Program-made: the position numbers and the translations under genes
Notes under the pieces: model-generated
Seen by the model: the letters and a program-made list of their open reading frames with translations, nothing else
Told to the model about the DNA's origin: nothing
Databases searched by the model: none
IMG/VR virus record: IMGVR_UViG_2585427681_000002
Coordinates: 1,362 to 65,361 of that record
Direction: 5' to 3' (one strand)
Source: a virus
Lineage: Duplodnaviria > Caudoviricetes
Length of the DNA stretch: 64,000 nucleotides
In this document: piece by piece, positions 1 through 64,000 of the stretch
Numbering within the stretch: position 1 is the first letter of the stretch
Layout of the letters: each line of letters starts with the position of its first letter

Positions 1-104
1 TTCCATGGGATGGTCTCCATGCCGTCGGCGGCGGTTAGGGTTATGGATAATTCATAATCCCGCGGGTAATCTCCGGCTTTCTTTTTCCAGAGCCAGGGGT
101 TCGC

Positions 105-608
105 ATGTCGAATGGAATCAAGTGGGGGGCACTTTTCCTGCTGAGCCTTCTAATGGCCGGCTGCGCTAGCCAACGCTTGAGCTATGCACCGTCTGCTGCG
201 CATTTCAGTGATCGTCAGCAGGCTGCTGATTTTGTCGAGCAGTCGTTCTTTGAGGACTATGGAAAGAAATTCCGGCCGCAGTCAGTGTTGATCACCGACA
301 AGGTCATCATCTTGTCCGACGGAGTTATTTCTGAGGCCACAGGGTTTGCCTCTGCAGTCCCTATTGGCGCTGGCGCCATTGCTGCTGGCAGCAGCAGGAG
401 CGTGACTAAGGACGCCAGCAGGCGCATCTATTTGAGCTCTATTGACGACATCTCCATTTATCAAAAGCGTGGCAGATCTAGTCGTTTCACTGTGGTCATT
501 CGCGGAGCGGATGGCCGAGAGCTTGGGTCAATTCGGACCGGCAGCCTGGAGCGGGCGCAGCGATTCAGTGATGCCCTGATTTACCTGAAAGCCTCGGCCA
601 GGCCTTGA
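105..608 (+). CDS. Moron lipoprotein, paralog of 60545-61054
   Basis: Signal peptide with lipobox LMAGC; shares FFEDYxKKxRPQSVLxTDKVIILSDG with the 60545 ORF. Confidence 0.85.
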   Translation: MSNGIKWGALFLLSLLMAGCASQRLSYAPSAAHFSDRQQAADFVEQSFFEDYGKKFRPQSVLITDKVIILSDGVISEATGFASAVPIGAGAIAAGSSRSVTKDASRRIYLSSIDDISIYQKRGRSSRFTVVIRGADGRELGSIRTGSLERAQRFSDALIYLKASARP

Positions 609-669
609 TCTTGCCCGCGCATGTCGGCGGGCTCGTATGGTTTAATCGGGGATTGATAGGAGGATCGAT

Positions 670-855
670 ATGGCCAAGGAAACTAGAAAGCCGTGGGGCT
701 ATGCAGCAGTCACCCTGATGCCAACTGGCATCGGGTTCGCTTTCAGTGGGCTGATGACAGACCAGCCGGCCTTCATCTACAACGGCCTTGGCATGGCCAT
801 ACCGGGTGTGTTGCTGGCCGCCACGCATTTCTGGGCGGGACGTCGGCGGGCTTGA
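670..855 (+). CDS. Small two-helix membrane protein
   Basis: 61 aa, AGGA RBS upstream, two hydrophobic segments. Confidence 0.65.
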   Translation: MAKETRKPWGYAAVTLMPTGIGFAFSGLMTDQPAFIYNGLGMAIPGVLLAATHFWAGRRRA

Positions 856-871
856 GTTGTAGGGGGAGGGG

Positions 872-1666
872 TTAGGCGCGAGCTTCGAATAATTCGATCT
901 GCGCGGCCTGGGTGTCGCGGATGCTGATTGCCTCGGCGATGCGCTGCTGCGCAATGTCGATGTACCCAAGCGGGTTGCCACGTTCGTCGGTGTCTTTCTC
1001 GATGCCGATGAAACGTCGGCCCAGTTGAATGCAAGCAACACCGGTTGTTCCGCTGCCCATAGTGTTGTCGAGCACAACCTGGCCGGGGTTGGTGTAGGTT
1101 GCGATCAGGAATCGCATCCACGCCACAGGCTTCTGGGTTGGATGGAAGTTTGCCGTCTGCTTGTCGCTCGAGAAGAACTGCACCGACCGCGGGTACCGCT
1201 CGGTCGAGTCGTACTCGGTGAGAGACAACGCCTTGCCGTAGCACTCAGAGTTGACCGTTTTCCGCTTCGCCGTGCGGCGCTGGTGGCCATCGGTCATCTG
1301 CGGGTTGTAAACCGGCTGGCGCCGGTAGAAGACCTGGGCTGATTCGTGTGCCCGAAGCGGCTGCTTTTTGGCATTGAGGAAGCCCGTGGCGTTACCTTTC
1401 TCCCAGATCCACTCGTAGCGATAGTCACGCGGGTTGCTGGCCACCACCAGCGAGCTGAACGGTTGGGCCGCGCAGAGCACGATTGCTGCATTCGGCTTGG
1501 TAATGCGCAGGTACTGCTCCCACAGTGGCTCGAAGGGGATCACCACGTCCCAGGCGCACTTCGTCGTGCCGTAGGGCAAGTCAGCCAGCACCAGATCGAC
1601 GCTGGCGCTGGGGAGCGACCTCATCACCTCTAGGCAGTCGCCGCGGTAGAGGCTGACTTCGTTCAT
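872..1666 (-). CDS. DNA N6-adenine/N4-cytosine methyltransferase (beta class)
   Basis: Catalytic DLPYG (DPPY-like) precedes SAM-binding VLDNTMGSGTTG; HPTQKP motif; start MNEVSLYRGD at 1666. Confidence 0.92.
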   Translation of the reverse strand: MNEVSLYRGDCLEVMRSLPSASVDLVLADLPYGTTKCAWDVVIPFEPLWEQYLRITKPNAAIVLCAAQPFSSLVVASNPRDYRYEWIWEKGNATGFLNAKKQPLRAHESAQVFYRRQPVYNPQMTDGHQRRTAKRKTVNSECYGKALSLTEYDSTERYPRSVQFFSSDKQTANFHPTQKPVAWMRFLIATYTNPGQVVLDNTMGSGTTGVACIQLGRRFIGIEKDTDERGNPLGYIDIAQQRIAEAISIRDTQAAQIELFEARA

Positions 1667-1712
1667 CGCGGCCCCCTGTAGATCAGGTAGGCCATGTACA
1701 TCAGGGGCAGGA

Positions 1713-2084
1713 TCATGGCGCCACCTGCTTGCGGTAGCCTGCGTCGTAGAGCAGCCCAAGCCCCTCGAAAGCAGTCTGCACGCCAGGCCTCCAGTAGGTC
1801 GCCCACATCTCCTCGATCGCAGCAGCTCTTTCATCCGTCGCAATTTGCTCGGGCGTGCGGCATGGCGTGTAGTCCACCTTGTCCGTACGCGTGGTGATGA
1901 ACGAAAGCGATTCGGATCCGTCGCTATGCAACTCCATCAGCCATTCGTGCTCGGCCTTGCGGGCAATAACCTTGACGCGGCGGGTGTCGAGATTGTCGAA
2001 GCCCCAGATCGTGTTGTGTGGCGTCACCATGCATTCGGTTCCGGGCGGTGGCAGCCCTTCGCCATTCCAATGAACATTGCTCAC
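1713..2084 (-). CDS. Hypothetical phage protein
   Basis: Co-oriented in operon, start overlaps stop of upstream ORF. Confidence 0.7.
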   Translation of the reverse strand: MSNVHWNGEGLPPPGTECMVTPHNTIWGFDNLDTRRVKVIARKAEHEWLMELHSDGSESLSFITTRTDKVDYTPCRTPEQIATDERAAAIEEMWATYWRPGVQTAFEGLGLLYDAGYRKQVAP

Positions 2085-2221
2085 AGCGAATACCTCTCTT
2101 CATTCCAGCACGTCACACCGCGGCGGCTGTCGTGCTGCACGTCGATGACGTTCGCCTGGGGCTGTGGTTCTGCGCTGGAGCCGGTGGCCAGCAGGAGGAG
2201 GCAGAGGGCGAGGCGGGTCAT
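2081..2221 (-). CDS. Small signal-peptide protein (46 aa, MTRLALCLLLLATG...)
   Basis: Read by hand; 4-nt stop/start overlaps with both neighbours. Confidence 0.6.
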   Translation of the reverse strand: MTRLALCLLLLATGSSAEPQPQANVIDVQHDSRRGVTCWNEERYSL

Positions 2222-2577
2222 CGGCTATGCTCCCCATTGGAACGCTCGCAGTCCGCGGCGAGCTTCATCAGGTTGATCGTGGTGGGGCTGAACCCATCGG
2301 TGTTTGGGTAACCCTCAAAGCGATGGCCGGCCGGATAGGGTTCAAACGGACCGTGCCAGCACCAGTTCATTTTCCAGTCTTCCCAAACGGTGTAGGCATC
2401 GCAGCCTTCACCCCAGTAATTCACTCCACCTCCCACGCTCCAGATATTGCTGACCCGCGTGCCTTGCTCGTAAGCCAGTTCGGTCGGTTCGCCCTTGTCG
2501 ATCCATGCGCCGTGGAACTGCGACGGTGCTATTTCCAGCAGGCGCTTGCTGCTCTTCTTCTCGATGCGCGCCTTCAT
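2218..2577 (-). CDS. Hypothetical phage protein
   Basis: ATGA overlap with 2574-2867. Confidence 0.75.
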   Translation of the reverse strand: MKARIEKKSSKRLLEIAPSQFHGAWIDKGEPTELAYEQGTRVSNIWSVGGGVNYWGEGCDAYTVWEDWKMNWCWHGPFEPYPAGHRFEGYPNTDGFSPTTINLMKLAADCERSNGEHSR

Positions 2578-2867
2578 GACTGCACCTCAGCGTTGTAACG
2601 CTCGTATCCCTCGCCATACTCCCAGCAGTAGGTCGCCGGCCAGCATCCCCGCGTGCCCTCGGGAACCAGGTTGTACATGCGGTCATAGGTGCCATGCCCT
2701 GGGGTTGTCTTGACCCATACATGCTCGGGGCCGCCAAGCGCCCAGCCGGGATGCTGCTCGATCGCCGCGGCCATGAACTGCTCCAAGTCGTGATGACCCT
2801 TACTCATGACGATATAGGTGTCTTCACCAACGCTACGCACATCGAGCGGATATTGATTTGTGGTCAC
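2574..2867 (-). CDS. Hypothetical phage protein; degenerate copy at 59863-59975
   Basis: Operon position; VRSVGEDTYIVMSKGHHDLE matches the relic copy. Confidence 0.8.
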   Translation of the reverse strand: MTTNQYPLDVRSVGEDTYIVMSKGHHDLEQFMAAAIEQHPGWALGGPEHVWVKTTPGHGTYDRMYNLVPEGTRGCWPATYCWEYGEGYERYNAEVQS

Positions 2868-2870
2868 CGG

Positions 2871-3206
2871 TCAGCCCTCCGTTCCCGCCAGATAGGACGG
2901 CTCAGTGGTTTCTGCCAGCCATTGGCGAAGACAGCCGCATTCCGCATGCGGGGGAACCTCATCCACCCATTGGCGATCAAGCATGCTTTCGCTCGTGAGC
3001 TCAACGTCCCAGTCGGCGTACTCGGACGGGTCATCGCCATTCATTTCAGCGAGGATGCGGCGAGCCTCGTCTTCGCTGGTTGCCGCCACCCAGTCGCAGT
3101 CGCCAACCTGATAGCAAGCGAGGGCTGGCCGAACTGGCTGGCTACCATCGAGCTCAAATGGCGGAGGTGTGATTTCTTCAGGCATGACGATTCCTTGGCC
3201 GCTCAC
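2871..3206 (-). CDS. Hypothetical acidic phage protein (alternative start 3185)
   Basis: Operon position. Confidence 0.7.
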   Translation of the reverse strand: MSGQGIVMPEEITPPPFELDGSQPVRPALACYQVGDCDWVAATSEDEARRILAEMNGDDPSEYADWDVELTSESMLDRQWVDEVPPHAECGCLRQWLAETTEPSYLAGTEG

Positions 3207-3266
3207 TCGCGGCAGTTGAATAGAGGGGAGAGGGGTTACAGTAGAAAGAGTACGGATGTACTCCTG

Positions 3267-4166
3267 TCAGTGTTCGGCGCCTGGACGGGCGCAGGCGTTC
3301 TCGGCCATCACCCGACATTCGACTTTCGTCGGCCCTTGGTATTTGGCGCAGCAGGGGTGAGTGCAGGCGTTGCAACCATGTGGGTCGTCCGGCGCGGCTG
3401 GTTCTGCGCTGGCATTACGGCGATGCTCGTCGTAGATCCTTTGCGATTCTTCGTCACTCTTCAGGCAACCGCACCGGTATGGGTGGGCGGTGTAGTCGAT
3501 ATGGCACAGGCGATCCGGATAGCCGACTGGCGCGTTCGGCTCTGCGCTGTCGGTCAGCTGGGCGGTTGCTTCAGTGGCATTACGCCCGAGGCGGGCTGCC
3601 CAGTAAGTCGCGGACTTGGTGCCAACCGCAACCTCGCGGCAGATCCAGTCGGACGCTTTTCGGAATTCATCGCCCAACTTGCGCAGGAGCGCACCTTGTT
3701 CGGCCAGTCGAGCGCTCAGGCTGTCGGAAGCGTAGTCGCCCTCAGCGACCATGAGGTCCAAGCGTTTCACTTCGGCACGCAGTTCCCCGGCCTCACCAGG
3801 GGGAGCCATGGGGCCGAGAGCCACAACCGACTCGCCGATAAGCTGTGCGTCTTGCTCGGCCTGAGCCCTGTCCCACCAGATCGCCGAGCCAACGAGCCAG
3901 GCGACTGCATATCCCTGGTTCTGCCCGGCTTGTTTAGCCATGGCCTGCACGATGCCCAGCAGCCGCTCGGGGCCGATCTCGTCGGTATGGCCAAGGCAGA
4001 CGTGTTCGCCGTCCGGCTGTGTGCACTGGCAATCATCGGTGAGCTCTTCCGAGCTACCGACCCAGCCGCAGCGAGTGCATTCGACGGCATAGTAGCTGCC
4101 GCCCAGGGGCGTCTCGCCGATCACGGGCGGGATGCTGGAAGTTGTGGATCGGTTTTCTGTGGGCAT
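3267..4166 (-). CDS. Hypothetical protein with Cys-rich (CxxC) ends and central coiled coil
   Basis: CTRCGW near the N-terminus and CNAC/CAKY near the C-terminus. Confidence 0.75.
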   Translation of the reverse strand: MPTENRSTTSSIPPVIGETPLGGSYYAVECTRCGWVGSSEELTDDCQCTQPDGEHVCLGHTDEIGPERLLGIVQAMAKQAGQNQGYAVAWLVGSAIWWDRAQAEQDAQLIGESVVALGPMAPPGEAGELRAEVKRLDLMVAEGDYASDSLSARLAEQGALLRKLGDEFRKASDWICREVAVGTKSATYWAARLGRNATEATAQLTDSAEPNAPVGYPDRLCHIDYTAHPYRCGCLKSDEESQRIYDEHRRNASAEPAAPDDPHGCNACTHPCCAKYQGPTKVECRVMAENACARPGAEH

Positions 4167-4249
4167 GGGGATATCTCGCGGTCATTGCAAATGCTGAAAA
4201 AATATGGCTCAGTACCATGGACTCACCACAAGCCCCTCGGTGAGTAACC

Positions 4250-4345
4250 ATGTACTTCCTCCAAATCCTCAAAATCTTCCTTCTTGTCGCCAGGCTGGCG
4301 AACGAACTCATCCGCCTGTTCGACCACTTCAGGCCGCTGCCTTGA
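4250..4345 (+). CDS. Putative 31-aa hydrophobic/amphipathic peptide, antisense to the operon
   Basis: MYFLQILKIFLLVARLANELIRLFDHFRPLP; GGTGAG SD; SD and ATG lie in a 16-bp hairpin at 4211-4256. Confidence 0.4.
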   Translation: MYFLQILKIFLLVARLANELIRLFDHFRPLP

Positions 4346-5252
4346 GAGCCTCGACAAACCGCTGGCCCAGCTTCGGAGGCACAGCGTTTCCGGTCATGTG
4401 CATGGTCAGGCGATGGCTTGCTGGGCGCTTTGTGTCCGTCGGGAATGTCTGGGCAGCCAGCGCCTCATCGGCGCTGAGCATGCGCATGCGGCCGCCGTTT
4501 ACCAGAGCCCACCGGTCGAGGGTTGTAATCGTTCCGATCGGGCGATTGATGTCACGCCCAGTGAGCCCGGACCCCTTGCCGTAGTACGGCATAATGAATC
4601 GATCGCCGAACCGCTGGCGGCCATTGCGAACCCTGTCGAGGGTGGCCTGGGCGCGACCAGGCTTCTCGATTTCTGACCAGCGCCCCGCCTCGAAGTCGAG
4701 GAAGCTGCTGGCCGGAACGTGCTGCTCACGCTGGAACTGCAGCATTAGCGGTGCCCGACTGCGCGTGATGACAAGGACCAGTCGAACGCGGTGTTGCGGA
4801 ATCCCGAGGTCGGCGCAGTCAACGACATGCGGGGCGACCTGATACCCCAGTGCCTGTACGGCAGCAAGCCAGGCCGGGTAGAGCGCCCAGGCAATGAACT
4901 CTTCGACGTTCTCGACTAGCCCCGCTTCGGGGCGGTGGAATTCAAGGGCTGATACCACCGCCCAGGCCGTCGAGCGCGATGCGTCGTGCCGCGGGTTGCC
5001 AGATGCCTTGCCGCGCGCTCTCGAATGGCCCTGGCAGCACGGTGAGGCCAGCAGTAAGTCGTGGGCTGGAACCTCTTCCCAGCGCGCTTGGTGTAGGTCC
5101 TGGCATACGTGATGTGTGTCAGGGTGATTGGCTGCATGCCACTTCACGGCCTCTGGCCAGTGGTTTGCTGCCCAGAGGACTTTGACACCGGCATCGCGCG
5201 CGCCGGTGCTCCATCCGCCGAGGCCGGCGAACAGGTCGATTGCTGTGGTCAT
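4329..5252 (-). CDS. C5-cytosine DNA methyltransferase
   Basis: DLFAGLGG (motif I), SPCCQG (motif IV, PC), ENV (motif VI), QHRVR, TGNAV. Confidence 0.95.
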   Translation of the reverse strand: MTTAIDLFAGLGGWSTGARDAGVKVLWAANHWPEAVKWHAANHPDTHHVCQDLHQARWEEVPAHDLLLASPCCQGHSRARGKASGNPRHDASRSTAWAVVSALEFHRPEAGLVENVEEFIAWALYPAWLAAVQALGYQVAPHVVDCADLGIPQHRVRLVLVITRSRAPLMLQFQREQHVPASSFLDFEAGRWSEIEKPGRAQATLDRVRNGRQRFGDRFIMPYYGKGSGLTGRDINRPIGTITTLDRWALVNGGRMRMLSADEALAAQTFPTDTKRPASHRLTMHMTGNAVPPKLGQRFVEALKAAA

Positions 5253-5265
5253 TGGGTGCTCCGAG

Positions 5266-6423
5266 TCAGCGTTTCGGATAGGTCTTGGTGAAGTCGCCGT
5301 TGACGACATGTCCGCGGCGCAGGATGAGGTTTGCCAGTGCGGCGCGGTCCTTCCGGCTGTGGCTGGCTTGGCTTAGGAGGCCAAAGTAGCTGTTGGCCGT
5401 CTCGCGCAGGTTGTCCGCCGGCACCGCTGCCGTTCGCTTCAGCGCCTGAGCAGCTGATCGCTTCCGCGTCGTTCTTCGCCACGGCTTGATCACGTGCCCG
5501 ACGAAGTCGACGCCGCGATCAATCGGCTGCAGGATCGTCTTCGACGGGTTGAGCCTGACTCCCAGGCCCGGCAGGAACTGCTCGATCCGCCAGAGCCACT
5601 CGTTCAACTGCTGCGGCGACTCATGCAGCAGGACGAAGTCGTCGACGTAGCGGATGTAGTGCCTGACCTTCAACTCGTGCTTGCAGAACTGATCCAGGGC
5701 GTCGAGGTAGACGTTCGCGAAGAACTGCGAGGACAGATTGCCGATCGGTAACCCCAGGTGCGCAGGCTGCGTCGTGAGCTGCTTGTGCTGCGGCACGCGA
5801 TTGAATAGATGGCGCGGGCTGCGTATCTCGTAGTCTTCGCGTGGGTCGTGCCACAGCACCTGCAGGGCGAGCTGCAGCCACCATGGTTCGGCGATCCGCT
5901 TCTGCAACTGGGCGGCGAGCACGCGCTTGTCGATCGACACGAAGAAGTTCGCGAGGTCGCACTTGAGGTAGAAGCCCGGTCGCGACCAGTTCTGGGTCTG
6001 GCTTCGAATTTTCGACTCAAGCCGCGTGGCGGCATACAGCGTGCCTCGTCCGGGGATACAAGCGCAGCTGTCCGCTATGAAGCTGCGCTCGATCGCGGGG
6101 CCAATGCGGTTGTAGAGCAGGTGGTGAACGATGCGGTCGCGGAAGTCGGCGGCCCACACCTCTCTGGCCTTTGGCCTCGTGACCACGAAACAGATCGAGC
6201 GACCAGGTCGATAGGTCCCGGCCTGGAGCTCGTCGAATAGGTCGAGGAGATTGGCCTCCATGTCGACTTCGAAGCGGCGGGCACTCGCAGTGTTCCGTTT
6301 GTGTCGCCGGCAGTCGTAGTAGGCAATGACCAGCTCCTCGAATGTGAAGCTCGCAACGGGTGAATCTGCGGACGGGGCGCACGAGACGCTCGTTGTTCTT
6401 GTCGTTGTTGTTGAGCCAGCCAT
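5266..6423 (-). CDS. DGR reverse transcriptase
   Basis: FRDRIVHH, KCDLANFF, GLPIGNLSSQFFAN (SQ motif typical of DGR RTs), YVDD, VDFVGH. The only in-frame ATG before the conserved N-terminus is at 6423, inside TR (TTG at 6429 is an alternative). Confidence 0.96.
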   Translation of the reverse strand: MAGSTTTTRTTSVSCAPSADSPVASFTFEELVIAYYDCRRHKRNTASARRFEVDMEANLLDLFDELQAGTYRPGRSICFVVTRPKAREVWAADFRDRIVHHLLYNRIGPAIERSFIADSCACIPGRGTLYAATRLESKIRSQTQNWSRPGFYLKCDLANFFVSIDKRVLAAQLQKRIAEPWWLQLALQVLWHDPREDYEIRSPRHLFNRVPQHKQLTTQPAHLGLPIGNLSSQFFANVYLDALDQFCKHELKVRHYIRYVDDFVLLHESPQQLNEWLWRIEQFLPGLGVRLNPSKTILQPIDRGVDFVGHVIKPWRRTTRKRSAAQALKRTAAVPADNLRETANSYFGLLSQASHSRKDRAALANLILRRGHVVNGDFTKTYPKR

Positions 6424-6466
6424 TCTCAAAGTCCATGTTGTAGGCGTTGTTGGCTGAGTACTGCGA
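6365..6466 (-). repeat. DGR template repeat (TR), 102 nt
   Basis: Sense reads SQYSANNAYNMDFENGWLNNNDKNNERLVRPVRR; 9 AAY codons, 31 adenines; aligns without gaps to both VRs. Confidence 0.97.
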
Positions 6467-6621
6467 CCTGTCGTGCTATCTACGTCGCCGGGACGATTGC
6501 TCAGCCCGGGAACTGCGCCAGACCTACCGGCATACGTCGGCGGTTTCTGCGGTGCGCATGGCGGTGTCCACAGGACAGCGGCACGACCAGATTCAGCGCT
6601 CAGGCGGGAGGGCCGTAACCC
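6467..6621 (-). ncRNA. Putative structured 5' spacer of the DGR RNA
   Basis: Non-coding gap between avd and TR; 6468-6476 pairs with 6581-6590 (one bulge); small internal hairpins. Confidence 0.5.
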
Positions 6622-6975
6622 TCAAGCAGCGGGCGCGGTTGCGGATTTCTTCCAGGCGTTCGCCTGGCGGCCGACGGAGGCCGTGAGCTTCATTGCAGTG
6701 GCGTGCTGCCCCTTGCTGATGAACCCCCGGGTTGTGAGGGCGCGCAGCAGGTAGTTCAGCATCCACACGCTTTCGAGCAGTTGGTTGAGGTGGGCGAGAC
6801 GATCCCGGCTCATGTTTGCCCGACCGATCAGCACGAGCACCTGAAGGCATTCGTCACGAATCTTCGAGCCAACGACCTGCTTCAGGTCTCTCGGGATGTT
6901 TCGTACCAGGTCAAGTGCAAGCCCGAGCAGTTCTTCAGCAACCTTGTGGATTTCCAAATCCGTGTGCAGCGCCAT
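6622..6975 (-). CDS. avd: DGR accessory variability determinant (Avd-like four-helix bundle)
   Basis: 117 aa, helical, C-terminal SVGRQANAWKK resembles the Avd ExGxxxGGW motif; sits between target and TR; GAGG RBS. Confidence 0.88.
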   Translation of the reverse strand: MALHTDLEIHKVAEELLGLALDLVRNIPRDLKQVVGSKIRDECLQVLVLIGRANMSRDRLAHLNQLLESVWMLNYLLRALTTRGFISKGQHATAMKLTASVGRQANAWKKSATAPAA

Positions 6976-6996
6976 CCTGGCATCCTCGAAAAGCGA

Positions 6997-7012
6997 GGGC
7001 GCCTCTGCGCCC
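6997..7012 (-). promoter_or_regulatory. GC hairpin downstream of VR1 (candidate retrohoming hairpin)
   Basis: GGGCGC-AGAG-GCGCCC, 6-bp stem with 4-nt loop, 33 nt after the end of VR1. Confidence 0.55.
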
Positions 7013-7032
7013 ATGAATGAAGAAGTGAAGTA

Positions 7033-7620
7033 TCAGAAGTATTTTCTGCGGACGGGGCGCACGAGACGCTCGTAGAGCTTGCCGCTGCTGAGGAGCCAGC
7101 CATCCTCAAAGCCCAAGTAGTAGGCGGTGCCGGCTGAGTACTGCGAACTGGTCCAGTGGATGCCCTTGGAGAAAGTCTCCGGAACTGTGCCTTCCAGGAA
7201 CGACGCCTCGCGCCGCGCCATCAGGTAGAAGTCCTTGTGCCCATCCCGCTCGAACTTTGCGCAGAACTGGGCGGCCGGGTAGGTGTTGTCTGTTTCGACC
7301 AGGTCGGCAGTGTTCGTCATGCCGTCGTGCGGGCTCATTGCGCCAGTAAACTCTTCGCCGTAGCTGCCGAACTCCAGCCTCGCCTCGGCGTCGGCGCCGG
7401 TTGGGATGATCAGGTAGTACGGCCTGTCGCCGCCTTGGAACAGCCCGCCATTCACGCCACCCTCACCGGGCCATGGCTCGCCAACGGCGGGAACGCTGTT
7501 TGCCTCGATGGCTGGCGCCGCGGCGATGGCTAGGGTTGCCAGCTTCAGCACTACACCCTTGTCCGGACTGCTGATCGTCAAGTCGCCACTGGTGTAGGTG
7601 GTCAGTTGATTCGCTTGCAT
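7033..7620 (-). CDS. DGR target protein 1 (DUF1566-like, predicted C-type-lectin fold), 195 aa
   Basis: AGGAG RBS before the ATG at 7620; C-terminal WTSSQYSA...RLVRPVRR contains VR1; no signal peptide or TM segment seen. Confidence 0.9.
   Translation of the reverse strand: MQANQLTTYTSGDLTISSPDKGVVLKLATLAIAAAPAIEANSVPAVGEPWPGEGGVNGGLFQGGDRPYYLIIPTGADAEARLEFGSYGEEFTGAMSPHDGMTNTADLVETDNTYPAAQFCAKFERDGHKDFYLMARREASFLEGTVPETFSKGIHWTSSQYSAGTAYYLGFEDGWLLSSGKLYERLVRPVRRKYF
7045..7146 (-). repeat. Variable repeat VR1
   Basis: 15 mismatches to TR over 102 nt, all at TR adenines; encodes SQYSAGTAYYLGFEDGWLLSSGKLYERLVRPVRR. Confidence 0.97.
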
Positions 7621-7741
7621 GGAGAGCTCCTGTGAGCGAGATAAGGGTGCAGGCGGCCGGCGCTTCCCGGCGTGCTTCTGGTCTGATCGCCATCCTGACG
7701 AACCCGGAATCGCCTGCGAGAGAAAGAAATGAAGGGGTGAA

Positions 7742-8302
7742 TTACTGGATAATGCGGCTGCGGACGGGGCGCACGAGACGCTCGACGTCCTTGCCGAAGC
7801 TGAAGAGCCAGCCATACTCAAAGCCCATGTAGTAGGCGCCGTTGGCTGAGTACTGCGTACTCAGGTAGTGCCAACGATCCTCGCGCAGGGTCACCAGCCC
7901 TTCGGCCTTGGCCGCCATCAGCAGCTGCCCTTCCAGGCAAGAAGGGATGTAGGCATCCAGCTCCAGCGCTTTCTTGGCGATCTCGCTGCCGCCCTCGGCC
8001 ATTGCGACGCTATTCGCGTAGCCGTCGCTGTAGCTGCTGGCGCCGGGGATCTCGACGCCATACTCACCCCAGACACCCTCGAATTCGTCGGTGGGAAGGA
8101 TCAGGGCGCGCTCCTGGCCATTGAGCCAGTAGCGCGCAGCGAAGACGCCGCCAAGCAGTGGCTGGCCCAGGGCGGGGAGGTCGGATGCGGCGATGACTTG
8201 CTGATTTGCTTGGGTCATGTGGTGCTCCTTGATGCCGCTTGGCGGCAGGTAGGCATGCAGCTGCCTGCGACGGCACTGCGTTATTTTGTGGATCCGCCTC
8301 AT
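7742..8302 (-). CDS. DGR target protein 2 (DUF1566-like, paralog of target 1); start 8302 (ATGA-coupled) or 8218 (AAGGAG RBS)
   Basis: Shares PxxGxP..GG, GxYGxExxGAxSxxDGxxN and SxQYSA motifs with target 1; C-terminal VR2. Confidence 0.9.
   Translation of the reverse strand: MRRIHKITQCRRRQLHAYLPPSGIKEHHMTQANQQVIAASDLPALGQPLLGGVFAARYWLNGQERALILPTDEFEGVWGEYGVEIPGASSYSDGYANSVAMAEGGSEIAKKALELDAYIPSCLEGQLLMAAKAEGLVTLREDRWHYLSTQYSANGAYYMGFEYGWLFSFGKDVERLVRPVRSRIIQ
7758..7857 (-). repeat. Variable repeat VR2
   Basis: 14 mismatches to TR over 100 nt, all at TR adenines; encodes QYSANGAYYMGFEYGWLFSFGKDVERLVRPVR. Confidence 0.97.
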
Positions 8303-8760
8303 GCCGCAGCTTTCTCCTGGTGCCATGCGCCGACAGCCTCGAAGACCGCAGCGGCCTGAGCCTCGTCCACGGTCACGATGCTGGGAATCGCCAGCCAGGC
8401 CATGCCGATCCGATGGTTCGGATTGCACTCGTCGCTGACCTGTTTGTAGAAGTGCTGGATGAGGTCGGTGAGCTTCTCGGCCAGGTGGACGCCTTCGGGA
8501 CTGAACTCCAGCGACTTCGTGTACTCCTCGCCATCCTGGCCGATGCACAGGCCGGCGATGTAGATCGTCCAGCGGTGCGGGATTTCGCACATAGCGTCGA
8601 CGATCCGGCGGCTGCTGACGTTCTTGCAGTTCCTCCAGTTGACCAGGCCCTGCTTGCCGCTGGGGTCGATGTTGACGACGGCGACGTGGTTGCTGGAGAG
8701 GAGGGCACGGCAGGCACGTTCGATGCGAGCACGGAAGTTGTGAGGCTTGCGCTTGCTCAT
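8299..8760 (-). CDS. Hypothetical phage protein
   Basis: Stop/start overlaps with both neighbours. Confidence 0.8.
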   Translation of the reverse strand: MSKRKPHNFRARIERACRALLSSNHVAVVNIDPSGKQGLVNWRNCKNVSSRRIVDAMCEIPHRWTIYIAGLCIGQDGEEYTKSLEFSPEGVHLAEKLTDLIQHFYKQVSDECNPNHRIGMAWLAIPSIVTVDEAQAAAVFEAVGAWHQEKAAA

Positions 8761-8987
8761 AAGTCGTCCGCCATTTTCCGCAGCCTCGCCCGCTCGGCGG
8801 CGGTAGGACGTTGACGCTTGCGGACCAGGACCGTCTCCGGGTCGATCTTGTCGCTCCGCACCGGGAGCGGGAGAGCAGGGCAGTCACCCAGCTGGATCAT
8901 CTGCCGGCCAGATGCGAAGAAGGCAGCTTTCGCTGCCTCCAGTTGTGCCTGACGCTCAGCGCCGGCGAGGATGTAGTTGTTGGTCAT
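8757..8987 (-). CDS. Hypothetical phage protein (76 aa)
   Basis: AAGG RBS; ATG overlaps the exonuclease stop. Confidence 0.75.
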   Translation of the reverse strand: MTNNYILAGAERQAQLEAAKAAFFASGRQMIQLGDCPALPLPVRSDKIDPETVLVRKRQRPTAAERARLRKMADDL

Positions 8988-9751
8988 GCTGCCTTGCTCC
9001 TCAGCTTCGCCTCGTAGTCGTCGACGAGCAGTTTGAATTCCCATAGGTCCTGTTCCAGCGCCTCGATGTAGTCATCGTCACGCTTGAACTCGCGAAGCCA
9101 GAGCTGGCGGCCCACAGGCTTGAGAAGCGGGCAATACATCCCGATGTGCCACCACTTCCTGCCGGTGATCCACATGCAGCCCTGGACCTGGTCGATCACG
9201 TCGCTGGCATCGTTGTCGATGTGGAAGGCCCGGAGTTTGTCCGGGGCGAGGAAGCATTTGTACTCGCTGCCGCCATCGTCGTTGATGAAGCCGTCAGCGC
9301 TGGCACCGAACGCCCCGTCATCGGTCTTCACCAGTCCGACCTGCGTCACGACCAGGCCTGTCTGGATTTCGTGCTCCATCCTGGCTTCCGGTTCGAGCTC
9401 ATGGCCGCGGCGCATCTGCCAGGTTTCGAAGCCTCCATCCAAAGGCTTGCCACCGATCCGCTCTACCGCCAGCTCGAAGGCGTAGGTGAGGGCGGCGTTG
9501 GATGGCTCGCCAACCTTCTCGCCATCCAGGGCGCGCTGGACAACCTCGGCTTTCGGGGCGGCTTTGTAGCCGGCCAGTTCACGCGCCCTGGCTTCAGTGC
9601 GGCCGGCGAGGAGGGCTTCGACATAGGTCCGCTGCTGGGTGGTCAGGCCGTTCACTTTGGAGCGTGCGGTACTGAACATGCTCGCGGTGATGGTCCCGGC
9701 GCGGCCCTCAAGCCATTCCTGAGACCCTTGTACACAGTTGATGACGATCAT
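8984..9751 (-). CDS. YqaJ/lambda-exonuclease-family recombination nuclease
   Basis: QGSQEWLEGRAGTITAS, RGHELEP, GASADG, SEYKC, QVQGCMW motifs. Confidence 0.92.
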   Translation of the reverse strand: MIVINCVQGSQEWLEGRAGTITASMFSTARSKVNGLTTQQRTYVEALLAGRTEARARELAGYKAAPKAEVVQRALDGEKVGEPSNAALTYAFELAVERIGGKPLDGGFETWQMRRGHELEPEARMEHEIQTGLVVTQVGLVKTDDGAFGASADGFINDDGGSEYKCFLAPDKLRAFHIDNDASDVIDQVQGCMWITGRKWWHIGMYCPLLKPVGRQLWLREFKRDDDYIEALEQDLWEFKLLVDDYEAKLRSKAA

Positions 9752-10506
9752 GCGGCTGCCTCCAGTTGTTTTCCTTTGGCCACCACAGCGGCCTTGACCT
9801 GTTCGTAACCCTGCTTGTCGTTGGCGCTGCGCAGCTCGACAACCGCTACTTTCCAGACTTCCGTCAGGGCCTCCGGGTTCGGGGCGCTGGCAACGCGGTC
9901 GAGGATGTCGGGAACCAGTAGCTGCTGGGCGGCGTCGGTGTTGATCTCCCCGGCGCCTTGGCCGTCGTCATCCCGCATCTCGCTGGTGGTGATGTTGAGC
10001 AAGGCGCACATCACGTACCGTTTGCCGTAGGTCGTGGATGATCCAACCGCCTGGACTGCATTGCGGCCTTTGCCGATATCGACGGGCAGCAGCATCGTTG
10101 TCTGTTCGCGGTGTCCGTCACGGTGCATGAGGATTCCGGTGATGCTGACCCCAGCGCCCGTGTGCTCGACCTTGAAACTGATCGCGAACCCGTGGGTTTG
10201 CATGATCGGCTTGAGCGTGGTGTTGATGTCGTCGAGCGTGGCGTAAGTCTTTTCGGTGTGCTCGTTCAGCGCGCCATGCCCCACCGTAGGGATTTCGCAC
10301 TGCATTTCCGCCATGGCGGCGTTGAACGCGGCCTCTGCGGCCTTGGCCTGCATCCGCTCGTGCATCGCCAGCAGGCGCTCCATTTTCTCGATGTCGCAGG
10401 TTGGGTCGGCTGCCGCGCGGCTGATGACAGCCAGGATGCTGGTGTCAGCTGGTGGCGGAGCGACCGCTGGCCGGCGTTGTTCCGGCAGGATGATGGGGCT
10501 GGTCAT
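9748..10506 (-). CDS. erf: ERF-family single-strand annealing protein
   Basis: YATLDDI and QAVGSSTTYGKRY motifs; adjacent to the exonuclease. Confidence 0.9.
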   Translation of the reverse strand: MTSPIILPEQRRPAVAPPPADTSILAVISRAAADPTCDIEKMERLLAMHERMQAKAAEAAFNAAMAEMQCEIPTVGHGALNEHTEKTYATLDDINTTLKPIMQTHGFAISFKVEHTGAGVSITGILMHRDGHREQTTMLLPVDIGKGRNAVQAVGSSTTYGKRYVMCALLNITTSEMRDDDGQGAGEINTDAAQQLLVPDILDRVASAPNPEALTEVWKVAVVELRSANDKQGYEQVKAAVVAKGKQLEAAA

Positions 10507-10516
10507 GGTGACGGCC

Positions 10517-11617
10517 TCAATACTGGATGGTGACGTTGGGGATTTTGCGCTGAGCGATCAGGGTGACCGCTTGCTTCGCGCAGGCCTCTGGCATGCCGCC
10601 CTCGATGAAGGCTTCCAGGGCGGTGCGATTGATGGCGCGGCGGTGCTCTTCATCGCGCTCACGGGCTTCTTGCTGGCTCAGGATCACTGCGGCAGCGGCA
10701 TCAGCACGACGCCGTTCGTCCTGGCGGGCCTGTTCGGCGGCCTGCTCAGCTCGCCGGGCGGCAGCTACACGTTCTTCCTCGGCTTGACGGAGGGCGGCTT
10801 GACGGTCGATTTCCGCCTGTGCCGCGGCGCGCTCCGCTTGCTCAGCCTGCAGTTTCAGTTCCAGCTCGCGGCGGTCAGCGGCGGCCTTCGCTTCCTGTTC
10901 CCGGCGCTGAACGGCCTCCCGTTCGGCCTGGGCTTTCTGCTCAGCCTCAAGGCGAGCTTTTTCTGCGGCCTCGCGAGCAATACGCTCTTCGCGGTCTTTC
11001 TTCTCGCGGGCTTCAGCCTCGGCGCGCAGGCGGGCCAGTTCTGCCTGCTCGGCTTCGTACTGCTCACGCTTGGCCAGAGCTGAGCGGAGGGCGGTCAGGA
11101 CCTTGTCCTTCTCGCGCGCTGCCTCCGACTCGAATTCCTCCCAGTGCTCGCCGATCTCCATACCTTCTGCTTCTGCGATCAGCCCTTTGATGTGCAGGGA
11201 GCCCAGTTCACTGAGGTCGTCCGCCAGTGACTTCAACCAGGTCAGGCGCTCGTTGTGCTTGTCGATCCTGGCGTCCTCAGCGGCCTGCCACTCGTTCAGC
11301 GGCCGGCGTACCTCTTCTTGCCAGGCATCCAGCGTATCGCGCATCCGCTTGCGTTCGGCGTCGATCTTCTTCGGGATTTCCTTGAGGTCGGCGACCAGTT
11401 CCTTGCCGACGTTGTCCAGCGCCGTCTTGGAACGAGCCACGCTGTAAGCGATCGAGGCGATGGCCTCGCGCCCCTTGCGGGTGCTGACGTCTGGCACGAA
11501 GGCGTCGAGTTCGGCGCGAATCTTTTGAAGGAACGGGTCCAGGCCATTGGCAGCCTGGAATACCTGGAGGGCCGTTTCTTTCGGCGGCACCTCGACGAGT
11601 TGGGTTTGTGCAGACAT
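10517..11617 (-). CDS. Coiled-coil phage protein (E/A/R-rich)
   Basis: GGAG RBS, start MSAQTQLVEV; long heptad region. Confidence 0.85.
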   Translation of the reverse strand: MSAQTQLVEVPPKETALQVFQAANGLDPFLQKIRAELDAFVPDVSTRKGREAIASIAYSVARSKTALDNVGKELVADLKEIPKKIDAERKRMRDTLDAWQEEVRRPLNEWQAAEDARIDKHNERLTWLKSLADDLSELGSLHIKGLIAEAEGMEIGEHWEEFESEAAREKDKVLTALRSALAKREQYEAEQAELARLRAEAEAREKKDREERIAREAAEKARLEAEQKAQAEREAVQRREQEAKAAADRRELELKLQAEQAERAAAQAEIDRQAALRQAEEERVAAARRAEQAAEQARQDERRRADAAAAVILSQQEARERDEEHRRAINRTALEAFIEGGMPEACAKQAVTLIAQRKIPNVTIQY

Positions 11618-11800
11618 TGGAGTGCCTCGCGCCAGGGCGGCGCCTTCAGTTGGGGAAGTGGGGATTGGGGAATGCCAAGTCACGCCCGTGAAGTCAGGCG
11701 GGCAGCCCTGGCTGCCGGTGATATTTGCGCGCTCTTGCCGGCCTACGCTCCACTCAGGGTACGGTTATCGCCGAAGCGCCCGCCGTGCTCGGGTGTGTAT

Positions 11801-11917
11801 TCAGGAAGTGATGTTGCCGGCCAGGGCGCTCAGGAGTAGCCAGCCGGTGCAGAAGGTCAGAGCGATGAATGAGCCGCGCCAGGTGGCGAATCGGCGGGCA
11901 CGCTGGCGGTTGGTCAT
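11801..11917 (-). CDS. 38-aa membrane peptide (MTNRQRARRF...)
   Basis: Read by hand; ATGA overlap; hydrophobic C-terminal half. Confidence 0.6.
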   Translation of the reverse strand: MTNRQRARRFATWRGSFIALTFCTGWLLLSALAGNITS

Positions 11918-12270
11918 GGCGAGGGCCTCAGATGCTTGCGCACAAGCTCGTGCAAAGCCTTGCCGTCACGACTTATGCGTTGGCCGCGCAACTGCCATTT
12001 TCGAGTGCTTGGCCAGCAATCGATGACCTTGTTGCCGGGAAGCTTCAGCACAACGTGGTAGCCGTCATTGTGCTTCGAGTGCTGAACACCGGTATTGCTC
12101 AGCCAAGTTTCGAACCGGGCCATGTTCTCCAGCTTGCGGGCCTTCTTGTCGACCGAATCACCGCCACCGCAGGTGCGGCAGGTCCTGGTGTAGCCAACAT
12201 CCTCGCCTATGTACTCGCAGCACATGGCGCAGTGGCTGCCGTCGGCGATGCTGTCCTCGAAGAAGCTCAT
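11914..12270 (-). CDS. Hypothetical protein with N-terminal CxxC..CxxC
   Basis: CAMCC...CRTCG; GAGG RBS. Confidence 0.75.
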   Translation of the reverse strand: MSFFEDSIADGSHCAMCCEYIGEDVGYTRTCRTCGGGDSVDKKARKLENMARFETWLSNTGVQHSKHNDGYHVVLKLPGNKVIDCWPSTRKWQLRGQRISRDGKALHELVRKHLRPSP

Positions 12271-12488
12271 GCCCTCACCTCATACCCGACTGTCCACTCG
12301 CCGCAGATGCAGGCTCGGCATTTCCAGGCTTGCGGGTTCTCGATGCTGGCCAGTTCGGCCTGCTGAATCGCGGCGGCGAAAGTTGCTCCCTTGAACAGCA
12401 GCAGAGCGCGACCTGCGGGCATGGCATGCGCTTCGGACAATTCTGCTACTTGCTCGTCGATGAGCGACTTCACAACTGGTGTAGTCAT
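12267..12488 (-). CDS. Hypothetical phage protein
   Basis: Overlap-coupled; GGAGG RBS. Confidence 0.75.
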   Translation of the reverse strand: MTTPVVKSLIDEQVAELSEAHAMPAGRALLLFKGATFAAAIQQAELASIENPQAWKCRACICGEWTVGYEVRA

Positions 12489-12676
12489 GCTGCCTCCTGG
12501 CGGGCGCTGACGGTCTTGTTGAGGCGCCCGCAGTGGTGGTCGAATTCGTCGATTGTGATCCGCCCGTCCTTCATCATTTCCACCAGTTGGCGCTGGATGG
12601 TGGCTTCGAACTCAGGCGGCGTCTGGGGATGGCTGAGCGCTTCGAGCTGTTGGTCGATCAGGATATGAGCACTCAT
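12485..12676 (-). CDS. Hypothetical phage protein
   Basis: Overlap-coupled; GGAGG RBS. Confidence 0.7.
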   Translation of the reverse strand: MSAHILIDQQLEALSHPQTPPEFEATIQRQLVEMMKDGRITIDEFDHHCGRLNKTVSARQEAA

Positions 12677-12678
12677 GA

Positions 12679-13089
12679 TCAGATATCCTCCGAGTCAGCG
12701 ATCACCCCATCCTCTGCCAGAGGCTCAACGAGACGGTCTGCAATCTCGCGCAGAGCTTCGATAGCAGAAGGGCGCCCGAGGAGGTTCTCGGCAACTTCTC
12801 TCCCGTCGCGCGGACTGCAGAGGGCGGACCATACAAGCTGGCCCAGAGCTGAGGGCGATGCCCCGAAACCCTCAAGGCAACTCATCGCAAGCTCATCGAG
12901 CTGCTCGGCAAACTGCTCGAAAGTGACCTGCCTTGCAGGCTTGCCGCTGCGCTTGACCGTGACATCGCCACCCGCCAGCAGTCGGTCGGAGGCATGCTCG
13001 ATCCACGCCTGAACAGCGTTGCCGTGGGCAGAATCATCATCCGGCTCGGCGTTGTCGTAGCGCCATTGTGCTGCTTGAAGTGCGCTCAT
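12679..13089 (-). CDS. Hypothetical phage protein
   Basis: GGAGG RBS before MSALQAAQWRYD. Confidence 0.75.
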   Translation of the reverse strand: MSALQAAQWRYDNAEPDDDSAHGNAVQAWIEHASDRLLAGGDVTVKRSGKPARQVTFEQFAEQLDELAMSCLEGFGASPSALGQLVWSALCSPRDGREVAENLLGRPSAIEALREIADRLVEPLAEDGVIADSEDI

Positions 13090-13113
13090 GGCGTCCTCCA
13101 GTTGGTTGAGTGG

Positions 13114-13185
13114 CCGCATTGGTCAGGAGCCAGGCGCGGGTGACCAAACCCACCGTGAAAGGTGGCCTGGCGCCTGCCAATGCGG
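13114..13185 (-). ncRNA. Structured leader element A (long stem with inner hairpins)
   Basis: CCGCATTGGCAGGCGCCAGGC pairs with GCCTGGCTCCTGACCAATGCGG. Confidence 0.5.
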
Positions 13186-13251
13186 TCGAGTGAAGGGGGG
13201 GAATGCCCGCTGCTATATTCCAGTGAGTCGATCATCGATAAGGAGATCCAA

Positions 13252-13479
13252 ATGAGCTGGGATGAGAGCAGGCGCAAAGCAACTTGCGCTCAATGCGGGC
13301 ATCAGGGAGTCCAGATCGCCCGCTCGGACGATTGGGGAAGATCCGAAGACAGATGGGATGGCTTTGACACCGTGCCCGCCAATGACTACGAGTATCATCG
13401 CGGCCGATCCCAAGCCCATGTCCCGATCTGCAAATGCGGGAGCCGGAGCATCGAAATTGGCCCGGTGATATCCCCGTAA
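13252..13479 (+). CDS. Moron: 75-aa Zn-ribbon-like protein with its own promoter
   Basis: CAQC...CKC; AAGGAG RBS; extended -10 TGCTATATT at 13211-13219; hairpin after the stop. Confidence 0.7.
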   Translation: MSWDESRRKATCAQCGHQGVQIARSDDWGRSEDRWDGFDTVPANDYEYHRGRSQAHVPICKCGSRSIEIGPVISP

Positions 13480-13601
13480 CAGAAGGCCCGAAAACCTTGG
13501 GCCCGAGTGTCAAAGTTGCAGGCGCCCGGCACCACCCGGGATGTATCTGGCCTAGCCCTTATGGGCTCCGGATTCGCCTGCGTGACGGAGTAAGGTGCAA
13601 T

Positions 13602-14450
13602 TCAATTGCGAGGTTGCGATCCAGCTGCAGCGATCGCATCCCTGAGGGCCTGCAACTGGCTGGCGGGGAGCTCGCCAACGAGCTCATGCGGAATCGCGTC
13701 AAGCAGGGCGCTCGCCGCTGTATGCACAGCTTCCAGTTTGGGTCGCGAGATTGACGGCCCGCGCATCGTGCCGGCGGTGACCTTCGTCTTGCCTTTGGCT
13801 TGGGCCCTCTCCAGTTCGGCGCCGAGCACCTTGCCGGCGTCTTCACCGTGAGCGCGCACAACCTGGGCAGCTGTCGTCGCGGAGACCTGCCCTGCTGCGA
13901 CCAAGCTCTGCACGTCGGTGTTCGCATTACCGACGGTGACCACCTGCTCGACGTGCTGTCGGGTCTTGCCGACTTTCTTGGCGATCTGGTCGACAGTCCA
14001 GCCGAAGGCTTTGAGGCGCTTGTAGCCCTCGGCCAGTTCAAGCGGGGAGAGCTTTTCGTTCTCCTGGCTGGAGATGATCCGGGCCACTCGATCGGCATCG
14101 CTGCCTTCGAATGCGACAACCGGAATCCAGGCCTCCAGGATGTCTGGGTTGTCCTTGTTCGGCGTGCGCGGGAGGCGACCGGCCTTGTCCAGCTTGATCA
14201 GTGCGCGGCGCCGGCGGTGACCGTCGACTACCCATACGCCGCCCTCCGCCCGCGGGCGAACCTCCAGCGGGGGAATCTGGCCGCCGCCGGCGATGAACTC
14301 AGCCAGCAACGCGATGCTCTGCTTGAGTGCGGGACCTTCGGTGCGCAGGTTGAAGCCCGGCTCTTCATGAAGGTCTTCGAGCTGGACTTTCATGGCGTCC
14401 GCGCGCCGGACCTCGCCATCCTTGATCATTTGCTTGAACGATTTGGCCAT
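13602..14450 (-). CDS. ParB/Srx-like N-terminal domain protein
   Basis: VVDGHRRRRAL and SQENEKLSPLELAEGYKRL followed by an HTH. Confidence 0.85.
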   Translation of the reverse strand: MAKSFKQMIKDGEVRRADAMKVQLEDLHEEPGFNLRTEGPALKQSIALLAEFIAGGGQIPPLEVRPRAEGGVWVVDGHRRRRALIKLDKAGRLPRTPNKDNPDILEAWIPVVAFEGSDADRVARIISSQENEKLSPLELAEGYKRLKAFGWTVDQIAKKVGKTRQHVEQVVTVGNANTDVQSLVAAGQVSATTAAQVVRAHGEDAGKVLGAELERAQAKGKTKVTAGTMRGPSISRPKLEAVHTAASALLDAIPHELVGELPASQLQALRDAIAAAGSQPRN

Positions 14451-14471
14451 GCAATTGTTTTCCGTTGAAGT

Positions 14472-14576
14472 GGCTGCATTGGTTGTGTGACCCAGTTCGC
14501 GGAGTCGAACCGCGTCAACCGGTGTAGCCCTCGCCGCTGATCAAGCGGCCTGACTGGGTCACACACCGATGCAGCC
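14472..14576 (-). ncRNA. tRNA-like structured element B with a canonical T-arm
   Basis: About 24-bp closing stem, GCCGC-7-GCGGC hairpin, and CGCGG-TTCGACT-CCGCG T-arm. Confidence 0.55.
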
Positions 14577-14779
14577 TGGCGATAGGAGCCAGGAGATCGG
14601 GCCAGTCTGTTCCTGGCAGTCAAGGGATAGGCGCCGGTTACGCTGTCCGGCTCCAGCGCTCTATGGGGCTTGCGCCACGGTCGAACTGGACGGTTTGGCA
14701 AATCACGACGCGGGCCAATTTCTGCAAGCTGGCCATGCTTCGCCGGCAGTTAACGACAGGCTGTCGCGGCGCTGGTTGT

Positions 14780-15052
14780 TCAGTCGTCCTTTTCCTGGAC
14801 TAGCATCTTCTCGATGTCTGCCGGGTTCGGTTTTTTCCAGTTTTTGATCTGCCCCGTTTCCAGGTCGATGTTCAGGATCAGATAGTCGCCGTAGTGCTCG
14901 CCCGGGAAGAAACCGGGAACGTAGCCCTCGTAGCTGCCCACTTCTTCGCCCTGTGCGTCCTGCAGTCCTGCTGCAAATCTGTCGCGCACCTTGATGTGAA
15001 GGCGAAGCTCTGTCACGTCGACCTGAACCGTTTTCTGCTGATTGATCTGCAT
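14780..15052 (-). CDS. Hypothetical phage protein
   Basis: CGAGG RBS; acidic 90 aa. Confidence 0.75.
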   Translation of the reverse strand: MQINQQKTVQVDVTELRLHIKVRDRFAAGLQDAQGEEVGSYEGYVPGFFPGEHYGDYLILNIDLETGQIKNWKKPNPADIEKMLVQEKDD

Positions 15053-15068
15053 GCTGCATTCCTCGGTT

Positions 15069-15113
15069 GATTTCCCGTCTGGTCCTCAACCTCGAAGGCC
15101 AGCCGGTGAAATC
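15069..15113 (-). promoter_or_regulatory. GATTTCAC-hairpin-GGGAAATC leader, copy 1
   Basis: Same architecture as 15897-15939, directly before the SD. Confidence 0.5.
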
Positions 15114-15300
15114 AGTGAGAGGCGAATCTGCGGTTCCAGCGCTCGACCAATTTGAGAGCTCTCCCTCGCGACTTCACAAAACGAACTGGGCGTATCTCAT
15201 TTTCCTGGGCGCAGGGCAGTGAACTGCATTCGGTGTCACTCCATGTCTTTGAGATGGCCCATCCCTTGCTCACACTGTGACCCTCGCAGTAGAGCTTCAT
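15112..15300 (-). CDS. Small hypothetical protein
   Basis: ATGA overlap with the upstream ORF. Confidence 0.5.
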   Translation of the reverse strand: MKLYCEGHSVSKGWAISKTWSDTECSSLPCAQENEIRPVRFVKSRGRALKLVERWNRRFASH

Positions 15301-15482
15301 GCCGTGAACAACTCTTGCTGCTGGGGTGTCGGATTCAGGAAAGCCACCAGTTGGTTCGTGGACCACTCCGTGACGTCGGTCCAGTCGGGATGCAGAACCT
15401 TGAGCACGGTCGGGTGTAGCCACCTGCCTTGCTGCTTGTCGGGGCTGATGCAGAACTTGAAGCCCTGGTCCCGCAGGTTCAT
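15297..15482 (-). CDS. Small hypothetical phage protein
   Basis: GGAGG RBS, overlap-coupled. Confidence 0.7.
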   Translation of the reverse strand: MNLRDQGFKFCISPDKQQGRWLHPTVLKVLHPDWTDVTEWSTNQLVAFLNPTPQQQELFTA

Positions 15483-15664
15483 GCCGCCTCCTTGCAGTCA
15501 GATGCGGTCATGCGCTGACCGTCTTCCAGCTCGACCACGCACACGCCATTGCGGTAGCCGCGCTCCGTGTTGAGCCGGTTCGCCTCGCGGATGCAGGCAG
15601 CCAAGTCGCTGTCGGTGAACACCTGCAGCTCGCCGCGCAGGGTGATGCGAATGACCCTGTTCAT
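15479..15664 (-). CDS. Small hypothetical phage protein
   Basis: GGAGG RBS, overlap-coupled. Confidence 0.7.
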   Translation of the reverse strand: MNRVIRITLRGELQVFTDSDLAACIREANRLNTERGYRNGVCVVELEDGQRMTASDCKEAA

Positions 15665-15879
15665 GCTGCCTCCAGAGCCTGCTGGGCCAGCAGCTCAGTA
15701 ACAGCCTCGGCCGGCGTGCAGCCGTCGGCGTAGAGGTCATGCAGGTCGCTTTCTTCTCGCGAGCCCAGGCCTACCTGATTGCCAAGCAGCGCGGACGCCT
15801 TGTCGATCCAGCGGTAGTAGGTGCGCTCTTCAGCGTCTGCGCGGCATTCATCAGCCGCCATGGTTGCCATGTTGAACAT
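15661..15879 (-). CDS. First gene of the early-left operon, hypothetical
   Basis: GGAGG RBS. Confidence 0.7.
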   Translation of the reverse strand: MFNMATMAADECRADAEERTYYRWIDKASALLGNQVGLGSREESDLHDLYADGCTPAEAVTELLAQQALEAA

Positions 15880-15896
15880 CGTGAATCCCTCCGTTT

Positions 15897-15939
15897 GATT
15901 TCCCTGATACCCCTCGGGAGAAGGGCACCAAGTGAAATC
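15897..15939 (-). promoter_or_regulatory. GATTTCAC-hairpin-GGGAAATC leader, copy 2
   Basis: GATTTCAC...GGGAAATCAAACGGAGG before the 15879 start. Confidence 0.5.
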
Positions 15940-16215
15940 GTCCGCACCTGCTTACCAGGTCATTCGCTCAGTTCGGTCAACACCTCGTCCGCCGTCGCAG
16001 TGGTCTGCGCGTTGGCAGGCTTTCGGGCCTGTCGGGTCGCTGGTCGCCGGTAGAGGCAAGTGCGGTTTTGTTCATCGGTTTACTGACCTCCCACCGATGG
16101 AGCCGGGAGTGACCTAACCGGTTGGTCCGGGTAGTCGGGCATGGCGCTGGCTGTTAAAGAGCGGCGGCCGGTGAGGGCCTCCCGAGGGGCTGTGTAGTGC
16201 CTCGGCGAAGTGAAA

Positions 16216-16338
16216 TTTAGCCCCAAGCTAAAATATCGTCAATAGCTCAAAGCTAAATTATTTTCGCTGAGCGACAAAGTGCTGCCCGCTGCCACATCCA
16301 CGCTGGCCCCTTTACGTTCGATTTAGCAGTCAGCTATG
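16216..16338. promoter_or_regulatory. Left operator region (OL-like)
   Basis: TTTAGC-CCCAA-GCTAAA 16216-16232, AATAGC-TCAAA-GCTAAA 16241-16257, TTTAGC-AGTCA-GCTATG 16322-16338. Confidence 0.8.
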
Positions 16339-16350
16339 ATTCGCCAATAC

Positions 16351-16366
16351 CTGTGCGAATATACAG
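16351..16366. promoter_or_regulatory. LexA (SOS) box
   Basis: CTGTGCGAATATACAG fits CTG-N10-CAG, 19 nt before the DUF1654-like gene. Confidence 0.8.
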
Positions 16367-16384
16367 TAGTGGGGGGGTAGGAGC

Positions 16385-16714
16385 ATGGCAGCAGTACTTC
16401 AGGAAATTTCGCTCCCGGTGCGCGAGGAGCTGTCAGGGATCGAACGGTTAGGCCTGCGTGTATCGGCGATGATTAACTCGCCGATAGCGCAGTTGGGGAG
16501 GAGGGTGCTGATTCACCGCCTGGACACGGACAGCGACCAGGACTGGGAGGCGATCATGGAACTGCTATCCGAAACGGACGGCCTGGATATGACGTTCTGC
16601 GATGACGGATCGGTGATCCTGCAGTGGGAGAGGGCAGAAGATTGTGATCAAGCAGTAAGTCGGGGAGAGGATGAGGGGGACGACAATCCGAATAACGACA
16701 ATGCGCCCTTCTGA
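16385..16714 (+). CDS. DUF1654-like protein
   Basis: ERLGLRVSAMINSPIAQLGR...DDGSVILQW pattern recognised from Pseudomonas phage DUF1654. Confidence 0.75.
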   Translation: MAAVLQEISLPVREELSGIERLGLRVSAMINSPIAQLGRRVLIHRLDTDSDQDWEAIMELLSETDGLDMTFCDDGSVILQWERAEDCDQAVSRGEDEGDDNPNNDNAPF

Positions 16715-16725
16715 TGGGATCAAAT

Positions 16726-16742
16726 GCCCGCGCAAGGCGGGC
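16726..16742. terminator. Hairpin between convergent genes
   Basis: GCCCGC-GCAAG-GCGGGC. Confidence 0.55.
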
Positions 16743-16763
16743 TAGGATTTCTCGGAGGAGCCG

Positions 16764-17342
16764 TTAAAGCTTGGACGCATTGTTCTTGGTTTTTTCAGCC
16801 GCGGCGCGAGAAGCCGCTTCTGCTGCCGGCTTGTTGAGTACCGTCGCGCTGAAAGTATTTATGTCGGTCGAAAATCGCTGAAGCGTGATGCTGACGCGAG
16901 CTCCATCCCATACCAGGGTATCGTTCACAAAAGATGCCCCAGCCTTCGTTTTCACCGCAGGTGCGGTGCGCGATGTGGGCTTGCCGTACTTCTCAGTAAA
17001 AAGCTCGGCGGCCTTTTCAAAATCTTCGGTGTTACCTGTGAGCAGGAAATACTCCACCTGGGGGCCGCTCAGCCCGGCAGAAAGGTGATAGTTATACCGA
17101 AGGCCAATCGAAGGCTTTCCCTCAATCATGTAGAGATTGCCGTAGGGCTTTTCTCGGCAAAGCTGTGCTTGCTGGAAGCCAATCACGCCCGGCGCGCACT
17201 GAGGTAGAGCCATGATGCTGCTGCTTTCGAAGGTCAGGCCAAGGAAGCTCGAGGGCTCTTGGGTCCAGACCTTGGCCGTTGGCTTCGCGGCGAAGGCCGA
17301 GCTTGAAGAAATAACGAGTGCAAAGATGACGGCAGATTTCAT
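16764..17342 (-). CDS. Exported moron protein (signal peptide)
   Basis: MKSAVIFALVISSSSAFAA signal peptide. Confidence 0.8.
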   Translation of the reverse strand: MKSAVIFALVISSSSAFAAKPTAKVWTQEPSSFLGLTFESSSIMALPQCAPGVIGFQQAQLCREKPYGNLYMIEGKPSIGLRYNYHLSAGLSGPQVEYFLLTGNTEDFEKAAELFTEKYGKPTSRTAPAVKTKAGASFVNDTLVWDGARVSITLQRFSTDINTFSATVLNKPAAEAASRAAAEKTKNNASKL

Positions 17343-17384
17343 AGAAGACGTCCCTGTGAATTGAGCCGCCATCCTACCACTCTG

Positions 17385-17426
17385 GCCATCCGCCATCCGC
17401 CATCCGCCATCCGCCATCCGCCATCA
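17385..17426. repeat. Heptamer tandem repeat (GCCATCC)x5 plus GCCATCA
   Basis: Read directly; one more unit at 17368-17374. Confidence 0.95.
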
Positions 17427-17523
17427 CGCACCCAAAGAAAAGCCCGTACTGCTACGCGGGCTAAAGGGAATTCGGATGAGCCTTGACTGTGCAGGGTAGG
17501 GCGTGAAAAAGCGTGAAGGTATG

Positions 17524-17545
17524 AAAAAGCCCGCCGAGGCGGGCT
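17524..17545 (-). terminator. Intrinsic terminator after the DUF1828-like gene
   Basis: AGCCCGCC-TC-GGCGGGCT followed by a T run; second terminator at about 17437-17461. Confidence 0.75.
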
Positions 17546-17576
17546 ATGACGTTTCAGCGTATTTGCGTGGCAGGCC

Positions 17577-18341
17577 TCACGCCGCTTGAAGTGCGTCGTA
17601 TAGGTGCTGATTGTTTCCGTCGTAGACAACAATGGAAGCCGACTCGGCCAGAGCAACCATAGCTTGCTGAGTGGACTGCTCCTCGCCTCGCTCCAGAATG
17701 ATCGTGCGCTTAGTTCTGTCGCGGGAGTTTTTTAGGTCCCCCATTTTCCCGACAGCCCCATAGATGCTTGCCCAGTTCGGTTTCCCGGAGGATCCAGCCG
17801 CGATGGTCTGAATTACCATCTGATCCGGCCTGCCGATGTTGATAACGAAGGGGAAGGTCAGTTGGTGACCGCTGGCCCCGCTGAGCACGAAATCTCGTCG
17901 CAGGCTCTCCTTATACCTTCTTGCCAGGATCGACCCTACCTTGCGTTGAAATTTTGGGACATGGATAACCAGCATATCGTCACACGCATCTCCGATCCGG
18001 GATGCCGCCTCGATAAATCTGGCGATCTGGAAGCCCGCTTCATCCTGGGAGCAAACGGTATGCAGCTCCCCATTCTCGGAAAAGGACATTCCACTTAGCT
18101 TGGCAATCTCACCGAATTTTCTGGAGCGCCTCTGGTCCGGCGCTATGCCGTGCGTCATGGCCGTGAAGAGGATGTCAGAGTTATCAGTGATCCGGACCAG
18201 GCCGCGACCGATATCTTGAACAAACGCACCAATTGCCGCGCCATCAAATGCCAGGGTCAGAGGGGACTGAATGTATGTCAGGCCATCGCTGATATGGCGG
18301 CATTGAAAGCCAAGCTGCCTGCTGATGTCTGCGCAATTCAT
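17577..18341 (-). CDS. DUF1828/DUF1829-like protein
   Basis: IQSPLTLAFDG..IGAFVQ....VRITDN N-terminus; coupled to the upstream gene. Confidence 0.65.
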   Translation of the reverse strand: MNCADISRQLGFQCRHISDGLTYIQSPLTLAFDGAAIGAFVQDIGRGLVRITDNSDILFTAMTHGIAPDQRRSRKFGEIAKLSGMSFSENGELHTVCSQDEAGFQIARFIEAASRIGDACDDMLVIHVPKFQRKVGSILARRYKESLRRDFVLSGASGHQLTFPFVINIGRPDQMVIQTIAAGSSGKPNWASIYGAVGKMGDLKNSRDRTKRTIILERGEEQSTQQAMVALAESASIVVYDGNNQHLYDALQAA

Positions 18342-18862
18342 AGGAGATCCATTTGCCCGCTGTTTTCTTGCGGTCCTCGATTAGGGAGATTGAAGGGTGG
18401 TGCGCCCTCAATGTTGGCACGCTCTAGGAAGATGCGCCACAGAGCCTCAATGTGAACCCGATCGATGGGCTCTGCATAGCCAGACGAGCTTTCAGGAACA
18501 GGGGTATGAAGGTGCGGGTGGTCTGCCAGCTTCTGGAAATGCGGCATGCCCCGGCCAACAGCATTCACATGCGTGGTGGGCCCGTTTTCATCCAGGGCAA
18601 GAACCCTTGCCCCTCCGGACACCAGGGTCATGCTGACTTTGTCAGGAACTCCAGGCAAATCGCTGAACTTGTGGAACAAGTCAATGAAAAGCCCCTCTTG
18701 CACTACACCTTTACAGGAAACTGGCACGCGGCATTTATGGGCAATAGGGAACCCGTTGCCGCCCGTGCCAACCCATAAAATGGTGGTAGCTCCAGCCCAT
18801 GCTTTTTCCAGAGAAATCGCCGACATAGCATCGACGTATGGAATTTTTCCGGCTTTCGCCAT
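18338..18862 (-). CDS. Hypothetical protein with His-rich motif, partner of the DUF1828-like gene
   Basis: LALDENGPTTHVN...HPHLH; ATGA overlap. Confidence 0.7.
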   Translation of the reverse strand: MAKAGKIPYVDAMSAISLEKAWAGATTILWVGTGGNGFPIAHKCRVPVSCKGVVQEGLFIDLFHKFSDLPGVPDKVSMTLVSGGARVLALDENGPTTHVNAVGRGMPHFQKLADHPHLHTPVPESSSGYAEPIDRVHIEALWRIFLERANIEGAPPFNLPNRGPQENSGQMDLL

Positions 18863-18972
18863 CCCCTGCTCCCTGCCACTAGGGTGTTGTAGTTATTGGT
18901 CGACGCCATGTCAGATGGCGTGGCCGATGGAGCGGCGCTAATTGGCCTTCTGTCGTGCAATCTTTCCTGCTT

Positions 18973-19176
18973 TCACCTCATCCCCATACCCACCAGCCGA
19001 TCCTCCCCAGCCTGCATCACCTGGCAGATCCTGATCACTGCCTGGGCGTCGGTCGAATTTCCCGCCTCGCTCAGGCTAACCGCAATCCGCATCAGCTCGA
19101 CGGCTGACCACTTGAGGTCGGAGACCAGTCCTTCGAGGTCGCGGCGGAGGTCTTGGTTGGGCTTGGTTAGGGTCAT
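18973..19176 (-). CDS. Small hypothetical protein downstream of cI
   Basis: MTLTKPNQDLRRDL; starts 2 nt after the cI stop. Confidence 0.65.
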   Translation of the reverse strand: MTLTKPNQDLRRDLEGLVSDLKWSAVELMRIAVSLSEAGNSTDAQAVIRICQVMQAGEDRLVGMGMR

Positions 19177-19178
19177 GG

Positions 19179-19985
19179 TTACACCGGCTGGCCATTCCAC
19201 ACGTAAAGCACTCGAGCGAGAATGTGGGTATCGTCCACGCGAATCTCCTCGGGGTCGTGATGCTTGTTGTCCGAGATCATCTTGAAGCGATCCCGGCCTT
19301 TCTTCTGCAGGCGCTTCACGTACAGCATTTCGTCGTGGGAGAAGAGGTAGATGCCATCCCCAGTGAATTCACGGATCGTGATGTCGACGAGCAAAGGATC
19401 ACGGTCCTTGATGGTCGGAGCCATCGACTGACCCCATCCGGTGATCATTTTCAGGTGGAAGTGCTCTTTGAACTTCACACCCATCTCGCGCAAATGCGTA
19501 GGGCTGACCCGAATGTCCTGGAGCATCTCGGGATAGTCGTGGGGGATCTGCCCGCCACCCATCGCGGCTCGAACGTCGTAGTGGGCAATCCACACCTCAT
19601 CCCCGACCACGCCTGGACGTGAAAAGTCGGCGGTGATGACGTTCGACTTGGGTTCTTCTGCCGCGGCGAGCAGTCGCTGGCGCGTTTCTTCAGAAATCCC
19701 TTTGCCACTCTTCGCAAGCATCTGCTTCACCAGGTCAGATGCTGAGGCCGGGGCAGAGTCAACCTCTGGCGCCTCATCCGGCATTGAGTCGAACCAGCCG
19801 CGCGGCAAACCCTCGAGCCCCTCTATGCGCCTAGCAACATCATCGCCCAGGTTCTTGGCCGTCTTGTCGGAAAGGATCTGGCTCAAGTGCGCAGCCGACA
19901 TCTCCCAGCGCTCGGCACAGGCCCCTTTTCTCTGGCTGCCAATCAGCTTTACCAGGTTGTGCTTGCGAATCTCGTAGATATCCAT
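19179..19985 (-). CDS. cI: CI-like repressor (HTH plus S24 autopeptidase)
   Basis: N-terminal HTH; AMGGG cleavage-type site; GQSMAP (Ser) and YVKRL (Lys). Confidence 0.93.
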   Translation of the reverse strand: MDIYEIRKHNLVKLIGSQRKGACAERWEMSAAHLSQILSDKTAKNLGDDVARRIEGLEGLPRGWFDSMPDEAPEVDSAPASASDLVKQMLAKSGKGISEETRQRLLAAAEEPKSNVITADFSRPGVVGDEVWIAHYDVRAAMGGGQIPHDYPEMLQDIRVSPTHLREMGVKFKEHFHLKMITGWGQSMAPTIKDRDPLLVDITIREFTGDGIYLFSHDEMLYVKRLQKKGRDRFKMISDNKHHDPEEIRVDDTHILARVLYVWNGQPV

Positions 19986-20004
19986 GCGGCGAAGAATGCC
20001 AGTG

Positions 20005-20071
20005 TTTAGCTGGCTGCTAAATGTGCGCAAAGCTAAATTTTCCCTTGCTTGAGTATTAGCCGTAAGCTAAA
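20005..20071. promoter_or_regulatory. Right operator region (OR-like), three sites
   Basis: TTTAGC-TGGCT-GCTAAA 20005-20021, ATGTGC-GCAAA-GCTAAA 20021-20037, ATTAGC-CGTAA-GCTAAA 20055-20071. Confidence 0.85.
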
Positions 20072-20099
20072 TTTCGCTTTATGTGTAAGGAGAACCCTC

Positions 20100-20336
20100 A
20101 TGAATGATCACCTCCGTGATTGGTTGGGCGGGGCCACGAACGAGCGGCGTCAGCAGGTAGCTGGTGCTGCGAACACAACCGTTGGCCACCTATGGCAGCT
20201 CGCAGGTGGTCACCGGAAGGCTTCTGCCGAACTTGCTGAACGACTGCAGGACGCCTCTGGTGGCGAAATCACCATCGCCGGCCTGCGCCCCGATCTCATC
20301 CCATTCGCACGAAAAGCGCTCAAGGGCGCTGCGTAA
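20100..20336 (+). CDS. cro: Cro-like HTH protein
   Basis: Divergent from cI; AAGGAG RBS; HTH TTVGHLWQLAGGHRKAS. Confidence 0.88.
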   Translation: MNDHLRDWLGGATNERRQQVAGAANTTVGHLWQLAGGHRKASAELAERLQDASGGEITIAGLRPDLIPFARKALKGAA

Positions 20337-20365
20337 TTCTTTTCTCTGGAAGGAGCCATCCCAGC

Positions 20366-20554
20366 ATGTACGCCAACCCCAAGCACCTGCACGACCGGGA
20401 AATCAAGGTCCGGGTCGACGAGGACACGTTCAACCTGATCCAGGCGCTGGCTGCGTTTCATCGAACCCAGCGTGCAGTGCTTTGCCGCGAGCTGCTCGAG
20501 GCGCAGCTGGCCGCGTTGGCTTCGGAGAATACCGACGATAAGAGCGTGGCCTGA
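20366..20554 (+). CDS. Small RHH-like regulator
   Basis: EIKVRVDEDTFNLI strand-helix-helix pattern. Confidence 0.7.
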   Translation: MYANPKHLHDREIKVRVDEDTFNLIQALAAFHRTQRAVLCRELLEAQLAALASENTDDKSVA

Positions 20555-20572
20555 AGGCCCGGAGGAGGGCCC

Positions 20573-20752
20573 ATGCCTACTGAACAGGTCGGCCTGGACC
20601 AGGAACTGATGGAGCAGCTGGTGCGCGAGGCGGAGCGTCGGGGGATGACGCCTTCCGCACTCGCTGCAGATTTGATCCGTCGTGAGCTGGCTAGCCGAAC
20701 AAAACCGCGGAATCCCCGTGGCTCTGTTGCACCTTTCCATCGCCGGGCCTGA
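20573..20752 (+). CDS. Small RHH-like protein (59 aa, MPTEQVGLDQ...)
   Basis: Read by hand; GGAGG RBS. Confidence 0.7.
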   Translation: MPTEQVGLDQELMEQLVREAERRGMTPSALAADLIRRELASRTKPRNPRGSVAPFHRRA

Positions 20753-20966
20753 GCAGGCCCTGATAAGCCCGAGTAGCGGGCACTCGAAGCCGCCCATGGA
20801 GGCGGCTCTTCACATCAGCGTTACGGGGGAAATCATGCATACCCGTGCACCCGTTTTTTACTCGTCCCTTCGTGTGTTGGCGCCGCCAGCCGGGAAGGGC
20901 TGACATGCAGCACACCCTTCGCACCAACAGGATGGCCAGCCTTCGTCAGCATCTGCGGGTGACCGT

Positions 20967-21950
20967 ATGACGCTCGAGGAACTGCTGGATCGTCCCATTG
21001 CATTCCAGCGCTCGTTTGTATCGCTCGGCGTAGGCATCACCGGGGCCCTGATGCTGTCCCAGGCGATCTACTGGTCGAACCGTACCGACGACGCTGATGG
21101 CTGGTTCTACAAGACCATGGAGGACTGGGAAGTGGAGACCGGAATGACCCGTTCCGAGCAGGAGAGCGCGCGCAAGAAACTCGTCAAATGCGGCGTCTTG
21201 GAGGAGATGAAAAAGGGCGTGCCGTGCAGGCTCTATTTCCGCGTGAATCTGGGCTCCATCGCAGCAAACTTGAATGTGGAAATCCCGCAATCCAGCAAGC
21301 GGAAATCCCGCAAGCCAGTTTGCAGGAATCCTGCAAACAAGAGTGCAGGAAAGCAGCAGGCAAGCCCGCGGAAAACCCGCCAGCAAGCTCGCGGAAATCC
21401 TGCAAACCTTACAGAGAATACAACAGAGACTACTGCAGAGATTACGGCAGAGACTACAGCAGGTTCTTTGCAGGACGCTCCGGCTGCGCCGCAGCAACCT
21501 GCCGTGCTGGCGGTCGTTTCGGTCGAGACGCCGCGGTGCGAAATCCCTGCCGACATGCCGGGCCCGAAAGACCCCACCTGCAAGACCTACAAGTCCTGGG
21601 CGAACTACGCGATGGCCTACCGCAAGCGCTACGACGCCTGGCCGGTGTGGAACGCTCGGGTCGCCGGGCAGATGGGCCAGCTCGTTGACCGCCTCGGCGC
21701 CGACTTCGCCCACCACGTCGCCGCGTTCTTCGTCGGGATCAACGACTCGAAGCTCATCAATGGCTGCCACAACCTGGGCGACCTGTTGTTCAAGTGCGAG
21801 GCCTACCACACCCAGTGGAGGACCAACCGCCAGATGAACTCGACGACCGCTCGCCAGTTGGAGCAGACGCAAGCGAACCTGAACGCCGGCCTGGAGGCTG
21901 CGCAGCGGATCATGGATCGCGCCGGAGGTCAGTCGAATGAATTCCTCTAA
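20967..21950 (+). CDS. Replication initiator (O-like)
   Basis: N-terminal winged helix, low-complexity linker, position after cro. Confidence 0.85.
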   Translation: MTLEELLDRPIAFQRSFVSLGVGITGALMLSQAIYWSNRTDDADGWFYKTMEDWEVETGMTRSEQESARKKLVKCGVLEEMKKGVPCRLYFRVNLGSIAANLNVEIPQSSKRKSRKPVCRNPANKSAGKQQASPRKTRQQARGNPANLTENTTETTAEITAETTAGSLQDAPAAPQQPAVLAVVSVETPRCEIPADMPGPKDPTCKTYKSWANYAMAYRKRYDAWPVWNARVAGQMGQLVDRLGADFAHHVAAFFVGINDSKLINGCHNLGDLLFKCEAYHTQWRTNRQMNSTTARQLEQTQANLNAGLEAAQRIMDRAGGQSNEFL

Positions 21951-22734
21951 CCGCATGGCGCCCGACCAGATCGCCCGCCTGGCTCTGGCCATCTGCGCAA
22001 CCGCCGAGGCTTTGGGACAAGCCGTCACTCCGACGGCAGCCGAAGTCATGGCCGATGACCTGGCGGACTTCGCGCCGGATGTCGTCGCCGCAGCGCTCAA
22101 GTCCTGCCGCCGGGAACTGACTGCCCGGCTGACCATGGGGGCGATCCTGCAGCGCATCCAGGCGGCTGACGGCCGCCCTGGGAAGGACGAGGCCTGGTCC
22201 ATCGCGCTCTCCGCGAGCGACGAGTTCGAAACTGTGGTTCTCACTCCGGAGATCCGTCAGGCCATGGCCGCTTCGAACCCGATCCTTCGGGCCGGCGACA
22301 AGGTTGGAGCACGCATGGCGTTCATGAGCTCCTACGAGCGCTTGGTCACCTTCGCACGATCCGAGGCCAAGCCGGTGGAGTGGGAGGTCTCTCTGGGCTG
22401 CGACCCCCTTCGGCGAGTCACCGCGATTGAGGGCGCAGTCCGCTCGCAGCTGATCAGCCACGAAACCGGAGCCCAGTACCTGGCCGACCTCCGATTGGAG
22501 CCGATCACCAGCGAAGGGCAGGCCATTGCCGGCCTGCTCACCGGCGAGGTACGCCCGCAAGTATCGCCTGAACTCCGCGCAAAGCTGGACCAGGTCCGTT
22601 CGATTCTGTCGGCAAGCAAGATCCAGAAGGAGCACGCCCGTCGCAAGGAGGCCCAGCGCCACCGCGTCGGGATCTATCTGCGCAAGCGTGAAGCACGAGC
22701 TGCGATCGCCAACTATCTCGGGAGCGCTCAATGA
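21937..22734 (+). CDS. Replication protein (P-like/helicase-loader position)
   Basis: Overlaps the O-like gene. Confidence 0.7.
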   Translation: MNSSNRMAPDQIARLALAICATAEALGQAVTPTAAEVMADDLADFAPDVVAAALKSCRRELTARLTMGAILQRIQAADGRPGKDEAWSIALSASDEFETVVLTPEIRQAMAASNPILRAGDKVGARMAFMSSYERLVTFARSEAKPVEWEVSLGCDPLRRVTAIEGAVRSQLISHETGAQYLADLRLEPITSEGQAIAGLLTGEVRPQVSPELRAKLDQVRSILSASKIQKEHARRKEAQRHRVGIYLRKREARAAIANYLGSAQ

Positions 22735-23201
22735 AGCCACTGATCACTTTGCAAATGCAGCCTTGCCCAACGAGCTGTGTATCCACCTGCATGGCGATGA
22801 TCGTCGAGCGGCCGACGGCCGATCTGATCAAAGAATTCCACCAGGCGTACCGGGATGGCGACATCACGTTGCGCAACATGTTGGATTTCCTGGGCGTCGG
22901 TTACACAGCGTTCTACAGCGTCGACTGCCCACCACTGGCTGATGAGGGCGTGTACCTGTGCACTGCGCCGTCTCTGAACATCCAGGCTGGGAATCACCAG
23001 ATCCTGATTGAGGTGACGGATGACGGCTATTTCGTCTTCGACCCGGTGCGGGGGCGCGAAGATCGCATGTTCTACGTCGCCCGGGGTAAGGGCGAAGGTG
23101 ACCCGCTTGCAGTTGACCTCGGCGGATTCGTGGTCGACGCCTTCGTCTCACGCTGCCAGGTGCTCGCCGCTCGTAGTGGCCAGCCGGCGGAGGTCGCATG
23201 A
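22731..23201 (+). CDS. C39-like cysteine peptidase-fold protein
   Basis: QPCPTSCVSTCMAM...NHQILI...VFDP (Q, C, H, D pattern). Confidence 0.55.
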   Translation: MKPLITLQMQPCPTSCVSTCMAMIVERPTADLIKEFHQAYRDGDITLRNMLDFLGVGYTAFYSVDCPPLADEGVYLCTAPSLNIQAGNHQILIEVTDDGYFVFDPVRGREDRMFYVARGKGEGDPLAVDLGGFVVDAFVSRCQVLAARSGQPAEVA

Positions 23202-23431
23202 AGACCGTGATGACCCTCGACAAGGGCAGGCTTCAGCCCCTGCTGTGGTCGGTCGTGGCCGCCTGGCGCACCGGTGACAGTGATCAGCAGCGCCACACCG
23301 ACGCACTGGACGAGTTCCTGGGTGACATCACGGTCGAGGAGGTTGCTCTCGGACTGCTGGAAGAGATTCGCCAACTGAGCGCCCAGGTGCGTGTCGCGGA
23401 ACAGCATCTGCAGGAGGTGGCTCATGGTTGA
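23198..23431 (+). CDS. Hypothetical nin-region protein
   Basis: GGAGG RBS, coupled. Confidence 0.7.
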   Translation: MKTVMTLDKGRLQPLLWSVVAAWRTGDSDQQRHTDALDEFLGDITVEEVALGLLEEIRQLSAQVRVAEQHLQEVAHG

Positions 23432-23672
23432 TCTCAACTCACTCTCGCCACAGGCGCGCTCCGCTGCAATGCGTGGCGGCGTGGATGGTTGGGGGCAATG
23501 GGGGAACGGTATCCAGCACATCCGCTACATGGAACCGAAGCCAGCCAAGGCTCGGCGCCACTGCCATTGCGGCTGCAAGCGTCGGGCTACCCATTACGGC
23601 TGTGCGAATGGCGTCACACTCATCAGCGGGTGTGAGCTTCGCATCCGACGTTGGGTAAGGGAGGGCAGGTGA
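23424..23672 (+). CDS. Hypothetical Cys/His-rich protein
   Basis: GGAGG RBS; HCHCGC...HYGC. Confidence 0.7.
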   Translation: MVDLNSLSPQARSAAMRGGVDGWGQWGNGIQHIRYMEPKPAKARRHCHCGCKRRATHYGCANGVTLISGCELRIRRWVREGR

Positions 23673-24142
23673 TGGCTGAGAGGATCAGCGTCAACAGCCA
23701 GGCCAAGCTGACGGAGGCCGTCACGCTGCTCACGCAGCTCTTCCGCGAGAAGAAGTTCGTGGTAGTCAGCATGCGCCCGGGGAAGGACCGCACCCTGGAT
23801 CAGAATGCATTGTGGTTTTCGATGTACGAGCGGATCGCCAAATCGACCGAAATGGGCGACGTCGAGGATGTCCGCCGGTACTGCAAGCTACACCACGGCG
23901 TCCCGATCATGCGCTCGGCCAGCGCCGAGTTTCGTGAAGGCTACAACCTGGCGCTGCTGCACCTGCCCTACGAGATCAAGCTCCGCTGGATGGGGGCTTG
24001 TGCCATGTTCGGCCCTGACGGTTTCCCGGTGACCCGGCTGCTCACCCGGGAGCAGGGCTGCATGTACACCGACCGCATCGCCGTCGAGTTCACGGCCAAG
24101 GGCGTGTTCTTCGGGGATCTGCTGGGGGAGGCTGCCGCGTGA
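23672..24142 (+). CDS. NinB-like protein
   Basis: RTLDQNALW resembles NinB RSxxQNA. Confidence 0.65.
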   Translation: MAERISVNSQAKLTEAVTLLTQLFREKKFVVVSMRPGKDRTLDQNALWFSMYERIAKSTEMGDVEDVRRYCKLHHGVPIMRSASAEFREGYNLALLHLPYEIKLRWMGACAMFGPDGFPVTRLLTREQGCMYTDRIAVEFTAKGVFFGDLLGEAAA

Positions 24143-24717
24143 GGACGCCTCTCAAGGAAGTGAAGCGGAAAACGTGCAAGTCCTGCGGCGAGAAGTTCAC
24201 GCCGAGCTTCAACAGCACGCAGGTGGTCTGCAGCCCCAAGTGCGCCCTGGATCATGCGCCGGCGAACCAGGAGAAGGCGCGTAAGGCGATCGCCCAGCGA
24301 GAGCGCCGCGCTGTCCAGGTCCGCAAGCAGAAACTCAAGAGCCGCGCCGACTACGTGCGTGAAGTCCAGACGGTGTTCAACCAGTGGGTTCGCCTGCGTG
24401 ATGCGGACTTGCCATGCATCAGCTGCGGCCGTCACCACCAGGGCCAGTACCACGCCGGACACTACCGCACCGTAGGCGCGAACCCGGAGCTCCGCTTCGA
24501 GCCGCTCAACGTCCACAAGCAGTGCGCGCCCTGCAACAACCACAAGTCCGGCGACATCGTGAATTACCGGATCAACCTGGTACGCCGGATCGGCGCCGAG
24601 GCAATCGCGTTTCTTGAAGGGCCTCATGAGGCCCGCCGCTACACAATCGAAGATTTGAAGGCCCTGAAGGCCGAGTACAAAGCCAAGATCAAGGAATTGA
24701 AAGGGGAAGCAGCATGA
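24139..24717 (+). CDS. ninG: NinG/Rap recombination endonuclease
   Basis: CISCG...HAGHYRT...NVHKQCAPCNNHKSG. Confidence 0.92.
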   Translation: MRTPLKEVKRKTCKSCGEKFTPSFNSTQVVCSPKCALDHAPANQEKARKAIAQRERRAVQVRKQKLKSRADYVREVQTVFNQWVRLRDADLPCISCGRHHQGQYHAGHYRTVGANPELRFEPLNVHKQCAPCNNHKSGDIVNYRINLVRRIGAEAIAFLEGPHEARRYTIEDLKALKAEYKAKIKELKGEAA

Positions 24718-25400
24718 TCTACACCAGCGTATCTGGAGCAGTGGTTGCCGCCCTGGCGGCGGGAGAGAAAGGGGCCGCAAAAGGCCAGGCCTGGCAGAAA
24801 CTCTATAACCCGAACGAAGAGGAGGGCGGGTGTCTGGTCTCCCTGTCGTCAGTCGGTGGAGAGCTGGATAGGACACAGGTGGACTACTGGGTGGCCGCCA
24901 GGCTTCATCACCTGCTGATCCCCCGGCACTGGGATGCGCTTGTGGCCAAGTACAGCACCAGTAAGGCGATGAAGGTCAAGGCGATCGCCGCGGTGAGGCC
25001 GCTGATCCCTAGTCCCGCCAAGCCACTGTTCGTATTCAAGGCGGTCACCGCCTGGGCTATTCCGAAGCTTCCAGGCGCTGGTCGAAAGGGAGCTAAGGCG
25101 GTGTCGGTGGATATTCCGCTGGATACTCCAGCATGGCGCCGAGAGGCCCTTATCAGGGCTGCTGTCGCTGCTGGGGTTGCCGACAAGAAGCGGGTCGAGG
25201 CCGTGGAGGAGGATGTGATTATCCTGCCCGATAGTTTCTACGACATGAACACCTGGGATCTCGACGCGGCACCTGAGTCGACCCGGCGCCGCTGGCGGGC
25301 GGATATCAACGAAAGACTGAACGAACTGGTGGCCGAAGCCCTGGCGGAGGCTCAGCGCATTCTGGAGGCGGAAGGACTGATGCTGAACCACGCGGCGTGA
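24714..25400 (+). CDS. Putative late antiterminator (Q position)
   Basis: Last gene before a TTGACA promoter and terminator. Confidence 0.65.
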   Translation: MIYTSVSGAVVAALAAGEKGAAKGQAWQKLYNPNEEEGGCLVSLSSVGGELDRTQVDYWVAARLHHLLIPRHWDALVAKYSTSKAMKVKAIAAVRPLIPSPAKPLFVFKAVTAWAIPKLPGAGRKGAKAVSVDIPLDTPAWRREALIRAAVAAGVADKKRVEAVEEDVIILPDSFYDMNTWDLDAAPESTRRRWRADINERLNELVAEALAEAQRILEAEGLMLNHAA

Positions 25401-25407
25401 TTGCCTG

Positions 25408-25436
25408 TTGACATCAGTGAGCGACTGAGCGAAATT
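25408..25436 (+). promoter_or_regulatory. Putative late promoter (pR'-like)
   Basis: TTGACA at 25408-25413 with an AT-rich -10 region. Confidence 0.55.
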
Positions 25437-25477
25437 ATACCCATCCTGTCATTCCTGCGCGTTTAGGATTGGCAACA

Positions 25478-25506
25478 AAGCCCGGCCAATGTGTCGGGCT
25501 TTTTTA
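25478..25506 (+). terminator. Intrinsic terminator (tR'-like)
   Basis: AAGCCCGGC-CAAT-GTGTCGGGCTT followed by a T run. Confidence 0.75.
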
Positions 25507-25585
25507 TTTGTGGCTTATTGCTATCGCTGCCGGTGTCAATTTATTGTTCTTCTTTCCGTCCAATAATTTGACGAGGTAAGAAGTA

Positions 25586-25933
25586 ATGTTTTCCGAATTA
25601 GCTGGCTCGGTTCAACTCCTGTGGCAGTCCCTAACAACTGGAGTTCTGTCGGTTGTGCTGGTGTGCATAGTCTTCTATCTGGGGCGTAATTCACGGTACG
25701 GTTCGACTTGGCATTACGTCGCCACACCTGTGTTGATGGCTTTCTTGATGTTTGTTCCTCACGGGTGGAACGCGGCTTTTGGGGCTGACTCTAGTGACTT
25801 TCAAAGCCTCTTGGAGGCCCGAAAAATGCTACCTGCCGCCTCATTGTTAGAGGCTGATTTCTGGGGCGTTCTCGCAGGCTCTGCGATTGGTGTGGTTGCG
25901 TCCTTTTACTTGCCCGCCCGCAACCGTTGGTAA
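25586..25933 (+). CDS. Membrane moron protein
   Basis: Three hydrophobic segments, lower GC, GAGG RBS. Confidence 0.7.
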   Translation: MFSELAGSVQLLWQSLTTGVLSVVLVCIVFYLGRNSRYGSTWHYVATPVLMAFLMFVPHGWNAAFGADSSDFQSLLEARKMLPAASLLEADFWGVLAGSAIGVVASFYLPARNRW

Positions 25934-26121
25934 CCCGTGCTGCTGAGTGCTCGCCAGTTGCGGTATTTGTTCATAGCTACCGTTGAAGACCCTATGGAAC
26001 CGTGGGGCGCAGTCATTGTGGCGACTGGAGAAAAGTGCCGCGATAGCGATCTGAAAGGGTCGTAGACTCAATCTATCCCAAGCCTCGGCAGCCGCTGGGG
26101 CTTTTCATTTTGGAGTTTTGG

Positions 26122-26493
26122 ATGGATCCGACCGACCTCGGCCCAGGCACAGCCACCTGGCTGGGTGGTACGGGCACCGTCCTGCTGGGCGGCTTCCTAT
26201 GGCTCCGCAAGTTCCTGTCGAAGGATGCAGCGGACCGAGCCATGGATACCGCCGACATCGGCACAGTCCGCCGTCTGAATGAACTGCTCGACTCCGAGCG
26301 CGAGGCCCGCAAGCTGGCTGAGGCCCGCGCCGATCAGTTCGCGAAAGAGCGCAATGACCTGGCCGCAACCGTCGGCCGGCTCGAAGGCAAGATCGAGGCC
26401 CTGACCAGCCAAGTCGGCCAGCTTACAGATCGCGTCACCGCCCAGAGCGAGGAGATCGCCCGCCTGCGCGGAAAGCTGGGAGGTGCGTCCTGA
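26122..26493 (+). CDS. One-TM coiled-coil protein (holin-position gene)
   Basis: N-terminal TM, first late gene. Confidence 0.65.
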   Translation: MDPTDLGPGTATWLGGTGTVLLGGFLWLRKFLSKDAADRAMDTADIGTVRRLNELLDSEREARKLAEARADQFAKERNDLAATVGRLEGKIEALTSQVGQLTDRVTAQSEEIARLRGKLGGAS

Positions 26494-26810
26494 TGGACAG
26501 ATGCGCAATTGAGTTCATCGCCCGCCGCTGGTGGCGTCGGGTGGAGGTCTGGATGATCGCCGGCCTGCTCATCGCCGGCGGAGCGGTCCTCGGCTGGCAG
26601 TCGGCCTATTGGTCCATGGCCAGCACTCAGGCCCACCAGGTTGATGAGATCCGCAAGGCCTATGACGTCGCCATGGAAGAGCGTGACCGACGGCTCGAAG
26701 AGCTGACCCGCCGCACGGAGAACGCCGCAGCAACTGCATCTGATGCGGCGACCACAGCAACCCAAGCGGCAGATAGGGCTGATGAGGCCCTGAACAGGGT
26801 TTCGCCGTAA
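26493..26810 (+). CDS. One-TM coiled-coil protein
   Basis: TM VWMIAGLLIAGGAVLGW; coupled. Confidence 0.7.
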   Translation: MDRCAIEFIARRWWRRVEVWMIAGLLIAGGAVLGWQSAYWSMASTQAHQVDEIRKAYDVAMEERDRRLEELTRRTENAAATASDAATTATQAADRADEALNRVSP

Positions 26811-26873
26811 GCGCGCCACATTTTCCCGATGCGCCATGTCGTGGCGCGCTCACCAGATCAGCTGAGTTCCGTC

Positions 26874-27308
26874 ATGACCACTATCGCCTACAAGGACGGC
26901 ATCATCGCCTACGACTCCCAAATCACCCGGGGCGACGTGATCACCTACGACGACTACGAGAAGTGCCTGGAGCGTGATGGGGTGAAGTTCATCTGCTCCG
27001 GCGCGGTTCCGGACTTCGCCAGGCTGGTCGACGCTTACTTCGGCGGCACGCCAGAGGGAAGCATCGACGTAACAGCCATGGTCTTGGATGGCGAGCAGCT
27101 CATGATGGTTGCGGTGGATGACAACACCGGCCTATGGAAGTCGCCAATCATGCTCGACCGTCCATACGCCATTGGCAGCGGCACGCCTTACGCATTCGCT
27201 GCGATGGATATGGGCGCATCCGCCGAGAAGGCCGTCGAGATGGCTGCAAAGCGCGATACCAGCACTGGCGGAAAGATCAGAACGCTGAGGGTTGCCTCGG
27301 CGCAGTAG
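26874..27308 (+). CDS. HslV/proteasome-beta-like Ntn hydrolase
   Basis: M-TTI N-terminus (Thr1 nucleophile), YDSQIT, AIGSG. Confidence 0.75.
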   Translation: MTTIAYKDGIIAYDSQITRGDVITYDDYEKCLERDGVKFICSGAVPDFARLVDAYFGGTPEGSIDVTAMVLDGEQLMMVAVDDNTGLWKSPIMLDRPYAIGSGTPYAFAAMDMGASAEKAVEMAAKRDTSTGGKIRTLRVASAQ

Positions 27309-27311
27309 CAT

Positions 27312-27860
27312 TCAGAACAACGCATAGCTAAACGCGGTGCCAGGAATTGCAGCGACTTTGGTGCGTGATTCGTAGTAAAACTGCCCTGAGTTCGTCAGTT
27401 TCGATTCGATGAGCTCGGCCGCGTCTGTACTGTCGTCAGTTTGGAAAATTCCGAGCGCCCAAAACGAGCGAAGATCCAGTTCAGACTTCCTGACTTTGGC
27501 AACCTTCGCTAGATCCGCAACCATATTCGATATGCAATTGCCCTGCTGAAGGTGCTGCTTGATTTCCAAGGCAACGTATCGATCAAGCACCCAGTGCTTT
27601 TTTCGAATGATGAAGTCAGGCTTGAAAAAGTAGCGCTGCTTTTCCATGCGGTAATCGAACTCAAGCGATTGCTCGCGATGCCACTCAGGTTCGGAGCTGT
27701 GCTCCGCCAAGAACCTGGCAAATTCGATTTGAAACCAGATTTCCCAGCCCGTGATTTCTTGGTCGGTAATCACATTAAATGCGGACTGAAGGCTGTCTCT
27801 GTTGAAGAGCTCGTGGAGCAGCTCGCTCATGTACTCGAAGTCTGGTTTCGGCTTGATCAT
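27312..27860 (-). CDS. Moron, PD-(D/E)xK nuclease-like
   Basis: WEIWFQIEF...KPDF...ALEIKQ; lower GC, antisense. Confidence 0.6.
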   Translation of the reverse strand: MIKPKPDFEYMSELLHELFNRDSLQSAFNVITDQEITGWEIWFQIEFARFLAEHSSEPEWHREQSLEFDYRMEKQRYFFKPDFIIRKKHWVLDRYVALEIKQHLQQGNCISNMVADLAKVAKVRKSELDLRSFWALGIFQTDDSTDAAELIESKLTNSGQFYYESRTKVAAIPGTAFSYALF

Positions 27861-27950
27861 ATTTTTTCCTATGGCAATTCCAGCTGAGCGCTGGCGCAGC
27901 GGCGTACTGTTGCCGGTAATCGGCCACTATTGCAAGACTGGACGGACCTC

Positions 27951-28010
27951 ATGACAACTAAGCAACCCGACTGGGAGGCGATCGAGCGAGCCTACCGGGC
28001 CGGGGTGCTT
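27951..28010 (+). pseudogene. Truncated 5' end of a terminase-small-subunit-like gene
   Basis: MTTKQPDWEAIERAYRAGVL resembles HTH-type phage TerS N-termini; frame stops about 18 codons later. Confidence 0.6.
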
Positions 28011-28249
28011 TTAGTTGAGCCTTTTGCAAGATCGACAGCTGCTGTAATTGCTGCTCGGGCTTGAGGGCTGTTCTTCCAGCAGGTTGAACCTAGTGCGGCT
28101 GATGCTTGACCCAAAATGTCGCTGACATCCGATTTACCTAGCTCAGCCAGCGATTCGATTCCCATCTGCTCTAGCCTAGTAATGACGGTTGGGCCTATGC
28201 CTTTGAGAGCGAGCAAAGCGGTTCTTTCATCCGGTGAGAACGGCATCAT
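27992..28249 (-). CDS. Helix-hairpin-helix protein (TfoX-C/Cdd1-like)
   Basis: LLALKGIGPTVITRLEQMGI HhH motif. Confidence 0.75.
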   Translation of the reverse strand: MMPFSPDERTALLALKGIGPTVITRLEQMGIESLAELGKSDVSDILGQASAALGSTCWKNSPQARAAITAAVDLAKGSTKSTPAR

Positions 28250-28364
28250 AAATTCCTTTTCGTGCAATGAGTCCGCAGAAGTGTGCCCGACGCTAGAGGG
28301 TGCCTCAATAGACCGGCGTCATCGTTTTCAGTGTCAGCAATGCAGCGAATCCAGGGGGGAGCGT

Positions 28365-28997
28365 GTGAACAGACCACTTCCCCCGGTGCCACTACTTGAG
28401 GTGTCCGAGTTATCCGACTTTGGTATTCGCCTGACTCCGGCTCCCGAGGTATGGGACTGGCTCCAAGCCGAGATCCTCGCTGACACCGGCAGCATTCACA
28501 ACCAAGACCATGCGCACCTGATCGACGCCAGCATAGGCGTGCTCTGGGCATCCTCAGGATTCGCCAAGCAGGGCCGGGTTGTTTTGGGCCAGGCTGAGCA
28601 GGTCATGTTCCGCGCTGGAGGCTGGCAGAAAGCTCGCCAAGAGCAACAGATGCGGGAGTGGTTCGGCGAGGAGCCGGATTACCTGATCACGCTGGCCGCT
28701 GACTACTGCGCAGAATGCACTGATGCAGAGTTCTGCGCCCTGGTCGAGCACGAGCTCTACCACATAGCCCAGGCGACCGATCAGTACGGCGCGCCCAAGT
28801 TCACCCAGGACGGCATGCCCAAGCTTGAGATGCGCGGCCATGACGTCAGCGAGTTCGTTGCGATTGTCCAGCGCTATGGCGTGGGGCATCCCGAGGGCGA
28901 CCTGGCTCGCATGGTTGAGGCTGCCAAATCCCCGCCATCCATCAGCCGAGCGTCTATCGCCAATGCATGTGGCACATGCCTGTTGAGGTCTGCGTAA
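28365..28997 (+). CDS. Putative phage metallopeptidase
   Basis: ALVEHELYH (HExxH) and HDVSEF; GTG start. Confidence 0.8.
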   Translation: MNRPLPPVPLLEVSELSDFGIRLTPAPEVWDWLQAEILADTGSIHNQDHAHLIDASIGVLWASSGFAKQGRVVLGQAEQVMFRAGGWQKARQEQQMREWFGEEPDYLITLAADYCAECTDAEFCALVEHELYHIAQATDQYGAPKFTQDGMPKLEMRGHDVSEFVAIVQRYGVGHPEGDLARMVEAAKSPPSISRASIANACGTCLLRSA

Positions 28998-29518
28998 TGC
29001 TTGAACAATGGAAAACGATCGCGGATTACCCCGACTACGCCATCAGCAACCTTGGCCGGGTGAAAAGATTGACCTCGCGTACCTGTGCCAAGGCCGGGTC
29101 AATCCTCAAGACCCCGGGCAGAAGCAAGTCCAGGCCTTACTTGAGCGTTGATCTCTGCTTCCTGGGAGGTAAGAGCACAGAACTGGTTCATCGGCTTGTG
29201 GCAATTGCTTTCCTTGGCGAGCCGCCATTCCCAGGCGCTGAGGTCAATCACATCGACGGCAACAAAGGCAATGCGTCCGTTACCAACCTGGAATGGATCA
29301 CCTCATCTGCGAACCAGCAGCATGCATACGCCGCTGGATTGCAGTGTGCGAAGGGTGAGTCGAACGGACAGGCAAAGCTGCGCGAAGTCGAAGTGCTCGA
29401 AATGCGTAGCCTGCATGCCTCTGGATCAGCCAGCGTTGAATGCCTGGCTGACCGATACGGGGTACATAAGCGAACTGCGCTCGATGTCGTGAACAGGAAG
29501 TCCTGGGCGCACATCTGA
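28997..29518 (+). CDS. NUMOD4-HNH endonuclease
   Basis: WKTIADYPDYAISNLGRVK; HRLVA...VNHIDGNKGNASVTNLEW. Confidence 0.92.
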   Translation: MLEQWKTIADYPDYAISNLGRVKRLTSRTCAKAGSILKTPGRSKSRPYLSVDLCFLGGKSTELVHRLVAIAFLGEPPFPGAEVNHIDGNKGNASVTNLEWITSSANQQHAYAAGLQCAKGESNGQAKLREVEVLEMRSLHASGSASVECLADRYGVHKRTALDVVNRKSWAHI

Positions 29519-29628
29519 CGCTGCAAGCCGGCCGCCTGAAGTGGCCAAGATCAACATATCGAGGGCCTGCGGAACCTGTCTGCTCAAGTCTGCCTGACCC
29601 CTGACAGACCCAAGACGGATGGAAACCT

Positions 29629-30105
29629 ATGGCGGCCCTGAGCAACGAGGTGAAAGCCTTCATCGTTCAGGCCCTGGCCTGCTTCGATACCCCCTCGCAA
29701 GTAGCGGCAGCTGTCCGAGAAGAATTCGGCATTGAGGTAACCCGGCAGAAGTGTGAGGCGCACGACCCTACCAAGCGCGCCGGGCGAGACCTGGCCAAAC
29801 GCTGGGTAACCCTGTTCGAAGACACCCGTAAGCGCTTCCGGGAAGAGACCGCAGACATCCCGATCGCTAACCGTGCATTTAGATTGCGTGCACTGGGGCG
29901 CATGGCTGAGAAGGCCGAGGCCATAAAGAACATGGCCTTGAGCGCCCAACTTCTGGAACAGGCCGCCAAGGAGTGCGGCGACATGTACGTCAACCGCAAG
30001 ATCGAACCCGACAAACCCCTGGGCTCCCAGGCGGATCAGCAGCACGCCGTTGCTGAGTACACGCTGGAGCCAGATGAGAATGTCCCGACTACCCCGTACC
30101 TATGA
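29629..30105 (+). CDS. terS: Terminase small subunit (DUF2280-like)
   Basis: KAFIVQALACFDTPSQV; directly before terL. Confidence 0.85.
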   Translation: MAALSNEVKAFIVQALACFDTPSQVAAAVREEFGIEVTRQKCEAHDPTKRAGRDLAKRWVTLFEDTRKRFREETADIPIANRAFRLRALGRMAEKAEAIKNMALSAQLLEQAAKECGDMYVNRKIEPDKPLGSQADQQHAVAEYTLEPDENVPTTPYL

Positions 30106-31399
30106 GGCTCCGGTCAAGCTGACGCCGAAGCAGGCGAACATCTACTGCTGGGGCTTTCAGCCCGTGGCGCGCTTCCGCGATGCGGTCTGCGGGCGACGGT
30201 TCGGCAAGACATTCCTCGGCAAGGCTGAAATGCGCCGTGCTGCAAGGCTGGCGGCGGAGTGGGGCGTCAGTGTCGAGGACGAGATCTGGTATGCAGCCCC
30301 GACGCAGAAACAAGCCCGCCGGGTGTTCTGGCGGCGACTGAAACAGGCCATTCCTCGTGAGTGGCGGGAATGCAAGCCGAACGAGTCGGACATGCTGATC
30401 ACGCTCAAGAGCGGTCACCTGATACGCTGCGTGGGCTTGGAGAACTACGACGACTTGCGCGGATCCGGTCTGTTCTTTGTCCTGGTGGATGAATGGGCCG
30501 ACTGCAAGTGGGCGGCCTGGGAGGAAGTCCTGCGTCCGATGTTGTCGACGTGTGAGTACGTCGTGCCAGGCATCGGCAAGTGCAAGGGCGGTCACGCTTT
30601 GCGTATTGGCACCCCGAAGGGCTTCAACCACTGCTACGACACGTACCGCGACGGGCAGACTGACGGAGAGCCGGATCACAAGAGCTGGCTGTACACCTCG
30701 CTCCAGGGCGGCAACGTCCCGGCCGAAGAGCTGGACGCGGCGCGCCGCAAGATGGATCCGCGCACCTTCCGGCAGGAGTACGAAGCCAGCTTCGAGAACT
30801 ATGCCGGCGTCGTGTACTACACGTTCAGTCGCACCGAGAGCCGCACCAGCGAGCGCATCAAGCCAGGCGAAACCCTACACATCGGCATGGACTTCAACGT
30901 CATGAAGATGGCGGCAGTCGTCTATGTGGTTCGGGACGGTTTGCCGCTGGCACTGGATGAATTCCACTCGGTGCGTGACACGCCCGAGATGATCGAGAAG
31001 ATCAGGGCCCGCTTCCCAGGTCACAGCATCGCCGTCTACCCGGACGCCAGTGGTCAGAACACCAGCAGCAAGAACGCGAGCGAGTCGGACCTATCGCTGC
31101 TGATGAAGGCCGGATTTACAGTGGTGGTCGATTCCACGAACCCCAGCGTGAAAGATCGTGTGAACTCGCTCAATGCGGTACTGCTGAATACCTACGGCGA
31201 GCGCCGGCTGAAGGTCAACATCGACCAGTGCCCACAGCTGACGCTCTGTCTCGAGCGGCAGACTTACGACAAGCATGGCGACCCGGACAAGGACCCGAAG
31301 AAGGGCCATGACCACATGAACGACGCCGCCGGCTATTTCATCGCCAAGCGCTTCCCGATCAACGTGGCAGTGACCACGAGCCAATCCCTGAGAATGTGA
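30080..31399 (+). CDS. terL: Terminase large subunit
   Basis: Walker A GRRFGKT, Walker B VLVDE, GTPKG, nuclease GMDFN and DHMND. Confidence 0.95.
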   Translation: MSRLPRTYEAPVKLTPKQANIYCWGFQPVARFRDAVCGRRFGKTFLGKAEMRRAARLAAEWGVSVEDEIWYAAPTQKQARRVFWRRLKQAIPREWRECKPNESDMLITLKSGHLIRCVGLENYDDLRGSGLFFVLVDEWADCKWAAWEEVLRPMLSTCEYVVPGIGKCKGGHALRIGTPKGFNHCYDTYRDGQTDGEPDHKSWLYTSLQGGNVPAEELDAARRKMDPRTFRQEYEASFENYAGVVYYTFSRTESRTSERIKPGETLHIGMDFNVMKMAAVVYVVRDGLPLALDEFHSVRDTPEMIEKIRARFPGHSIAVYPDASGQNTSSKNASESDLSLLMKAGFTVVVDSTNPSVKDRVNSLNAVLLNTYGERRLKVNIDQCPQLTLCLERQTYDKHGDPDKDPKKGHDHMNDAAGYFIAKRFPINVAVTTSQSLRM

Positions 31400-32781
31400 C
31401 CATGAGCAGCAACCCGAGCACCACATTGCCCGCGGTCGACGCGATGCGCGCCTACTGGGAGGTGATCTCGCCGCTCATGGGCGGCACCATGGCAATGCGG
31501 GCGGCAGGCAAAAGCCTGCTGCCGCAGTACCCCGCTGAGGACGACCAGTCCTACAAGGAGCGCCTGCGGCTTTCCACGCTGCTGCCGGCGTACTCGGAAA
31601 CGGTAGGCAACATGACCTCCCGGGTGTTCGCAGAGCCGTTGCAGGTCGGCGACGATGTGCCCGAAGACATCGTGACGATGACCAAGGACATCGATTGCGC
31701 CGGCAATGATCTGAACTCCTGGTCCGTGACGTTCTTCAGCGAGGGGATGAGTCACGGCCTGTGCCATGCCTTCGTTGATCACCAGCGAGCTGATGACCTG
31801 AAAACCAAGGCCGACGAGAAGGCTGCCGGGGTCCGCCCCTATGTGGTCCTGGTGAAGCCTGAGCAGGTCTTGGGCTGGCGGTCCAAGGACGGTGTCCTCA
31901 CAATGATGCGCTACCGAGAGGTGGTCGAGGAGGAGGATGGCGAGTTCGGCGCGAAGTGCGTCGAGCAAATCCGCGTGATGGAGCCTGGGGCTTGGCGTAT
32001 TTACCGCCGGGAAGACAAAGGCGGCGAGTTCACCCTCCACGACGAGGGTGTCACCAGCCTGAAGCGGATCCCGTGGGTCACGTTCTACACCGGTCGCACC
32101 GGATTCATGACCGCGAAGCCTCCGCTGCTGGAGTTGGCTCATCTGAACGTCAAGCACTGGCAGAGCCAGAGCGACCAGGACAACATCCTCCACGTAATCC
32201 GCGTTCCGATCCTGGTGCGCGTGGGCGTGCAGATGCAGTTCACCGATCAGGGCGTGCCGGTGCCGCCTGAGTTCAAGGTGGGCACCGGCTCGCTGACTGA
32301 CCTGCCCGCCAACGGCGACCTCAAGTACGTCGAGCATACCGGCCAAGCCGTTGAGGCGGGGCGCTCAGCGCTGAAGGACCTCATCGACGAGATGCGGATG
32401 GCGGGTGCCAAGCTGCTCACACCTGACAAGTCCGCGACCAAGACTGCGACCCAGGCAGAGGAAGAGGCTGCGCAAGAGCTATCGCCGCTGGCCCGCACGG
32501 CTCACCACTTCGCCGACTGCTTGGCCCAGTTGCTGCAGTTCATGGCCGACTACCGCTCTCTAGGCGAAGGCGGCTCGGTTGAGATGCGCGGCAACTTCGA
32601 TGTCGACTACATGCCAGAGGTCTCGCTGCCGACTCTGGTCTCCACGGCCAATGCCGGGATGATCTCCAAAGAAACGCTGTTCACCGAGATGCAGCGCCGC
32701 GGCGTGATCAGCGACGAATACGACTGGGAGGATGAGAAGGCGAAGATTGAGGCTCAGGGCCCAGCCCTCGGTGTGCTGTGA
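31396..32781 (+). CDS. Portal protein (DUF4055-like)
   Basis: Size and position after terL. Confidence 0.85.
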   Translation: MTMSSNPSTTLPAVDAMRAYWEVISPLMGGTMAMRAAGKSLLPQYPAEDDQSYKERLRLSTLLPAYSETVGNMTSRVFAEPLQVGDDVPEDIVTMTKDIDCAGNDLNSWSVTFFSEGMSHGLCHAFVDHQRADDLKTKADEKAAGVRPYVVLVKPEQVLGWRSKDGVLTMMRYREVVEEEDGEFGAKCVEQIRVMEPGAWRIYRREDKGGEFTLHDEGVTSLKRIPWVTFYTGRTGFMTAKPPLLELAHLNVKHWQSQSDQDNILHVIRVPILVRVGVQMQFTDQGVPVPPEFKVGTGSLTDLPANGDLKYVEHTGQAVEAGRSALKDLIDEMRMAGAKLLTPDKSATKTATQAEEEAAQELSPLARTAHHFADCLAQLLQFMADYRSLGEGGSVEMRGNFDVDYMPEVSLPTLVSTANAGMISKETLFTEMQRRGVISDEYDWEDEKAKIEAQGPALGVL

Positions 32782-33857
32782 TGAAGACGGCCAACGAGAA
32801 GCTGCTGAACGAGCTGATCGGTCACGAGGTCGACGTGTCCAGGCTGAGTAATAGCCAGGTCGTGGCGATCATCAAGATTTTGAACAGCGCCGATGCCGAT
32901 CTCCGCGCGGCTCTGATTGAGGCCATCGACAACCTGGGCACTGACTTGTCGGCTGCAGCAGTCGATATCGCGCTCTCAGCGGCGCTCCGGATCAACCGGC
33001 AGACCTTCGTCGAGATCCGCCTGGCCATGGACCAGGTAACCGATGGGTTGATCAGTTACGAGCTGGCGTTTCAGCAGGGGGCGCTACGTGCTGTGCTGCC
33101 GGCGCTGGTGCAGGAGGCATACCCCGTGGTCTCCCCAGCGTTCAGCGCAGTGAAGGCCATCACCCAGGCCAGACCGTTCCAGGGGCGATTGCTCAGTGAG
33201 TGGATGGCAGGTCTTGAGTCCAGCCGTGCTGCTGCGGTTCGTGATGCCGTCCGTTCCGGGGTGGTCGAGGGACGCACCACCGCCGAGATCGTGAAGACTG
33301 TCATGGGCAGCCGAGCAGAGCGTTACGCCGACGGCGCACTCCAGAAGTCTCGACGCGACGTTGAAGCGGTGGTGCGATCTGCGATATCCCATACCGCCGA
33401 AACGGCCAGCGACGCGGCCTACGAAGCGAACAGCGACATCATCAGTCATGTCGAGTGGCTCAGTACCCTGGACAACCACACATCCCCGACATGCCGGATC
33501 CGGGATCGTCTGCCGTACACGCTCGGCACCTACAAACCCATCGGTCACCAGGTCCCATGGCTGGCCGGCCCGGGGCGGATTCACTTCTGTTGCCGCTCCA
33601 GCAAGGTGCCGGTGCTCAAGAGTGCCAAGGCGCTCGGCTTCAGTGACGGCGCCACGCGGGCAAGCATGGACGGCCAAGTGCCGGAGTCGATGACTTATGC
33701 CGAGTGGCTCGGCAAACAGTCGGCAGCGCGGCAGGACGAAATACTCGGCCCGGAACGTGCTCGTCTGATGCGCGAGGGCGGGCTCAAGCTGAGTGCGTTC
33801 TACAACGACAAGGGCAAGTTCCTGACACTCGACCAACTGCGTGAGCGACTGAAGTAG
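32778..33857 (+). CDS. Minor head protein (SPP1 gp7/Mu F-like)
   Basis: WLSTLDNHTSPTC...HFCCRS. Confidence 0.85.
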   Translation: MMKTANEKLLNELIGHEVDVSRLSNSQVVAIIKILNSADADLRAALIEAIDNLGTDLSAAAVDIALSAALRINRQTFVEIRLAMDQVTDGLISYELAFQQGALRAVLPALVQEAYPVVSPAFSAVKAITQARPFQGRLLSEWMAGLESSRAAAVRDAVRSGVVEGRTTAEIVKTVMGSRAERYADGALQKSRRDVEAVVRSAISHTAETASDAAYEANSDIISHVEWLSTLDNHTSPTCRIRDRLPYTLGTYKPIGHQVPWLAGPGRIHFCCRSSKVPVLKSAKALGFSDGATRASMDGQVPESMTYAEWLGKQSAARQDEILGPERARLMREGGLKLSAFYNDKGKFLTLDQLRERLK

Positions 33858-33939
33858 CCGCGCCACGAAACAGACCGCCGCGCTTTTGTGGCGCGGAATC
33901 TCGACGCCTCGCCACGTGCGGGGCTTTTTTATGCCCGCG

Positions 33940-33993
33940 GTTCGGATGAGCGGGGCGCAACAGGGCCGGATGGCCTGCCATGGGCGGATGCCC
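33940..33993 (+). promoter_or_regulatory. Three C-GGAT-G hairpins before the scaffold gene
   Basis: GTTC-GGAT-GAGC, GGCC-GGAT-GGCC, GGGC-GGAT-GCCC. Confidence 0.65.
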
Positions 33994-34003
33994 GGAGACC
34001 GAT

Positions 34004-34795
34004 ATGAAACTGAAACTCGACGACCAAGGCCATGCAGTGCTTCAAGACGGCAAGCCTGTCTACATCTACGACGACGGCAAAGAGTTGCCTTTCGATGCGG
34101 CCGGAACCGCCGGGACCATCTCCCGCCTGAACGGCGAGGCCAAGTCCCACCGCGAGCGTGCCGAAGCTGCCGAGGGCAAGCTGAAGCTGTTCGATGGGAT
34201 CGAGGATGGTGAAGCGGCCCGTAAGGCGCTGGAGACCATCAAGAACATCGACGAAGGCAAGCTCATCGCCGCCGGCAAGGTCGAAGAGATCAAGCTCGCC
34301 GCTCAGAAGGCCGCTCAGGACCAGGTGGCTGCTGCCAGCAAGACGCACACCGAAGAGCTCGCCAAGGCTCAGCAAGGCCTGGCCCAGCGCGACCAGACCA
34401 TCCACAACCTGCTGATCGGCGGCTCGTTCAAGGGCTCGAAGCTGATCAGCGAGAAGTTCGCCATCCCCGCCGACATGGTCGAATCCCACTTCGGTAAGGC
34501 CTTCAAGGTCGAGGAAGGCAAGGTCGTGGCCTACGGCGACGACGGCAACAAGATCTTCTCCAGGGTTCGCGCCGGTGAGCTCGCAGACTTCGACGAGGCG
34601 CTGGAAACCCTCGTCGAGCGCTATCCCCATAAGGACTACATCCTGAAGAGCTCGGGAGCCAACGGTGGCGGCGCCCCGAACGGCGGTGGCGGTGGCAGCG
34701 GTGGCAAGAAGTCGGTAACCCGCCAGCAATTCGACCAGCTGAGCCCGGCCGAGAAGTCCTCCTTCGTAAGCACGGGCGGCACCGTCACCGAGTGA
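34004..34795 (+). CDS. Capsid scaffolding protein
   Basis: Coiled coil, Gly-rich linker, short C-terminal helix; precedes the capsid gene. Confidence 0.85.
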   Translation: MKLKLDDQGHAVLQDGKPVYIYDDGKELPFDAAGTAGTISRLNGEAKSHRERAEAAEGKLKLFDGIEDGEAARKALETIKNIDEGKLIAAGKVEEIKLAAQKAAQDQVAAASKTHTEELAKAQQGLAQRDQTIHNLLIGGSFKGSKLISEKFAIPADMVESHFGKAFKVEEGKVVAYGDDGNKIFSRVRAGELADFDEALETLVERYPHKDYILKSSGANGGGAPNGGGGGSGGKKSVTRQQFDQLSPAEKSSFVSTGGTVTE

Positions 34796-34843
34796 CGGCC
34801 GGACAACAATCTCTGCCGCACCCCTGGACAGGGGGCGGCGCTT

Positions 34844-34857
34844 GGGTCGGATGACCC
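34844..34857 (+). promoter_or_regulatory. Fourth C-GGAT-G hairpin, before the capsid gene
   Basis: GGGTC-GGAT-GACCC. Confidence 0.6.
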
Positions 34858-34897
34858 GCATTCACAACACCCAAACGCCGATCCCTAGGAGATGCAC

Positions 34898-36052
34898 ATG
34901 AGCAACACCCTGACTGGCCTGGTGCCAACCATCTACAACGCCCTCGACGTCGTCTCGCGCGAACTGGTGGGCTTCATCCCGGCCGTGTCTTCGGACATGA
35001 CCTTCGCGCGTGCCGCTGTCGGTCAGACCGTCACTTCGCCGGTTACCAACGGTGCGGTCGCGACCGATATCACTCCGGGTGTCACTTCGCCCAACGATGG
35101 CGACCAGCAAGTCGGCGGCGTGTCGTTGACCATCAACAAGGCTCGCCGTGTTCCCATCCGTTGGAACGGCGAAGAGAAGCTGGGCCTGGATAATAACGGC
35201 GCCTCGTTCAACGTCATCCTGCGGGATCAGATGGCCCAGGGCATGCGCACCCTGGTCAACGAGGTCGAGGCCGACCTGGCCGCAGTGGCCATCAACGCCT
35301 CTCGCGCTTACGGCACCCCCGGAACCACGCCGTTTGCCAGCAACCTGGCCGATAGCGCCCAACTGCGTCGCATCCTCTCTGACAACGGAGCGCCCCTCGG
35401 CGACCTACAGATGGTGATCGACACCTCCGCCGGCGCAAACATGCGAACCCTGACCCAGTTGTCGAAGGCGAACGAAGCCAACGACGACAGCCTGCTGCGC
35501 CGCGGCGTGCTGCTGGATGTCCATGGCTTCGCGATTCGCGAGTCGGCCCAGATCAAAACCCCGATCATCGGCAGTGCTGCCGCCGCGACCACCAACACCG
35601 CAGGCTATGCCGTTGGCGCTACCGCCATCGTTCTGGCATCGGCTGGTACCGGTGGCGTTCTGGCGGGCGACATCATCACTTTCGCTGGCGACAGCAACAA
35701 ATACGTCGTTGCTGCTGGTGATACCGATGTTTCCAACGGCGGCACCATCACCCTGGCCGCGCCAGGCCTGCGCAAGGCCATCCCGGCCGCGGCGACCGCG
35801 GTCACCGTTGTGTCCGCCAGTACGCGCAGCGCCGCGTTCGCCCGTTCGGCCATCGCGCTGGCTACCCGTGCACCGGCTCTTCCGCCGCAGGGTGACTCGG
35901 CGATCGACCGCATGCTGGTCACTGACCCGATCAGCGGCCTGACCTTCGAGGTGGCGATGTACGCGCAGTACCGGCAGATGCAGTACGAGGTGTCGCTGGC
36001 CTGGGGCACCAAGGCGGTCAAGAGCGAACACATCGTCAGCCTGCTGGGCTGA
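34898..36052 (+). CDS. Major capsid protein (P22-coat-like)
   Basis: Position, size, C-terminal YRQMQYEVSLAWG. Confidence 0.88.
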   Translation: MSNTLTGLVPTIYNALDVVSRELVGFIPAVSSDMTFARAAVGQTVTSPVTNGAVATDITPGVTSPNDGDQQVGGVSLTINKARRVPIRWNGEEKLGLDNNGASFNVILRDQMAQGMRTLVNEVEADLAAVAINASRAYGTPGTTPFASNLADSAQLRRILSDNGAPLGDLQMVIDTSAGANMRTLTQLSKANEANDDSLLRRGVLLDVHGFAIRESAQIKTPIIGSAAAATTNTAGYAVGATAIVLASAGTGGVLAGDIITFAGDSNKYVVAAGDTDVSNGGTITLAAPGLRKAIPAAATAVTVVSASTRSAAFARSAIALATRAPALPPQGDSAIDRMLVTDPISGLTFEVAMYAQYRQMQYEVSLAWGTKAVKSEHIVSLLG

Positions 36053-36105
36053 CCCCACCATCAGGTCGGCGCTTCGGCGCCGGTCATTGCAGAAGGAGCA
36101 AGGCC

Positions 36106-36432
36106 ATGAGCGACAAAACGCTGAAGGTGAAACCTTGGGGTAAAGACCAGGGCGACTTCGTTGTCATCGATGCGGGAGCCTACGACGAGAGCATTCACAC
36201 CCTTTTCGAGGCGGCGGCAGTCAAGGAAGGCTCCGTGGCCGACATCAAAGCCAAGCTGGACGCCCTCGGCATCGAGTACAAGGCGGGGGCCTCGAAGTCG
36301 CAGTTGGAAGCCCTGCTGGAACAGGCCGCCGCAGTGGCCGACGTTCAGGCCAAGCTGACTGAAAAGGGTATCCAGTTCGAGCCAGGCGCTACGCTGGAAG
36401 GCCTGCAGAAGTTGCTGGCCGAGGCGCAGTAA
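36106..36432 (+). CDS. Small head protein with HeH/LEM-like repeats
   Basis: IKAKLDALGIEY and VQAKLTEKGIQF repeats. Confidence 0.75.
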   Translation: MSDKTLKVKPWGKDQGDFVVIDAGAYDESIHTLFEAAAVKEGSVADIKAKLDALGIEYKAGASKSQLEALLEQAAAVADVQAKLTEKGIQFEPGATLEGLQKLLAEAQ

Positions 36433-36800
36433 TGACGGCCTACATCAGCATCGAGCAGGTGGATGACCTGCTGGGGGGCGGTTGGGCGTCTCAGGATCAG
36501 AAGTCCCGCTCGGTGCTGATGGCCAACACCTGGCTCACCAACCTGAAGCTGCCGGAGTTCGATTCGGTGCCGGCCAATGTCGTACAGGCAGGAGCCGAGG
36601 TCGCCAAGGAGGCCGCTGCCGGCAACCTCTACCAGGCCAAGGAAACGGGCGTGCTGAGCAAGTCGGTCGGTGCCGACGGGGTATCCACCAGCAAGACCTA
36701 CTCGGCCACTTCCCGGGCTATCAGCGCTGGAGAGTCGTTCGCCTTGGCCTTGCTGGCGCCGTACCTCGGTACCGGCCAGGTCAAGGTCGTGAGGGGGTGA
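36432..36800 (+). CDS. Head-tail adaptor
   Basis: Position and size. Confidence 0.7.
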   Translation: MTAYISIEQVDDLLGGGWASQDQKSRSVLMANTWLTNLKLPEFDSVPANVVQAGAEVAKEAAAGNLYQAKETGVLSKSVGADGVSTSKTYSATSRAISAGESFALALLAPYLGTGQVKVVRG

Positions 36801-36801
36801 T

Positions 36802-37179
36802 ATGGGTATTCGCAGCGAGCTGCAGGCTGAGCTGGCCCGCGCATTCGACACCGACCTGGCCGAAGCACTCAGGCGCGTCGAGGGTAGCCGATCCGTGCAA
36901 GGCGCCTACGACCCTGAGCTGGGCGGCAGCACATCGACCACCGTTCACTACCTGGGTCGCGGTGTCTTCGGGCAGTACAAGAGCAGGGAGGTCGACGGCA
37001 CTCGCATCCTTGCCTCTGACGTGCGCCTCAAGGTGTTGCAGAACGAGCTACTCATGGAGGAGGGCGCCAATGCAACACCTGCCGTTCCAGCCATCGGCGA
37101 CCAGATCAGCGGCTACCGGGTCATCAACGTCGGCCAGGACCCCGCCAAGGCCACCTGGACCATCCAACTGAGGAAGTGA
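36802..37179 (+). CDS. Head closure protein
   Basis: Position; YRVINVGQDPA..W.IQLR. Confidence 0.7.
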   Translation: MGIRSELQAELARAFDTDLAEALRRVEGSRSVQGAYDPELGGSTSTTVHYLGRGVFGQYKSREVDGTRILASDVRLKVLQNELLMEEGANATPAVPAIGDQISGYRVINVGQDPAKATWTIQLRK

Positions 37180-37181
37180 TC

Positions 37182-37853
37182 ATGCCACGCGGCTCACACA
37201 TGACCAGGCGCTACGGCGGCCTGGAGGGCAGCTTTGCTGCTGCAATCGAGCAGTTCGCAGAAGCGGCGAAGGAGACGATGGACCTGACCTTTCGCGAGGT
37301 CGTCATCATGGTGGGCCGCAAGCTGGTGACCATGTCGCCGGTCGGCAACCCTGATATCTGGAAGGTCAACGTCGAGGCCCAGGGCAGCGCAGCGGGGCAG
37401 ATCGCTGCGTACAACGCGAAGGCAGAGGCCATCAATGCCAGCATCACTTCGAACCAGGCCAACTACACCAAGAGCGGTAACCTGAAGGGCGGTTTGCGGT
37501 TGCGCAAGCCGCTGACCAAGCGCGAGCAGCGCGAAAACTTCGGGTTTGGTGTTCGCAAGGTTGGCCAGGGTTATGTAGGCGGGCGTTTCCGCAGCAACTG
37601 GCAACTCACGACCGGCGTGCCGGCTGCTGGCGAGATCGAGGACATCGAGACCGCCGGCGAGACACTCGACCGGATCATCGTGGCGGCTGGCGACCTCACT
37701 GCCGGCGAGGTCGCCTACATCGTCAACAACCTGCCATACGCCATTCCTTTGGAGTATGGCCATAGTTCCCAAGCGCCGGCGGGCATGGTGCGAGTCACCG
37801 TCGCGGACTTTCAGCGCATTGTCGAAGACGCCATCAGGACTCATCGGACATGA
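37182..37853 (+). CDS. Neck protein (HK97 gp10-like)
   Basis: GRFRSNW; NNLPYAIPLEYGHSSQAPAGMVR. Confidence 0.8.
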   Translation: MPRGSHMTRRYGGLEGSFAAAIEQFAEAAKETMDLTFREVVIMVGRKLVTMSPVGNPDIWKVNVEAQGSAAGQIAAYNAKAEAINASITSNQANYTKSGNLKGGLRLRKPLTKREQRENFGFGVRKVGQGYVGGRFRSNWQLTTGVPAAGEIEDIETAGETLDRIIVAAGDLTAGEVAYIVNNLPYAIPLEYGHSSQAPAGMVRVTVADFQRIVEDAIRTHRT

Positions 37854-38278
37854 GTCAAGCACGAGCCCGACAGGCCATCGAGATCAAGCTCATGGCCTGG
37901 GCCTCGGCACGCCCGATCCGAGTGGCGAACTTCGAGCAGGGTTTCGAAGCGCAGCCCGGTGAAACTTACCTGCAGGCCTTCCAACTCCCTGCGGGCACCA
38001 CCTGCCGGTACCTGGGCGGCGAAGCCTACGAGTACGCCGGCGTGTACCAGGTCAGCATCATCTGTCCCGCAGGCCAGGCGCTGGCGGCTGCCGAAGCTCT
38101 GGTCGAAGACCTTTCGGACCTGTTCCGGGTCGACTCGCCCCTCAGTCGCAACGGCTTCGACGGCATCGTCACGGACCCACTCGAGCAGGGGCCAACCATC
38201 ACCGAGTCGGCGACCTACACGGTCCCCGCCAGCTTCACATACCGCGGCATCGCGGACCAACCGCCCGCTGGGGCATAA
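37850..38278 (+). CDS. Tail terminator
   Basis: Position; GVYQVSI. Confidence 0.75.
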   Translation: MSQARARQAIEIKLMAWASARPIRVANFEQGFEAQPGETYLQAFQLPAGTTCRYLGGEAYEYAGVYQVSIICPAGQALAAAEALVEDLSDLFRVDSPLSRNGFDGIVTDPLEQGPTITESATYTVPASFTYRGIADQPPAGA

Positions 38279-38317
38279 CCAACCGCCGCTCGGCGGGCAA
38301 CAATGAGGAATCACTCC

Positions 38318-38977
38318 ATGGCTGCAAAATTCCCGCTGCCGAACGGCTCTGTGCTGGAGATCGCCGCGGCGCTCAGCGCGGCTGTCGCCTTCACGGCACT
38401 GACCAACGCCGCGCCACCGGTTGCCACCGCTGCCGGCCACGAAATCGAGAACGGTGACATCCTGCTGGTGAGCTCCGGTTGGGCACTGATCGCGGACCGT
38501 GCTGTTCGCGCATCGAATGTTGCTGCCGGCGCCTTTTCCTTGGGTGGACTCAACACCACCAATACCGACAAGTTCACTCCCGGCGCCGGCCTGGGTTCCG
38601 TCCTGCCGGTGTCGTCCTGGGCGCAGATCTCCAAGGTCACTTCCTTCGCATCCTCGGGTGGCGAGCAGCAGTACCTGACCGTCGGCTACCTGGAAGACGA
38701 TGACGACCGTCAGTTCCCCACCAACCGCAACCCGATCACCCTGTCGATCACGGTCGAGGATCAGCCGAGCGCCGCCTACGTGGCTCTGGTCGAGGGCTAC
38801 GGCGACAGCAAAGAGCTGACGGTGGTGCGTCTCAAGCTGCCCGGCGGCGATCAGATCCTGTACCCGGGGTATGTGAGTATCACCAGCACCCCGACCATGG
38901 AGCGCAACCAGCTCATGACCCGAACCATCAGCATCGCCCTGTCGGGCCGCCCCGTCCGCTACATGGCCGGTGCGTAA
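38318..38977 (+). CDS. Major tail tube protein
   Basis: Position; SSGGEQQY. Confidence 0.85.
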   Translation: MAAKFPLPNGSVLEIAAALSAAVAFTALTNAAPPVATAAGHEIENGDILLVSSGWALIADRAVRASNVAAGAFSLGGLNTTNTDKFTPGAGLGSVLPVSSWAQISKVTSFASSGGEQQYLTVGYLEDDDDRQFPTNRNPITLSITVEDQPSAAYVALVEGYGDSKELTVVRLKLPGGDQILYPGYVSITSTPTMERNQLMTRTISIALSGRPVRYMAGA

Positions 38978-38986
38978 GGAGTCTTC

Positions 38987-39370
38987 ATGGCGAAGATCAA
39001 GATCGCGCAGAACCCCACCTTCACGACTCTGGTGCAGGTGCCGCGCATCGGCGCCGAGCCGGCTCCCGTGGAGTTCCAGTTCCGCTACATGGACCGTGTG
39101 ACCCTGGCCGGCATGTTCGACCGCTGGAACAAGGCGCGCGATGCCTGGGCGGAGGCAGCCAAGAATGACGGTGCTACCTGGGAGGAGGTGACCGCTGGTG
39201 AAATCGCCCTGCAGGCCGAGCAGCTGGGTGAAATTGTCACCGGCTGGGATCTGGAGGACGAGTTCAGCCAGGAAGCAATTGTCGACCTGGTGAGTACCTG
39301 CACCGGCGCTCCGAAGGCAGTGATCGATGCCTTCCAGTCAGCGTACAGCCCGGCCCGCCTGGGAAACTGA
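38987..39370 (+). CDS. Tail assembly chaperone (G-like)
   Basis: Between tube and tape measure genes; ends in G-GGA-AAC-TGA. Confidence 0.85.
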   Translation: MAKIKIAQNPTFTTLVQVPRIGAEPAPVEFQFRYMDRVTLAGMFDRWNKARDAWAEAAKNDGATWEEVTAGEIALQAEQLGEIVTGWDLEDEFSQEAIVDLVSTCTGAPKAVIDAFQSAYSPARLGN

Positions 39371-39684
39371 GGACGGCGGCCAGGGCCTGCTACGAGCGAG
39401 GCCCGTCCGCCGAGCAACTGGCAGCTCTGGGCCTGACCCCGGACGACATCGAGGAGGAAGAGGTAGAGGTCTGGCCTGACGCCTGGCCCGCCTTCCGCCT
39501 GTTCGATGCCATGGGTACCCAGTGGCGTCTGGGACCCGGCGGTCCTTCGGGCCTCGACTACACCGCCATTCCCTCCACAGCTGCAATGCTCGGCATCAAG
39601 CGCCGCGACCTCACTGACATTTTCCCCGATCTCCGCGTGATGGAGGTCGAGGCCCTGGCCGTCATGGCCGAATCCTTGGAGTAG
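39361..39684 (+). CDS. Tail chaperone T-like segment reached by -1 frameshift at GGGAAAC (39361-39367)
   Basis: X-XXY-YYZ heptamer in the correct phase; -1 frame open to TAG at 39682-39684 (TQWR...GLDY). Confidence 0.85.
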   Translation, partial: GKLRTAARACYERGPSAEQLAALGLTPDDIEEEEVEVWPDAWPAFRLFDAMGTQWRLGPGGPSGLDYTAIPSTAAMLGIKRRDLTDIFPDLRVMEVEALAVMAESLE

Positions 39685-39687
39685 ATC

Positions 39688-42600
39688 ATGACCACCATTG
39701 CCTCTCTCGGCCTGCAGATCGATTCCGGTGACGCCGTCGAGGCCAAGGACAACCTCGATCAACTGACTGACGCTGGCAAGCGCAGCGAAGAGTCAGCGGG
39801 CAAGACGGGGAGGGCCTGGGAGTCTGCATTGGGCAGTCTGCAGGGTGACACCCGGCAGATCGTGCAGGAATTGCAGGTGCTCAACGCCAAGCAATCTGAG
39901 CTCGCGCAGCAGATGGCTACCGTGGGGCGTGCGGTCACCAGCGCCTCCACGGCCTTCAGCAGCGCCGCGGCCAACATGACGGCCTTCCGGACCGAAGCTG
40001 CGCAGGCGGGAAAGGTTCAGGAGGTGCTCACCTCTGCGACTGACGCTGGCGCCCAAGCCGGACGGCGGGCTGCGGAGTCCGCCGACGAGCAACAGGCCAG
40101 GATTCTGGCGGTGGCAAGGGCTTCGATGGAAGCCAGCGAGTATGTCCAGACGCTGAACCGGGCAACGGCCCAGACGGCAGAGGTGACCGCTCAGGCGAAC
40201 GCTGTCCTTTCAGACAACGCCAGCCGTCAGGCCGCTATCAACAGCCGTGCGCAGGCCATCATTGCAACAGAAGACCGCCTGGCAGATGCCGCGAGGAAGA
40301 CGGCCGGCGCGCATAGGGACGAAGGTCAGGCGCTGGATGAGTTACTGGGCAAGATCGATCCAACCGTCGCTGCGATGAGCCGACTGGACCAAATGGAGCA
40401 GAAGCTGAAGGGCTTTCGCTCCAGCGGGGCGCTCGATGCGGAGACGTTCGGCGAGTACCAGGCGAAGATCGACCAGGCTCGCACAGCCCTGGGTGGCGCC
40501 GATACCGCGCTGAACAGGACTGGGATGACGGCCAAGCAAACCGCTGCAGCCCTGCGCATGGTCCCGATGCAGTTCACAGACATCGTGACATCCATCGCAG
40601 GCGGCCAGCCTCTGATGATGGTGGCCATTCAACAAGGCGGTCAGTTGAAAGATTCCCTTGGTGGCATCGGGCCGGCCGCCCGAGCATTGGGTGGCTATGT
40701 GGCTGGGCTGGTGACCCCGCTGACTGCCGCAGGAGCCGCACTTGCCGCTCTGGGTCTTGCGTACTATCAAGGAAGTAAGGAGCAAGATGCGTTTCGTCAG
40801 AGTCTGGTGACGACAGGAAATGCGGCGGGTGCCACGACCTCTGGTCTGGCCACAATGGCGAAACAGGTTGGCTCGACCGTGGGCACCACGGGAGCAGCTG
40901 CCGCTGTTCTAGCTCAGCTCGCAGGAACCGGAAAAATTGTCAGCTCCAGCTTTGAGCAGATCGCGATTGCCGCCCTCTCGTTCGAGAAGGCGACAGGAAG
41001 GGCTGCGTCAGAAACTGTGGCTGAATTTGCGAAACTTGCAGATGATCCCGTTAAGGCAGTAGTTGCCCTTAACGAAAAATATCATTTTTTGACCTCGGCC
41101 GTTTTCAGTCAGATTCATGCACTTCAAGAGCAAGGAGACACCCTTGGGGCTCAGCAAATTGCCGAGGGTGCATATGCAGATGCCCTGACGAAGCGCGCCG
41201 AAGAGATACAGCGTAATTTGGGGTATGTAGAACGCGCCTGGGACTCTGCTAAGGGTGCGGCTAAGGGGGCCTGGGATGCATTTCTCGACATCGGTCGAGA
41301 GGATGCCTTTGAGGACAAGCTCCGTCGGCTTGAGCAGCGAGCGAACATTGGTGCTGGCGGCCTGGGGGGCGGGCTGCTGTCCGGTTTTGAGGCTGCGCAG
41401 GGCAGCAGAGCAGAGATTGGCAAAGAGTGGACAGCGGTTCTTCAGCAGGAGGTTGATGACCAAGCCAGGGCGCGAGCCGCCATGTTCGAGGCGAGTGCAG
41501 TTGAGAGGGGTACGAAGGCCTATCAGGCTCTGCAGAAGGCGATCGAAAGCACCGCTCCGAAGTCTGAAATACTGAAGAAGGCCCTCGAAGACAATAAACG
41601 CGAAGTTGCCGAGGCGCGCCGCGCTGGCTATACGATCACTGCTGAGCAGGAAGCTGCTCTGGAGGCGCAGACCAAGGCAAAGTTCAAGCCTGCTGCTGGA
41701 CGAGCTTCTGCGGTTAACCTCTCCGGGTTCAACGACCAGAAGAACGCACTGAACGCGATCCTGGCCGAGTACAAGAACCACCAGAAGGAACTGGACGCGG
41801 CGCAGAAGGCAGGCTTGATCTCCCAGGAGTCGTACGCCGCCCAGCGTATCGCAATGGCCGAGCAGGAGAAGGCCGAGGTCACCAACGCCTACGAGGCCGA
41901 GATCAGGGCGCTGGAAGAAGCCAAGGGCCGGAGCAGCACCAGCGCCCAGCAGCGCATTCAGCTCGACCAGAAGATTGCCGACGCACGATCCGCCATGGTC
42001 AAGGCACAGAAGGACTCCGATACCGAACTCTCCGTGCTGGCGACCAATGAACAGGGCAGGCTGGCCAAGCAGACCGCTGCTACCCAGGACTACGTGGATC
42101 AGTTGGAGCGGCAGCGTGCTGCGCTTTCGACCTCGGGCACGAGGACTGCGAACGCTATCGGCCTTGGAGATCGTCAGCAAGGCTTGCAGCGCGATCTTGA
42201 TGGCGTCACCGACCGGTTCAATGACGAGCGAGCAAAGCTTCTCGATCGCCGCCGCACCGCGCCGGATAAGTACAGCCAGAACGATTACGAGCGCGACCTG
42301 GTCATCTTGGGCAAGGCAGAGGATAAGTACCGAGATACGGTCGTGGACAACTATGACAAGATTTCGGAGGCCCAGGGCGACTGGCGCAAGGGTGCATCGT
42401 CAGCTTTCCAGAATTACCTGGAGCAGGCTCGGGATGTGGCCGGGCAAACCAAAAGCCTGTTCACCAATGCGTTCTCCAGCATGGAGGATGCGGTCGTGAA
42501 CTTCGCCATGACTGGCAAGTTCTCCTTCGCCGATTTCACCAAGTCGATCATTGCTGACATGGCGCGGATCGCGACAAGGCAAGCGGCCTCGGGATTGCTG

Positions 42601-43152
42601 TCCAGTATCGCTGGCACTGCGCTGGGCGCCTGGTTCGGAGGAGGAGGCACCGCAGCCTCGACGGGCGCATCAGGGGCCGCCGGTGCTGCTGGGTCGGGCG
42701 GGTTTGACTACGGGCTGGGTAGCGCTTCATCCGGCATGACTTACACCCCGACGTTTTCGGATGGCGGCTACACCGGTGAGGGCGGCAAGTATGACCCGGC
42801 CGGTATCGTCCATGCCGGCGAGTTCGTGCTTCGCCGGGAAGTTGTGAGCCAGCCGGGCATGCTGGACTACCTCGAAACATTGAACAGCCGTGGTTATTCC
42901 GACGGTGGTCTTGTGACGTCACTGCCGATACCGCGGCAGATTTCGAGCGCGTCCACGAGCGGCACTTCCATCCAGGTGAGCGCATCGGTCAGCGTCAACA
43001 CTCAGGACACCAGCGGGCAGGGCGGCGAGCTCAATCCAGCACTCCTGCAGCAAAACATGCAGAAGCAGATGCAAGCCGCGGCCGAAAGAGCTGTGGCTGA
43101 CTCGTGGCGCCCAGGCGGTGTCAGCTATCGCAACGTGAATCGGAGGGGCTGA
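39688..43152 (+). CDS. Tape measure protein
   Basis: 1154 aa, Ala-rich; QFTDIVTS...IQQGGQLKD. Confidence 0.95.
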   Translation: MTTIASLGLQIDSGDAVEAKDNLDQLTDAGKRSEESAGKTGRAWESALGSLQGDTRQIVQELQVLNAKQSELAQQMATVGRAVTSASTAFSSAAANMTAFRTEAAQAGKVQEVLTSATDAGAQAGRRAAESADEQQARILAVARASMEASEYVQTLNRATAQTAEVTAQANAVLSDNASRQAAINSRAQAIIATEDRLADAARKTAGAHRDEGQALDELLGKIDPTVAAMSRLDQMEQKLKGFRSSGALDAETFGEYQAKIDQARTALGGADTALNRTGMTAKQTAAALRMVPMQFTDIVTSIAGGQPLMMVAIQQGGQLKDSLGGIGPAARALGGYVAGLVTPLTAAGAALAALGLAYYQGSKEQDAFRQSLVTTGNAAGATTSGLATMAKQVGSTVGTTGAAAAVLAQLAGTGKIVSSSFEQIAIAALSFEKATGRAASETVAEFAKLADDPVKAVVALNEKYHFLTSAVFSQIHALQEQGDTLGAQQIAEGAYADALTKRAEEIQRNLGYVERAWDSAKGAAKGAWDAFLDIGREDAFEDKLRRLEQRANIGAGGLGGGLLSGFEAAQGSRAEIGKEWTAVLQQEVDDQARARAAMFEASAVERGTKAYQALQKAIESTAPKSEILKKALEDNKREVAEARRAGYTITAEQEAALEAQTKAKFKPAAGRASAVNLSGFNDQKNALNAILAEYKNHQKELDAAQKAGLISQESYAAQRIAMAEQEKAEVTNAYEAEIRALEEAKGRSSTSAQQRIQLDQKIADARSAMVKAQKDSDTELSVLATNEQGRLAKQTAATQDYVDQLERQRAALSTSGTRTANAIGLGDRQQGLQRDLDGVTDRFNDERAKLLDRRRTAPDKYSQNDYERDLVILGKAEDKYRDTVVDNYDKISEAQGDWRKGASSAFQNYLEQARDVAGQTKSLFTNAFSSMEDAVVNFAMTGKFSFADFTKSIIADMARIATRQAASGLLSSIAGTALGAWFGGGGTAASTGASGAAGAAGSGGFDYGLGSASSGMTYTPTFSDGGYTGEGGKYDPAGIVHAGEFVLRREVVSQPGMLDYLETLNSRGYSDGGLVTSLPIPRQISSASTSGTSIQVSASVSVNTQDTSGQGGELNPALLQQNMQKQMQAAAERAVADSWRPGGVSYRNVNRRG

Positions 43153-43490
43153 TGGCGATCGAGACATTCCGTTGGCCGACCTCCAGAGGCGAGACGCCGG
43201 ATATCAAGTACCGGGTGCTCGAATCGCGGTTCGGTGGCGGGTACCGGCAGGTGGTCGGCGACGGCCCCAACAACAAGGAGGACAGCTATCCGGTCACCGT
43301 GAACGGGACAAAGGCTGTGGTGCGCCAGGTCATAGACTTTCTCGACCGGCACGCCGGTGCCAAGGCCTTCCTCTGGACAACCCCGCTCGGCGACCTGGGG
43401 CTGTTCACCTGCACCGATCCCAAGCCCACACCAGTGGGCGGAGGGCGGTTCAAGGTGACCGCCACCTTCCAGCGGGCGAACCACCCGTAA
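43152..43490 (+). CDS. Distal tail protein (lambda M-like)
   Basis: FGGGYRQ...FLDRHAGAKAFLWTTP. Confidence 0.88.
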   Translation: MAIETFRWPTSRGETPDIKYRVLESRFGGGYRQVVGDGPNNKEDSYPVTVNGTKAVVRQVIDFLDRHAGAKAFLWTTPLGDLGLFTCTDPKPTPVGGGRFKVTATFQRANHP

Positions 43491-43499
43491 GGACCATCC

Positions 43500-44249
43500 A
43501 TGTCATTCATTCGAGACATCCAGCTCTTGGAGCCAGGTAGCGAGGTGCTGCTGTTCGAACTCGACGGTTCGGACTTCGGTGCCGATGTGCTGCGGTTCCA
43601 CGGGCACTCCATCCCGCACACGCCCGAAGAGCTGGCGGCGGCCGGCGCTGACGCCGATCAACTGCCGGCAAAGTCGATCTGGTGGCAGGGCGAGGAGTAC
43701 AGCGCCTGGCCCATGCAGATCGATGGCATCAGCGTGAACTCCGACGGCACTGCAGTGCGGCCCACGCTGTCGGTGGGCAATGTCAATGGCCGCATCACTG
43801 CTCTGTGCTTGGCGTTCGATGATCTGTTGGAGTTCCAACTGACATTCCGCCACACGCTGAAGCGGTACCTCGATGCCGCCAATTTTCCCGGTGGTAACCC
43901 AGAGGCCGACCCGAACGAGGAGAGCATCGAGGTCTGGTTCATCGACCAGAAGGTCTCCGAGAACGGCACGCATGTGGCCTGGGAGCTAGCCAGTCCCGGC
44001 GACGTCGGCGGCGAGACGATCGGACGGCAGATGACCCAACTCTGCCACTGGGCCATGACCAATGGCTATCGCGGGCCAAATTGCGGCTACACCGGACCGT
44101 ACTACGACATGGACGGCAACCCGACCGACGATCCTGCGAAAGATCAATGCAATGGCTGTCTGGACTCGGGCTGCGTTGTGCGGTTTGGTGAGGGAAACCC
44201 AAATAGCTTCGGTGGGTTCCCAGCCGTCTCCCTTATCGCCAGGTCGTAG
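43500..44249 (+). CDS. Tail tip protein (lambda L-like)
   Basis: C-terminal Cys cluster; FGGFP. Confidence 0.9.
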   Translation: MSFIRDIQLLEPGSEVLLFELDGSDFGADVLRFHGHSIPHTPEELAAAGADADQLPAKSIWWQGEEYSAWPMQIDGISVNSDGTAVRPTLSVGNVNGRITALCLAFDDLLEFQLTFRHTLKRYLDAANFPGGNPEADPNEESIEVWFIDQKVSENGTHVAWELASPGDVGGETIGRQMTQLCHWAMTNGYRGPNCGYTGPYYDMDGNPTDDPAKDQCNGCLDSGCVVRFGEGNPNSFGGFPAVSLIARS

Positions 44250-44260
44250 TAGAGTTACCA

Positions 44261-44324
44261 AGCGGCTAGGGTAGCTCCCGAAAAGTCGGACCCTAACCGA
44301 CCTGCCGCTCCTTCCGATTAGGGT
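44261..44324 (+). promoter_or_regulatory. Structured leader upstream of the HNH gene
   Basis: AGCGGC/GCCGCT stem; GTCGG-ACCCTAA-CCGAC hairpin whose loop complements TAGGGT (44267) and TTAGGGT (44318). Confidence 0.5.
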
Positions 44325-44339
44325 TCGTACTGTAGGGGT

Positions 44340-44978
44340 ATGAAGATGGCCAAGCTGATTGACCTAACCGGCCAGATTTTTGGTCGGCTCGTTGTTCTAG
44401 GCAAGTTTTCGGGGGAGGCGGGCTTCAAAAGTACCTCCTCCAGATGGTGGTGTAAGTGCGAGTGCGGAGTCGAAAAAACCTACGGTTCGCAAGCGCTGCG
44501 TAACGGCCGCACCAAGTCCTGCGGTTGCTTGGATCTCGATCTCAAGGTGAAGCATGGGATGTACGGAACGCCAACCTATCGTTCATGGAACAGCATGGTG
44601 GCCAGATGCACAAATCCGCGCGCACCCAATTACCAAGACTATGGAGGGGCTGGAGTTGCCGTGCATGAGCGGTGGAGAGACTTCGCGTCGTTCTTTTCGG
44701 ACATGGGGGAGCGGCCTGAGGGCACCACCCTAGATCGTATCCATGTGACCGGTGACTATGAGCCGGGTAACTGTCGTTGGGCCTCAAGCGTTGAACAGCA
44801 AAGAAACAAACGTAACAACCATATGTTGACGGCCAATGGTGAGACACGCTGCATTTCTGAATGGGCTGAAATCACTGGTATTCAGAAGGTCACGATCCGA
44901 GCAAGGATTAGAAAAGGATGGTCGCATAGTGACGCCGTGAATACTCCGCCGGAGCCAAGGCGGAAGAGATCAAATTGA
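44340..44978 (+). CDS. HNH homing endonuclease between L and K
   Basis: DLTGQIFGRL..WWCKCECG..KSCGC; TLDRI...DYEPGNCRWA. Confidence 0.9.
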   Translation: MKMAKLIDLTGQIFGRLVVLGKFSGEAGFKSTSSRWWCKCECGVEKTYGSQALRNGRTKSCGCLDLDLKVKHGMYGTPTYRSWNSMVARCTNPRAPNYQDYGGAGVAVHERWRDFASFFSDMGERPEGTTLDRIHVTGDYEPGNCRWASSVEQQRNKRNNHMLTANGETRCISEWAEITGIQKVTIRARIRKGWSHSDAVNTPPEPRRKRSN

Positions 44979-45009
44979 ATAAGGAGCCCGCAGAGATGCG
45001 GGTTTTTTT

Positions 45010-45765
45010 ATGCGCAAGCACATACTGATAGCTATCGCGAAACACGCCTCGGATTGCTACCCAGCGGAATCCTGCGGCCTGCTCCTGGCCGTGGACCGCA
45101 AGCAGGTCTACTTCCCCTGCGCGAACGTGGCCAGCGAGCCGACCGAAGAATTCCGTATCTCCCCGGAGCAGTACGCCGAGGCGGAAGACCAGGGGAAGGT
45201 GATCGGCATCGTGCATTCGCATCCAGACGCCACCAGCCGGCCGTCACCGCGCGACCTGGCTATGTGCGAAGCCACCGGCCTGCCGTGGCACATCTTGTCC
45301 TGGCCCGAGGGTGACCTGCGGACCATCACCCCTACCGGCGACACGCCGCTGCTGGGGCGACCGTTCGTGCACGGTGCCTGGGACTGCTGGCAGGTGTGTG
45401 CCGACTGGTACAGGCGGGAATGGGGGCTGGATTTCCCTACGTATGTGCGGGAGGACGGCTGGTGGGAGAGGCCCGATGGCCCGAGCCTGTACGAGCAGAC
45501 CTACGAGGCCGCCGGCTTCTACCAGGTCAGCCAGCCACAGCGCGGGGACTTGGTGGTGATGGCGGTGGGGCGTACCGCGCACCCGAACCACGCAGGCATC
45601 TACCTGGGTGCCGACGTGCAGTTGCCAGAGCGGCACCCGCAGGTCTTCGGGCCTGGACCCTTCCTGCTGCACCACCTGTACGGCAGGCCATCAGAAATCA
45701 TCGTGTTCGGCGGCCCATGGCTCGACCGGACGCGCCTTGTGTTGCGTCATCGAGAGGCGATATGA
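45010..45765 (+). CDS. Tail tip protein (lambda K-like, JAB plus NlpC/P60)
   Basis: ESCG, HSHPD, DCW, NHAGIY. Confidence 0.92.
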   Translation: MRKHILIAIAKHASDCYPAESCGLLLAVDRKQVYFPCANVASEPTEEFRISPEQYAEAEDQGKVIGIVHSHPDATSRPSPRDLAMCEATGLPWHILSWPEGDLRTITPTGDTPLLGRPFVHGAWDCWQVCADWYRREWGLDFPTYVREDGWWERPDGPSLYEQTYEAAGFYQVSQPQRGDLVVMAVGRTAHPNHAGIYLGADVQLPERHPQVFGPGPFLLHHLYGRPSEIIVFGGPWLDRTRLVLRHREAI

Positions 45766-45902
45766 AATCGAAAGCAATAAATTGTGAATTTTCAATCAGT
45801 AGTGAATCCGACGCGCGAGGTCATAAAGAATGGGCATCGAAGCGGTGGATATCCAGCGACTCGGATAGCTGTGTCGTATACGAGTCCTGGGCAAGGGCGA
45901 AT

Positions 45903-46379
45903 TCAACTCACATAAAGTCGGTAGACGTTGCTTTGGAAGTCCATAACCAATCTGCCCATTCGAATGACGAGCACACCGATGATCAGATGCTGTCCGAGCT
46001 CCCCCTCGTCGACCAGCGGCGATGAAAAAATATCAGTCTCGTACTGCTGCCCAACTTCAGGGAGAAAAATGTGGGCTAAGTGCTGGGTAGAGTCAACCCA
46101 GCCACTTGCGGTGCGTACCCGGGTGGTACCGATCTGAGGACAGCCGATATCGGCTATCAGCTCAGGGCTTGCATAATTGTGATCGGCCCCGGTATCCACC
46201 AGCGCGTACAGGGTTTTGAAGCCAGAAATAGTTCTCGCACCATTCCCATGATCTGGATCGTATCTCAGAGAGGCATGAACTACCGGTCTCCCCGGTGGCA
46301 AGTCGCTGACACTGCCATCTGATGCCATGAATCGAATCTGAACGAAGCGAGATCCTTCTGGTACTGCGTAGCTAATCAT
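45903..46379 (-). CDS. Retropepsin-like aspartyl protease moron
   Basis: ALVDTGA catalytic motif and IIG. Confidence 0.75.
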   Translation of the reverse strand: MISYAVPEGSRFVQIRFMASDGSVSDLPPGRPVVHASLRYDPDHGNGARTISGFKTLYALVDTGADHNYASPELIADIGCPQIGTTRVRTASGWVDSTQHLAHIFLPEVGQQYETDIFSSPLVDEGELGQHLIIGVLVIRMGRLVMDFQSNVYRLYVS

Positions 46380-46529
46380 AACGCTATCCCTTGCGGTGTG
46401 TTGGCACAACGCTACTACGGCGGCGATCCGACTGGTACTGGCTTTCCATCCACGCTGGATGGGTGGACAGGGTGGTAAATATTGCTATACCTGATCCAAG
46501 ATTCACTATGGCTCAGGGAGGGCGTGCCA

Positions 46530-47297
46530 ATGTTTAAAAAAGGGATCGCGAGTGTGCTATTGGTCATCCTGGCCGCTCTTGTGGGATGTACCAACTCGTC
46601 GCAAGTGAAGCAGGCTGGCCGTGATCACTCATCAGGTTGGAGTGATCAAATCCGAAGTTTGGCTAGCCACTCTGTGGGGCCAGCACAGCTTGCTTACAAT
46701 GTCTATAAAGACGCAGATCAATTCGATGTCTCAGGCCGCTACCGTTGGGTGAGAGATTTCGAAGAGAAGAGAATGGGCTTCTTCGCATCTCTGTATAAAG
46801 AAAACGATCAGGAAAATTATATTCTCGCATTCCGCGGTACAGATTCCCTGGCCGACTTTAAAAGTGGAAATAACCCTATTTTCCAGCGACAGAATGGTTA
46901 TGCGCTGGCTGTTTTTGACCAGGTGCGGGACTTATATTCTCCAAGAGAAATAACAGTTGTGGGCCATTCCTTGGGGGGCGGGATCGCAATCCACGTTTCC
47001 CTCAACAGGGCAAACGTCAAGGCATACTCCTTCAATGGTAGTCCGGTGTTTCGCTCTGATGGAGTTCCGTTTAGAAATGAGCGCTATAGCATCGTTGAAC
47101 ATGGCGAAGTTCTCAAAATCGGGCGTTTATTCAGTCTTGAGGCCACCCAGCTATATACCTCAGTCGGATGCACCAATGGGAAAAATCCGTTTTCTCAGCA
47201 CGCTATGAAATTGCTTGCGAGTTGTTTGACCGAAATTGCCTCGTATGCGGATGATCATCCGGAGAGGGGTGAGGGACAGGCGCGCCGTCAGCCGTAA
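46530..47297 (+). CDS. Lipoprotein lipase (class 3 alpha/beta hydrolase)
   Basis: Lipobox LVGC; AFRGTD; GHSLGG. Confidence 0.85.
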   Translation: MFKKGIASVLLVILAALVGCTNSSQVKQAGRDHSSGWSDQIRSLASHSVGPAQLAYNVYKDADQFDVSGRYRWVRDFEEKRMGFFASLYKENDQENYILAFRGTDSLADFKSGNNPIFQRQNGYALAVFDQVRDLYSPREITVVGHSLGGGIAIHVSLNRANVKAYSFNGSPVFRSDGVPFRNERYSIVEHGEVLKIGRLFSLEATQLYTSVGCTNGKNPFSQHAMKLLASCLTEIASYADDHPERGEGQARRQP

Positions 47298-47495
47298 CTG
47301 TGATTGAGCCATGGTAGATCCCCTCTATCATCAAGGAGGGTACTGGCTGTCCATCCGGGATGGATAAGTGGACAGGATCCGTTTAGATTTCGTGGGCCTA
47401 GGCGACACTGCTGCGGGATCCAAGCATTCTCAATTTTTCCCGCTAATCTGTGAGTACCTATTCCCTGTGTGGGCAGGTTAACGAGGAGAGTGATA

Positions 47496-47996
47496 ATGGA
47501 TGGAATGCGTAAGCACACGTTGAGCATACTGTCAGTAGCATGCTTCGGGCTTGTATCTACTACAGTGTTCGCAGAATGTCCTATGGGGTTTCAGTCTGTC
47601 GGGGTGGCGTATGCTTCTGATGACGCGGATTTTGCGGAGGCGAAAGTTGAGGCGCAGCCGGTTCTTGTCAAATTCCCCAGAGGCGTACTTTTGGACAAGA
47701 ACTACGTACAGCATGGTGGGCGCTGGAATGGTGGCAGCGCCAGAGCTGTTATGACAGATGCTGATGTGCCAAATGGCTTGATGGTTATCGCATCCGGTTC
47801 AGAGGGCGGGGAGAAGGGGTGGTCTGTTTATAAACCTGAACTTAAGGTTCTGGAGGAGGCTGAAGACGGCAGGATTCTTCAGCGGGGCTATGAAATGAAG
47901 CTTTATTGCCACACTGGAAGCGGAGAGGCCGCAAAAATTGGCCGTCAAAGCTGTAGTGTGAGAGCTGAGTTCTGCGCCAAGCTTAAAAAAGCATAG
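47496..47996 (+). CDS. Exported moron protein
   Basis: Signal peptide ...STTVFA; GAGGAG RBS. Confidence 0.75.
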   Translation: MDGMRKHTLSILSVACFGLVSTTVFAECPMGFQSVGVAYASDDADFAEAKVEAQPVLVKFPRGVLLDKNYVQHGGRWNGGSARAVMTDADVPNGLMVIASGSEGGEKGWSVYKPELKVLEEAEDGRILQRGYEMKLYCHTGSGEAAKIGRQSCSVRAEFCAKLKKA

Positions 47997-48077
47997 AGGG
48001 TTCCTATTGGTAATTGGCCCAGCCCCGCGCTGGGCTTTTTGCATCTTCGGCAGGGCTAAAGCTGTATCCACGGAAGC

Positions 48078-48101
48078 CCCATTCTATACGTATAGAATGG
48101 G
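48078..48101. repeat. Perfect 24-bp palindrome
   Basis: CCCATTCTATACGTATAGAATGGG. Confidence 0.95.
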
Positions 48102-48185
48102 CTCCACCTGTGCGGCACCCTTGGTGCGCCACTCAATCGGCGACGGCCTCGGAGCGGCGGTAGAGCCTAGTGTGTATACGCATTT

Positions 48186-48212
48186 CCGCATTCTATACCG
48201 TATAGAATGCGG
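48186..48212. repeat. 27-bp palindrome (13-1-13) related to 48078-48101
   Basis: CCGCATTCTATAC-C-GTATAGAATGCGG. Confidence 0.95.
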
Positions 48213-48283
48213 CGTTGTGTATGTGGTTCACCGCTCTCGTTACCTAGCTATGGTAGATTGCCACCATCAACAAGGAGGGTGGC

Positions 48284-48874
48284 ATGAAGCAATATGTGGT
48301 GATTTCACTAGCGGCGGTGGTTCTGTCTGGATGTCTGGACAAAAGCGAGCAGAATGCTGCTCTGGCCACCTCCATCAACGCTATAGCGAGCATGGAGGTA
48401 AATAAGAAATCCCCTGACATGGCTGTCAAGTCATGGTGGCGATTGAAGGACGCTGGCGCTGCTATGTTCGTCGAGGCCTGCAAGAACTACGTGAGCATGC
48501 AGGGTCCGTACCTGGACAAACTGTCTGAGCTCTCCACTCCCGATATTTACAGTGACCCAAGCTGTTCTGAAACAGCCGATGCGTTTGATCGCCAGATCAC
48601 GAAGGTCGATGTGCAGTCCGACACGCGAGCGGTAGTTATGGCGCAGATTCGGAATACCACTCCGCCCGAGGCAGGCGCGGAACTGACTGGTGATGATAGA
48701 AAGCGCAAGGAGGCTGGAGAGGCGTTCCAATACGTTCTTGAGAGGAGTGATTCCAAGGCTGACTGGAAAATCTCCGAGGTATCCACCAGGTCTTCTTGGG
48801 CGGGTGATTGGGACAGAATCTTCCAGAAGCCAACGCCGGTGTCCAATAGCTGGGTTTACAATGCTCAGCAGTGA
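48284..48874 (+). CDS. Moron lipoprotein
   Basis: Lipobox LSGC; GGAGG RBS. Confidence 0.85.
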   Translation: MKQYVVISLAAVVLSGCLDKSEQNAALATSINAIASMEVNKKSPDMAVKSWWRLKDAGAAMFVEACKNYVSMQGPYLDKLSELSTPDIYSDPSCSETADAFDRQITKVDVQSDTRAVVMAQIRNTTPPEAGAELTGDDRKRKEAGEAFQYVLERSDSKADWKISEVSTRSSWAGDWDRIFQKPTPVSNSWVYNAQQ

Positions 48875-48935
48875 CCTCCGCGGCACGTTCAAGATTCAAG
48901 GATGCTACGATCCCTTCTCTACAAGGAGGGATCAC

Positions 48936-49355
48936 ATGCGAGTTTTGATTTGCGCTTTGGGGCTGGCGATGCTTGCGGGGTGCGCAACATCGCCTGTTCC
49001 GGTGAGTGAAGCGACTCCAGCACCTGCAGATAGGGTTAGCGGGTATCAGGCGCCAGTCCAGGGCGGCGGAACAATCATCGTCACCAGGGACAGCGGCTTC
49101 ATCGGTGGCGGCTGCTACGCAACGGTGTTTCTCAATGGCCAGCCAGTTGCAAAGCTCGACCCTAAAGAGAAAGCCTCTTTCAGTGTTCCCGCGGGGGAGT
49201 GGACGGTTGGGGCTGCGCTGGAGGGGAAAGCACTTTGTGGGCTGAACGCTCAACGACTTGAAGCGGAAGCATTGGTCAAGTCGGGGCAGACCAAGAAATA
49301 TAGAGTCTATACACCCACCGACGGAGACGTCGGCATATTGCCGACCACTTTTTAA
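48936..49355 (+). CDS. Tail-region lipoprotein (Cor-position)
   Basis: Lipobox LAGC; AAGGAGG RBS. Confidence 0.85.
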   Translation: MRVLICALGLAMLAGCATSPVPVSEATPAPADRVSGYQAPVQGGGTIIVTRDSGFIGGGCYATVFLNGQPVAKLDPKEKASFSVPAGEWTVGAALEGKALCGLNAQRLEAEALVKSGQTKKYRVYTPTDGDVGILPTTF

Positions 49356-49398
49356 ACGACCGCCTTCGGGCGGTTTTTTATTGCCTGGAGGAAACATA

Positions 49399-49980
49399 GT
49401 GACAACCGCAGCGCACTACGCACCGATGACCACGATCAAGCTCTCTGGGTCGTTGGCCCAGAAGTTCGGCCGCACTCATCGTCGGCAGATCGATAGCGGG
49501 CAAAGCTGGGAGGTCTTCAAGGCGCTCCGGGCTACCCTCACTGGATTTGAGGATGAGGTGAGGCGGCTCGACAATCTGGGAATGCGGTTCGCGATCTTCC
49601 GCAACCGTAAAAACGTTGGCTTGGATGACCTGGGTCGCGGTGGCACCAGCGAAATTCGGATCGTGCCAGTTTTATCAGGCAGCAAGCGAGGCGGGATCTT
49701 GCAGACCATCGTAGGGGCTGTGTTGATCGTAGCCAGTTTCTATGGAGCCCCAACGCTTCAGGTAGGTATTGCACTGGTCGCCGGCGGCGTCATTCAAATG
49801 CTCAGTCCTCAGGCCAAAGGCCTCTCACAAAGCGCTGCCCCCGAGAACCTGCCGAGTTACGCCTTCGGCAGCGCCAAGAACACAACCGCAAGCGGCAACC
49901 CTGTCCCGATCTGCATCGGCAAGCGCCGTTGGGGTGGGGCGATTATCTCGGCCTCTATCTATGCCCAAGACAAGGTTTAG
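49399..49980 (+). CDS. Tail assembly protein (lambda I-like)
   Basis: IKLSGSLAQKFGR; GNPVPICIG. Confidence 0.9.
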   Translation: MTTAAHYAPMTTIKLSGSLAQKFGRTHRRQIDSGQSWEVFKALRATLTGFEDEVRRLDNLGMRFAIFRNRKNVGLDDLGRGGTSEIRIVPVLSGSKRGGILQTIVGAVLIVASFYGAPTLQVGIALVAGGVIQMLSPQAKGLSQSAAPENLPSYAFGSAKNTTASGNPVPICIGKRRWGGAIISASIYAQDKV

Positions 49981-50044
49981 CTAGCTTAGTCACGCGGAAC
50001 GCTGATAGCATTTTGCCTTATCACACTCTCGAAAGGATGCTGCA

Positions 50045-50287
50045 GTGTACGTATACAAAATGGTCCAAGTTCCGCCGAACGTTGAAGTTCAGGCCAAGAA
50101 TCATAAAGGGAATGAGGCCGCCGCCTATCTTCAGCAGGTGGTGAATTCTCACGCCGAGGACGGCTGGGAGTTCTATCGTGTGGACACAATTGGTGTGTCT
50201 GTGCAGCCTGGTTGCTTTGACGCGATGTTTGGCAAGAAGGCGACAGTGTCAGACTACTACGTGATTTCGTTCCGCCGACCGGCATGA
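50045..50287 (+). CDS. DUF4177-like small protein
   Basis: YKMV...AEDGWEFY...FRR. Confidence 0.65.
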   Translation: MYVYKMVQVPPNVEVQAKNHKGNEAAAYLQQVVNSHAEDGWEFYRVDTIGVSVQPGCFDAMFGKKATVSDYYVISFRRPA

Positions 50288-50490
50288 TGAAGGCCGTGTC
50301 GTTGGAGCTAATCCGCCTCTACCAGCGGGTTGCTCCCCTTAGCCTTCGATCCGCCTGCCGGTATGAGCCCACCTGCTCCAACTACGCTTTGCTGGCTATT
50401 GAAAAGCACGGTGTGCTCCGGGGATGGAGCGCAGCGCTGAAGCGAATCTGCCGTTGTCGACCTCCAAATGGAGGGACTGATTACCCTTAG
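50284..50490 (+). CDS. yidD: YidD-like membrane protein insertion efficiency factor
   Basis: IRLYQR...CRYEPTCSNYALLAIEKHG...RICRCRP..GG.D. Confidence 0.88.
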   Translation: MMKAVSLELIRLYQRVAPLSLRSACRYEPTCSNYALLAIEKHGVLRGWSAALKRICRCRPPNGGTDYP

Positions 50491-50532
50491 AAGAACCCGC
50501 CACGGCGGGTTTTTTGTTGCCTGGAGAAAAGC

Positions 50533-53500
50533 ATGGGCGCAGCACTTCAACTCGAAATTGCCGGCGCAAAGGGTGGCGAGAGCAAGCCGAAATCCCCGGT
50601 CGAAGCACCGGATAGCCTTCAGTCCACGAACATCGCCAAGATGTTGATCGCGGTCGGCGAGGGTGAGTTCGAAGGCACCCCGACCGACCGGGACATCTAC
50701 CTGGACAACACTCCCATCGTCGACTCAAGCGGCAACGTCAATTTTCCCGGGGTGAAGTGGGAGTGGCGCCGCGGTTCGGTTGAGCAGGACTACATCCAGG
50801 GCATCCCGGCGATCGAGAGCGAGACGACCACAAACGTCGAGCTTCGCAGCGACAACCCCTTCGTGCGCTCGTTGAGTAATACCCAGCTGTCCGCGGTGCG
50901 CGTGCGGTTCTCTTGGTCGCGCCTTGCCCAGCAGGACAGCAGCGGCAACACCAACGGCTACCGCATCGAGTACGCGATCGATGTGGCCACCGACGGTGGC
51001 TCATACGCCGAAGCTCACCGTGGCGCCGTCGACGGTAAGACCACCAGTGGCTACCAGCGGTCCGTGCGCGTGGATCTGCCGGCAGCGACGTCGGGCTGGA
51101 TGTTCCGCGTCCGCCGGCTCACGCCCAACGCGAACAGCGGCACGATCGCCGACACGATGACTGTCGCCGGCTACACGGAGATCATCGACCAGAAACTCCG
51201 CTACCCGAACACTGCGTTGCTCTACATCGAGTTCGATGCACAGCAGTTCCAGAACATTCCGGCGGTTACTGTGGACTGTCGCGCGCGGCGCTGGCCAGTG
51301 CCCGCGAACTACGATCCAGAGACCAGGACCTACACCGGGATCTGGGATGGCACCTTCAAGCAGGCCTGGACCAACAACCCTGTGTGGGCGACCTACGGCC
51401 TGTGCGTCGAGGACCGATTCGGCCTGGGCAAGCGTATCCAGCCGTGGATGGTCGACAAGTGGGAGATGTACCGCATCGCCCAGTATTGCGACCAACTCGT
51501 ACCCAACGGCGTCGGCGGGATGGAGCCGCGGTACCTGTGCGACATCAACCTGCAGGGCCGGACTGAGGCTTGGACGTTGCTGCGCGACTTGTCCGCCATC
51601 TACCGCGGCATGACCTACTGGGCCCAGGGCCAACTGTTCATGCAGGCCGACATGCCGCGCGCGCAGGACATCGACTACGTGTTCACTCGCGCGAACGTCA
51701 TCGACGGCGACTTCGTCTATGGCGGCGCCGAGCGCACAACGCACTACAGCCGCGCCTTGGTCAGCTACGACAACCCGGCGAACAACTACGATACCGACGT
51801 CATCCCTGTCACCGACCTGGTCCTGCAGCGCCGGTACCGTGACCGGCCGATCGAGATCTCGGCCATCGGGTGCACTCGTGCGAGCGAGGCCCAGCGCCGC
51901 GGGAAGTGGGCGCTGATCAGCAACAACCAAGACCGCACCGTCACCTTCAAGACAGGCCTCGAGGGCGCCAACGTCTTGCCAGGCTACGTCATCCCGGTCG
52001 CTGACGAACTCGTTGCCGGCAGACCGAACGGCGGGCGGATCTCGGCTGCCGCGGGGCGCGTGGTCACACTCGACCGCGATACGCCGATCAAGGCCGGCGA
52101 CCGGTTGATTGTGAACCTGCCGAACGGCACAGCCCAAGGTCGCACCGTCGAATCGGTGGTAGGCAGGGCCGTGACTGTGACCACCGCCTATGCACTACAG
52201 CCAGAGCCTCAGTTGCAATGGGCAATCGACTACGAGGACCTGGCGGTTCAACTGTTCCGAGTACTGAAGCGCACACGCACGACCGAAGGCCAGTTCGAGT
52301 TCACTGCATTGGAATTCAACCCGAGCAAGTTCGCGGCAATCGACACCGGTGCCAAACTCGACGAGCGCCCGATTAGTGTCATTCCCATCACTACCGTGCC
52401 GCCGCCCGCGAGCGTCTCGCTGACTTCGGACTACGCAGTGGATCAGGGCATAGCGGTCAGCACGATGACCGTCAGCTGGCCCGCGGTGGATGGAGCGGTC
52501 GCCTACGACGTCGAGTGGCGCAAGGGCAGCGGCAACTGGATTCGACTGCAGCGCACCGGCGGTACCAGCGTCGATGTCGCGGGGATATACGCCGGCGCCT
52601 ACCTCGTCCGCGTGCGCGCCGTGAGCGCTTTCGACATCACTTCGATCTGGCGCAGCTCAATGCTGACGGAGTTGAAGGGTAAGGAGGGGCTTCCGCCGGC
52701 AGTCACTTCCCTGACGGCCACGCCGCTCATCTTCGGGATTTCACTGAAGTGGGGTATTCCGCCTGGTGCTGAAGACACCCAGCGGACGGAAATCTGGTAC
52801 AGCCAGAGCAACAGCCTTGAGTCGGCAACGAAACTCACCGATCTGGCCTATCCGCAATCCGAGCATGTGATGCAGGGCCTTGGCGCCGGAGTGGCATTTT
52901 TCTTCTGGGCACGCCTGGTGGATAGGACTGGCAACATTGGTCCGTGGTACCCGCTGGAGAGCGGCGTGCTCGGCCAGTCCGGATCTAATGCCGGACCGAT
53001 TCTTGAGTTGATCAGCGGCCAGATCACCGAAAGTGAATTGGGTCAGGAGCTGCTCACGGAGATCGAGAAAATCTCCGGCGACTTCCCCGGGTCTGTCACG
53101 GATCGGATCAACGATGCGAAGCAAGAGCTGGAGGATTTGATCACCGAACTGACCGACCCGCTTGAGTATGTTGCCACCGACGCCTATGTCATGAACGATG
53201 CGGTGCGCAGCGGCCGGCGTTTGTACATGGCAATCACGGATGTACCGGCAGCGGCTGACGGCAGCAATGCGCCGCCCAACCCTGGTTACTGGGTCGACAT
53301 CGGCAGCATCGCAGAAACGGCGAACGGGCTGGCTCAGGCCGTGGCAAAGAACACCACGGACATCGAGAGTATCGACGGCGTCGTTACTGCGACCGCGGAA
53401 ATGCTGCAGGCGGTGCAGTCTGCCTACCGTGATGACGATGGTGAGGGGGCGCTGAGCGATGCCTGGCGCGGCTGGGATACCCTGGCGAAGGTCTCGCAAG

Positions 53501-54603
53501 AGTCGCGCACGCGCACGACACAGAACGATGCTATGGCTCTTCGGGTTACTACCGTCGAAGCGAGCGTTGCTGACAACTCGGGGCGTGTACGCGCACTGGA
53601 ACAAACTGTCGTCACGAACGAGCAGGCGGCAGCGTGGCGCCTGATTGACGTGAGCACGAAGGTCGGTAGCAACACGTCAAGCATCGCAACCCTTGAGAAG
53701 GCTGTCACTGACAACGAGTCATCCACTGCATCGCGATTGCAGACCGTCAACTCCCGAGTAGACACGACGAATTTGGCACTCGACAGCGAGAGGGCCGACC
53801 GTGCTGATGCTGTCGCCGGGGAGCGTGCTGCGCGCGAGGCATCGATCAGTGACGAGGCCGCGACTCGTGCGGATGCTGACCAGGCGCTCGGCACACGTAT
53901 CGGGCACATGGAAGCGTCGTTCACAGTGCCGCAGGGCGAGCGTGATGACGATGGTGAGGGAGAGCTGGCAGGGGCGCTGAAGGGCTGGGAAAACACTGCG
54001 AAGATTGCGGACGAGTCGAGGGTTCGCGCATCGGCAATCGATGTTCAGGCGCGACGCTCAGAGACGCTCGAAGTGTCCTTCAACTCCGCATTGGACAAAA
54101 CCAACGGTGAGGTGCTGAAGACCAATGCGTCGGTGCAGGTTACGAGTCAGGCCGTGGCCGCACTTGATAACAAAGCCAGCACTATGTGGGCGGTCAAGAT
54201 GCAGATCAATGCTCAGGGCCAGTTCGTTGCCGCCGGCATTGGCCTCGGCATCGAGAACGGGCCTGCCGGATTGCAGAGTCAGTTCCTTGTGCAGGCAGAT
54301 CGGTTCGCTGTGGTGAATGGCATTGATGGCGTGCTTGCCTCTCCCTTCGCGGTTCAAGGCGGTCAAGTGTTCATGAACCAGGCATTCATCGCCGACGGCA
54401 CGATCACAAACGCCAAGATCGGCAGCTACATCAGCTCGACGAATTACGTCGCTGGCCAGCTTGGCTGGATTCTTTCGAAGGATGGGACATTCGAAATCAA
54501 TGGTGCCATCGCAGGGCAGGGGCGCTTGCTGATCAACAATCAGCGTCTGCGCATCTTTCATGCGAATGGCAATCTGGCGATCGACTTGGGAATCAGCGTA
54601 TGA
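50533..54603 (+). CDS. Central tail tip / host specificity protein (lambda J-like)
   Basis: GAKGG start, LRYPNTA, FN3-like region, coiled coil, C-terminal FLVQADRFA..FMNQAFI. Confidence 0.95.
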   Translation: MGAALQLEIAGAKGGESKPKSPVEAPDSLQSTNIAKMLIAVGEGEFEGTPTDRDIYLDNTPIVDSSGNVNFPGVKWEWRRGSVEQDYIQGIPAIESETTTNVELRSDNPFVRSLSNTQLSAVRVRFSWSRLAQQDSSGNTNGYRIEYAIDVATDGGSYAEAHRGAVDGKTTSGYQRSVRVDLPAATSGWMFRVRRLTPNANSGTIADTMTVAGYTEIIDQKLRYPNTALLYIEFDAQQFQNIPAVTVDCRARRWPVPANYDPETRTYTGIWDGTFKQAWTNNPVWATYGLCVEDRFGLGKRIQPWMVDKWEMYRIAQYCDQLVPNGVGGMEPRYLCDINLQGRTEAWTLLRDLSAIYRGMTYWAQGQLFMQADMPRAQDIDYVFTRANVIDGDFVYGGAERTTHYSRALVSYDNPANNYDTDVIPVTDLVLQRRYRDRPIEISAIGCTRASEAQRRGKWALISNNQDRTVTFKTGLEGANVLPGYVIPVADELVAGRPNGGRISAAAGRVVTLDRDTPIKAGDRLIVNLPNGTAQGRTVESVVGRAVTVTTAYALQPEPQLQWAIDYEDLAVQLFRVLKRTRTTEGQFEFTALEFNPSKFAAIDTGAKLDERPISVIPITTVPPPASVSLTSDYAVDQGIAVSTMTVSWPAVDGAVAYDVEWRKGSGNWIRLQRTGGTSVDVAGIYAGAYLVRVRAVSAFDITSIWRSSMLTELKGKEGLPPAVTSLTATPLIFGISLKWGIPPGAEDTQRTEIWYSQSNSLESATKLTDLAYPQSEHVMQGLGAGVAFFFWARLVDRTGNIGPWYPLESGVLGQSGSNAGPILELISGQITESELGQELLTEIEKISGDFPGSVTDRINDAKQELEDLITELTDPLEYVATDAYVMNDAVRSGRRLYMAITDVPAAADGSNAPPNPGYWVDIGSIAETANGLAQAVAKNTTDIESIDGVVTATAEMLQAVQSAYRDDDGEGALSDAWRGWDTLAKVSQESRTRTTQNDAMALRVTTVEASVADNSGRVRALEQTVVTNEQAAAWRLIDVSTKVGSNTSSIATLEKAVTDNESSTASRLQTVNSRVDTTNLALDSERADRADAVAGERAAREASISDEAATRADADQALGTRIGHMEASFTVPQGERDDDGEGELAGALKGWENTAKIADESRVRASAIDVQARRSETLEVSFNSALDKTNGEVLKTNASVQVTSQAVAALDNKASTMWAVKMQINAQGQFVAAGIGLGIENGPAGLQSQFLVQADRFAVVNGIDGVLASPFAVQGGQVFMNQAFIADGTITNAKIGSYISSTNYVAGQLGWILSKDGTFEINGAIAGQGRLLINNQRLRIFHANGNLAIDLGISV

Positions 54604-54914
54604 GCACAGGCCTCAAGGTCTACGACCCGAACGGCCTGACGCTACTGGACATGACCAGCAGTGTCAGTCAAATGATCGGGTACGTGGACACTGGAGCTGG
54701 CAACGGGTCGCTCTCGATCCCCCTGGCGCCGGCTGGCAAGACGCTGTTCTACGCCATCACCGAGCTATCGGCACAAAACAAGTACCTGGGCAAACGCCCG
54801 GGGGTGACCCTCACCGTCGGAGCTTCAGTTGCGACCCTGTCCTGGCAGTACTCCTACGCCGGCGGCTGGGGCTTCTACTCGCTCAACTGTCGAATCCACT
54901 ATGGATACTACTGA
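54600..54914 (+). CDS. Minor tail protein after J
   Basis: GLKVYDPNG.TLLD; coupled. Confidence 0.75.
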   Translation: MSTGLKVYDPNGLTLLDMTSSVSQMIGYVDTGAGNGSLSIPLAPAGKTLFYAITELSAQNKYLGKRPGVTLTVGASVATLSWQYSYAGGWGFYSLNCRIHYGYY

Positions 54915-55798
54915 TGTCGGCTGCTCTCAAGGTATATAAGGAAGACGGCTCTCTCTTATTTGATACGGAAAAAATCACATACGGCTTATTAAAAAGCGGT
55001 TACCTGATTTATCAATTAAGTTGGCCGAGGCTCAGCTATCGTTCAGCACAACTTCCGCCGAATGATCCAGGCAGTTATGCAGAATCATCAACAGTAGATG
55101 CGATTCACGGTTTCAGCGTTGCCGGTGCGGTTGCGCCGATTGTCTTCATTTCAGGTTCTGGCATTTCCTGCGGCTCATCAAAAGAAGGCGATATAACGAC
55201 CTTCTATTTTATTGGTGCAAGCCCATCAACAAAGTACTTCTATTTCGATACGATGCGAAATGTTCTAAGCGGTGCCGGACTGAAGTGTTACAGCGAGTCG
55301 GGGAGTCTTACATTCAACTCCCTGCAGTGCCCTTTGAATATTGTTGCGAGGGTCGCTGCACCGCCGCCGCCACCGCCGAACATCATCGGTGGGTATGCGA
55401 GCTACGTGGTTCCTTTTGCAGGGGCTACGAGGTTAGCTACACGCTTCATTGATTCTGGCCTCTACTATTGCGTTTCGCGAGTATTCATCCCTGTCGGAAT
55501 GGGCGAGTTCGCAACCTCAACAACATTTTCGAGAAGTTTCGGACAAGGCTTCATGGGCTCCATGAGTGTGCCTGGCCCCGGGGTGTTTCCGGCGGGAGCC
55601 ATGCAGCAGGCGCATATGGACGGCGCATACGGTGCCAGCGGTGGAATTTATTTCATGTCGTGCGACGCAGCGCGAACAACGATGTTCTGGGGAACGCAAG
55701 CACCTTACATGTCTAATAGCTACTTCAATATCCCGACTGATAAGTATCCAGAAGCTCTAGTTATCAGAGTCGATAATCTACCATTCCCATTCAACTAA
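54914..55798 (+). CDS. Minor tail protein after J
   Basis: ALKVYKEDGSLLFD; coupled; lower GC. Confidence 0.75.
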   Translation: MSAALKVYKEDGSLLFDTEKITYGLLKSGYLIYQLSWPRLSYRSAQLPPNDPGSYAESSTVDAIHGFSVAGAVAPIVFISGSGISCGSSKEGDITTFYFIGASPSTKYFYFDTMRNVLSGAGLKCYSESGSLTFNSLQCPLNIVARVAAPPPPPPNIIGGYASYVVPFAGATRLATRFIDSGLYYCVSRVFIPVGMGEFATSTTFSRSFGQGFMGSMSVPGPGVFPAGAMQQAHMDGAYGASGGIYFMSCDAARTTMFWGTQAPYMSNSYFNIPTDKYPEALVIRVDNLPFPFN

Positions 55799-55809
55799 AG
55801 GACCATGCT

Positions 55810-56607
55810 ATGGCTTGGTATCGAGCAAATAGCGTCTCAGCAACAAACGGGTCTGTGACAATCACGGGCGCCAATACGAATTTTTCTGCAAACGCGCGGG
55901 TCGGTGATGCCTTTCTTGGTCCCGATGGGCGCTGGTATGAAGTAACCAACATTGCAAGCGCAACAGTGCTTTCGATTCTCCCCGCATATCTTGGTGCCAC
56001 TACTTCGGGCGGCTCCTATGCAATCGCGCCGGTGCAAGGGTATACGAAGACGCTCGCAGACAAATTCAGCGACATTGCAAATCAGTGGGGCTCGACCCTT
56101 GCCGGACTCGGCTCCGTTTCGACAGAGAACGTTGTGCCGATCGCCAAAGGCGGGACCGGTGGCACGAGCCAGGCTTCAGCTCGCACTGGACTCGGCTTGA
56201 AGACTGCCGCGACGGCTGACATCGTCGGCACTGTGAGCATGAATAGTGGGGTCCCGGCAGGGGCAGTCTTCGAGCGCGGCAGCAATGCGAACGGCGACTA
56301 TGTCAAATTCGCCGACGGCTCGATGATCTGTTTTCTGAACATCAGTGTGACAGATCAAGCGATCAACTCGCAGTACACGGCAGGCGTGTATCAGGGGACT
56401 CGGGCGTGGTTCTACCCAGTGTCGTTTGCGGTGCCCCCGACGGTGACCCCCGGAGCGTTTACGTGGGCTGGCGCAGCGAACTGGTCGGGGCTTGCTTCAG
56501 TACCGAGCACGGTCTCCGTTTTGTTGCGTGGGTTCGATGCTGTTGCGCGTGCCGCAGGGACCCCAGTACAGATTTCCGCAGTCGCGGTCGGGAGGTGGGC
56601 AGCATGA
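55810..56607 (+). CDS. Side tail fibre
   Basis: MAWYRANSVS anchor; ERGSNANGDYVKFADG; C-terminal AVGRW. Confidence 0.85.
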   Translation: MAWYRANSVSATNGSVTITGANTNFSANARVGDAFLGPDGRWYEVTNIASATVLSILPAYLGATTSGGSYAIAPVQGYTKTLADKFSDIANQWGSTLAGLGSVSTENVVPIAKGGTGGTSQASARTGLGLKTAATADIVGTVSMNSGVPAGAVFERGSNANGDYVKFADGSMICFLNISVTDQAINSQYTAGVYQGTRAWFYPVSFAVPPTVTPGAFTWAGAANWSGLASVPSTVSVLLRGFDAVARAAGTPVQISAVAVGRWAA

Positions 56608-57200
56608 TCATCAAGCTTTCTCCGGTGCGCTCCGACGCATCGCTTTCTGTCGTCCGAGCGGGCGACACACTCGAAATCAACGGCATCGTATTCGACTTCT
56701 CCCGGCTCCCTGACGGCGCAACGCTGCCGGCCGCCGCCGTGGGAAGCACTGAGGTTCTCGACCCGATCGAGCGGGTGAGCGGAAAAATCGTGGTCACGAT
56801 CCGACTGCCACACGCTGCTGACGCCGATCGATCGTCTCGCTTCCCGGCCGACATCATCGACCCCATGGACGGTCAGGTGCGACTGCCGGGAATTGAGCTC
56901 AGCGGCGCGCAGCCGTCAGTGGCGGGCGTGATCGACTGGTCGCAAGTCGTCACGGCCGAGCAGAAGACCCAGGCCGCTGCCGAGCAGTTGCTCTCCATTG
57001 CCGCCGCCGAGATCACGCAGCGGCGTGGGATTGCAGACGCGGCGATCGTGCCGCTGCAGGATGCTATCGACCTCGACGAAGCGACCGAAGCCGAGCTCGC
57101 GCTGCTGAAAGAGTGGAAACGCTACCGCGTTGCACTCAACCGCTTGCCTGAACAGCCTGGCTATCCCGCGACGATCGACTGGCCCGTGCCTCCGACCTGA
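56604..57200 (+). CDS. Tail fibre assembly chaperone
   Basis: LQDAIDLDEAT...WKRYRVALNR..IDWP. Confidence 0.88.
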   Translation: MIIKLSPVRSDASLSVVRAGDTLEINGIVFDFSRLPDGATLPAAAVGSTEVLDPIERVSGKIVVTIRLPHAADADRSSRFPADIIDPMDGQVRLPGIELSGAQPSVAGVIDWSQVVTAEQKTQAAAEQLLSIAAAEITQRRGIADAAIVPLQDAIDLDEATEAELALLKEWKRYRVALNRLPEQPGYPATIDWPVPPT

Positions 57201-57258
57201 TCCGCACCGAACCCACCGACCGCCGCCTGGCGGTATTTTTTTGCCTGGAGAAAACCCG

Positions 57259-57690
57259 ATGCGTACATCGCAACGCGGCTTGAGCCTGATCAAGTCGTTC
57301 GAAGGCCTGCGCCTGCAGGCGTACCAAGATTCCGCTGGCGTCTGGACGATCGGCTACGGGGCGACCCGTGGCGTGAAGGCCGGCATGTCGATCACCAGAG
57401 AGCAGGCTGAGCGCATGCTGCTGAACGACGTGCAGCGCTTCGAGCCGGAAGTGCAGCGCCTGGTCACGGTGCCGCTGAGCAGCAACCAGTGGGACGCCCT
57501 GATCTGCTTTACCTACAACCTGGGCTCCGCGAATCTGGAGTCTTCGACGCTCCGTCGACTGCTCAACGATGGTGACTATACCGGTGCCGCCGAGCAGTTC
57601 CCGCGCTGGAACAAGGCCTCCGGCAAGGTTCTGCCGGGCCTAGTGCGGCGCCGTGCTGCCGAGCGCGAGTTGTTCCTGGAGGCAGCATGA
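57259..57690 (+). CDS. Endolysin (GH24 lysozyme)
   Basis: FEGLRLQAYQDSAGVWTIGYGAT (E..D..T triad). Confidence 0.95.
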   Translation: MRTSQRGLSLIKSFEGLRLQAYQDSAGVWTIGYGATRGVKAGMSITREQAERMLLNDVQRFEPEVQRLVTVPLSSNQWDALICFTYNLGSANLESSTLRRLLNDGDYTGAAEQFPRWNKASGKVLPGLVRRRAAERELFLEAA

Positions 57691-58211
57691 TCACCGGACG
57701 AACCGCTGCAGCTGCGGTCACGCTGCTAGCCGTGTTGGCCTCGTACTGGGGCGTCTACGAACACGGCCGCCGGGTCGAGCGCGCCGACGCCCTGGCGGCA
57801 TCGGCCAAGCGAGACAGTGGTGATCGACTGTCGGAGGTGATTGGCGAACGCAGCGCCAGGCAGGAAGAACAACGACGCGCGAAGGCGCAGGAGGAGGCGA
57901 GAGCCCATGCACACGAACAACAACAGGTGGCTGCTGCTGGCGCTGCTGCAGCTGACGCTGCTGGCCAGCGGCTGCAGCACGACGCCGCCCAGCTCGCCGC
58001 CTCCGTCAGCTGCCCCGGCCCGGATACCGCCGCTGTCGCCCGAGGCGCATCAGCCACCCGCGCCGCCATGGTGCTCTCCGACCTGCTCGACCGGTCTGTC
58101 GCAACAAATCGAGAGCTGGCGAAAGCGTATGACGCGGCCCGAATAGCGGGACTTGCGTGCGAAGCCAGCTACGACTCGCTGGGTAGCGGGGAGATCAGCT
58201 CAGCGCCTTGA
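57687..58211 (+). CDS. Rz-like inner-membrane spanin
   Basis: N-terminal TM plus coiled coil after the endolysin. Confidence 0.85.
   Translation: MITGRTAAAAVTLLAVLASYWGVYEHGRRVERADALAASAKRDSGDRLSEVIGERSARQEEQRRAKAQEEARAHAHEQQQVAAAGAAAADAAGQRLQHDAAQLAASVSCPGPDTAAVARGASATRAAMVLSDLLDRSVATNRELAKAYDAARIAGLACEASYDSLGSGEISSAP
57907..58146 (+). CDS. Embedded Rz1-like outer-membrane spanin
   Basis: +1 frame inside Rz; lipobox LASGC; Pro-rich. Confidence 0.8.
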   Translation: MHTNNNRWLLLALLQLTLLASGCSTTPPSSPPPSAAPARIPPLSPEAHQPPAPPWCSPTCSTGLSQQIESWRKRMTRPE

Positions 58212-58843
58212 TTGCGCACGTTTCCGACAGCCGTGCTGACGCGATACCACTCGAAGGCATCGGGACCTTCGCCGAGGTTGAGCGCCAGTTGCTCGGCCTG
58301 TTCTTTTGGAAGAGCAGAATCAAGCCACTGCCGTGCCAGCCCGGACGAGAGAACAACTGGGCGCCGGTCGTGCACATCAACCATGCCGCCTTTGGCATCG
58401 GCGGTGATGATCACGAACCCGTCGTGCTCGCTGCCCGCGTATTGGCCGATGGCGGCGCACAGTGAGGGTTGGCCGTCCCGGCGCCGGATGTAGTAGGGCT
58501 GCTTCTTCTGTCCGCCATCGGCCACCCACTCATACCACCCATCGACCGGAACAATCGCTCGATGAGGCCAGATCGCGCGGAAGAATGCCCCGTGTGCCAC
58601 CTTCTCGACGCGCGCATTAATTGGCGCGGCTCGATCAGTTGCCCAGTGCGGGCGCCAACCCCACTTCACCATATCGACCAGTAGCCCGCCATCATCGACA
58701 CGAAGCAGTGCAACCGGCGTGCTCGGTGCAACGTTGTAGCCCTCCAGTTGCTGGTCGCCGACGTTATTCTGCAGGGCGCCGGGCATACTGAGTGCAGCGA
58801 CGAAGTCGTGTATCCCACGGTACTGCGCCAGTCTTCCGCACAT
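58169..58843 (-). CDS. SOS response-associated peptidase (SRAP/YedK family)
   Basis: MCGR N-terminus, YNVAPS, INARVE, GWYEW, HDRRP. Confidence 0.93.
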   Translation of the reverse strand: MCGRLAQYRGIHDFVAALSMPGALQNNVGDQQLEGYNVAPSTPVALLRVDDGGLLVDMVKWGWRPHWATDRAAPINARVEKVAHGAFFRAIWPHRAIVPVDGWYEWVADGGQKKQPYYIRRRDGQPSLCAAIGQYAGSEHDGFVIITADAKGGMVDVHDRRPVVLSSGLARQWLDSALPKEQAEQLALNLGEGPDAFEWYRVSTAVGNVRNQGAELISPLPSES

Positions 58844-58871
58844 GTGAAATACCTCCGACAGAATTGTCAGC

Positions 58872-59204
58872 TTAGCGCCTGCTCATGGCATCAAGCTGCC
58901 TTTCCAGGCTTCTGACCCTTGCGTTCTGTTCCAGCAATCGCTTTTCAAGGCGCTCGTTTTCCTCGCGGAAGTCGATGAGAAGGTTCTCGGCTTTGGCGTT
59001 GGCTCTGATCGCTGCATCGCGCCGCCTCTCTGCGTTGTCCAGCATGTGCACAAGACGTTCGATGTCTGCGCGCGCCTTGGTGAGAGCATCAGCGGTCTGC
59101 TCATATTCGGCCTGCATGAGCAGGTTCTGCTGCTCGAGCATTTCAATGCGTGTTGGCATTCCGAGTTCGAAGCCGGTGGTGTCGATGTCGCGGTTGTCGC
59201 TCAT
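58872..59204 (-). CDS. Coiled-coil protein upstream of SRAP (alternative start 59216)
   Basis: Heptad pattern; follows a LexA box. Confidence 0.7.
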   Translation of the reverse strand: MSDNRDIDTTGFELGMPTRIEMLEQQNLLMQAEYEQTADALTKARADIERLVHMLDNAERRRDAAIRANAKAENLLIDFREENERLEKRLLEQNARVRSLERQLDAMSRR

Positions 59205-59219
59205 GGTTCTGCTCATTAT

Positions 59220-59235
59220 CTGTATGTGTATACAG
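59220..59235. promoter_or_regulatory. LexA (SOS) box
   Basis: CTGTATGTGTATACAG, near consensus. Confidence 0.9.
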
Positions 59236-59553
59236 TATTTCTATGCACAGAAGACGGCCAGCTCCAAGCGACGAGGTGTAGTTGTGGAGGGGGGGGTATC
59301 CTGGTCGGCAGAACGCCGGGGGAGGGAGGCGATTAAGGAGATAGCGCGGCGCCTATGCATAATCGGCATGAGTCTTCATAGGGAGTGGCCGGACCATTTC
59401 CCGAACCAAGTAGTGCGTATCAGTGGGTAGTCAGAAGGGATTATGCCCAGCAAAATCAACACATCCCCACCCGCTAAACCCCATGACAAAGCGCATGGTG
59501 ATGTTAGCGGTAGAAATCAAAGTGCTTGTCCTGCGGGGGTTCCAGAGGTGTAT

Positions 59554-59862
59554 TTAGGCCCTCTCGTCCGTTTTGGGCCAATTTTGGGCCAATTCGACTC
59601 GGGGCGGCAGCTTCTCCAGCTCCCTCCAATCCGAGGAGGAGCTGATCCATTTCGCGTAGGTAGAGAGCAACATCTCCACGCTGTGGCCAGGCTGATTCGC
59701 GATGAACGTGGGGTTCATCCCAGCCATGAGGCACATGGTTGCGTAGGTGTGGCGGGTGTCGTACTGCCGGCGTTCACGGATGTTCAGCGCCTTGGGCGCC
59801 GATTTTAAGGGGCGGATTGTAACACTTGGCTCGTTGATCCACAGCCCACCTTTGCCCGGTTG
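59554..59862 (-). pseudogene. 3' fragment of a tyrosine integrase
   Basis: YDTRHTYATMCL (HxxR variant)...GHSVEMLLSTYAKW (His/Tyr); N-terminal part missing. Confidence 0.88.
59571..59592. repeat. Tandem 11-bp repeat, candidate integrase arm-type sites
   Basis: TTTTGGGCCAA x2 at the integrase 3' end. Confidence 0.65.
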
Positions 59863-59975
59863 GAGTGCCCAGCCTGGATACCGCTGGACTGCGACAGCCA
59901 CGAACGTTTCCAGCTCATGATGCCCCTTGCTCATGACGAGTAGGTGTCTTCACCAACGCTCTGCACGTCGGTCGG
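59863..59975 (-). pseudogene. Frameshifted fragment homologous to 2574-2867
   Basis: DVQSVGEDTY/VMSKGHHELE with a 1-nt deletion; fused to the integrase fragment. Confidence 0.8.
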
Positions 59976-60042
59976 GCGCTGTTTTGCAGGCATGCGGATT
60001 CCTTGGCCGGGGCGGGGACGGTGGAAGACGACTATTAGGTGC

Positions 60043-60362
60043 TAGTGTGGTGTTTCGCAAGTAACACTCATATTTTTCAGCCTAGCGCCTCAGCTGCACG
60101 ACCGACGCTCGCCAAGATGTCATCGGCCTTTCGGTTCCAGTGAAAGGGGCGAGGGTTGGCGATGTGAGTGGACAGGTAGTACTCAATAGACTCCTCCAGA
60201 TCCTTCACGCTGGTATGTGCCTGACGCTTGATCCACTTCTCGCTCCGTGTCGAGAAGAAGCGCTCCACCAGATTCAACCAGGATGCCGAAGTAGGTGTGA
60301 AATGCACCTGGTAGCGCGGATGCGCTGCCAACCACGCTTTCACTTTGTCGGTCTAATGCGTC
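60043..60362 (-). mobile_element. IS630-family remnant (transposase C-terminus and right end)
   Basis: TH*TDKVKAWL...HFTPTSASWLNLVERFF; CTAG at the end. Confidence 0.85.
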
Positions 60363-60455
60363 GGCATTCCAGGGTGCGCCTGGTGCAGTCGAGCAGGTCA
60401 GCCATTCGTTGTTCGGTAACCTTGTCGACGTCACTGTGTGCTGGTCGGTTTCCAT
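60363..60455 (-). pseudogene. Frameshifted 5' part of an excisionase-like HTH gene
   Basis: METDQH then, in a shifted frame, SDVDKVTEQRMADLLDCTRRTLECRR; a homologous ATGGAA start lies at window position 6. Confidence 0.6.
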
Positions 60456-60544
60456 GGGGGATATCTACGCCGCTGGTGGTGGCTGTTATGGATAACTGTC
60501 TTTCAGATGAGTAACCTGATGCCTTTTGCTATCAGGCTAGGGAA

Positions 60545-61054
60545 ATGCGAAAAATGCTTGGGATGTTCAGGGTGCTTGTAGTCGTGGTGCTGGGCCTGAT
60601 TGCAGTAGGCTGCAAAAGCCAGCAGGTTGGTTACGAACCGAGTGGCTTGAGCTTCAACGACCGCGCTCAGGCGATTGAAGTAATTGAGCAGGGTTTTTTT
60701 GAGGACTACAGTAAAAAGGCAAGGCCGCAGTCTGTTCTAGTCACAGATAAGGTAATTATCTTGTCCGATGGCATCATTTCTGAGGGAGCCGCATTCGGTT
60801 CTGCTGTTCCTATCGGCGCTGGTGCACTTGCTGTAGGAAGCAGCAAAACCGTCACTCGGGACGCCGCTCGACGTATATATCTGAACTCGATTGGCTCCAT
60901 TCCCATTTTCAAAAGCCGTACCAGAAGTAGCCGATATGCTGTGATCATTCGTGGCCAAGATGGTCAAGAGCTCGGTTCGATCAGAACAACTAGTCTTGAA
61001 AGAGCGAAACGGTTTGCTGATGCGGTTGTGTTTGTGAAGTCTTCGAGGCAATAG
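60545..61054 (+). CDS. Lipoprotein, paralog of 105-608
   Basis: Lipobox AVGC; colinear similarity over the full length. Confidence 0.85.
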   Translation: MRKMLGMFRVLVVVVLGLIAVGCKSQQVGYEPSGLSFNDRAQAIEVIEQGFFEDYSKKARPQSVLVTDKVIILSDGIISEGAAFGSAVPIGAGALAVGSSKTVTRDAARRIYLNSIGSIPIFKSRTRSSRYAVIIRGQDGQELGSIRTTSLERAKRFADAVVFVKSSRQ

Positions 61055-61236
61055 CTCTGCATGTCAGCGGGTTTGGGTTGTGAGGGGGTAGGCCTAACAA
61101 TAAAACATTGACGTCAAAGAATACGGCTTGATAATACTTGGCAGAATATCTATATATTTGCTCAACCTAAATGACACGGATGTTGAGTATGTTCATTTCA
61201 AGTTATTCTCTGCTCCAGGTGCTCCGGGCTGGTCCC

Positions 61237-61836
61237 ATGAAGAGGCTGGGCATGGCAGTGACCGGCAGTCTGCTGATCTCAGGTCTTGTTGCCTGCTCAG
61301 GTGATCAGCAGGTGCACCGCGTAGATAGGTCTTCATCGGATACATTTTTCCTCAGTGAAATCAAGACCGGAGGCACACCCGCTAAGCTCGCTGACGACAA
61401 TCGAAAGCTCCTTGAAGACAAGCTCAATGAAGTACTGGAGTTCTGTCTTCCACGTCTTTCGGGGTTTGAAAAGCAATCGGCAGCGCAAGCCAGGCAAGCG
61501 TATTGGTTGTCTATGAGCGGGCTGGTCGCGGGCTCCGTTTTTGTGCCTGTACTTGCTGCTGCAAGTCCGACTAGCAACGCAGCTGCAATCGCCGGACTTG
61601 GAGGCTGGGCAGGGGCTACCAATTTCGCCGGAGAATCACTCAAGACATCCGGCCTCAGCGGAACTACCATCGCCGAGACGCGAAATAAAATGATTCGGAA
61701 GGTTGAGAGCGCAATTGCAGTGGCGACTGATGGTCGTAAATCATTTGATCAGCGTCGTGACGCATTGATGGATGCCAGGACCGCTTGCATCATCTATGAG
61801 ATTGCTGTGCCTACTGTTTCTCAGGAGAAGAAATGA
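61237..61836 (+). CDS. Lipoprotein/membrane protein of unknown function
   Basis: MKRLGMAVTGSLLISGLVAC lipobox; two internal hydrophobic helices. Confidence 0.7.
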   Translation: MKRLGMAVTGSLLISGLVACSGDQQVHRVDRSSSDTFFLSEIKTGGTPAKLADDNRKLLEDKLNEVLEFCLPRLSGFEKQSAAQARQAYWLSMSGLVAGSVFVPVLAAASPTSNAAAIAGLGGWAGATNFAGESLKTSGLSGTTIAETRNKMIRKVESAIAVATDGRKSFDQRRDALMDARTACIIYEIAVPTVSQEKK

Positions 61837-61889
61837 TGGTTGCACACCACTGTCTTTACTTCATTGTCGAGGCGGATCACAGCTGACGC

Positions 61890-61970
61890 ATCGTGACGTT
61901 CTACAACCAGGACCGACTGCGCTCGACCCTGGGCTATCTGCCGCCCAACCAGTACGAGCGGCAGATAGCC
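61890..61970 (+). mobile_element. IS3-family transposase 3' scrap containing a 13-bp perfect hairpin
   Basis: IVTFYNQDRLRSTLGYLPPNQYE; GGCTATCTGCCGC/GCGGCAGATAGCC at 61932-61970. Confidence 0.7.
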
Positions 61971-62008
61971 TGCGTACGTCAAGCTCCTCAGCTGGTCGGC
62001 CTGAACCC

Positions 62009-64000
62009 TTAGTCTGCGGCGTGACCAGTGCGGCCTGGCGTAATTGCCTGATGGAGTCGTTCCGCGACGAAGATGGCTCCAGCGGTAGTCAGGTGGCCAT
62101 AGTCCCAGGTAGTCAACGTGGTCGCATCGTCAGTGGTGTGGGTAAGGCATCCCTCGGTATTGCAGAGAATATCGAGAAGGGAAACGAACGCCGCTTTCGA
62201 GTTTGAGTAGGCATTCGTGAATTCGCTTTCGATCTTCGGGATGTCCGGGTTCAGGTTGCTGGCAAGCCTGCGCGGTATCTGATGCTGTGGAAAGTCGCTT
62301 TTCCATGCCTGGTAGACATGTTTGGGGAGCGAATCCAGCCACACTGGAGCAGGACCAAGGAGCACGATGTTGGTAATTCCAGCCGCTGATACCTCATCGA
62401 TGGTACGCATGAGTCTGGCCTGATCGGCGGATCCGGCCGACCAGTCAGCCCCATAGCGGCCCCACGCCCCGAACAGGACAACGGTGCGAGGTTTCACGCT
62501 GCGAAGCTTGGCGAGGATGTACCTGTTGCTCTCCTGACAAATGCTGTCGCCAAAATCCAGGATCGGCGGGCATGAGCTTCTTGTCGTCTGAAGAATTGCC
62601 TCGGATCGCCCCATCTCGGCCGCGATCCCCGGATACAGCCGTGCAGCATGAGAATCACCCCACAGCAGTACGCCTTCACCCGGGCTGTTTCCAGATAGGC
62701 ATTCAGCGGCGAAGCCATCATACGGATCGGTTGCGCTGAGCCAGCATTGAGGGTACCGGGCATCGGTCACAAACTCGTACTTGAAATCTGCGATTGCCCG
62801 GATTTCCGCTGGGAAGCGAGACGGAATTCCATCTGATCTGAATGTCGCATAACCGCAGATACCTACTCCCACCAGTGCAAACGACAGGAGAGCGACAGAG
62901 GCGCGGATATTCAGCTTGCTGCGTATTGGCCTTTCGACGAAACGGTAAGTCAGCCACGCCAGTAGCACGCCGATGAGAACCGCGGCGATTCTCACAAATG
63001 CACTCGGCGTATCGCTGTACATCATCCTGGCGAACGTCAGGAGTGGCCAATGCCACAGGTAAAGCGGGAAACTGATAAGGCCGAAAAAGACCATTATCCT
63101 ACTGGACAGAACTGTCTTGTTAAGCCAGGCAAATGGCCCGGCGGCGATAACAAGTGCTGCACCAACGGTTGGAAGGATCGCCCACCAACCGGGAAACTCA
63201 TTGTTTTTTGTAGTCCGAACAAGGGCCGTTGCGACAAGTGCCATTCCAAGCACGGACAATAAGTTTCGAACTGCAGGACCGCTTGATTCTCGCCAGCGCG
63301 GAAAGAGTCGTTGCTGATTCAGTGTTGCATAGGCAAGCAGAGAACCGATCAGCAGTTCCCAAAATCGGGTTTGCGGCGAATAGAACGTCGCGATCTGGTT
63401 GGTTTTCACACCAATGATATTGAGGGTGAAGGAGATGCCGCCGATCAGAGCAATCAGGATCAATATGTTGACCCTGCTCTTCCAGGCAGCCCATACGAGG
63501 AGTGGCCAAACAAGGTAGAACTGCTCTTCGATTCCGAGTGACCACAGGTGCAGGAGCGGTTTTGTCTCGGCACTGTTGTCGAAATAGCCGGATTCACCCA
63601 GCAGCAGGAAGTTGGATACGAATGCAGATCCCCCCGCTATGTGTTTGCCCAGTTGCGAGTACTCGTCGACCATAAGGCTGAACCAGCCGAAAGCCCAAGT
63701 GGCACTGAGCATGAGCAAGAGTGCCGGGAAGATTCGATTGACTCGTCGGCCGTAGAATTCCAGGAAACTGAAGCGGTTCTTTTCCAAACTGCCGAAGATG
63801 ATGCTGGAGATTAAATAACCGGAAATAACGAAGAATACGTCGACGCCTACAAACCCGCCTTGAATCAAGGAGGGAAAGGCATGGAAGGTGACCACGGACA
63901 AGACGGCCAATGCGCGTAGCCCATCAATGTCTGCGCGGTACTTCGGATGGCTCAGGTGCTTATCGAGCGCAGGTAGCGTCGACGTGGATAAATAGGTCAT
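62009..64000 (-). CDS. Acyltransferase-3 plus SGNH fusion (OafA-like O-acyltransferase)
   Basis: YRADIDGLRALAV, GVDVFFVISGYL, HLWSLGIEEQFY, WGDSHA, D..HLT. Confidence 0.93.
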   Translation of the reverse strand: MTYLSTSTLPALDKHLSHPKYRADIDGLRALAVLSVVTFHAFPSLIQGGFVGVDVFFVISGYLISSIIFGSLEKNRFSFLEFYGRRVNRIFPALLLMLSATWAFGWFSLMVDEYSQLGKHIAGGSAFVSNFLLLGESGYFDNSAETKPLLHLWSLGIEEQFYLVWPLLVWAAWKSRVNILILIALIGGISFTLNIIGVKTNQIATFYSPQTRFWELLIGSLLAYATLNQQRLFPRWRESSGPAVRNLLSVLGMALVATALVRTTKNNEFPGWWAILPTVGAALVIAAGPFAWLNKTVLSSRIMVFFGLISFPLYLWHWPLLTFARMMYSDTPSAFVRIAAVLIGVLLAWLTYRFVERPIRSKLNIRASVALLSFALVGVGICGYATFRSDGIPSRFPAEIRAIADFKYEFVTDARYPQCWLSATDPYDGFAAECLSGNSPGEGVLLWGDSHAARLYPGIAAEMGRSEAILQTTRSSCPPILDFGDSICQESNRYILAKLRSVKPRTVVLFGAWGRYGADWSAGSADQARLMRTIDEVSAAGITNIVLLGPAPVWLDSLPKHVYQAWKSDFPQHQIPRRLASNLNPDIPKIESEFTNAYSNSKAAFVSLLDILCNTEGCLTHTTDDATTLTTWDYGHLTTAGAIFVAERLHQAITPGRTGHAAD

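Follow-up and report, generated by a model that had tools for sequence, protein, structure and literature searches.

A phased, VR-specific tandem-repeat array as candidate acceptor mark in a clade of phage DGRs

The two VRs of a phage DGR, located in the 64,000-nt stretch of DNA analysed here (the window), are each followed by a tandem array of short repeats. This array has a fixed period and phase, is found after VRs but not after TRs, and possesses cores that are conserved to an extent beyond that provided by shared ancestry. Comparison of the sequences makes it probable (roughly 0.6) that the array is the VR-specific acceptor mark of the window's clade, equivalent to the discriminating (i.e. 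non-GC) part of the BPP-1 IMH. A role in homing, the identity of a reader and a single-stranded step are proposed below as parts of that reading.

The DGR locus

A complete DGR is situated on the minus strand of the window, in the order distal target, proximal target, bAvd, RT-15 RNA, TR and RT. The coordinates of its features are presented in Table 1. The locus encodes both a DGR-type RT and an Avd, and every mismatch between the TR and the VRs falls at a TR adenine (14 of 14 in VR2 and 15 of 15 in VR1). When the VRs were compared with those of the nearest relative, locus L087, VR2 differed at 14 of 30 A sites and at none of the 70 other sites, while VR1 differed at 13 of 31 A sites and at 1 of 71 other sites. 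On the basis of these differences, both VRs look active.

Table 1. Features of the DGR and of the VR flanks in the window
Feature	Position	Strand	Details
VR2 array	7728..7750	minus	Unit 1 ATCCA 7750-7746, unit 2 ATTCA 7742-7738, unit 3 CTTCA 7734-7730; score 13/15 at the family register
VR2	7758..7857	minus	100-nt match to TR; 14 mismatches; 3′ end of distal target gene (8218..7742)
VR1	7046..7146	minus	15 mismatches to TR; 3′ end of proximal target gene (7620..7033)
VR1 array	7014..7039	minus	Unit 1 CTTCT 7039-7035 (eroded), unit 2 CTTCA 7030-7026, unit 3 CTTCA 7022-7018; score 10/15
GC hairpin	6997..7012	minus	6-bp stem, loop AGAG, then TCGCTTTT; directly past the VR1 array; also terminator-like
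bAvd accessory gene	6622..7014	minus	Pfam PF22296 bAvd, E=1.8e-16
RT-15 structured RNA	6464..6638	minus	Rfam RF03018, 155.8 bits, E=1.6e-38, full length
TR	6366..6466	minus	3′ flank 6365-6330 without array
DGR reverse transcriptase	5266..6423	minus	Pfam RVT_1, E=2e-16; ORF start inside TR

The RT is approximately 33% identical to Brt of the Bordetella phage. The sole in-frame starts of its ORF, ATG at 6423 and TTG at 6429, both lie within the TR. The RT-15 RNA, which is annotated also in phage Cruim01, is found upstream of the TR, between avd and TR, and a TR-RT spacer is absent (6358-6429). This layout is the opposite of that in BPP-1, whose priming spacer follows the TR, and cDNA priming may therefore be organised differently in the present system. 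The true start of bAvd is likely to be the ATG at 6975, which is preceded by AGGA; the start sequence, CCAGGATGGC, is conserved among homologs.

The neighbouring genes (a YqaJ exonuclease at 8984-9751 and a C5 methylase at 4329-5309), together with 80 IMG/VR matches, place the DGR in a temperate phage. Both target genes are situated within the early/recombination region of the prophage and not among the tail genes. Their products, of 195 and 158 aa (genes 7033-7620 and 7742-8218, respectively, minus strand), had no Pfam match at E≤0.01.

An array of 8-nt repeats after both VRs of the window

The TR, VR1 and VR2 have an identical A-poor 3′ end, which finishes in CGCAG at 6366, 7046 and 7758, respectively, and the A-free, GC-rich segment CGTCTCGTGCGCCCCGTCCGCAG is identical in all three, as is characteristic of the BPP-1 type. 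A first-pass annotation of the window, made from the sequence alone, had noted a shared 14-nt motif 16 nt past CGCAG, viz. TTCACTTCTTCATT after VR1 (7029-7016) and TTCACCCCTTCATT after VR2 (7741-7728). The two copies are indeed identical at 12 of 14 positions, and both are situated past the stop codons of their target genes (TGA, 7035-7033, for VR1 and TAA, 7744-7742, for VR2). A 12/14 match at identical offset was obtained in 8 of 20,000 shuffles of the two flanks, and the degenerate 14-mer has no other occurrence within the window.

The 14-mer represents the second and third units of an array in which an 8-nt repeat, with the consensus ATTYAnTm, occurs three times in tandem. The 16 nt that precede it had been described as unrelated between the two VRs; they agree at just 4 of 16 positions, but these 16 nt hold the stop codon and unit 1 of the array, the latter overlapping the final codons and the stop. 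Unit 1 of VR1 is shifted by 1 nt by the coding tail of the target protein (...RKYF*) and overlaps the stop codon, and the VR1 array contains a further half-step TTCA at 7017-7014.

The motif had also been put forward as a candidate target-recognition element, resembling the IMH/IMH* asymmetry in principle but with a different architecture. Its specificity for VRs, its absence from the TR and the analogy with IMH/IMH* hold, but the 14-mer taken as a unit was misparsed. The TR does read A followed by TTCACCC after CGCAG (6365-6358). This sequence is no displaced copy of the motif; it belongs to a short GAT(T/C)(C/A)A tail that is common to TR flanks and enters the RT-coding sequence. Remote targets, for which a search had been suggested, did not appear when the genome was scanned with the pattern CGTCCGCAG-N-TTCAC and with the TR as query; only the TR, VR1 and VR2 were found.

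Conservation of the array among homologous DGRs

The sample comprised 160 homologous DGR loci, with RTs 61-92% identical, from Pseudomonas, many Burkholderiales, other Proteobacteria and IMG/VR contigs. TRs and VRs were located in these loci by their A-specific mismatches, and the flanks were anchored on the conserved CGCA. Conservation of motif and spacing in homologs had been proposed as a check on the motif. The literal 14-mer is poorly kept, being present at the VR1/VR2 spacing, within 2 mismatches, in 14% of homolog VR flanks, whereas 59% of 220 homolog VR flanks, and none of the TR flanks, possess its skeleton, TTYA-N4-TTYA, at the +17 spacing with at most 1 mismatch.

In the positional base profile of the VR flanks, ATTYA is apparent at +9-13, +17-21 and +25-29 after CGCA, with a conserved T six bases past each A, and it is this profile that defines the repeat as 8 nt, ATTYAnTm, in three copies. 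An ATTYA triplet at period 8, with a score of at least 12/15, was observed in 87% of 222 unique VR flanks, in 0 of 120 TR flanks and in 0.7% of composition-matched shuffles, figures to be read with the caveat that sequences within a clade are related and that p-values overstate independence. The same scoring at periods 5-7 and 9-11 identified no more than 4% of VR flanks. The other 13% of VR flanks score below 12. The register is that of the window (+9 after CGCA) in 124 of 194 flanks (64%) and differs in about a third.

Two further measures gave similar pictures. Exact TTYA chains in 8-nt steps of at least two units are present in 62% of VR flanks, and of at least three units in 27%, the corresponding values for shuffles being 0.7% and 0%. 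A motif-free autocorrelation has its peak at period 8, where VR flanks reach 0.45, shuffles 0.27 and TR flanks 0.22. Proximal and distal VRs carry the array, and so do remote ones (>3 kb), whatever the downstream gene. Identity between distant loci amounts to 0.50 at core positions, 0.37 in spacers and 0.26 (the random level) downstream, and this gradient argues that the cores have been kept by selection, beyond ancestry.

An in-frame stop codon occurs at +12 to +18 in 90% of VR flanks, so that units 2 and 3 of the array are non-coding. About 60% of units have TTCA as their core, and G is present at a core position in 1-2% in units 2 and 3; the sense strand of the array as a whole contains 8% G and 41% T. 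With two to three phased 7-8-nt units 3′ of the VR, and none after the TR, the locus falls in a provisional class designated 'VR-flank tandem-repeat array'. No description of such arrays was found in the searchable literature.

Members of the same DGR clade, with two tandem targets and their arrays, are present in the isolated, cultivable phages Cruim01 (L168; PP179333), LPPA56 (L169) and vB_E192a (L170), in whose records the targets and Avd are annotated mostly as hypothetical proteins. The arrays of the LPPA56-like subclade (CCCTTGAC, CACTTCAA) fit YCCTTNAR. In loci L137 (VR at 3264-3364) and L119, a VR with 0, 1 or 4 mismatches to the TR lies beside a decayed second VR; DGRs of this sort may be inactive or may have homed freshly without mutation.

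Hairpins and predicted structure of the VR flanks

As the first-pass annotation had stated, of the two VRs only VR1 is followed by a GC hairpin (GGGCGC-AGAG-GCGCCC, 7012-6997). No significant structure was predicted for the VR2 flank (z=+0.5). Among the homologs, 61% of proximal VRs and 50% of distal ones are followed by a perfect hairpin with a stem of 6 bp or more, usually beginning directly past the array; homologous hairpins begin at +31 to +41 in 61% of proximal VR flanks. The hairpin loops in the window's clade are mostly CTTG, CTCG or GCA, with AGAG at VR1. The hairpin is facultative in this clade, and its presence at just 50-61% of VRs makes the array the more constant VR-specific feature. 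The array itself is predicted to be unpaired as ssDNA.

Two other observations pertain to structure. In the VHML-like DGRs (L184-L263), the loop of the post-array hairpin is very often GATAG or GAGAG (stem...GCGATAGC...), and is more uniform than in the window's clade. In Pseudomonas loci, the block GCAGGCGATTCCGGGTTCGTCAGGAYGRCGA is conserved past the distal array (window 7690-7706, minus strand; L009; L100). The sequence TCGTC-AGGAY-GRCGA can form a 5-bp hairpin, with compensatory GCGTC...GACGC in L100, and may represent a weak second structure for VR2-type targets.

Comparison with BPP-1 and with other DGRs

The functional target of BPP-1 consists of (GC)14, a 21-bp IMH and a hairpin (PMC3240598, PMC12875486). 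The IMH has 5 mismatches to IMH* and is reported to set the direction of information transfer (PMC3240598). In the BPP-1 and BIP-1 sequences read in this study, the IMH contains three TGA cores, at spacings of 8 and 7, followed by an in-frame TAG, while IMH* contains none. Four of the five canonical IMH/IMH* mismatches strike the first two TGA cores, and the third is likewise lost from the TR. The presence of these cores in IMH and their loss in IMH* argue that the BPP-1 discriminator is itself a three-unit array with a 7-8-nt period.

The array in the window resembles the BPP-1 IMH (Doulatov 2004; Guo 2011, PMC3240598) in its location, 3′ of the A-free, GC-rich VR end and, at VR1, ahead of a GC hairpin with a 4-nt loop, in its presence at the VR and effective absence at the TR, and in its length of about 21-28 nt. 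There are also clear differences. TR/VR similarity in the window ends abruptly at CGCAG(A), and there is no near-identical IMH*, which places the array outside the definition of the BPP-1 IMH. The core in the window's clade is TTYA with a period of strictly 8, rather than TGA at spacings of 8 and 7. The BPP-1-type hairpin, a few nt past the IMH, has a 7-10 bp stem and a 4-nt GRNA loop, whereas the loops in the window's clade are not GRNA and the hairpin lies 33 nt from the VR end; it is, moreover, missing at about 40-50% of the clade's VRs, VR2 included.

Wu et al. 2018 observed that some DGRs have identical IMH and IMH*, and that recognition in those systems 'would have to extend downstream'; they found inverted repeats in only 34% of DGRs (PMC5758913). 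The GC-rich 3′ ends of the TR and VRs are likewise identical in the window, and for its clade, as a case of identical IMH and IMH*, the sequence data make the array a candidate for such a downstream signal. That survey names no downstream element (PMC5758913); the array is a concrete candidate.

Arrays of 7-8-nt period with other cores were observed after VRs but not after TRs in VHML-like and Mushuvirus-like DGRs. The VR arrays consist of three TTGA units in ACA2, two TAACTG units in VHML/VP585, three ATCTG units in BalMu-1, ATGA, ATGA and CTGA in YPCBV-1, and six units in Mushuvirus. Two further IMG/VR sets (42 and 14 unique VR flanks) possess arrays with CTG(A), TTTG or AATC cores, and in these sets the VR flanks, unlike the TR flanks, have an autocorrelation peak at 7-8 nt. 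Phased short direct repeats with a conserved core, a variable spacer and a cooperative, multimeric reader are familiar from the metboxes of MetJ, which are tandem 8-bp operators, and from plasmid iterons. The array differs from these in that its context is retrohoming and not the control of transcription or replication, and in that its recognition may be on ssDNA.

A possible role for the array in retrohoming

In the current model of retrohoming, the cDNA anneals to a single-stranded target sense strand, and the stem-loop prolongs the single-stranded state (PMC12875486). We propose that the array, located between the GC-rich, adenine-free end common to VR and TR and, where present, the GC hairpin, would flag the VR as the receiver of adenine-mutagenised cDNA, and that the TR, without an array, would stay the donor. 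The sense strand of the target would become single-stranded transiently, for example as lagging-strand template, and the G-poor array would then remain unstructured beside the GC clamp, offering three phased sites to a putative clade-specific reader. That reader would most plausibly be the RT-Avd-RNA/cDNA particle, which would position the cDNA 5′ end at the GC clamp. The hairpin, where present, would merely boost efficiency.

Under the single-stranded-target model, an array that is unstructured and phased and that adjoins the GC clamp would fit as a docking or positioning site, and the clade-specific cores argue for a reader that co-evolves with them. Not all three units can be essential, since unit 1 of VR1 is weak (score 10) and yet VR1 looks as active as VR2. 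The array score showed no correlation with the fraction of substituted A sites (rho=-0.02), a measure that saturates. Runs of complementary or same-sense sequence between the VR flanks and the RNA of RT-15 and the TR flank were, at their longest, no different from those in shuffles (6.07 vs 6.21). Two particular ideas were considered and rejected. RNA-guided recognition could have involved the conserved RT-15 linker UGAAU, which is complementary to ATTCA, but the linker variants TTAAT and TAAAT do not covary with the core. Primase CTG initiation sites are attractive for the clades with CTG cores, but are a misfit with the TTYA core here and with the Bacillus phage.

Alternative explanations

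A functionless array might have arisen as a mutational scar of repeated retrohoming, through duplications at the repair of staggered breaks or through RT slippage at the cDNA 5′ junction. The array occupies precisely the junction to which the 5′ end of the cDNA has to be attached, a 7-8-nt period like its own is typical for target-site duplications, the number of copies ranges from 2 to 8 in the VHML-like set, and no dose effect on diversification was seen. In the window's clade, however, copy number (3) and register are stable, and the unit-specific spacers are conserved between genera, the cores more so, which indicates old arrays with selection on the cores. Nor do the units match the TR flank as a template: just 24% of TRs possess TTYA, which shows no covariation with the array, and the TR-flank GATTCA was rejected as a template on these same grounds. 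In addition, the equivalent positions in BPP-1 are functionally required (PMC3240598). We consider an origin of the array as a scar to be unlikely.

An effect on translation or on the mRNA was also considered, the array serving either as a safety net of stops in all frames past the hypermutated segment or as an AU-rich intercistronic site for processing or decoupling. Three-frame stops within 36 nt are present in 31% of VR flanks, compared with 7% of shuffles; a period of 7 or 8 puts successive TGA or TAA codons in different frames; no reading frame stays open across the BPP-1 IMH; and TGA/CTGA cores dominate in other clades. These points notwithstanding, TTCA, the core of about 60% of units in the window's clade, is not a stop codon, and the low frequency of G in the cores of units 2 and 3 (1-2%) speaks against stops as well. 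Three-frame stops are absent from 69% of flanks, including both flanks in the window, and were rejected as the driver of the array, being enriched but in the minority. Processing sites, for their part, do not require an 8-nt phase that is fixed relative to the end of the VR. A translational or mRNA-level function is thus likewise improbable.

It is very unlikely that the array is an iteron-like operator, bound by a phage or host protein that regulates expression of the genes that follow it, be these avd-TR-RT or the next target. Ribbon-helix-helix operators such as the MetJ metbox typically consist of tandem 8-bp sites, and the proximal array is situated just upstream of avd. Distal and remote VRs, however, carry the same array before unrelated genes, from 0 to >60 nt from the next start codon, and the array was seen only directly behind a VR. 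A promoter for avd was also rejected, as no promoter-like site was found. As a general binding motif the array was also discounted: triple TTCA arrays number 9 in the genome and 10 in the reversed control, and within the window they are confined to the VRs.

The last alternative concerns the window alone. The VR2 flank shares the 10-mer CAGGATGGCG (7697-7688) with the avd start (6979-6970) and holds a degenerate copy of the VR1 hairpin (TCGCAGGCGA), so that target, array, hairpin and avd start were probably duplicated in tandem. The CAGGATGGCG relic past VR2 opens a 76-aa ORF (7463-7693, minus strand), which is probably no gene. Outside the 14-mer, the alignment of the VR1 and VR2 flanks is not significant (z=1.2), and this, along with the low identity of the 16 nt before the 14-mer, argues that the array has persisted through the decay of the hairpin and of the avd relic. 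It is therefore highly improbable that the 14-mers are alike through duplication ancestry alone, with no constraint: the shared 10-mer and hairpin copy agree with such ancestry, but the 14-mer was retained amid decayed surroundings, and a local event is contradicted as a sufficient explanation by the family-wide pattern.

None of these alternatives explains a conservation that is phase-locked, core-specific and confined to VRs as well as does an acceptor mark.

Implications for DGR target choice

How a DGR tells its recipient VR from its donor TR and installs the cDNA is a standing question, above all for the many systems with identical IMH and IMH* or with no hairpin (PMC5758913, PMC12875486). 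A phased array found only at VRs provides a concrete, mutable sequence feature for direct testing, and it allows the BPP-1 IMH mismatches to be read in a unified way. It is conceivable, although on balance doubtful from the sequences compared here, that phased 7-8-nt arrays with clade-specific cores (TTYA in the window's clade; TGA/CTGA, TTTG and AATC elsewhere) constitute a general DGR acceptor code. The BPP-1 IMH would then be a particular case, and the RT-Avd ribonucleoprotein would read such arrays on the sense strand in its single-stranded state. Were that so, a GC clamp together with the cognate array would be enough to turn any sequence into a DGR target, and the TR would be protected by having no array. 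The array improves the prediction of true DGR targets, remote ones included, from sequence only, and it would give design rules for retargeting non-BPP-1 DGRs as tools for diversification in vivo.

Follow-up and report, generated by a model that had tools for sequence, protein, structure and literature searches.

A complete DGR in a Pseudomonas prophage, with two early-operon lectin-fold targets that may act inside the cell

A dormant lambda-like prophage in a Pseudomonas chromosome (6.7-Mb genome) carries a complete DGR whose two targets are small lectin-fold proteins encoded in the early-left gene block. In textbooks, phage DGRs switch tropism by diversifying tail fibres, and to our knowledge all experimentally studied phage DGR targets are receptor-binding proteins. 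Because early-operon, signal-less lectin-fold proteins are the only targets in this prophage and in no fewer than 67 related viral contigs and some ten cultured phages, the trait that is diversified in a large group of Pseudomonas and Burkholderia phages is probably not adsorption. A non-virion, intracellular role of the targets is the best-supported reading of our data. Going further, we tentatively propose, a little short of what we would call probable, that the DGR re-randomizes two soluble intracellular binders outside the virion, most likely used in counter-defence or host takeover.

A DGR with two targets and adenine-directed variation

The stretch of DNA that we analyzed, called the window below, comprises 64,000 nucleotides (positions 1,362 to 65,361 of IMG/VR record IMGVR_UViG_2585427681_000002). 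Its minus strand carries two paralogous target genes, bAvd, an RT-15 RNA, the template repeat (TR) and a DGR-type reverse transcriptase (RT), and all cassette coordinates given here refer to that strand. The repeats are three in-register 104-nt copies, with VR2 taken as the reference copy of the repeat family. The TR (6366-6469) encodes RSQYSANNAYNMDFENGWLNNNDKNNERLVRPVR and contains nine Asn (AAC) codons. VR1, in target 1 (7758-7861), is 87% identical to VR2 and differs from the TR at 16 of 104 positions, 14 of them TR adenines; VR2, in target 2 (7046-7149), also has 16 mismatches to the TR, 15 of them at TR adenines. With both VRs pooled, 29 of 32 TR/VR mismatches fall at template adenines.

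Directly 5′ of the TR on the transcript, and abutting it, lies a full-length match to the RT-15 RNA motif (6464-6638; Rfam RF03018, 155.8 bits against a gathering score of 82, E = 1.8e-38), which is also annotated in phage Cruim01. The bAvd accessory protein is encoded at 6622-7014 (PF22296, 1.8e-16, ORF residues 24-124) and likely has its true start at the ATG at 6975. The RT gene (5266-6429; RVT_1, 2.1e-16) has an ORF that is open from within the TR, with its conserved part beginning near 6300, and its motifs SSQFFANVYL and YVDD fit the DGR type (SQxFxNxYL, YxDD). Identity to the RTs of Cruim01, Haboob, Magia and vB_Sb_QDWS is 66-79%, against less than 37% to other phage DGR RTs, placing the element in a DGR clade found in temperate phages of Proteobacteria.

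A GC-rich hairpin (6997-7012; 6-bp stem, 4-nt loop) lies 34 nt after VR2; comparison with BPP-1 makes it a candidate for the target-recognition hairpin. A likeness to BPP-1 in this respect is seen for VR2 at least; after VR1 a weaker hairpin could be seen by eye ~85 nt downstream, and the motif TTCAC[CT][CT]CTTCATT occurs downstream of VR1 and VR2 alike. Searches for a further VR with the invariant 26-nt 3′ end of the TR returned no other match in the window at up to three mismatches (none expected by chance) and no other match in the 6.7-Mb genome, and tblastn found neither a third target paralogue nor a tail-gene homologue. The first-pass annotation, made by eye, had likewise seen no TR match in the tail genes.

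Across 36 relatives, the nine TR-Asn positions have an entropy of 2.77 bits, compared with 0.59 elsewhere, and dN/dS is 0.14 for the scaffold and 1.28 for the VR. At the level of sequence variation, these values show a scaffold under purifying selection and template Asn codons that are hypervariable. They also give indirect support for ongoing mutagenic retrohoming, and the DGR, which is complete, is probably active. If it works as in BPP-1, RT and Avd would copy a TR-containing RNA (RT-15 plus TR) with errors at adenines, and the cDNA would replace the last ~104 nt of both tandem target genes. About nine to twelve putative surface positions would be re-randomized in each lectin-fold protein.

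The cassette lies in an early-left gene block

The DGR cassette is contained in a leftward gene block of ~20 kb that runs on one strand and with tight spacing from a cI/LexA-like S24 repressor (19179-20030, minus strand; PF00717, 7.5e-18), at its head, to the integrase, which lies immediately left of the window. Upstream of the targets in this block are a YqaJ-type exonuclease and an ERF annealing protein (8984-10506, minus strand; PF09588, 4.9e-13, and PF04404, 1.8e-20). Downstream of the cassette are two methyltransferases, one N6/N4 and one C5; the gene for the C5 cytosine DNA methyltransferase (4329-5309, minus strand; PF00145, 8.1e-37) overlaps the end of the RT gene. J (50533-54603) lies 42 kb from the targets, and the late genes are on the opposite strand. 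The Pfam assignments of the neighbors and the extent of the cI-to-int block thus bear out the earlier placement of the cassette between the ERF/exonuclease genes and two methyltransferases, more than 40 kb from J.

No sigma-70-like promoter was found in 4000-12500, and the hairpin after VR2 is the only terminator-like site on the minus strand of that interval. The GC content of the cassette (0.62) equals that of its flanks. In relatives that are ~90% identical, homology spans about 5146-8228 and breaks exactly 10 nt upstream of the target 1 start, which suggests that the module brings no upstream promoter of its own. The targets would be ordinary members of the early-left operon, co-transcribed with the recombination and methyltransferase genes, and from this position we infer that they are expressed early. 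None of the public sequencing runs contained more than 14% of the sampled words, and the contigs found came from ~90% identical relatives. Food metatranscriptome contigs cover the RT, Avd and target 2 region and are uninformative on transcription or timing.

The early-operon placement of the gene pair is retained across 67 related viral contigs and in some ten isolated phages, whether a DGR is present or not. Early markers were present on the same strand in all 67 IMG/VR loci with a target 2 relative (YqaJ in 28, ERF in 16, cI in 19, methyltransferases in 11 and int in 6). Structural genes within 10 kb were found in none of the 67, the queries being this prophage's terminase, portal, capsid, tape-measure and J only. 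The same layout is present in Haboob, Cruim01, vB_E192a, Magia, vB_Sb_QDWS, LPPA56 and contig L012, and in Medea1, PMG1/D3 and PAN70 the family occupies the same slot without any DGR. Target copies that lack a DGR remain intact. In PMG1/D3 the homologue comes first after the terminator of cI and a predicted promoter; in several relatives, a third paralogue is found near cI. The tails of cassette carriers are J-like in 22 of 43 records and sheathed in two, about half being without a J homologue, and the gene pair is combined with three or more tail architectures. Neither a DGR nor virion proteomics is mentioned in the papers on phPA-G, the Burkholderia prophages, Cruim01 and Medea1.

The targets are stand-alone lectin-fold proteins without recognizable export signals

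Target 1 (158 aa; 7742-8218, minus strand; VR1 at residues 120-154) and target 2 (195 aa; 7033-7620, minus strand; VR2 at residues 158-192) are paralogues with 34% identity. Target 1 consists of a bare lectin domain behind an N-terminus of 11 residues; it matches the C-terminal part of phrog_4245 (3.4e-22) and has 594 relatives of the same length. In target 2, residues 1-33 form a beta-hairpin plus helix, a linker spans 34-45, and residues 46-195 make up the lectin-fold domain. An AF2 model of target 2, built on a 142-sequence alignment (pLDDT 94.6), predicts a Lcl_C/DUF1566 C-type-lectin domain, the fold that the first-pass annotation had expected. Its best structural match is the C-terminal domain of Legionella pneumophila Lcl (8q4e_A; VIA Z 13.3, rmsd 2.8 Å, 120/131 residues), with further VIA matches to 4eps (Z 12.7) and 8oks (Z 10.3); generic C-type lectins score below the Lcl match, at Z 6-8. 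Foldseek against the PDB gave weak E-values, the best being 1.3e-3. The characterized domains structurally closest to target 2 are all extracellular adhesin tips: Legionella Lcl, the Bacteroides pilus protein 4eps, Bdellovibrio Bd2740 and TvpA.

Neither target matches Pfam DUF1566 (PF07603) at E ≤ 0.01; 113 of the 142 aligned relatives do match it (best 2.7e-12), many under the gathering score. We assign the targets to DUF1566 because their relatives match and because of the structure. The earlier description of the two proteins as stand-alone DUF1566-like paralogs therefore stands for their sizes, their relatedness and their fold, but not for a Pfam DUF1566 match of their own. Pfam gave no functional hint for the targets. 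Relatives of target 2 form 1092 cluster representatives, nearly all of 150-270 aa, and among the best 150 of these, 138 are stand-alone proteins in that size range. A word-index search, which is weak evidence, found no fused relatives of greater length (343-2000 aa) at 1e-5. One cluster representative, P0319, fuses an Arc-like ribbon-helix-helix (PF03869, 1.5e-8) to a lectin domain with a VR-like C-terminus. This DNA-binding fusion, the sole example of the Arc type and present on a single 2-kb contig, implies a cytoplasmic location. Separately, the same lectin domain occurs as 17 repeats in one giant surface-type protein.

Inspection of both target sequences by eye revealed no signal-peptide-like N-terminus and no lipobox, and a tail-fibre domain is absent from both. 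19-residue hydropathy peaks at 1.27 in target 1 and at 1.65 in target 2, each protein contains one Cys, and no anchor domain was recognized (by Pfam in the case of the N-terminal module of target 2), in line with the earlier statement that the targets lack a signal peptide, transmembrane segment or virion anchor. We weighed and dismissed a membrane anchor in target 2 (helix 22-40, KD 1.65, borderline hydrophobic), as its hydrophobic run spans just ~16 residues with a Lys interruption and the equivalent helix in relatives is amphipathic. The absence of export signals points to a cytoplasmic location of the targets. The N-terminal module of target 2 had no Pfam match at E ≤ 10 across ten orthologous fragments, no usable match in the ESM Atlas and no match to a DNA-binding family. 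This module is conserved and could be a docking element, which we counted against the intracellular reading, together with the borderline hydrophobicity of helix 22-40, the adhesin-tip folds, the presence of the domain on tail-fibre-like proteins of other phages and the 17-repeat protein.

Relation to known DGR systems

The element has the same components as BPP-1 (mtd-avd-TR-brt), the same adenine-specific mutagenesis and, likewise, a VR at the C-terminus of a C-type-lectin fold. In Bordetella phage BPP-1 the target, Mtd, is a trimeric protein of 381 aa at the tail-fibre tip, and its gene lies with the tail genes. By contrast, the targets described here have only 158 and 195 aa, lie in the early-left block and number two per TR.

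Among the closest known systems is that of the Burkholderia cenocepacia phage Magia (MT701587; PMC7883833), in which the cassette is annotated and whose RT belongs to the same clade. Similar DGRs, unannotated as such, are present in the Pseudomonas phages Cruim01, Haboob, phPA-G, LPPA56 and SC_8_H2H8_2017, in the Burkholderia phages vB_E192a and vB_PL1 and in the Shewanella phage vB_Sb_QDWS. As in our prophage, two small lectin-fold genes are followed in this group by Avd, RT-15/TR and RT, and the cassette has repressor or recombination genes on one side and the integrase on the other. Magia-type targets are, however, shorter (120 and 154 aa), and the early genes around the cassette are not the same. 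Short DGR targets were already mentioned in the Magia announcement, which proposed adaptation or host-range change and left the early-operon position undiscussed (PMC7883833).

A non-structural DGR target is also known from Quimbyvirus, where the second target was interpreted as a protein acting in phage-host conflict (Benler et al. 2021, PMC8008677). That target of Quimbyvirus ('Quimbyviridae') is likewise encoded away from the structural module, on the other strand, with methyltransferases and a nuclease around it. The likeness is one of layout: host phylum and RT clade differ, and in Quimbyvirus a tail-module protein is diversified as well, whereas our prophage has two non-structural targets and no structural one. 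Among DUF1566 'category d' DGR targets, about half are small proteins with nothing but a DUF1566 domain (Wu et al. 2018, PMC5758913). Given these three reports, the first-pass annotation overstated the novelty of the system; the layout is common and partly published, and the idea is not new.

Unlike the targets, which have neither signal peptide nor lipobox, Lcl and the category d target LdtA are exported to the surface; LdtA is a lipoprotein. Precedent for lectin domains considered to act within the cell comes from the DGR-diversified cytoplasmic sensors of multicellular bacteria and cyanobacteria (PMC10907252, PMC7517822). Those conflict-system sensors are cellular proteins with a fused NTPase, kinase or other effector domain, whereas the targets here are phage-encoded and effector-less.

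Possible roles of the targets

The targets could instead be accessory receptor-binding or adhesin subunits, encoded away from the tail module, that are added to the virion in trans (the N-terminal hairpin-helix of target 2 being one conceivable attachment point) or that act extracellularly after lysis; the DGR would then switch adsorption tropism, as in BPP-1. The receptor-binding identity of, as far as we know, every experimentally studied phage DGR target argues for such a role, as do the adhesin tips among the nearest solved folds. The domain caps tail-fibre-like proteins in other phages, and its relatives sit at the C-terminal ends of phage proteins of the S74, collagen and tail-fibre types. 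Phage DGR targets that lie apart from the RT have been noted (Wu et al. 2018, PMC5758913), and host-range change was the suggestion of the Magia authors (PMC7883833). We nevertheless consider a virion role unlikely, given target genes that oppose the late genes in strand and lie far from J, the lack, within 10 kb in all 67 related loci, of homologues to this prophage's structural genes, and a target 1 that is little more than its lectin domain. The occurrence of the family with J-type, sheathed and other tails also makes a fixed docking partner unlikely.

Protection of the prophage is another possibility, and one that we judge distinctly improbable: binders made in the lysogen would recognize superinfecting phages or other invaders as a diversified exclusion or sensor protein, by analogy with the DGR-diversified antigen sensors of multicellular bacteria. 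Cellular DGR targets with fused conflict-system domains have been described (PMC10907252), and early-left regions often house lysogen-expressed defence genes. The PMG1/D3 homologue adjoins cI and has its own predicted promoter, a third paralogue lies near cI in several relatives, and in this prophage a DUF1828 protein encoded close to cI gave a match to PDC-M24B, a PADLOC candidate. Yet the pair itself sits 11 kb downstream of cI in a block without a predicted promoter, an effector domain is absent, and PADLOC, which matched the RT and the DUF1828 protein, had no match for either target or the neighboring unknowns. Least probable, in our estimate, is a regulatory or sensing role in which the lectin domain, on binding a small molecule or host factor, would modulate phage development, such as the decision on lysis-lysogeny or on recombination. 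The Arc-like fusion in P0319 is what favors it, but that is one protein on one short contig, and the N-terminal module of target 2 resembles no DNA-binding family; moreover, hypervariation suits a variable macromolecular ligand better than a fixed metabolite.

Under the intracellular reading that we prefer, the targets would most likely be soluble binders within the infected or induced cell. Their likeliest job would be to bind and neutralize variable proteins of the host or of rival mobile elements, and the DGR would let the phage lineage re-aim its binder on meeting a new host background. Anti-defence is one among several intracellular roles that the targets might have. Whether a whole DGR clade of Proteobacteria temperate phages is dedicated to one to three cytoplasmic early-left lectin-fold binders, diversified as an evolvable set of antibody-like inhibitors of host defence proteins or of proteins from rival elements, for counter-defence and not for receptor switching, is a generalization that we regard as doubtful.

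Several carriers are culturable, with Haboob, phPA-G and LPPA56 growing on P. aeruginosa and Cruim01 on P. syringae. Because these hosts are tractable, the ligands of non-structural phage DGR targets are directly testable. A naturally re-randomized, soluble binder scaffold of 16-20 kDa may also be of interest to protein engineers.

A complete retroelement with two targets

All genes of the diversity-generating retroelement (DGR) lie on the minus strand. A repeat search recovered three minus-strand copies of 104 nt, in register, at 6366-6469 (the template repeat, TR), 7046-7149 (variable repeat VR2) and 7758-7861 (VR1), and alignment showed the first to be adenine-rich at the positions where the other two vary. 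TR differs from each variable repeat at 16 positions, 14 of them at TR adenines for VR1 and 15 for VR2; translated in the frame of the targets it reads RSQYSANNAYNMDFENGWLNNNDKNNERLVRPVR, with nine AAC codons. The repeats belong to two small genes, target 1 (7742-8218, minus strand, 158 aa) and target 2 (7033-7620, minus strand, 195 aa). Between VR2 and TR, on the same strand, lies a bAvd gene (PF22296, 1.8e-16). Its 3' end is overlapped by a full-length RT-15 RNA motif (6464-6638, minus strand; RF03018, 155.8 bits against a gathering score of 82), the end of which abuts the start of TR. The reverse transcriptase (RT) follows downstream of TR (5266-6429, minus strand; RVT_1, 2.1e-16) with the motifs SSQFFANVYL and YVDD.

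A further copy of the repeat's invariant 26-nt 3' end was found neither in this window nor in the 6.7-Mb genome, and tblastn with both targets found no additional paralogue. With all parts present and no other repeat copy or paralogue found, the DGR is real and complete and has exactly two targets. Both searches were negative in the tail genes, in agreement with the first-pass annotation, which had seen no TR match there by eye.

Among 36 target 2 relatives, the nine TR-Asn positions had an entropy of 2.77 bits, compared with 0.59 elsewhere. Median dN/dS was 0.14 in the target 2 scaffold (codons 1-157) and 1.28 in the VR, where dS was low, as expected if a conserved template keeps overwriting the repeat.

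Several smaller features accompany these elements. The motif TTCAC[CT][CT]CTTCATT occurs about 19 nt past both VRs (7726-7739 and 7014-7027, minus strand), and a strong GC hairpin (6997-7012, minus strand) closely follows VR2 only, not VR1. The RT frame is already open within TR and its true start codon is uncertain; annotated RT genes of phages Cruim01 and Haboob likewise begin inside or beside their TR. The RT-15 region is kept at 68-77% nucleotide identity in Haboob, Magia, vB_E192a, vB_Sb_QDWS, Cruim01, LPPA56 and the metagenomic contig L012.

The cassette lies in a putative early block

From the cI/LexA-like S24 repressor (19179-20030) to a tyrosine integrase just left of the window, adjoining a host ABC-F gene, runs a minus-strand block of about 20 kb in which the genes overlap or lie close together. 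Among its contents are a ParB-HTH protein, a 388-aa phrog_1376 protein, ERF, YqaJ exonuclease, two small unknowns, the DGR cassette, a C5 methyltransferase and an N6/N4 methyltransferase. From its position, this block would be the early-left operon, as in lambda. The cassette, between ERF/YqaJ and the two methyltransferases, has the same GC as its flanks (0.62), and the tail gene J lies on the plus strand at 50533-54603. The cassette, its two targets and their position are all as first described. In a simple scan of 4000-12500 we found no sigma-70-like promoter, and the hairpin just past VR2 was the sole minus-strand terminator-like site.

Elsewhere in the window, the gene just downstream of the repressor, in a rexAB-like position, encodes a DUF1828 protein (17577-18341, minus strand) with a match (2.1e-8) to PDC-M24B, a candidate defence family of PADLOC. 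Past the tail genes, at the right end, an acyltransferase_3 + SGNH protein of the O-acetyltransferase type (62009-64000, minus strand) could belong to the host or serve lysogenic conversion.

Targets are predicted lectin-fold proteins

The two targets are 34% identical, and both match the C-terminal third of phrog_4245. Their description as DUF1566-like paralogues stands at the level of the family: neither target itself reached any Pfam family, and 113 of 142 aligned target 2 family members matched PF07603 (Lcl_C/DUF1566). An exhaustive HMMER search placed 1092 cluster representatives in the target 2 family; 138 of the best 150 of these are 150-270 aa long. One representative, P0319 (L084:94-804), carries an Lcl_C-like domain and, fused to it, an Arc-like ribbon-helix-helix DNA-binding domain (PF03869, 1.5e-8); its C-terminus is VR-like, and one 2-kb contig is its only source.

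An AlphaFold2 model of target 2 from the 142-member alignment was confident (pLDDT 94.6, pTM 0.80) and gave the anticipated lectin fold: a beta-hairpin (7-18), a helix (21-33) and a linker precede a lectin-fold domain (46-195). Its best structural match was the C-terminal domain of Legionella Lcl (Z 13.3), followed by those of Bacteroides fimbrial protein 4eps (12.7) and Bdellovibrio Bd2740 (10.3); generic C-type lectins (6-8) and TvpA (6.2) scored lower. Ten orthologous fragments of the conserved N-terminal module had no Pfam match. Inspection of either sequence showed no signal-peptide-like N-terminus, as first noted, and no lipobox; each target has one cysteine. The hydrophobicity of target 2 helix 22-40 is borderline (KD 1.65); we did not take it for a membrane anchor because the equivalent helix is amphipathic in relatives.

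The gene position is conserved with and without the DGR

The RT falls in a tight clade, whose members are 66-79% identical to it (other phage DGR RTs of the collection are all below 37%), found in Pseudomonas phages Cruim01, SC_8_H2H8_2017, Haboob, phPA-G and LPPA56, Burkholderia phages Magia, vB_E192a and vB_PL1, and Shewanella phage vB_Sb_QDWS. Every phage record examined carries two small lectin-fold genes, Avd, TR and RT between repressor/recombination genes and integrase, and the layout is identical in the distant L012. The records OK094664.1 (vB_Sb_QDWS) and OP650936.1 (Hujiaoplasma phage zrk29-1), both 47,902 bp with identical RT match statistics, look like one genome deposited under two very different hosts.

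Relatives of target 2 (36-84% identity) are encoded at 67 IMG/VR loci, most of them with a target 1 homologue immediately upstream. Downstream, 52 have Avd and 47 have RT. Early markers (YqaJ in 28, the 388-aa protein in 19, cI in 19, ERF in 16, methyltransferases in 11, integrase in 6) were always on the target's strand and in consistent order. With this prophage's own terminase, portal, capsid, tape-measure, J and fibre-like proteins as queries, no homologue was found within 10 kb.

The family occupies the same position in phages without a DGR. In Medea1, two DUF1566 genes are flanked by YqaJ + SSB genes on one side and by two methyltransferases on the other; the PMG1/D3 homologue is the gene that immediately follows a predicted promoter and the cI terminator; the PAN70 homologue is flanked by cI and int. 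In several viral loci the gene ends still resemble a VR but Avd, TR and RT are gone, and the one such copy checked, in L020, is intact. This points to recurrent DGR loss that would leave 'frozen' targets. Targets are kept in L020, L030 (target 2 homologue only), L038, L040, L050, L053, L075, L076 and Medea1 (L006:7992-9300), the others keeping both; relative to the TR of this window, their VR-like 3' ends show 74-85% identity. RT-15/TR, Avd and RT all went undetected in these loci, a few of which end within about 3-6 kb of the pair.

A third paralogue is present 2.5-7.6 kb upstream, on the repressor side, in Cruim01 (L009:13579-14178), L017, L020, L021, L025, L035, L042, L044, L058, L064 and L066-L070. 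In L020 and Cruim01 it likewise ends with TR-like sequence, so some relatives have three targets; this window has only two.

Public contigs about 90% identical match the window from about 5146 to 8228, and the similarity stops 10 nt before the target 1 start codon, which suggests that the cassette moves as a module, bringing no upstream promoter of its own. Of 43 mostly complete family-bearing records, a J-like protein is encoded in 22, a contractile sheath in 2, and no J homologue in about half; Magia is described as a myophage (PMC7883833). Such free travel across tail types would not be expected of a protein docking on a particular tail.

Function of the targets

That the targets are early, non-virion proteins rather than tail fibres, as the first-pass annotation proposed, is the best-supported reading, given their position and its conservation, the lack of export or anchor features, the independence from tail type and the one Arc-type fusion. 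Against it, all of the nearest solved structures are tips of extracellular adhesins, the lectin domain caps tail-fibre-like proteins in other phages, and target 2 carries its conserved N-terminal module. If the targets are non-virion proteins, possible intracellular roles include counter-defence, host takeover, rival exclusion and regulation, among which sequence does not choose. We rank counter-defence or host takeover first: the genes would sit among lytic early genes next to methyltransferases, and nothing here points to expression in the lysogen.

The biological question posed by these targets is testable. We found no publication in which the targets of this RT clade are said to be early-operon proteins only, or the family is called a regular early-left gene irrespective of a DGR. 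Other parts were already published: short stand-alone DUF1566 targets by Wu et al. 2018 (PMC5758913), with Yan et al. also bearing on novelty, and targets in 'relatively short reading frames' in the Magia announcement (PMC7883833). Roux et al. 2021 mention non-structural viral DGR targets, and Benler et al. 2021 (PMC8008677) described one among methyltransferases in Quimbyvirus and tied it to phage-host conflict.
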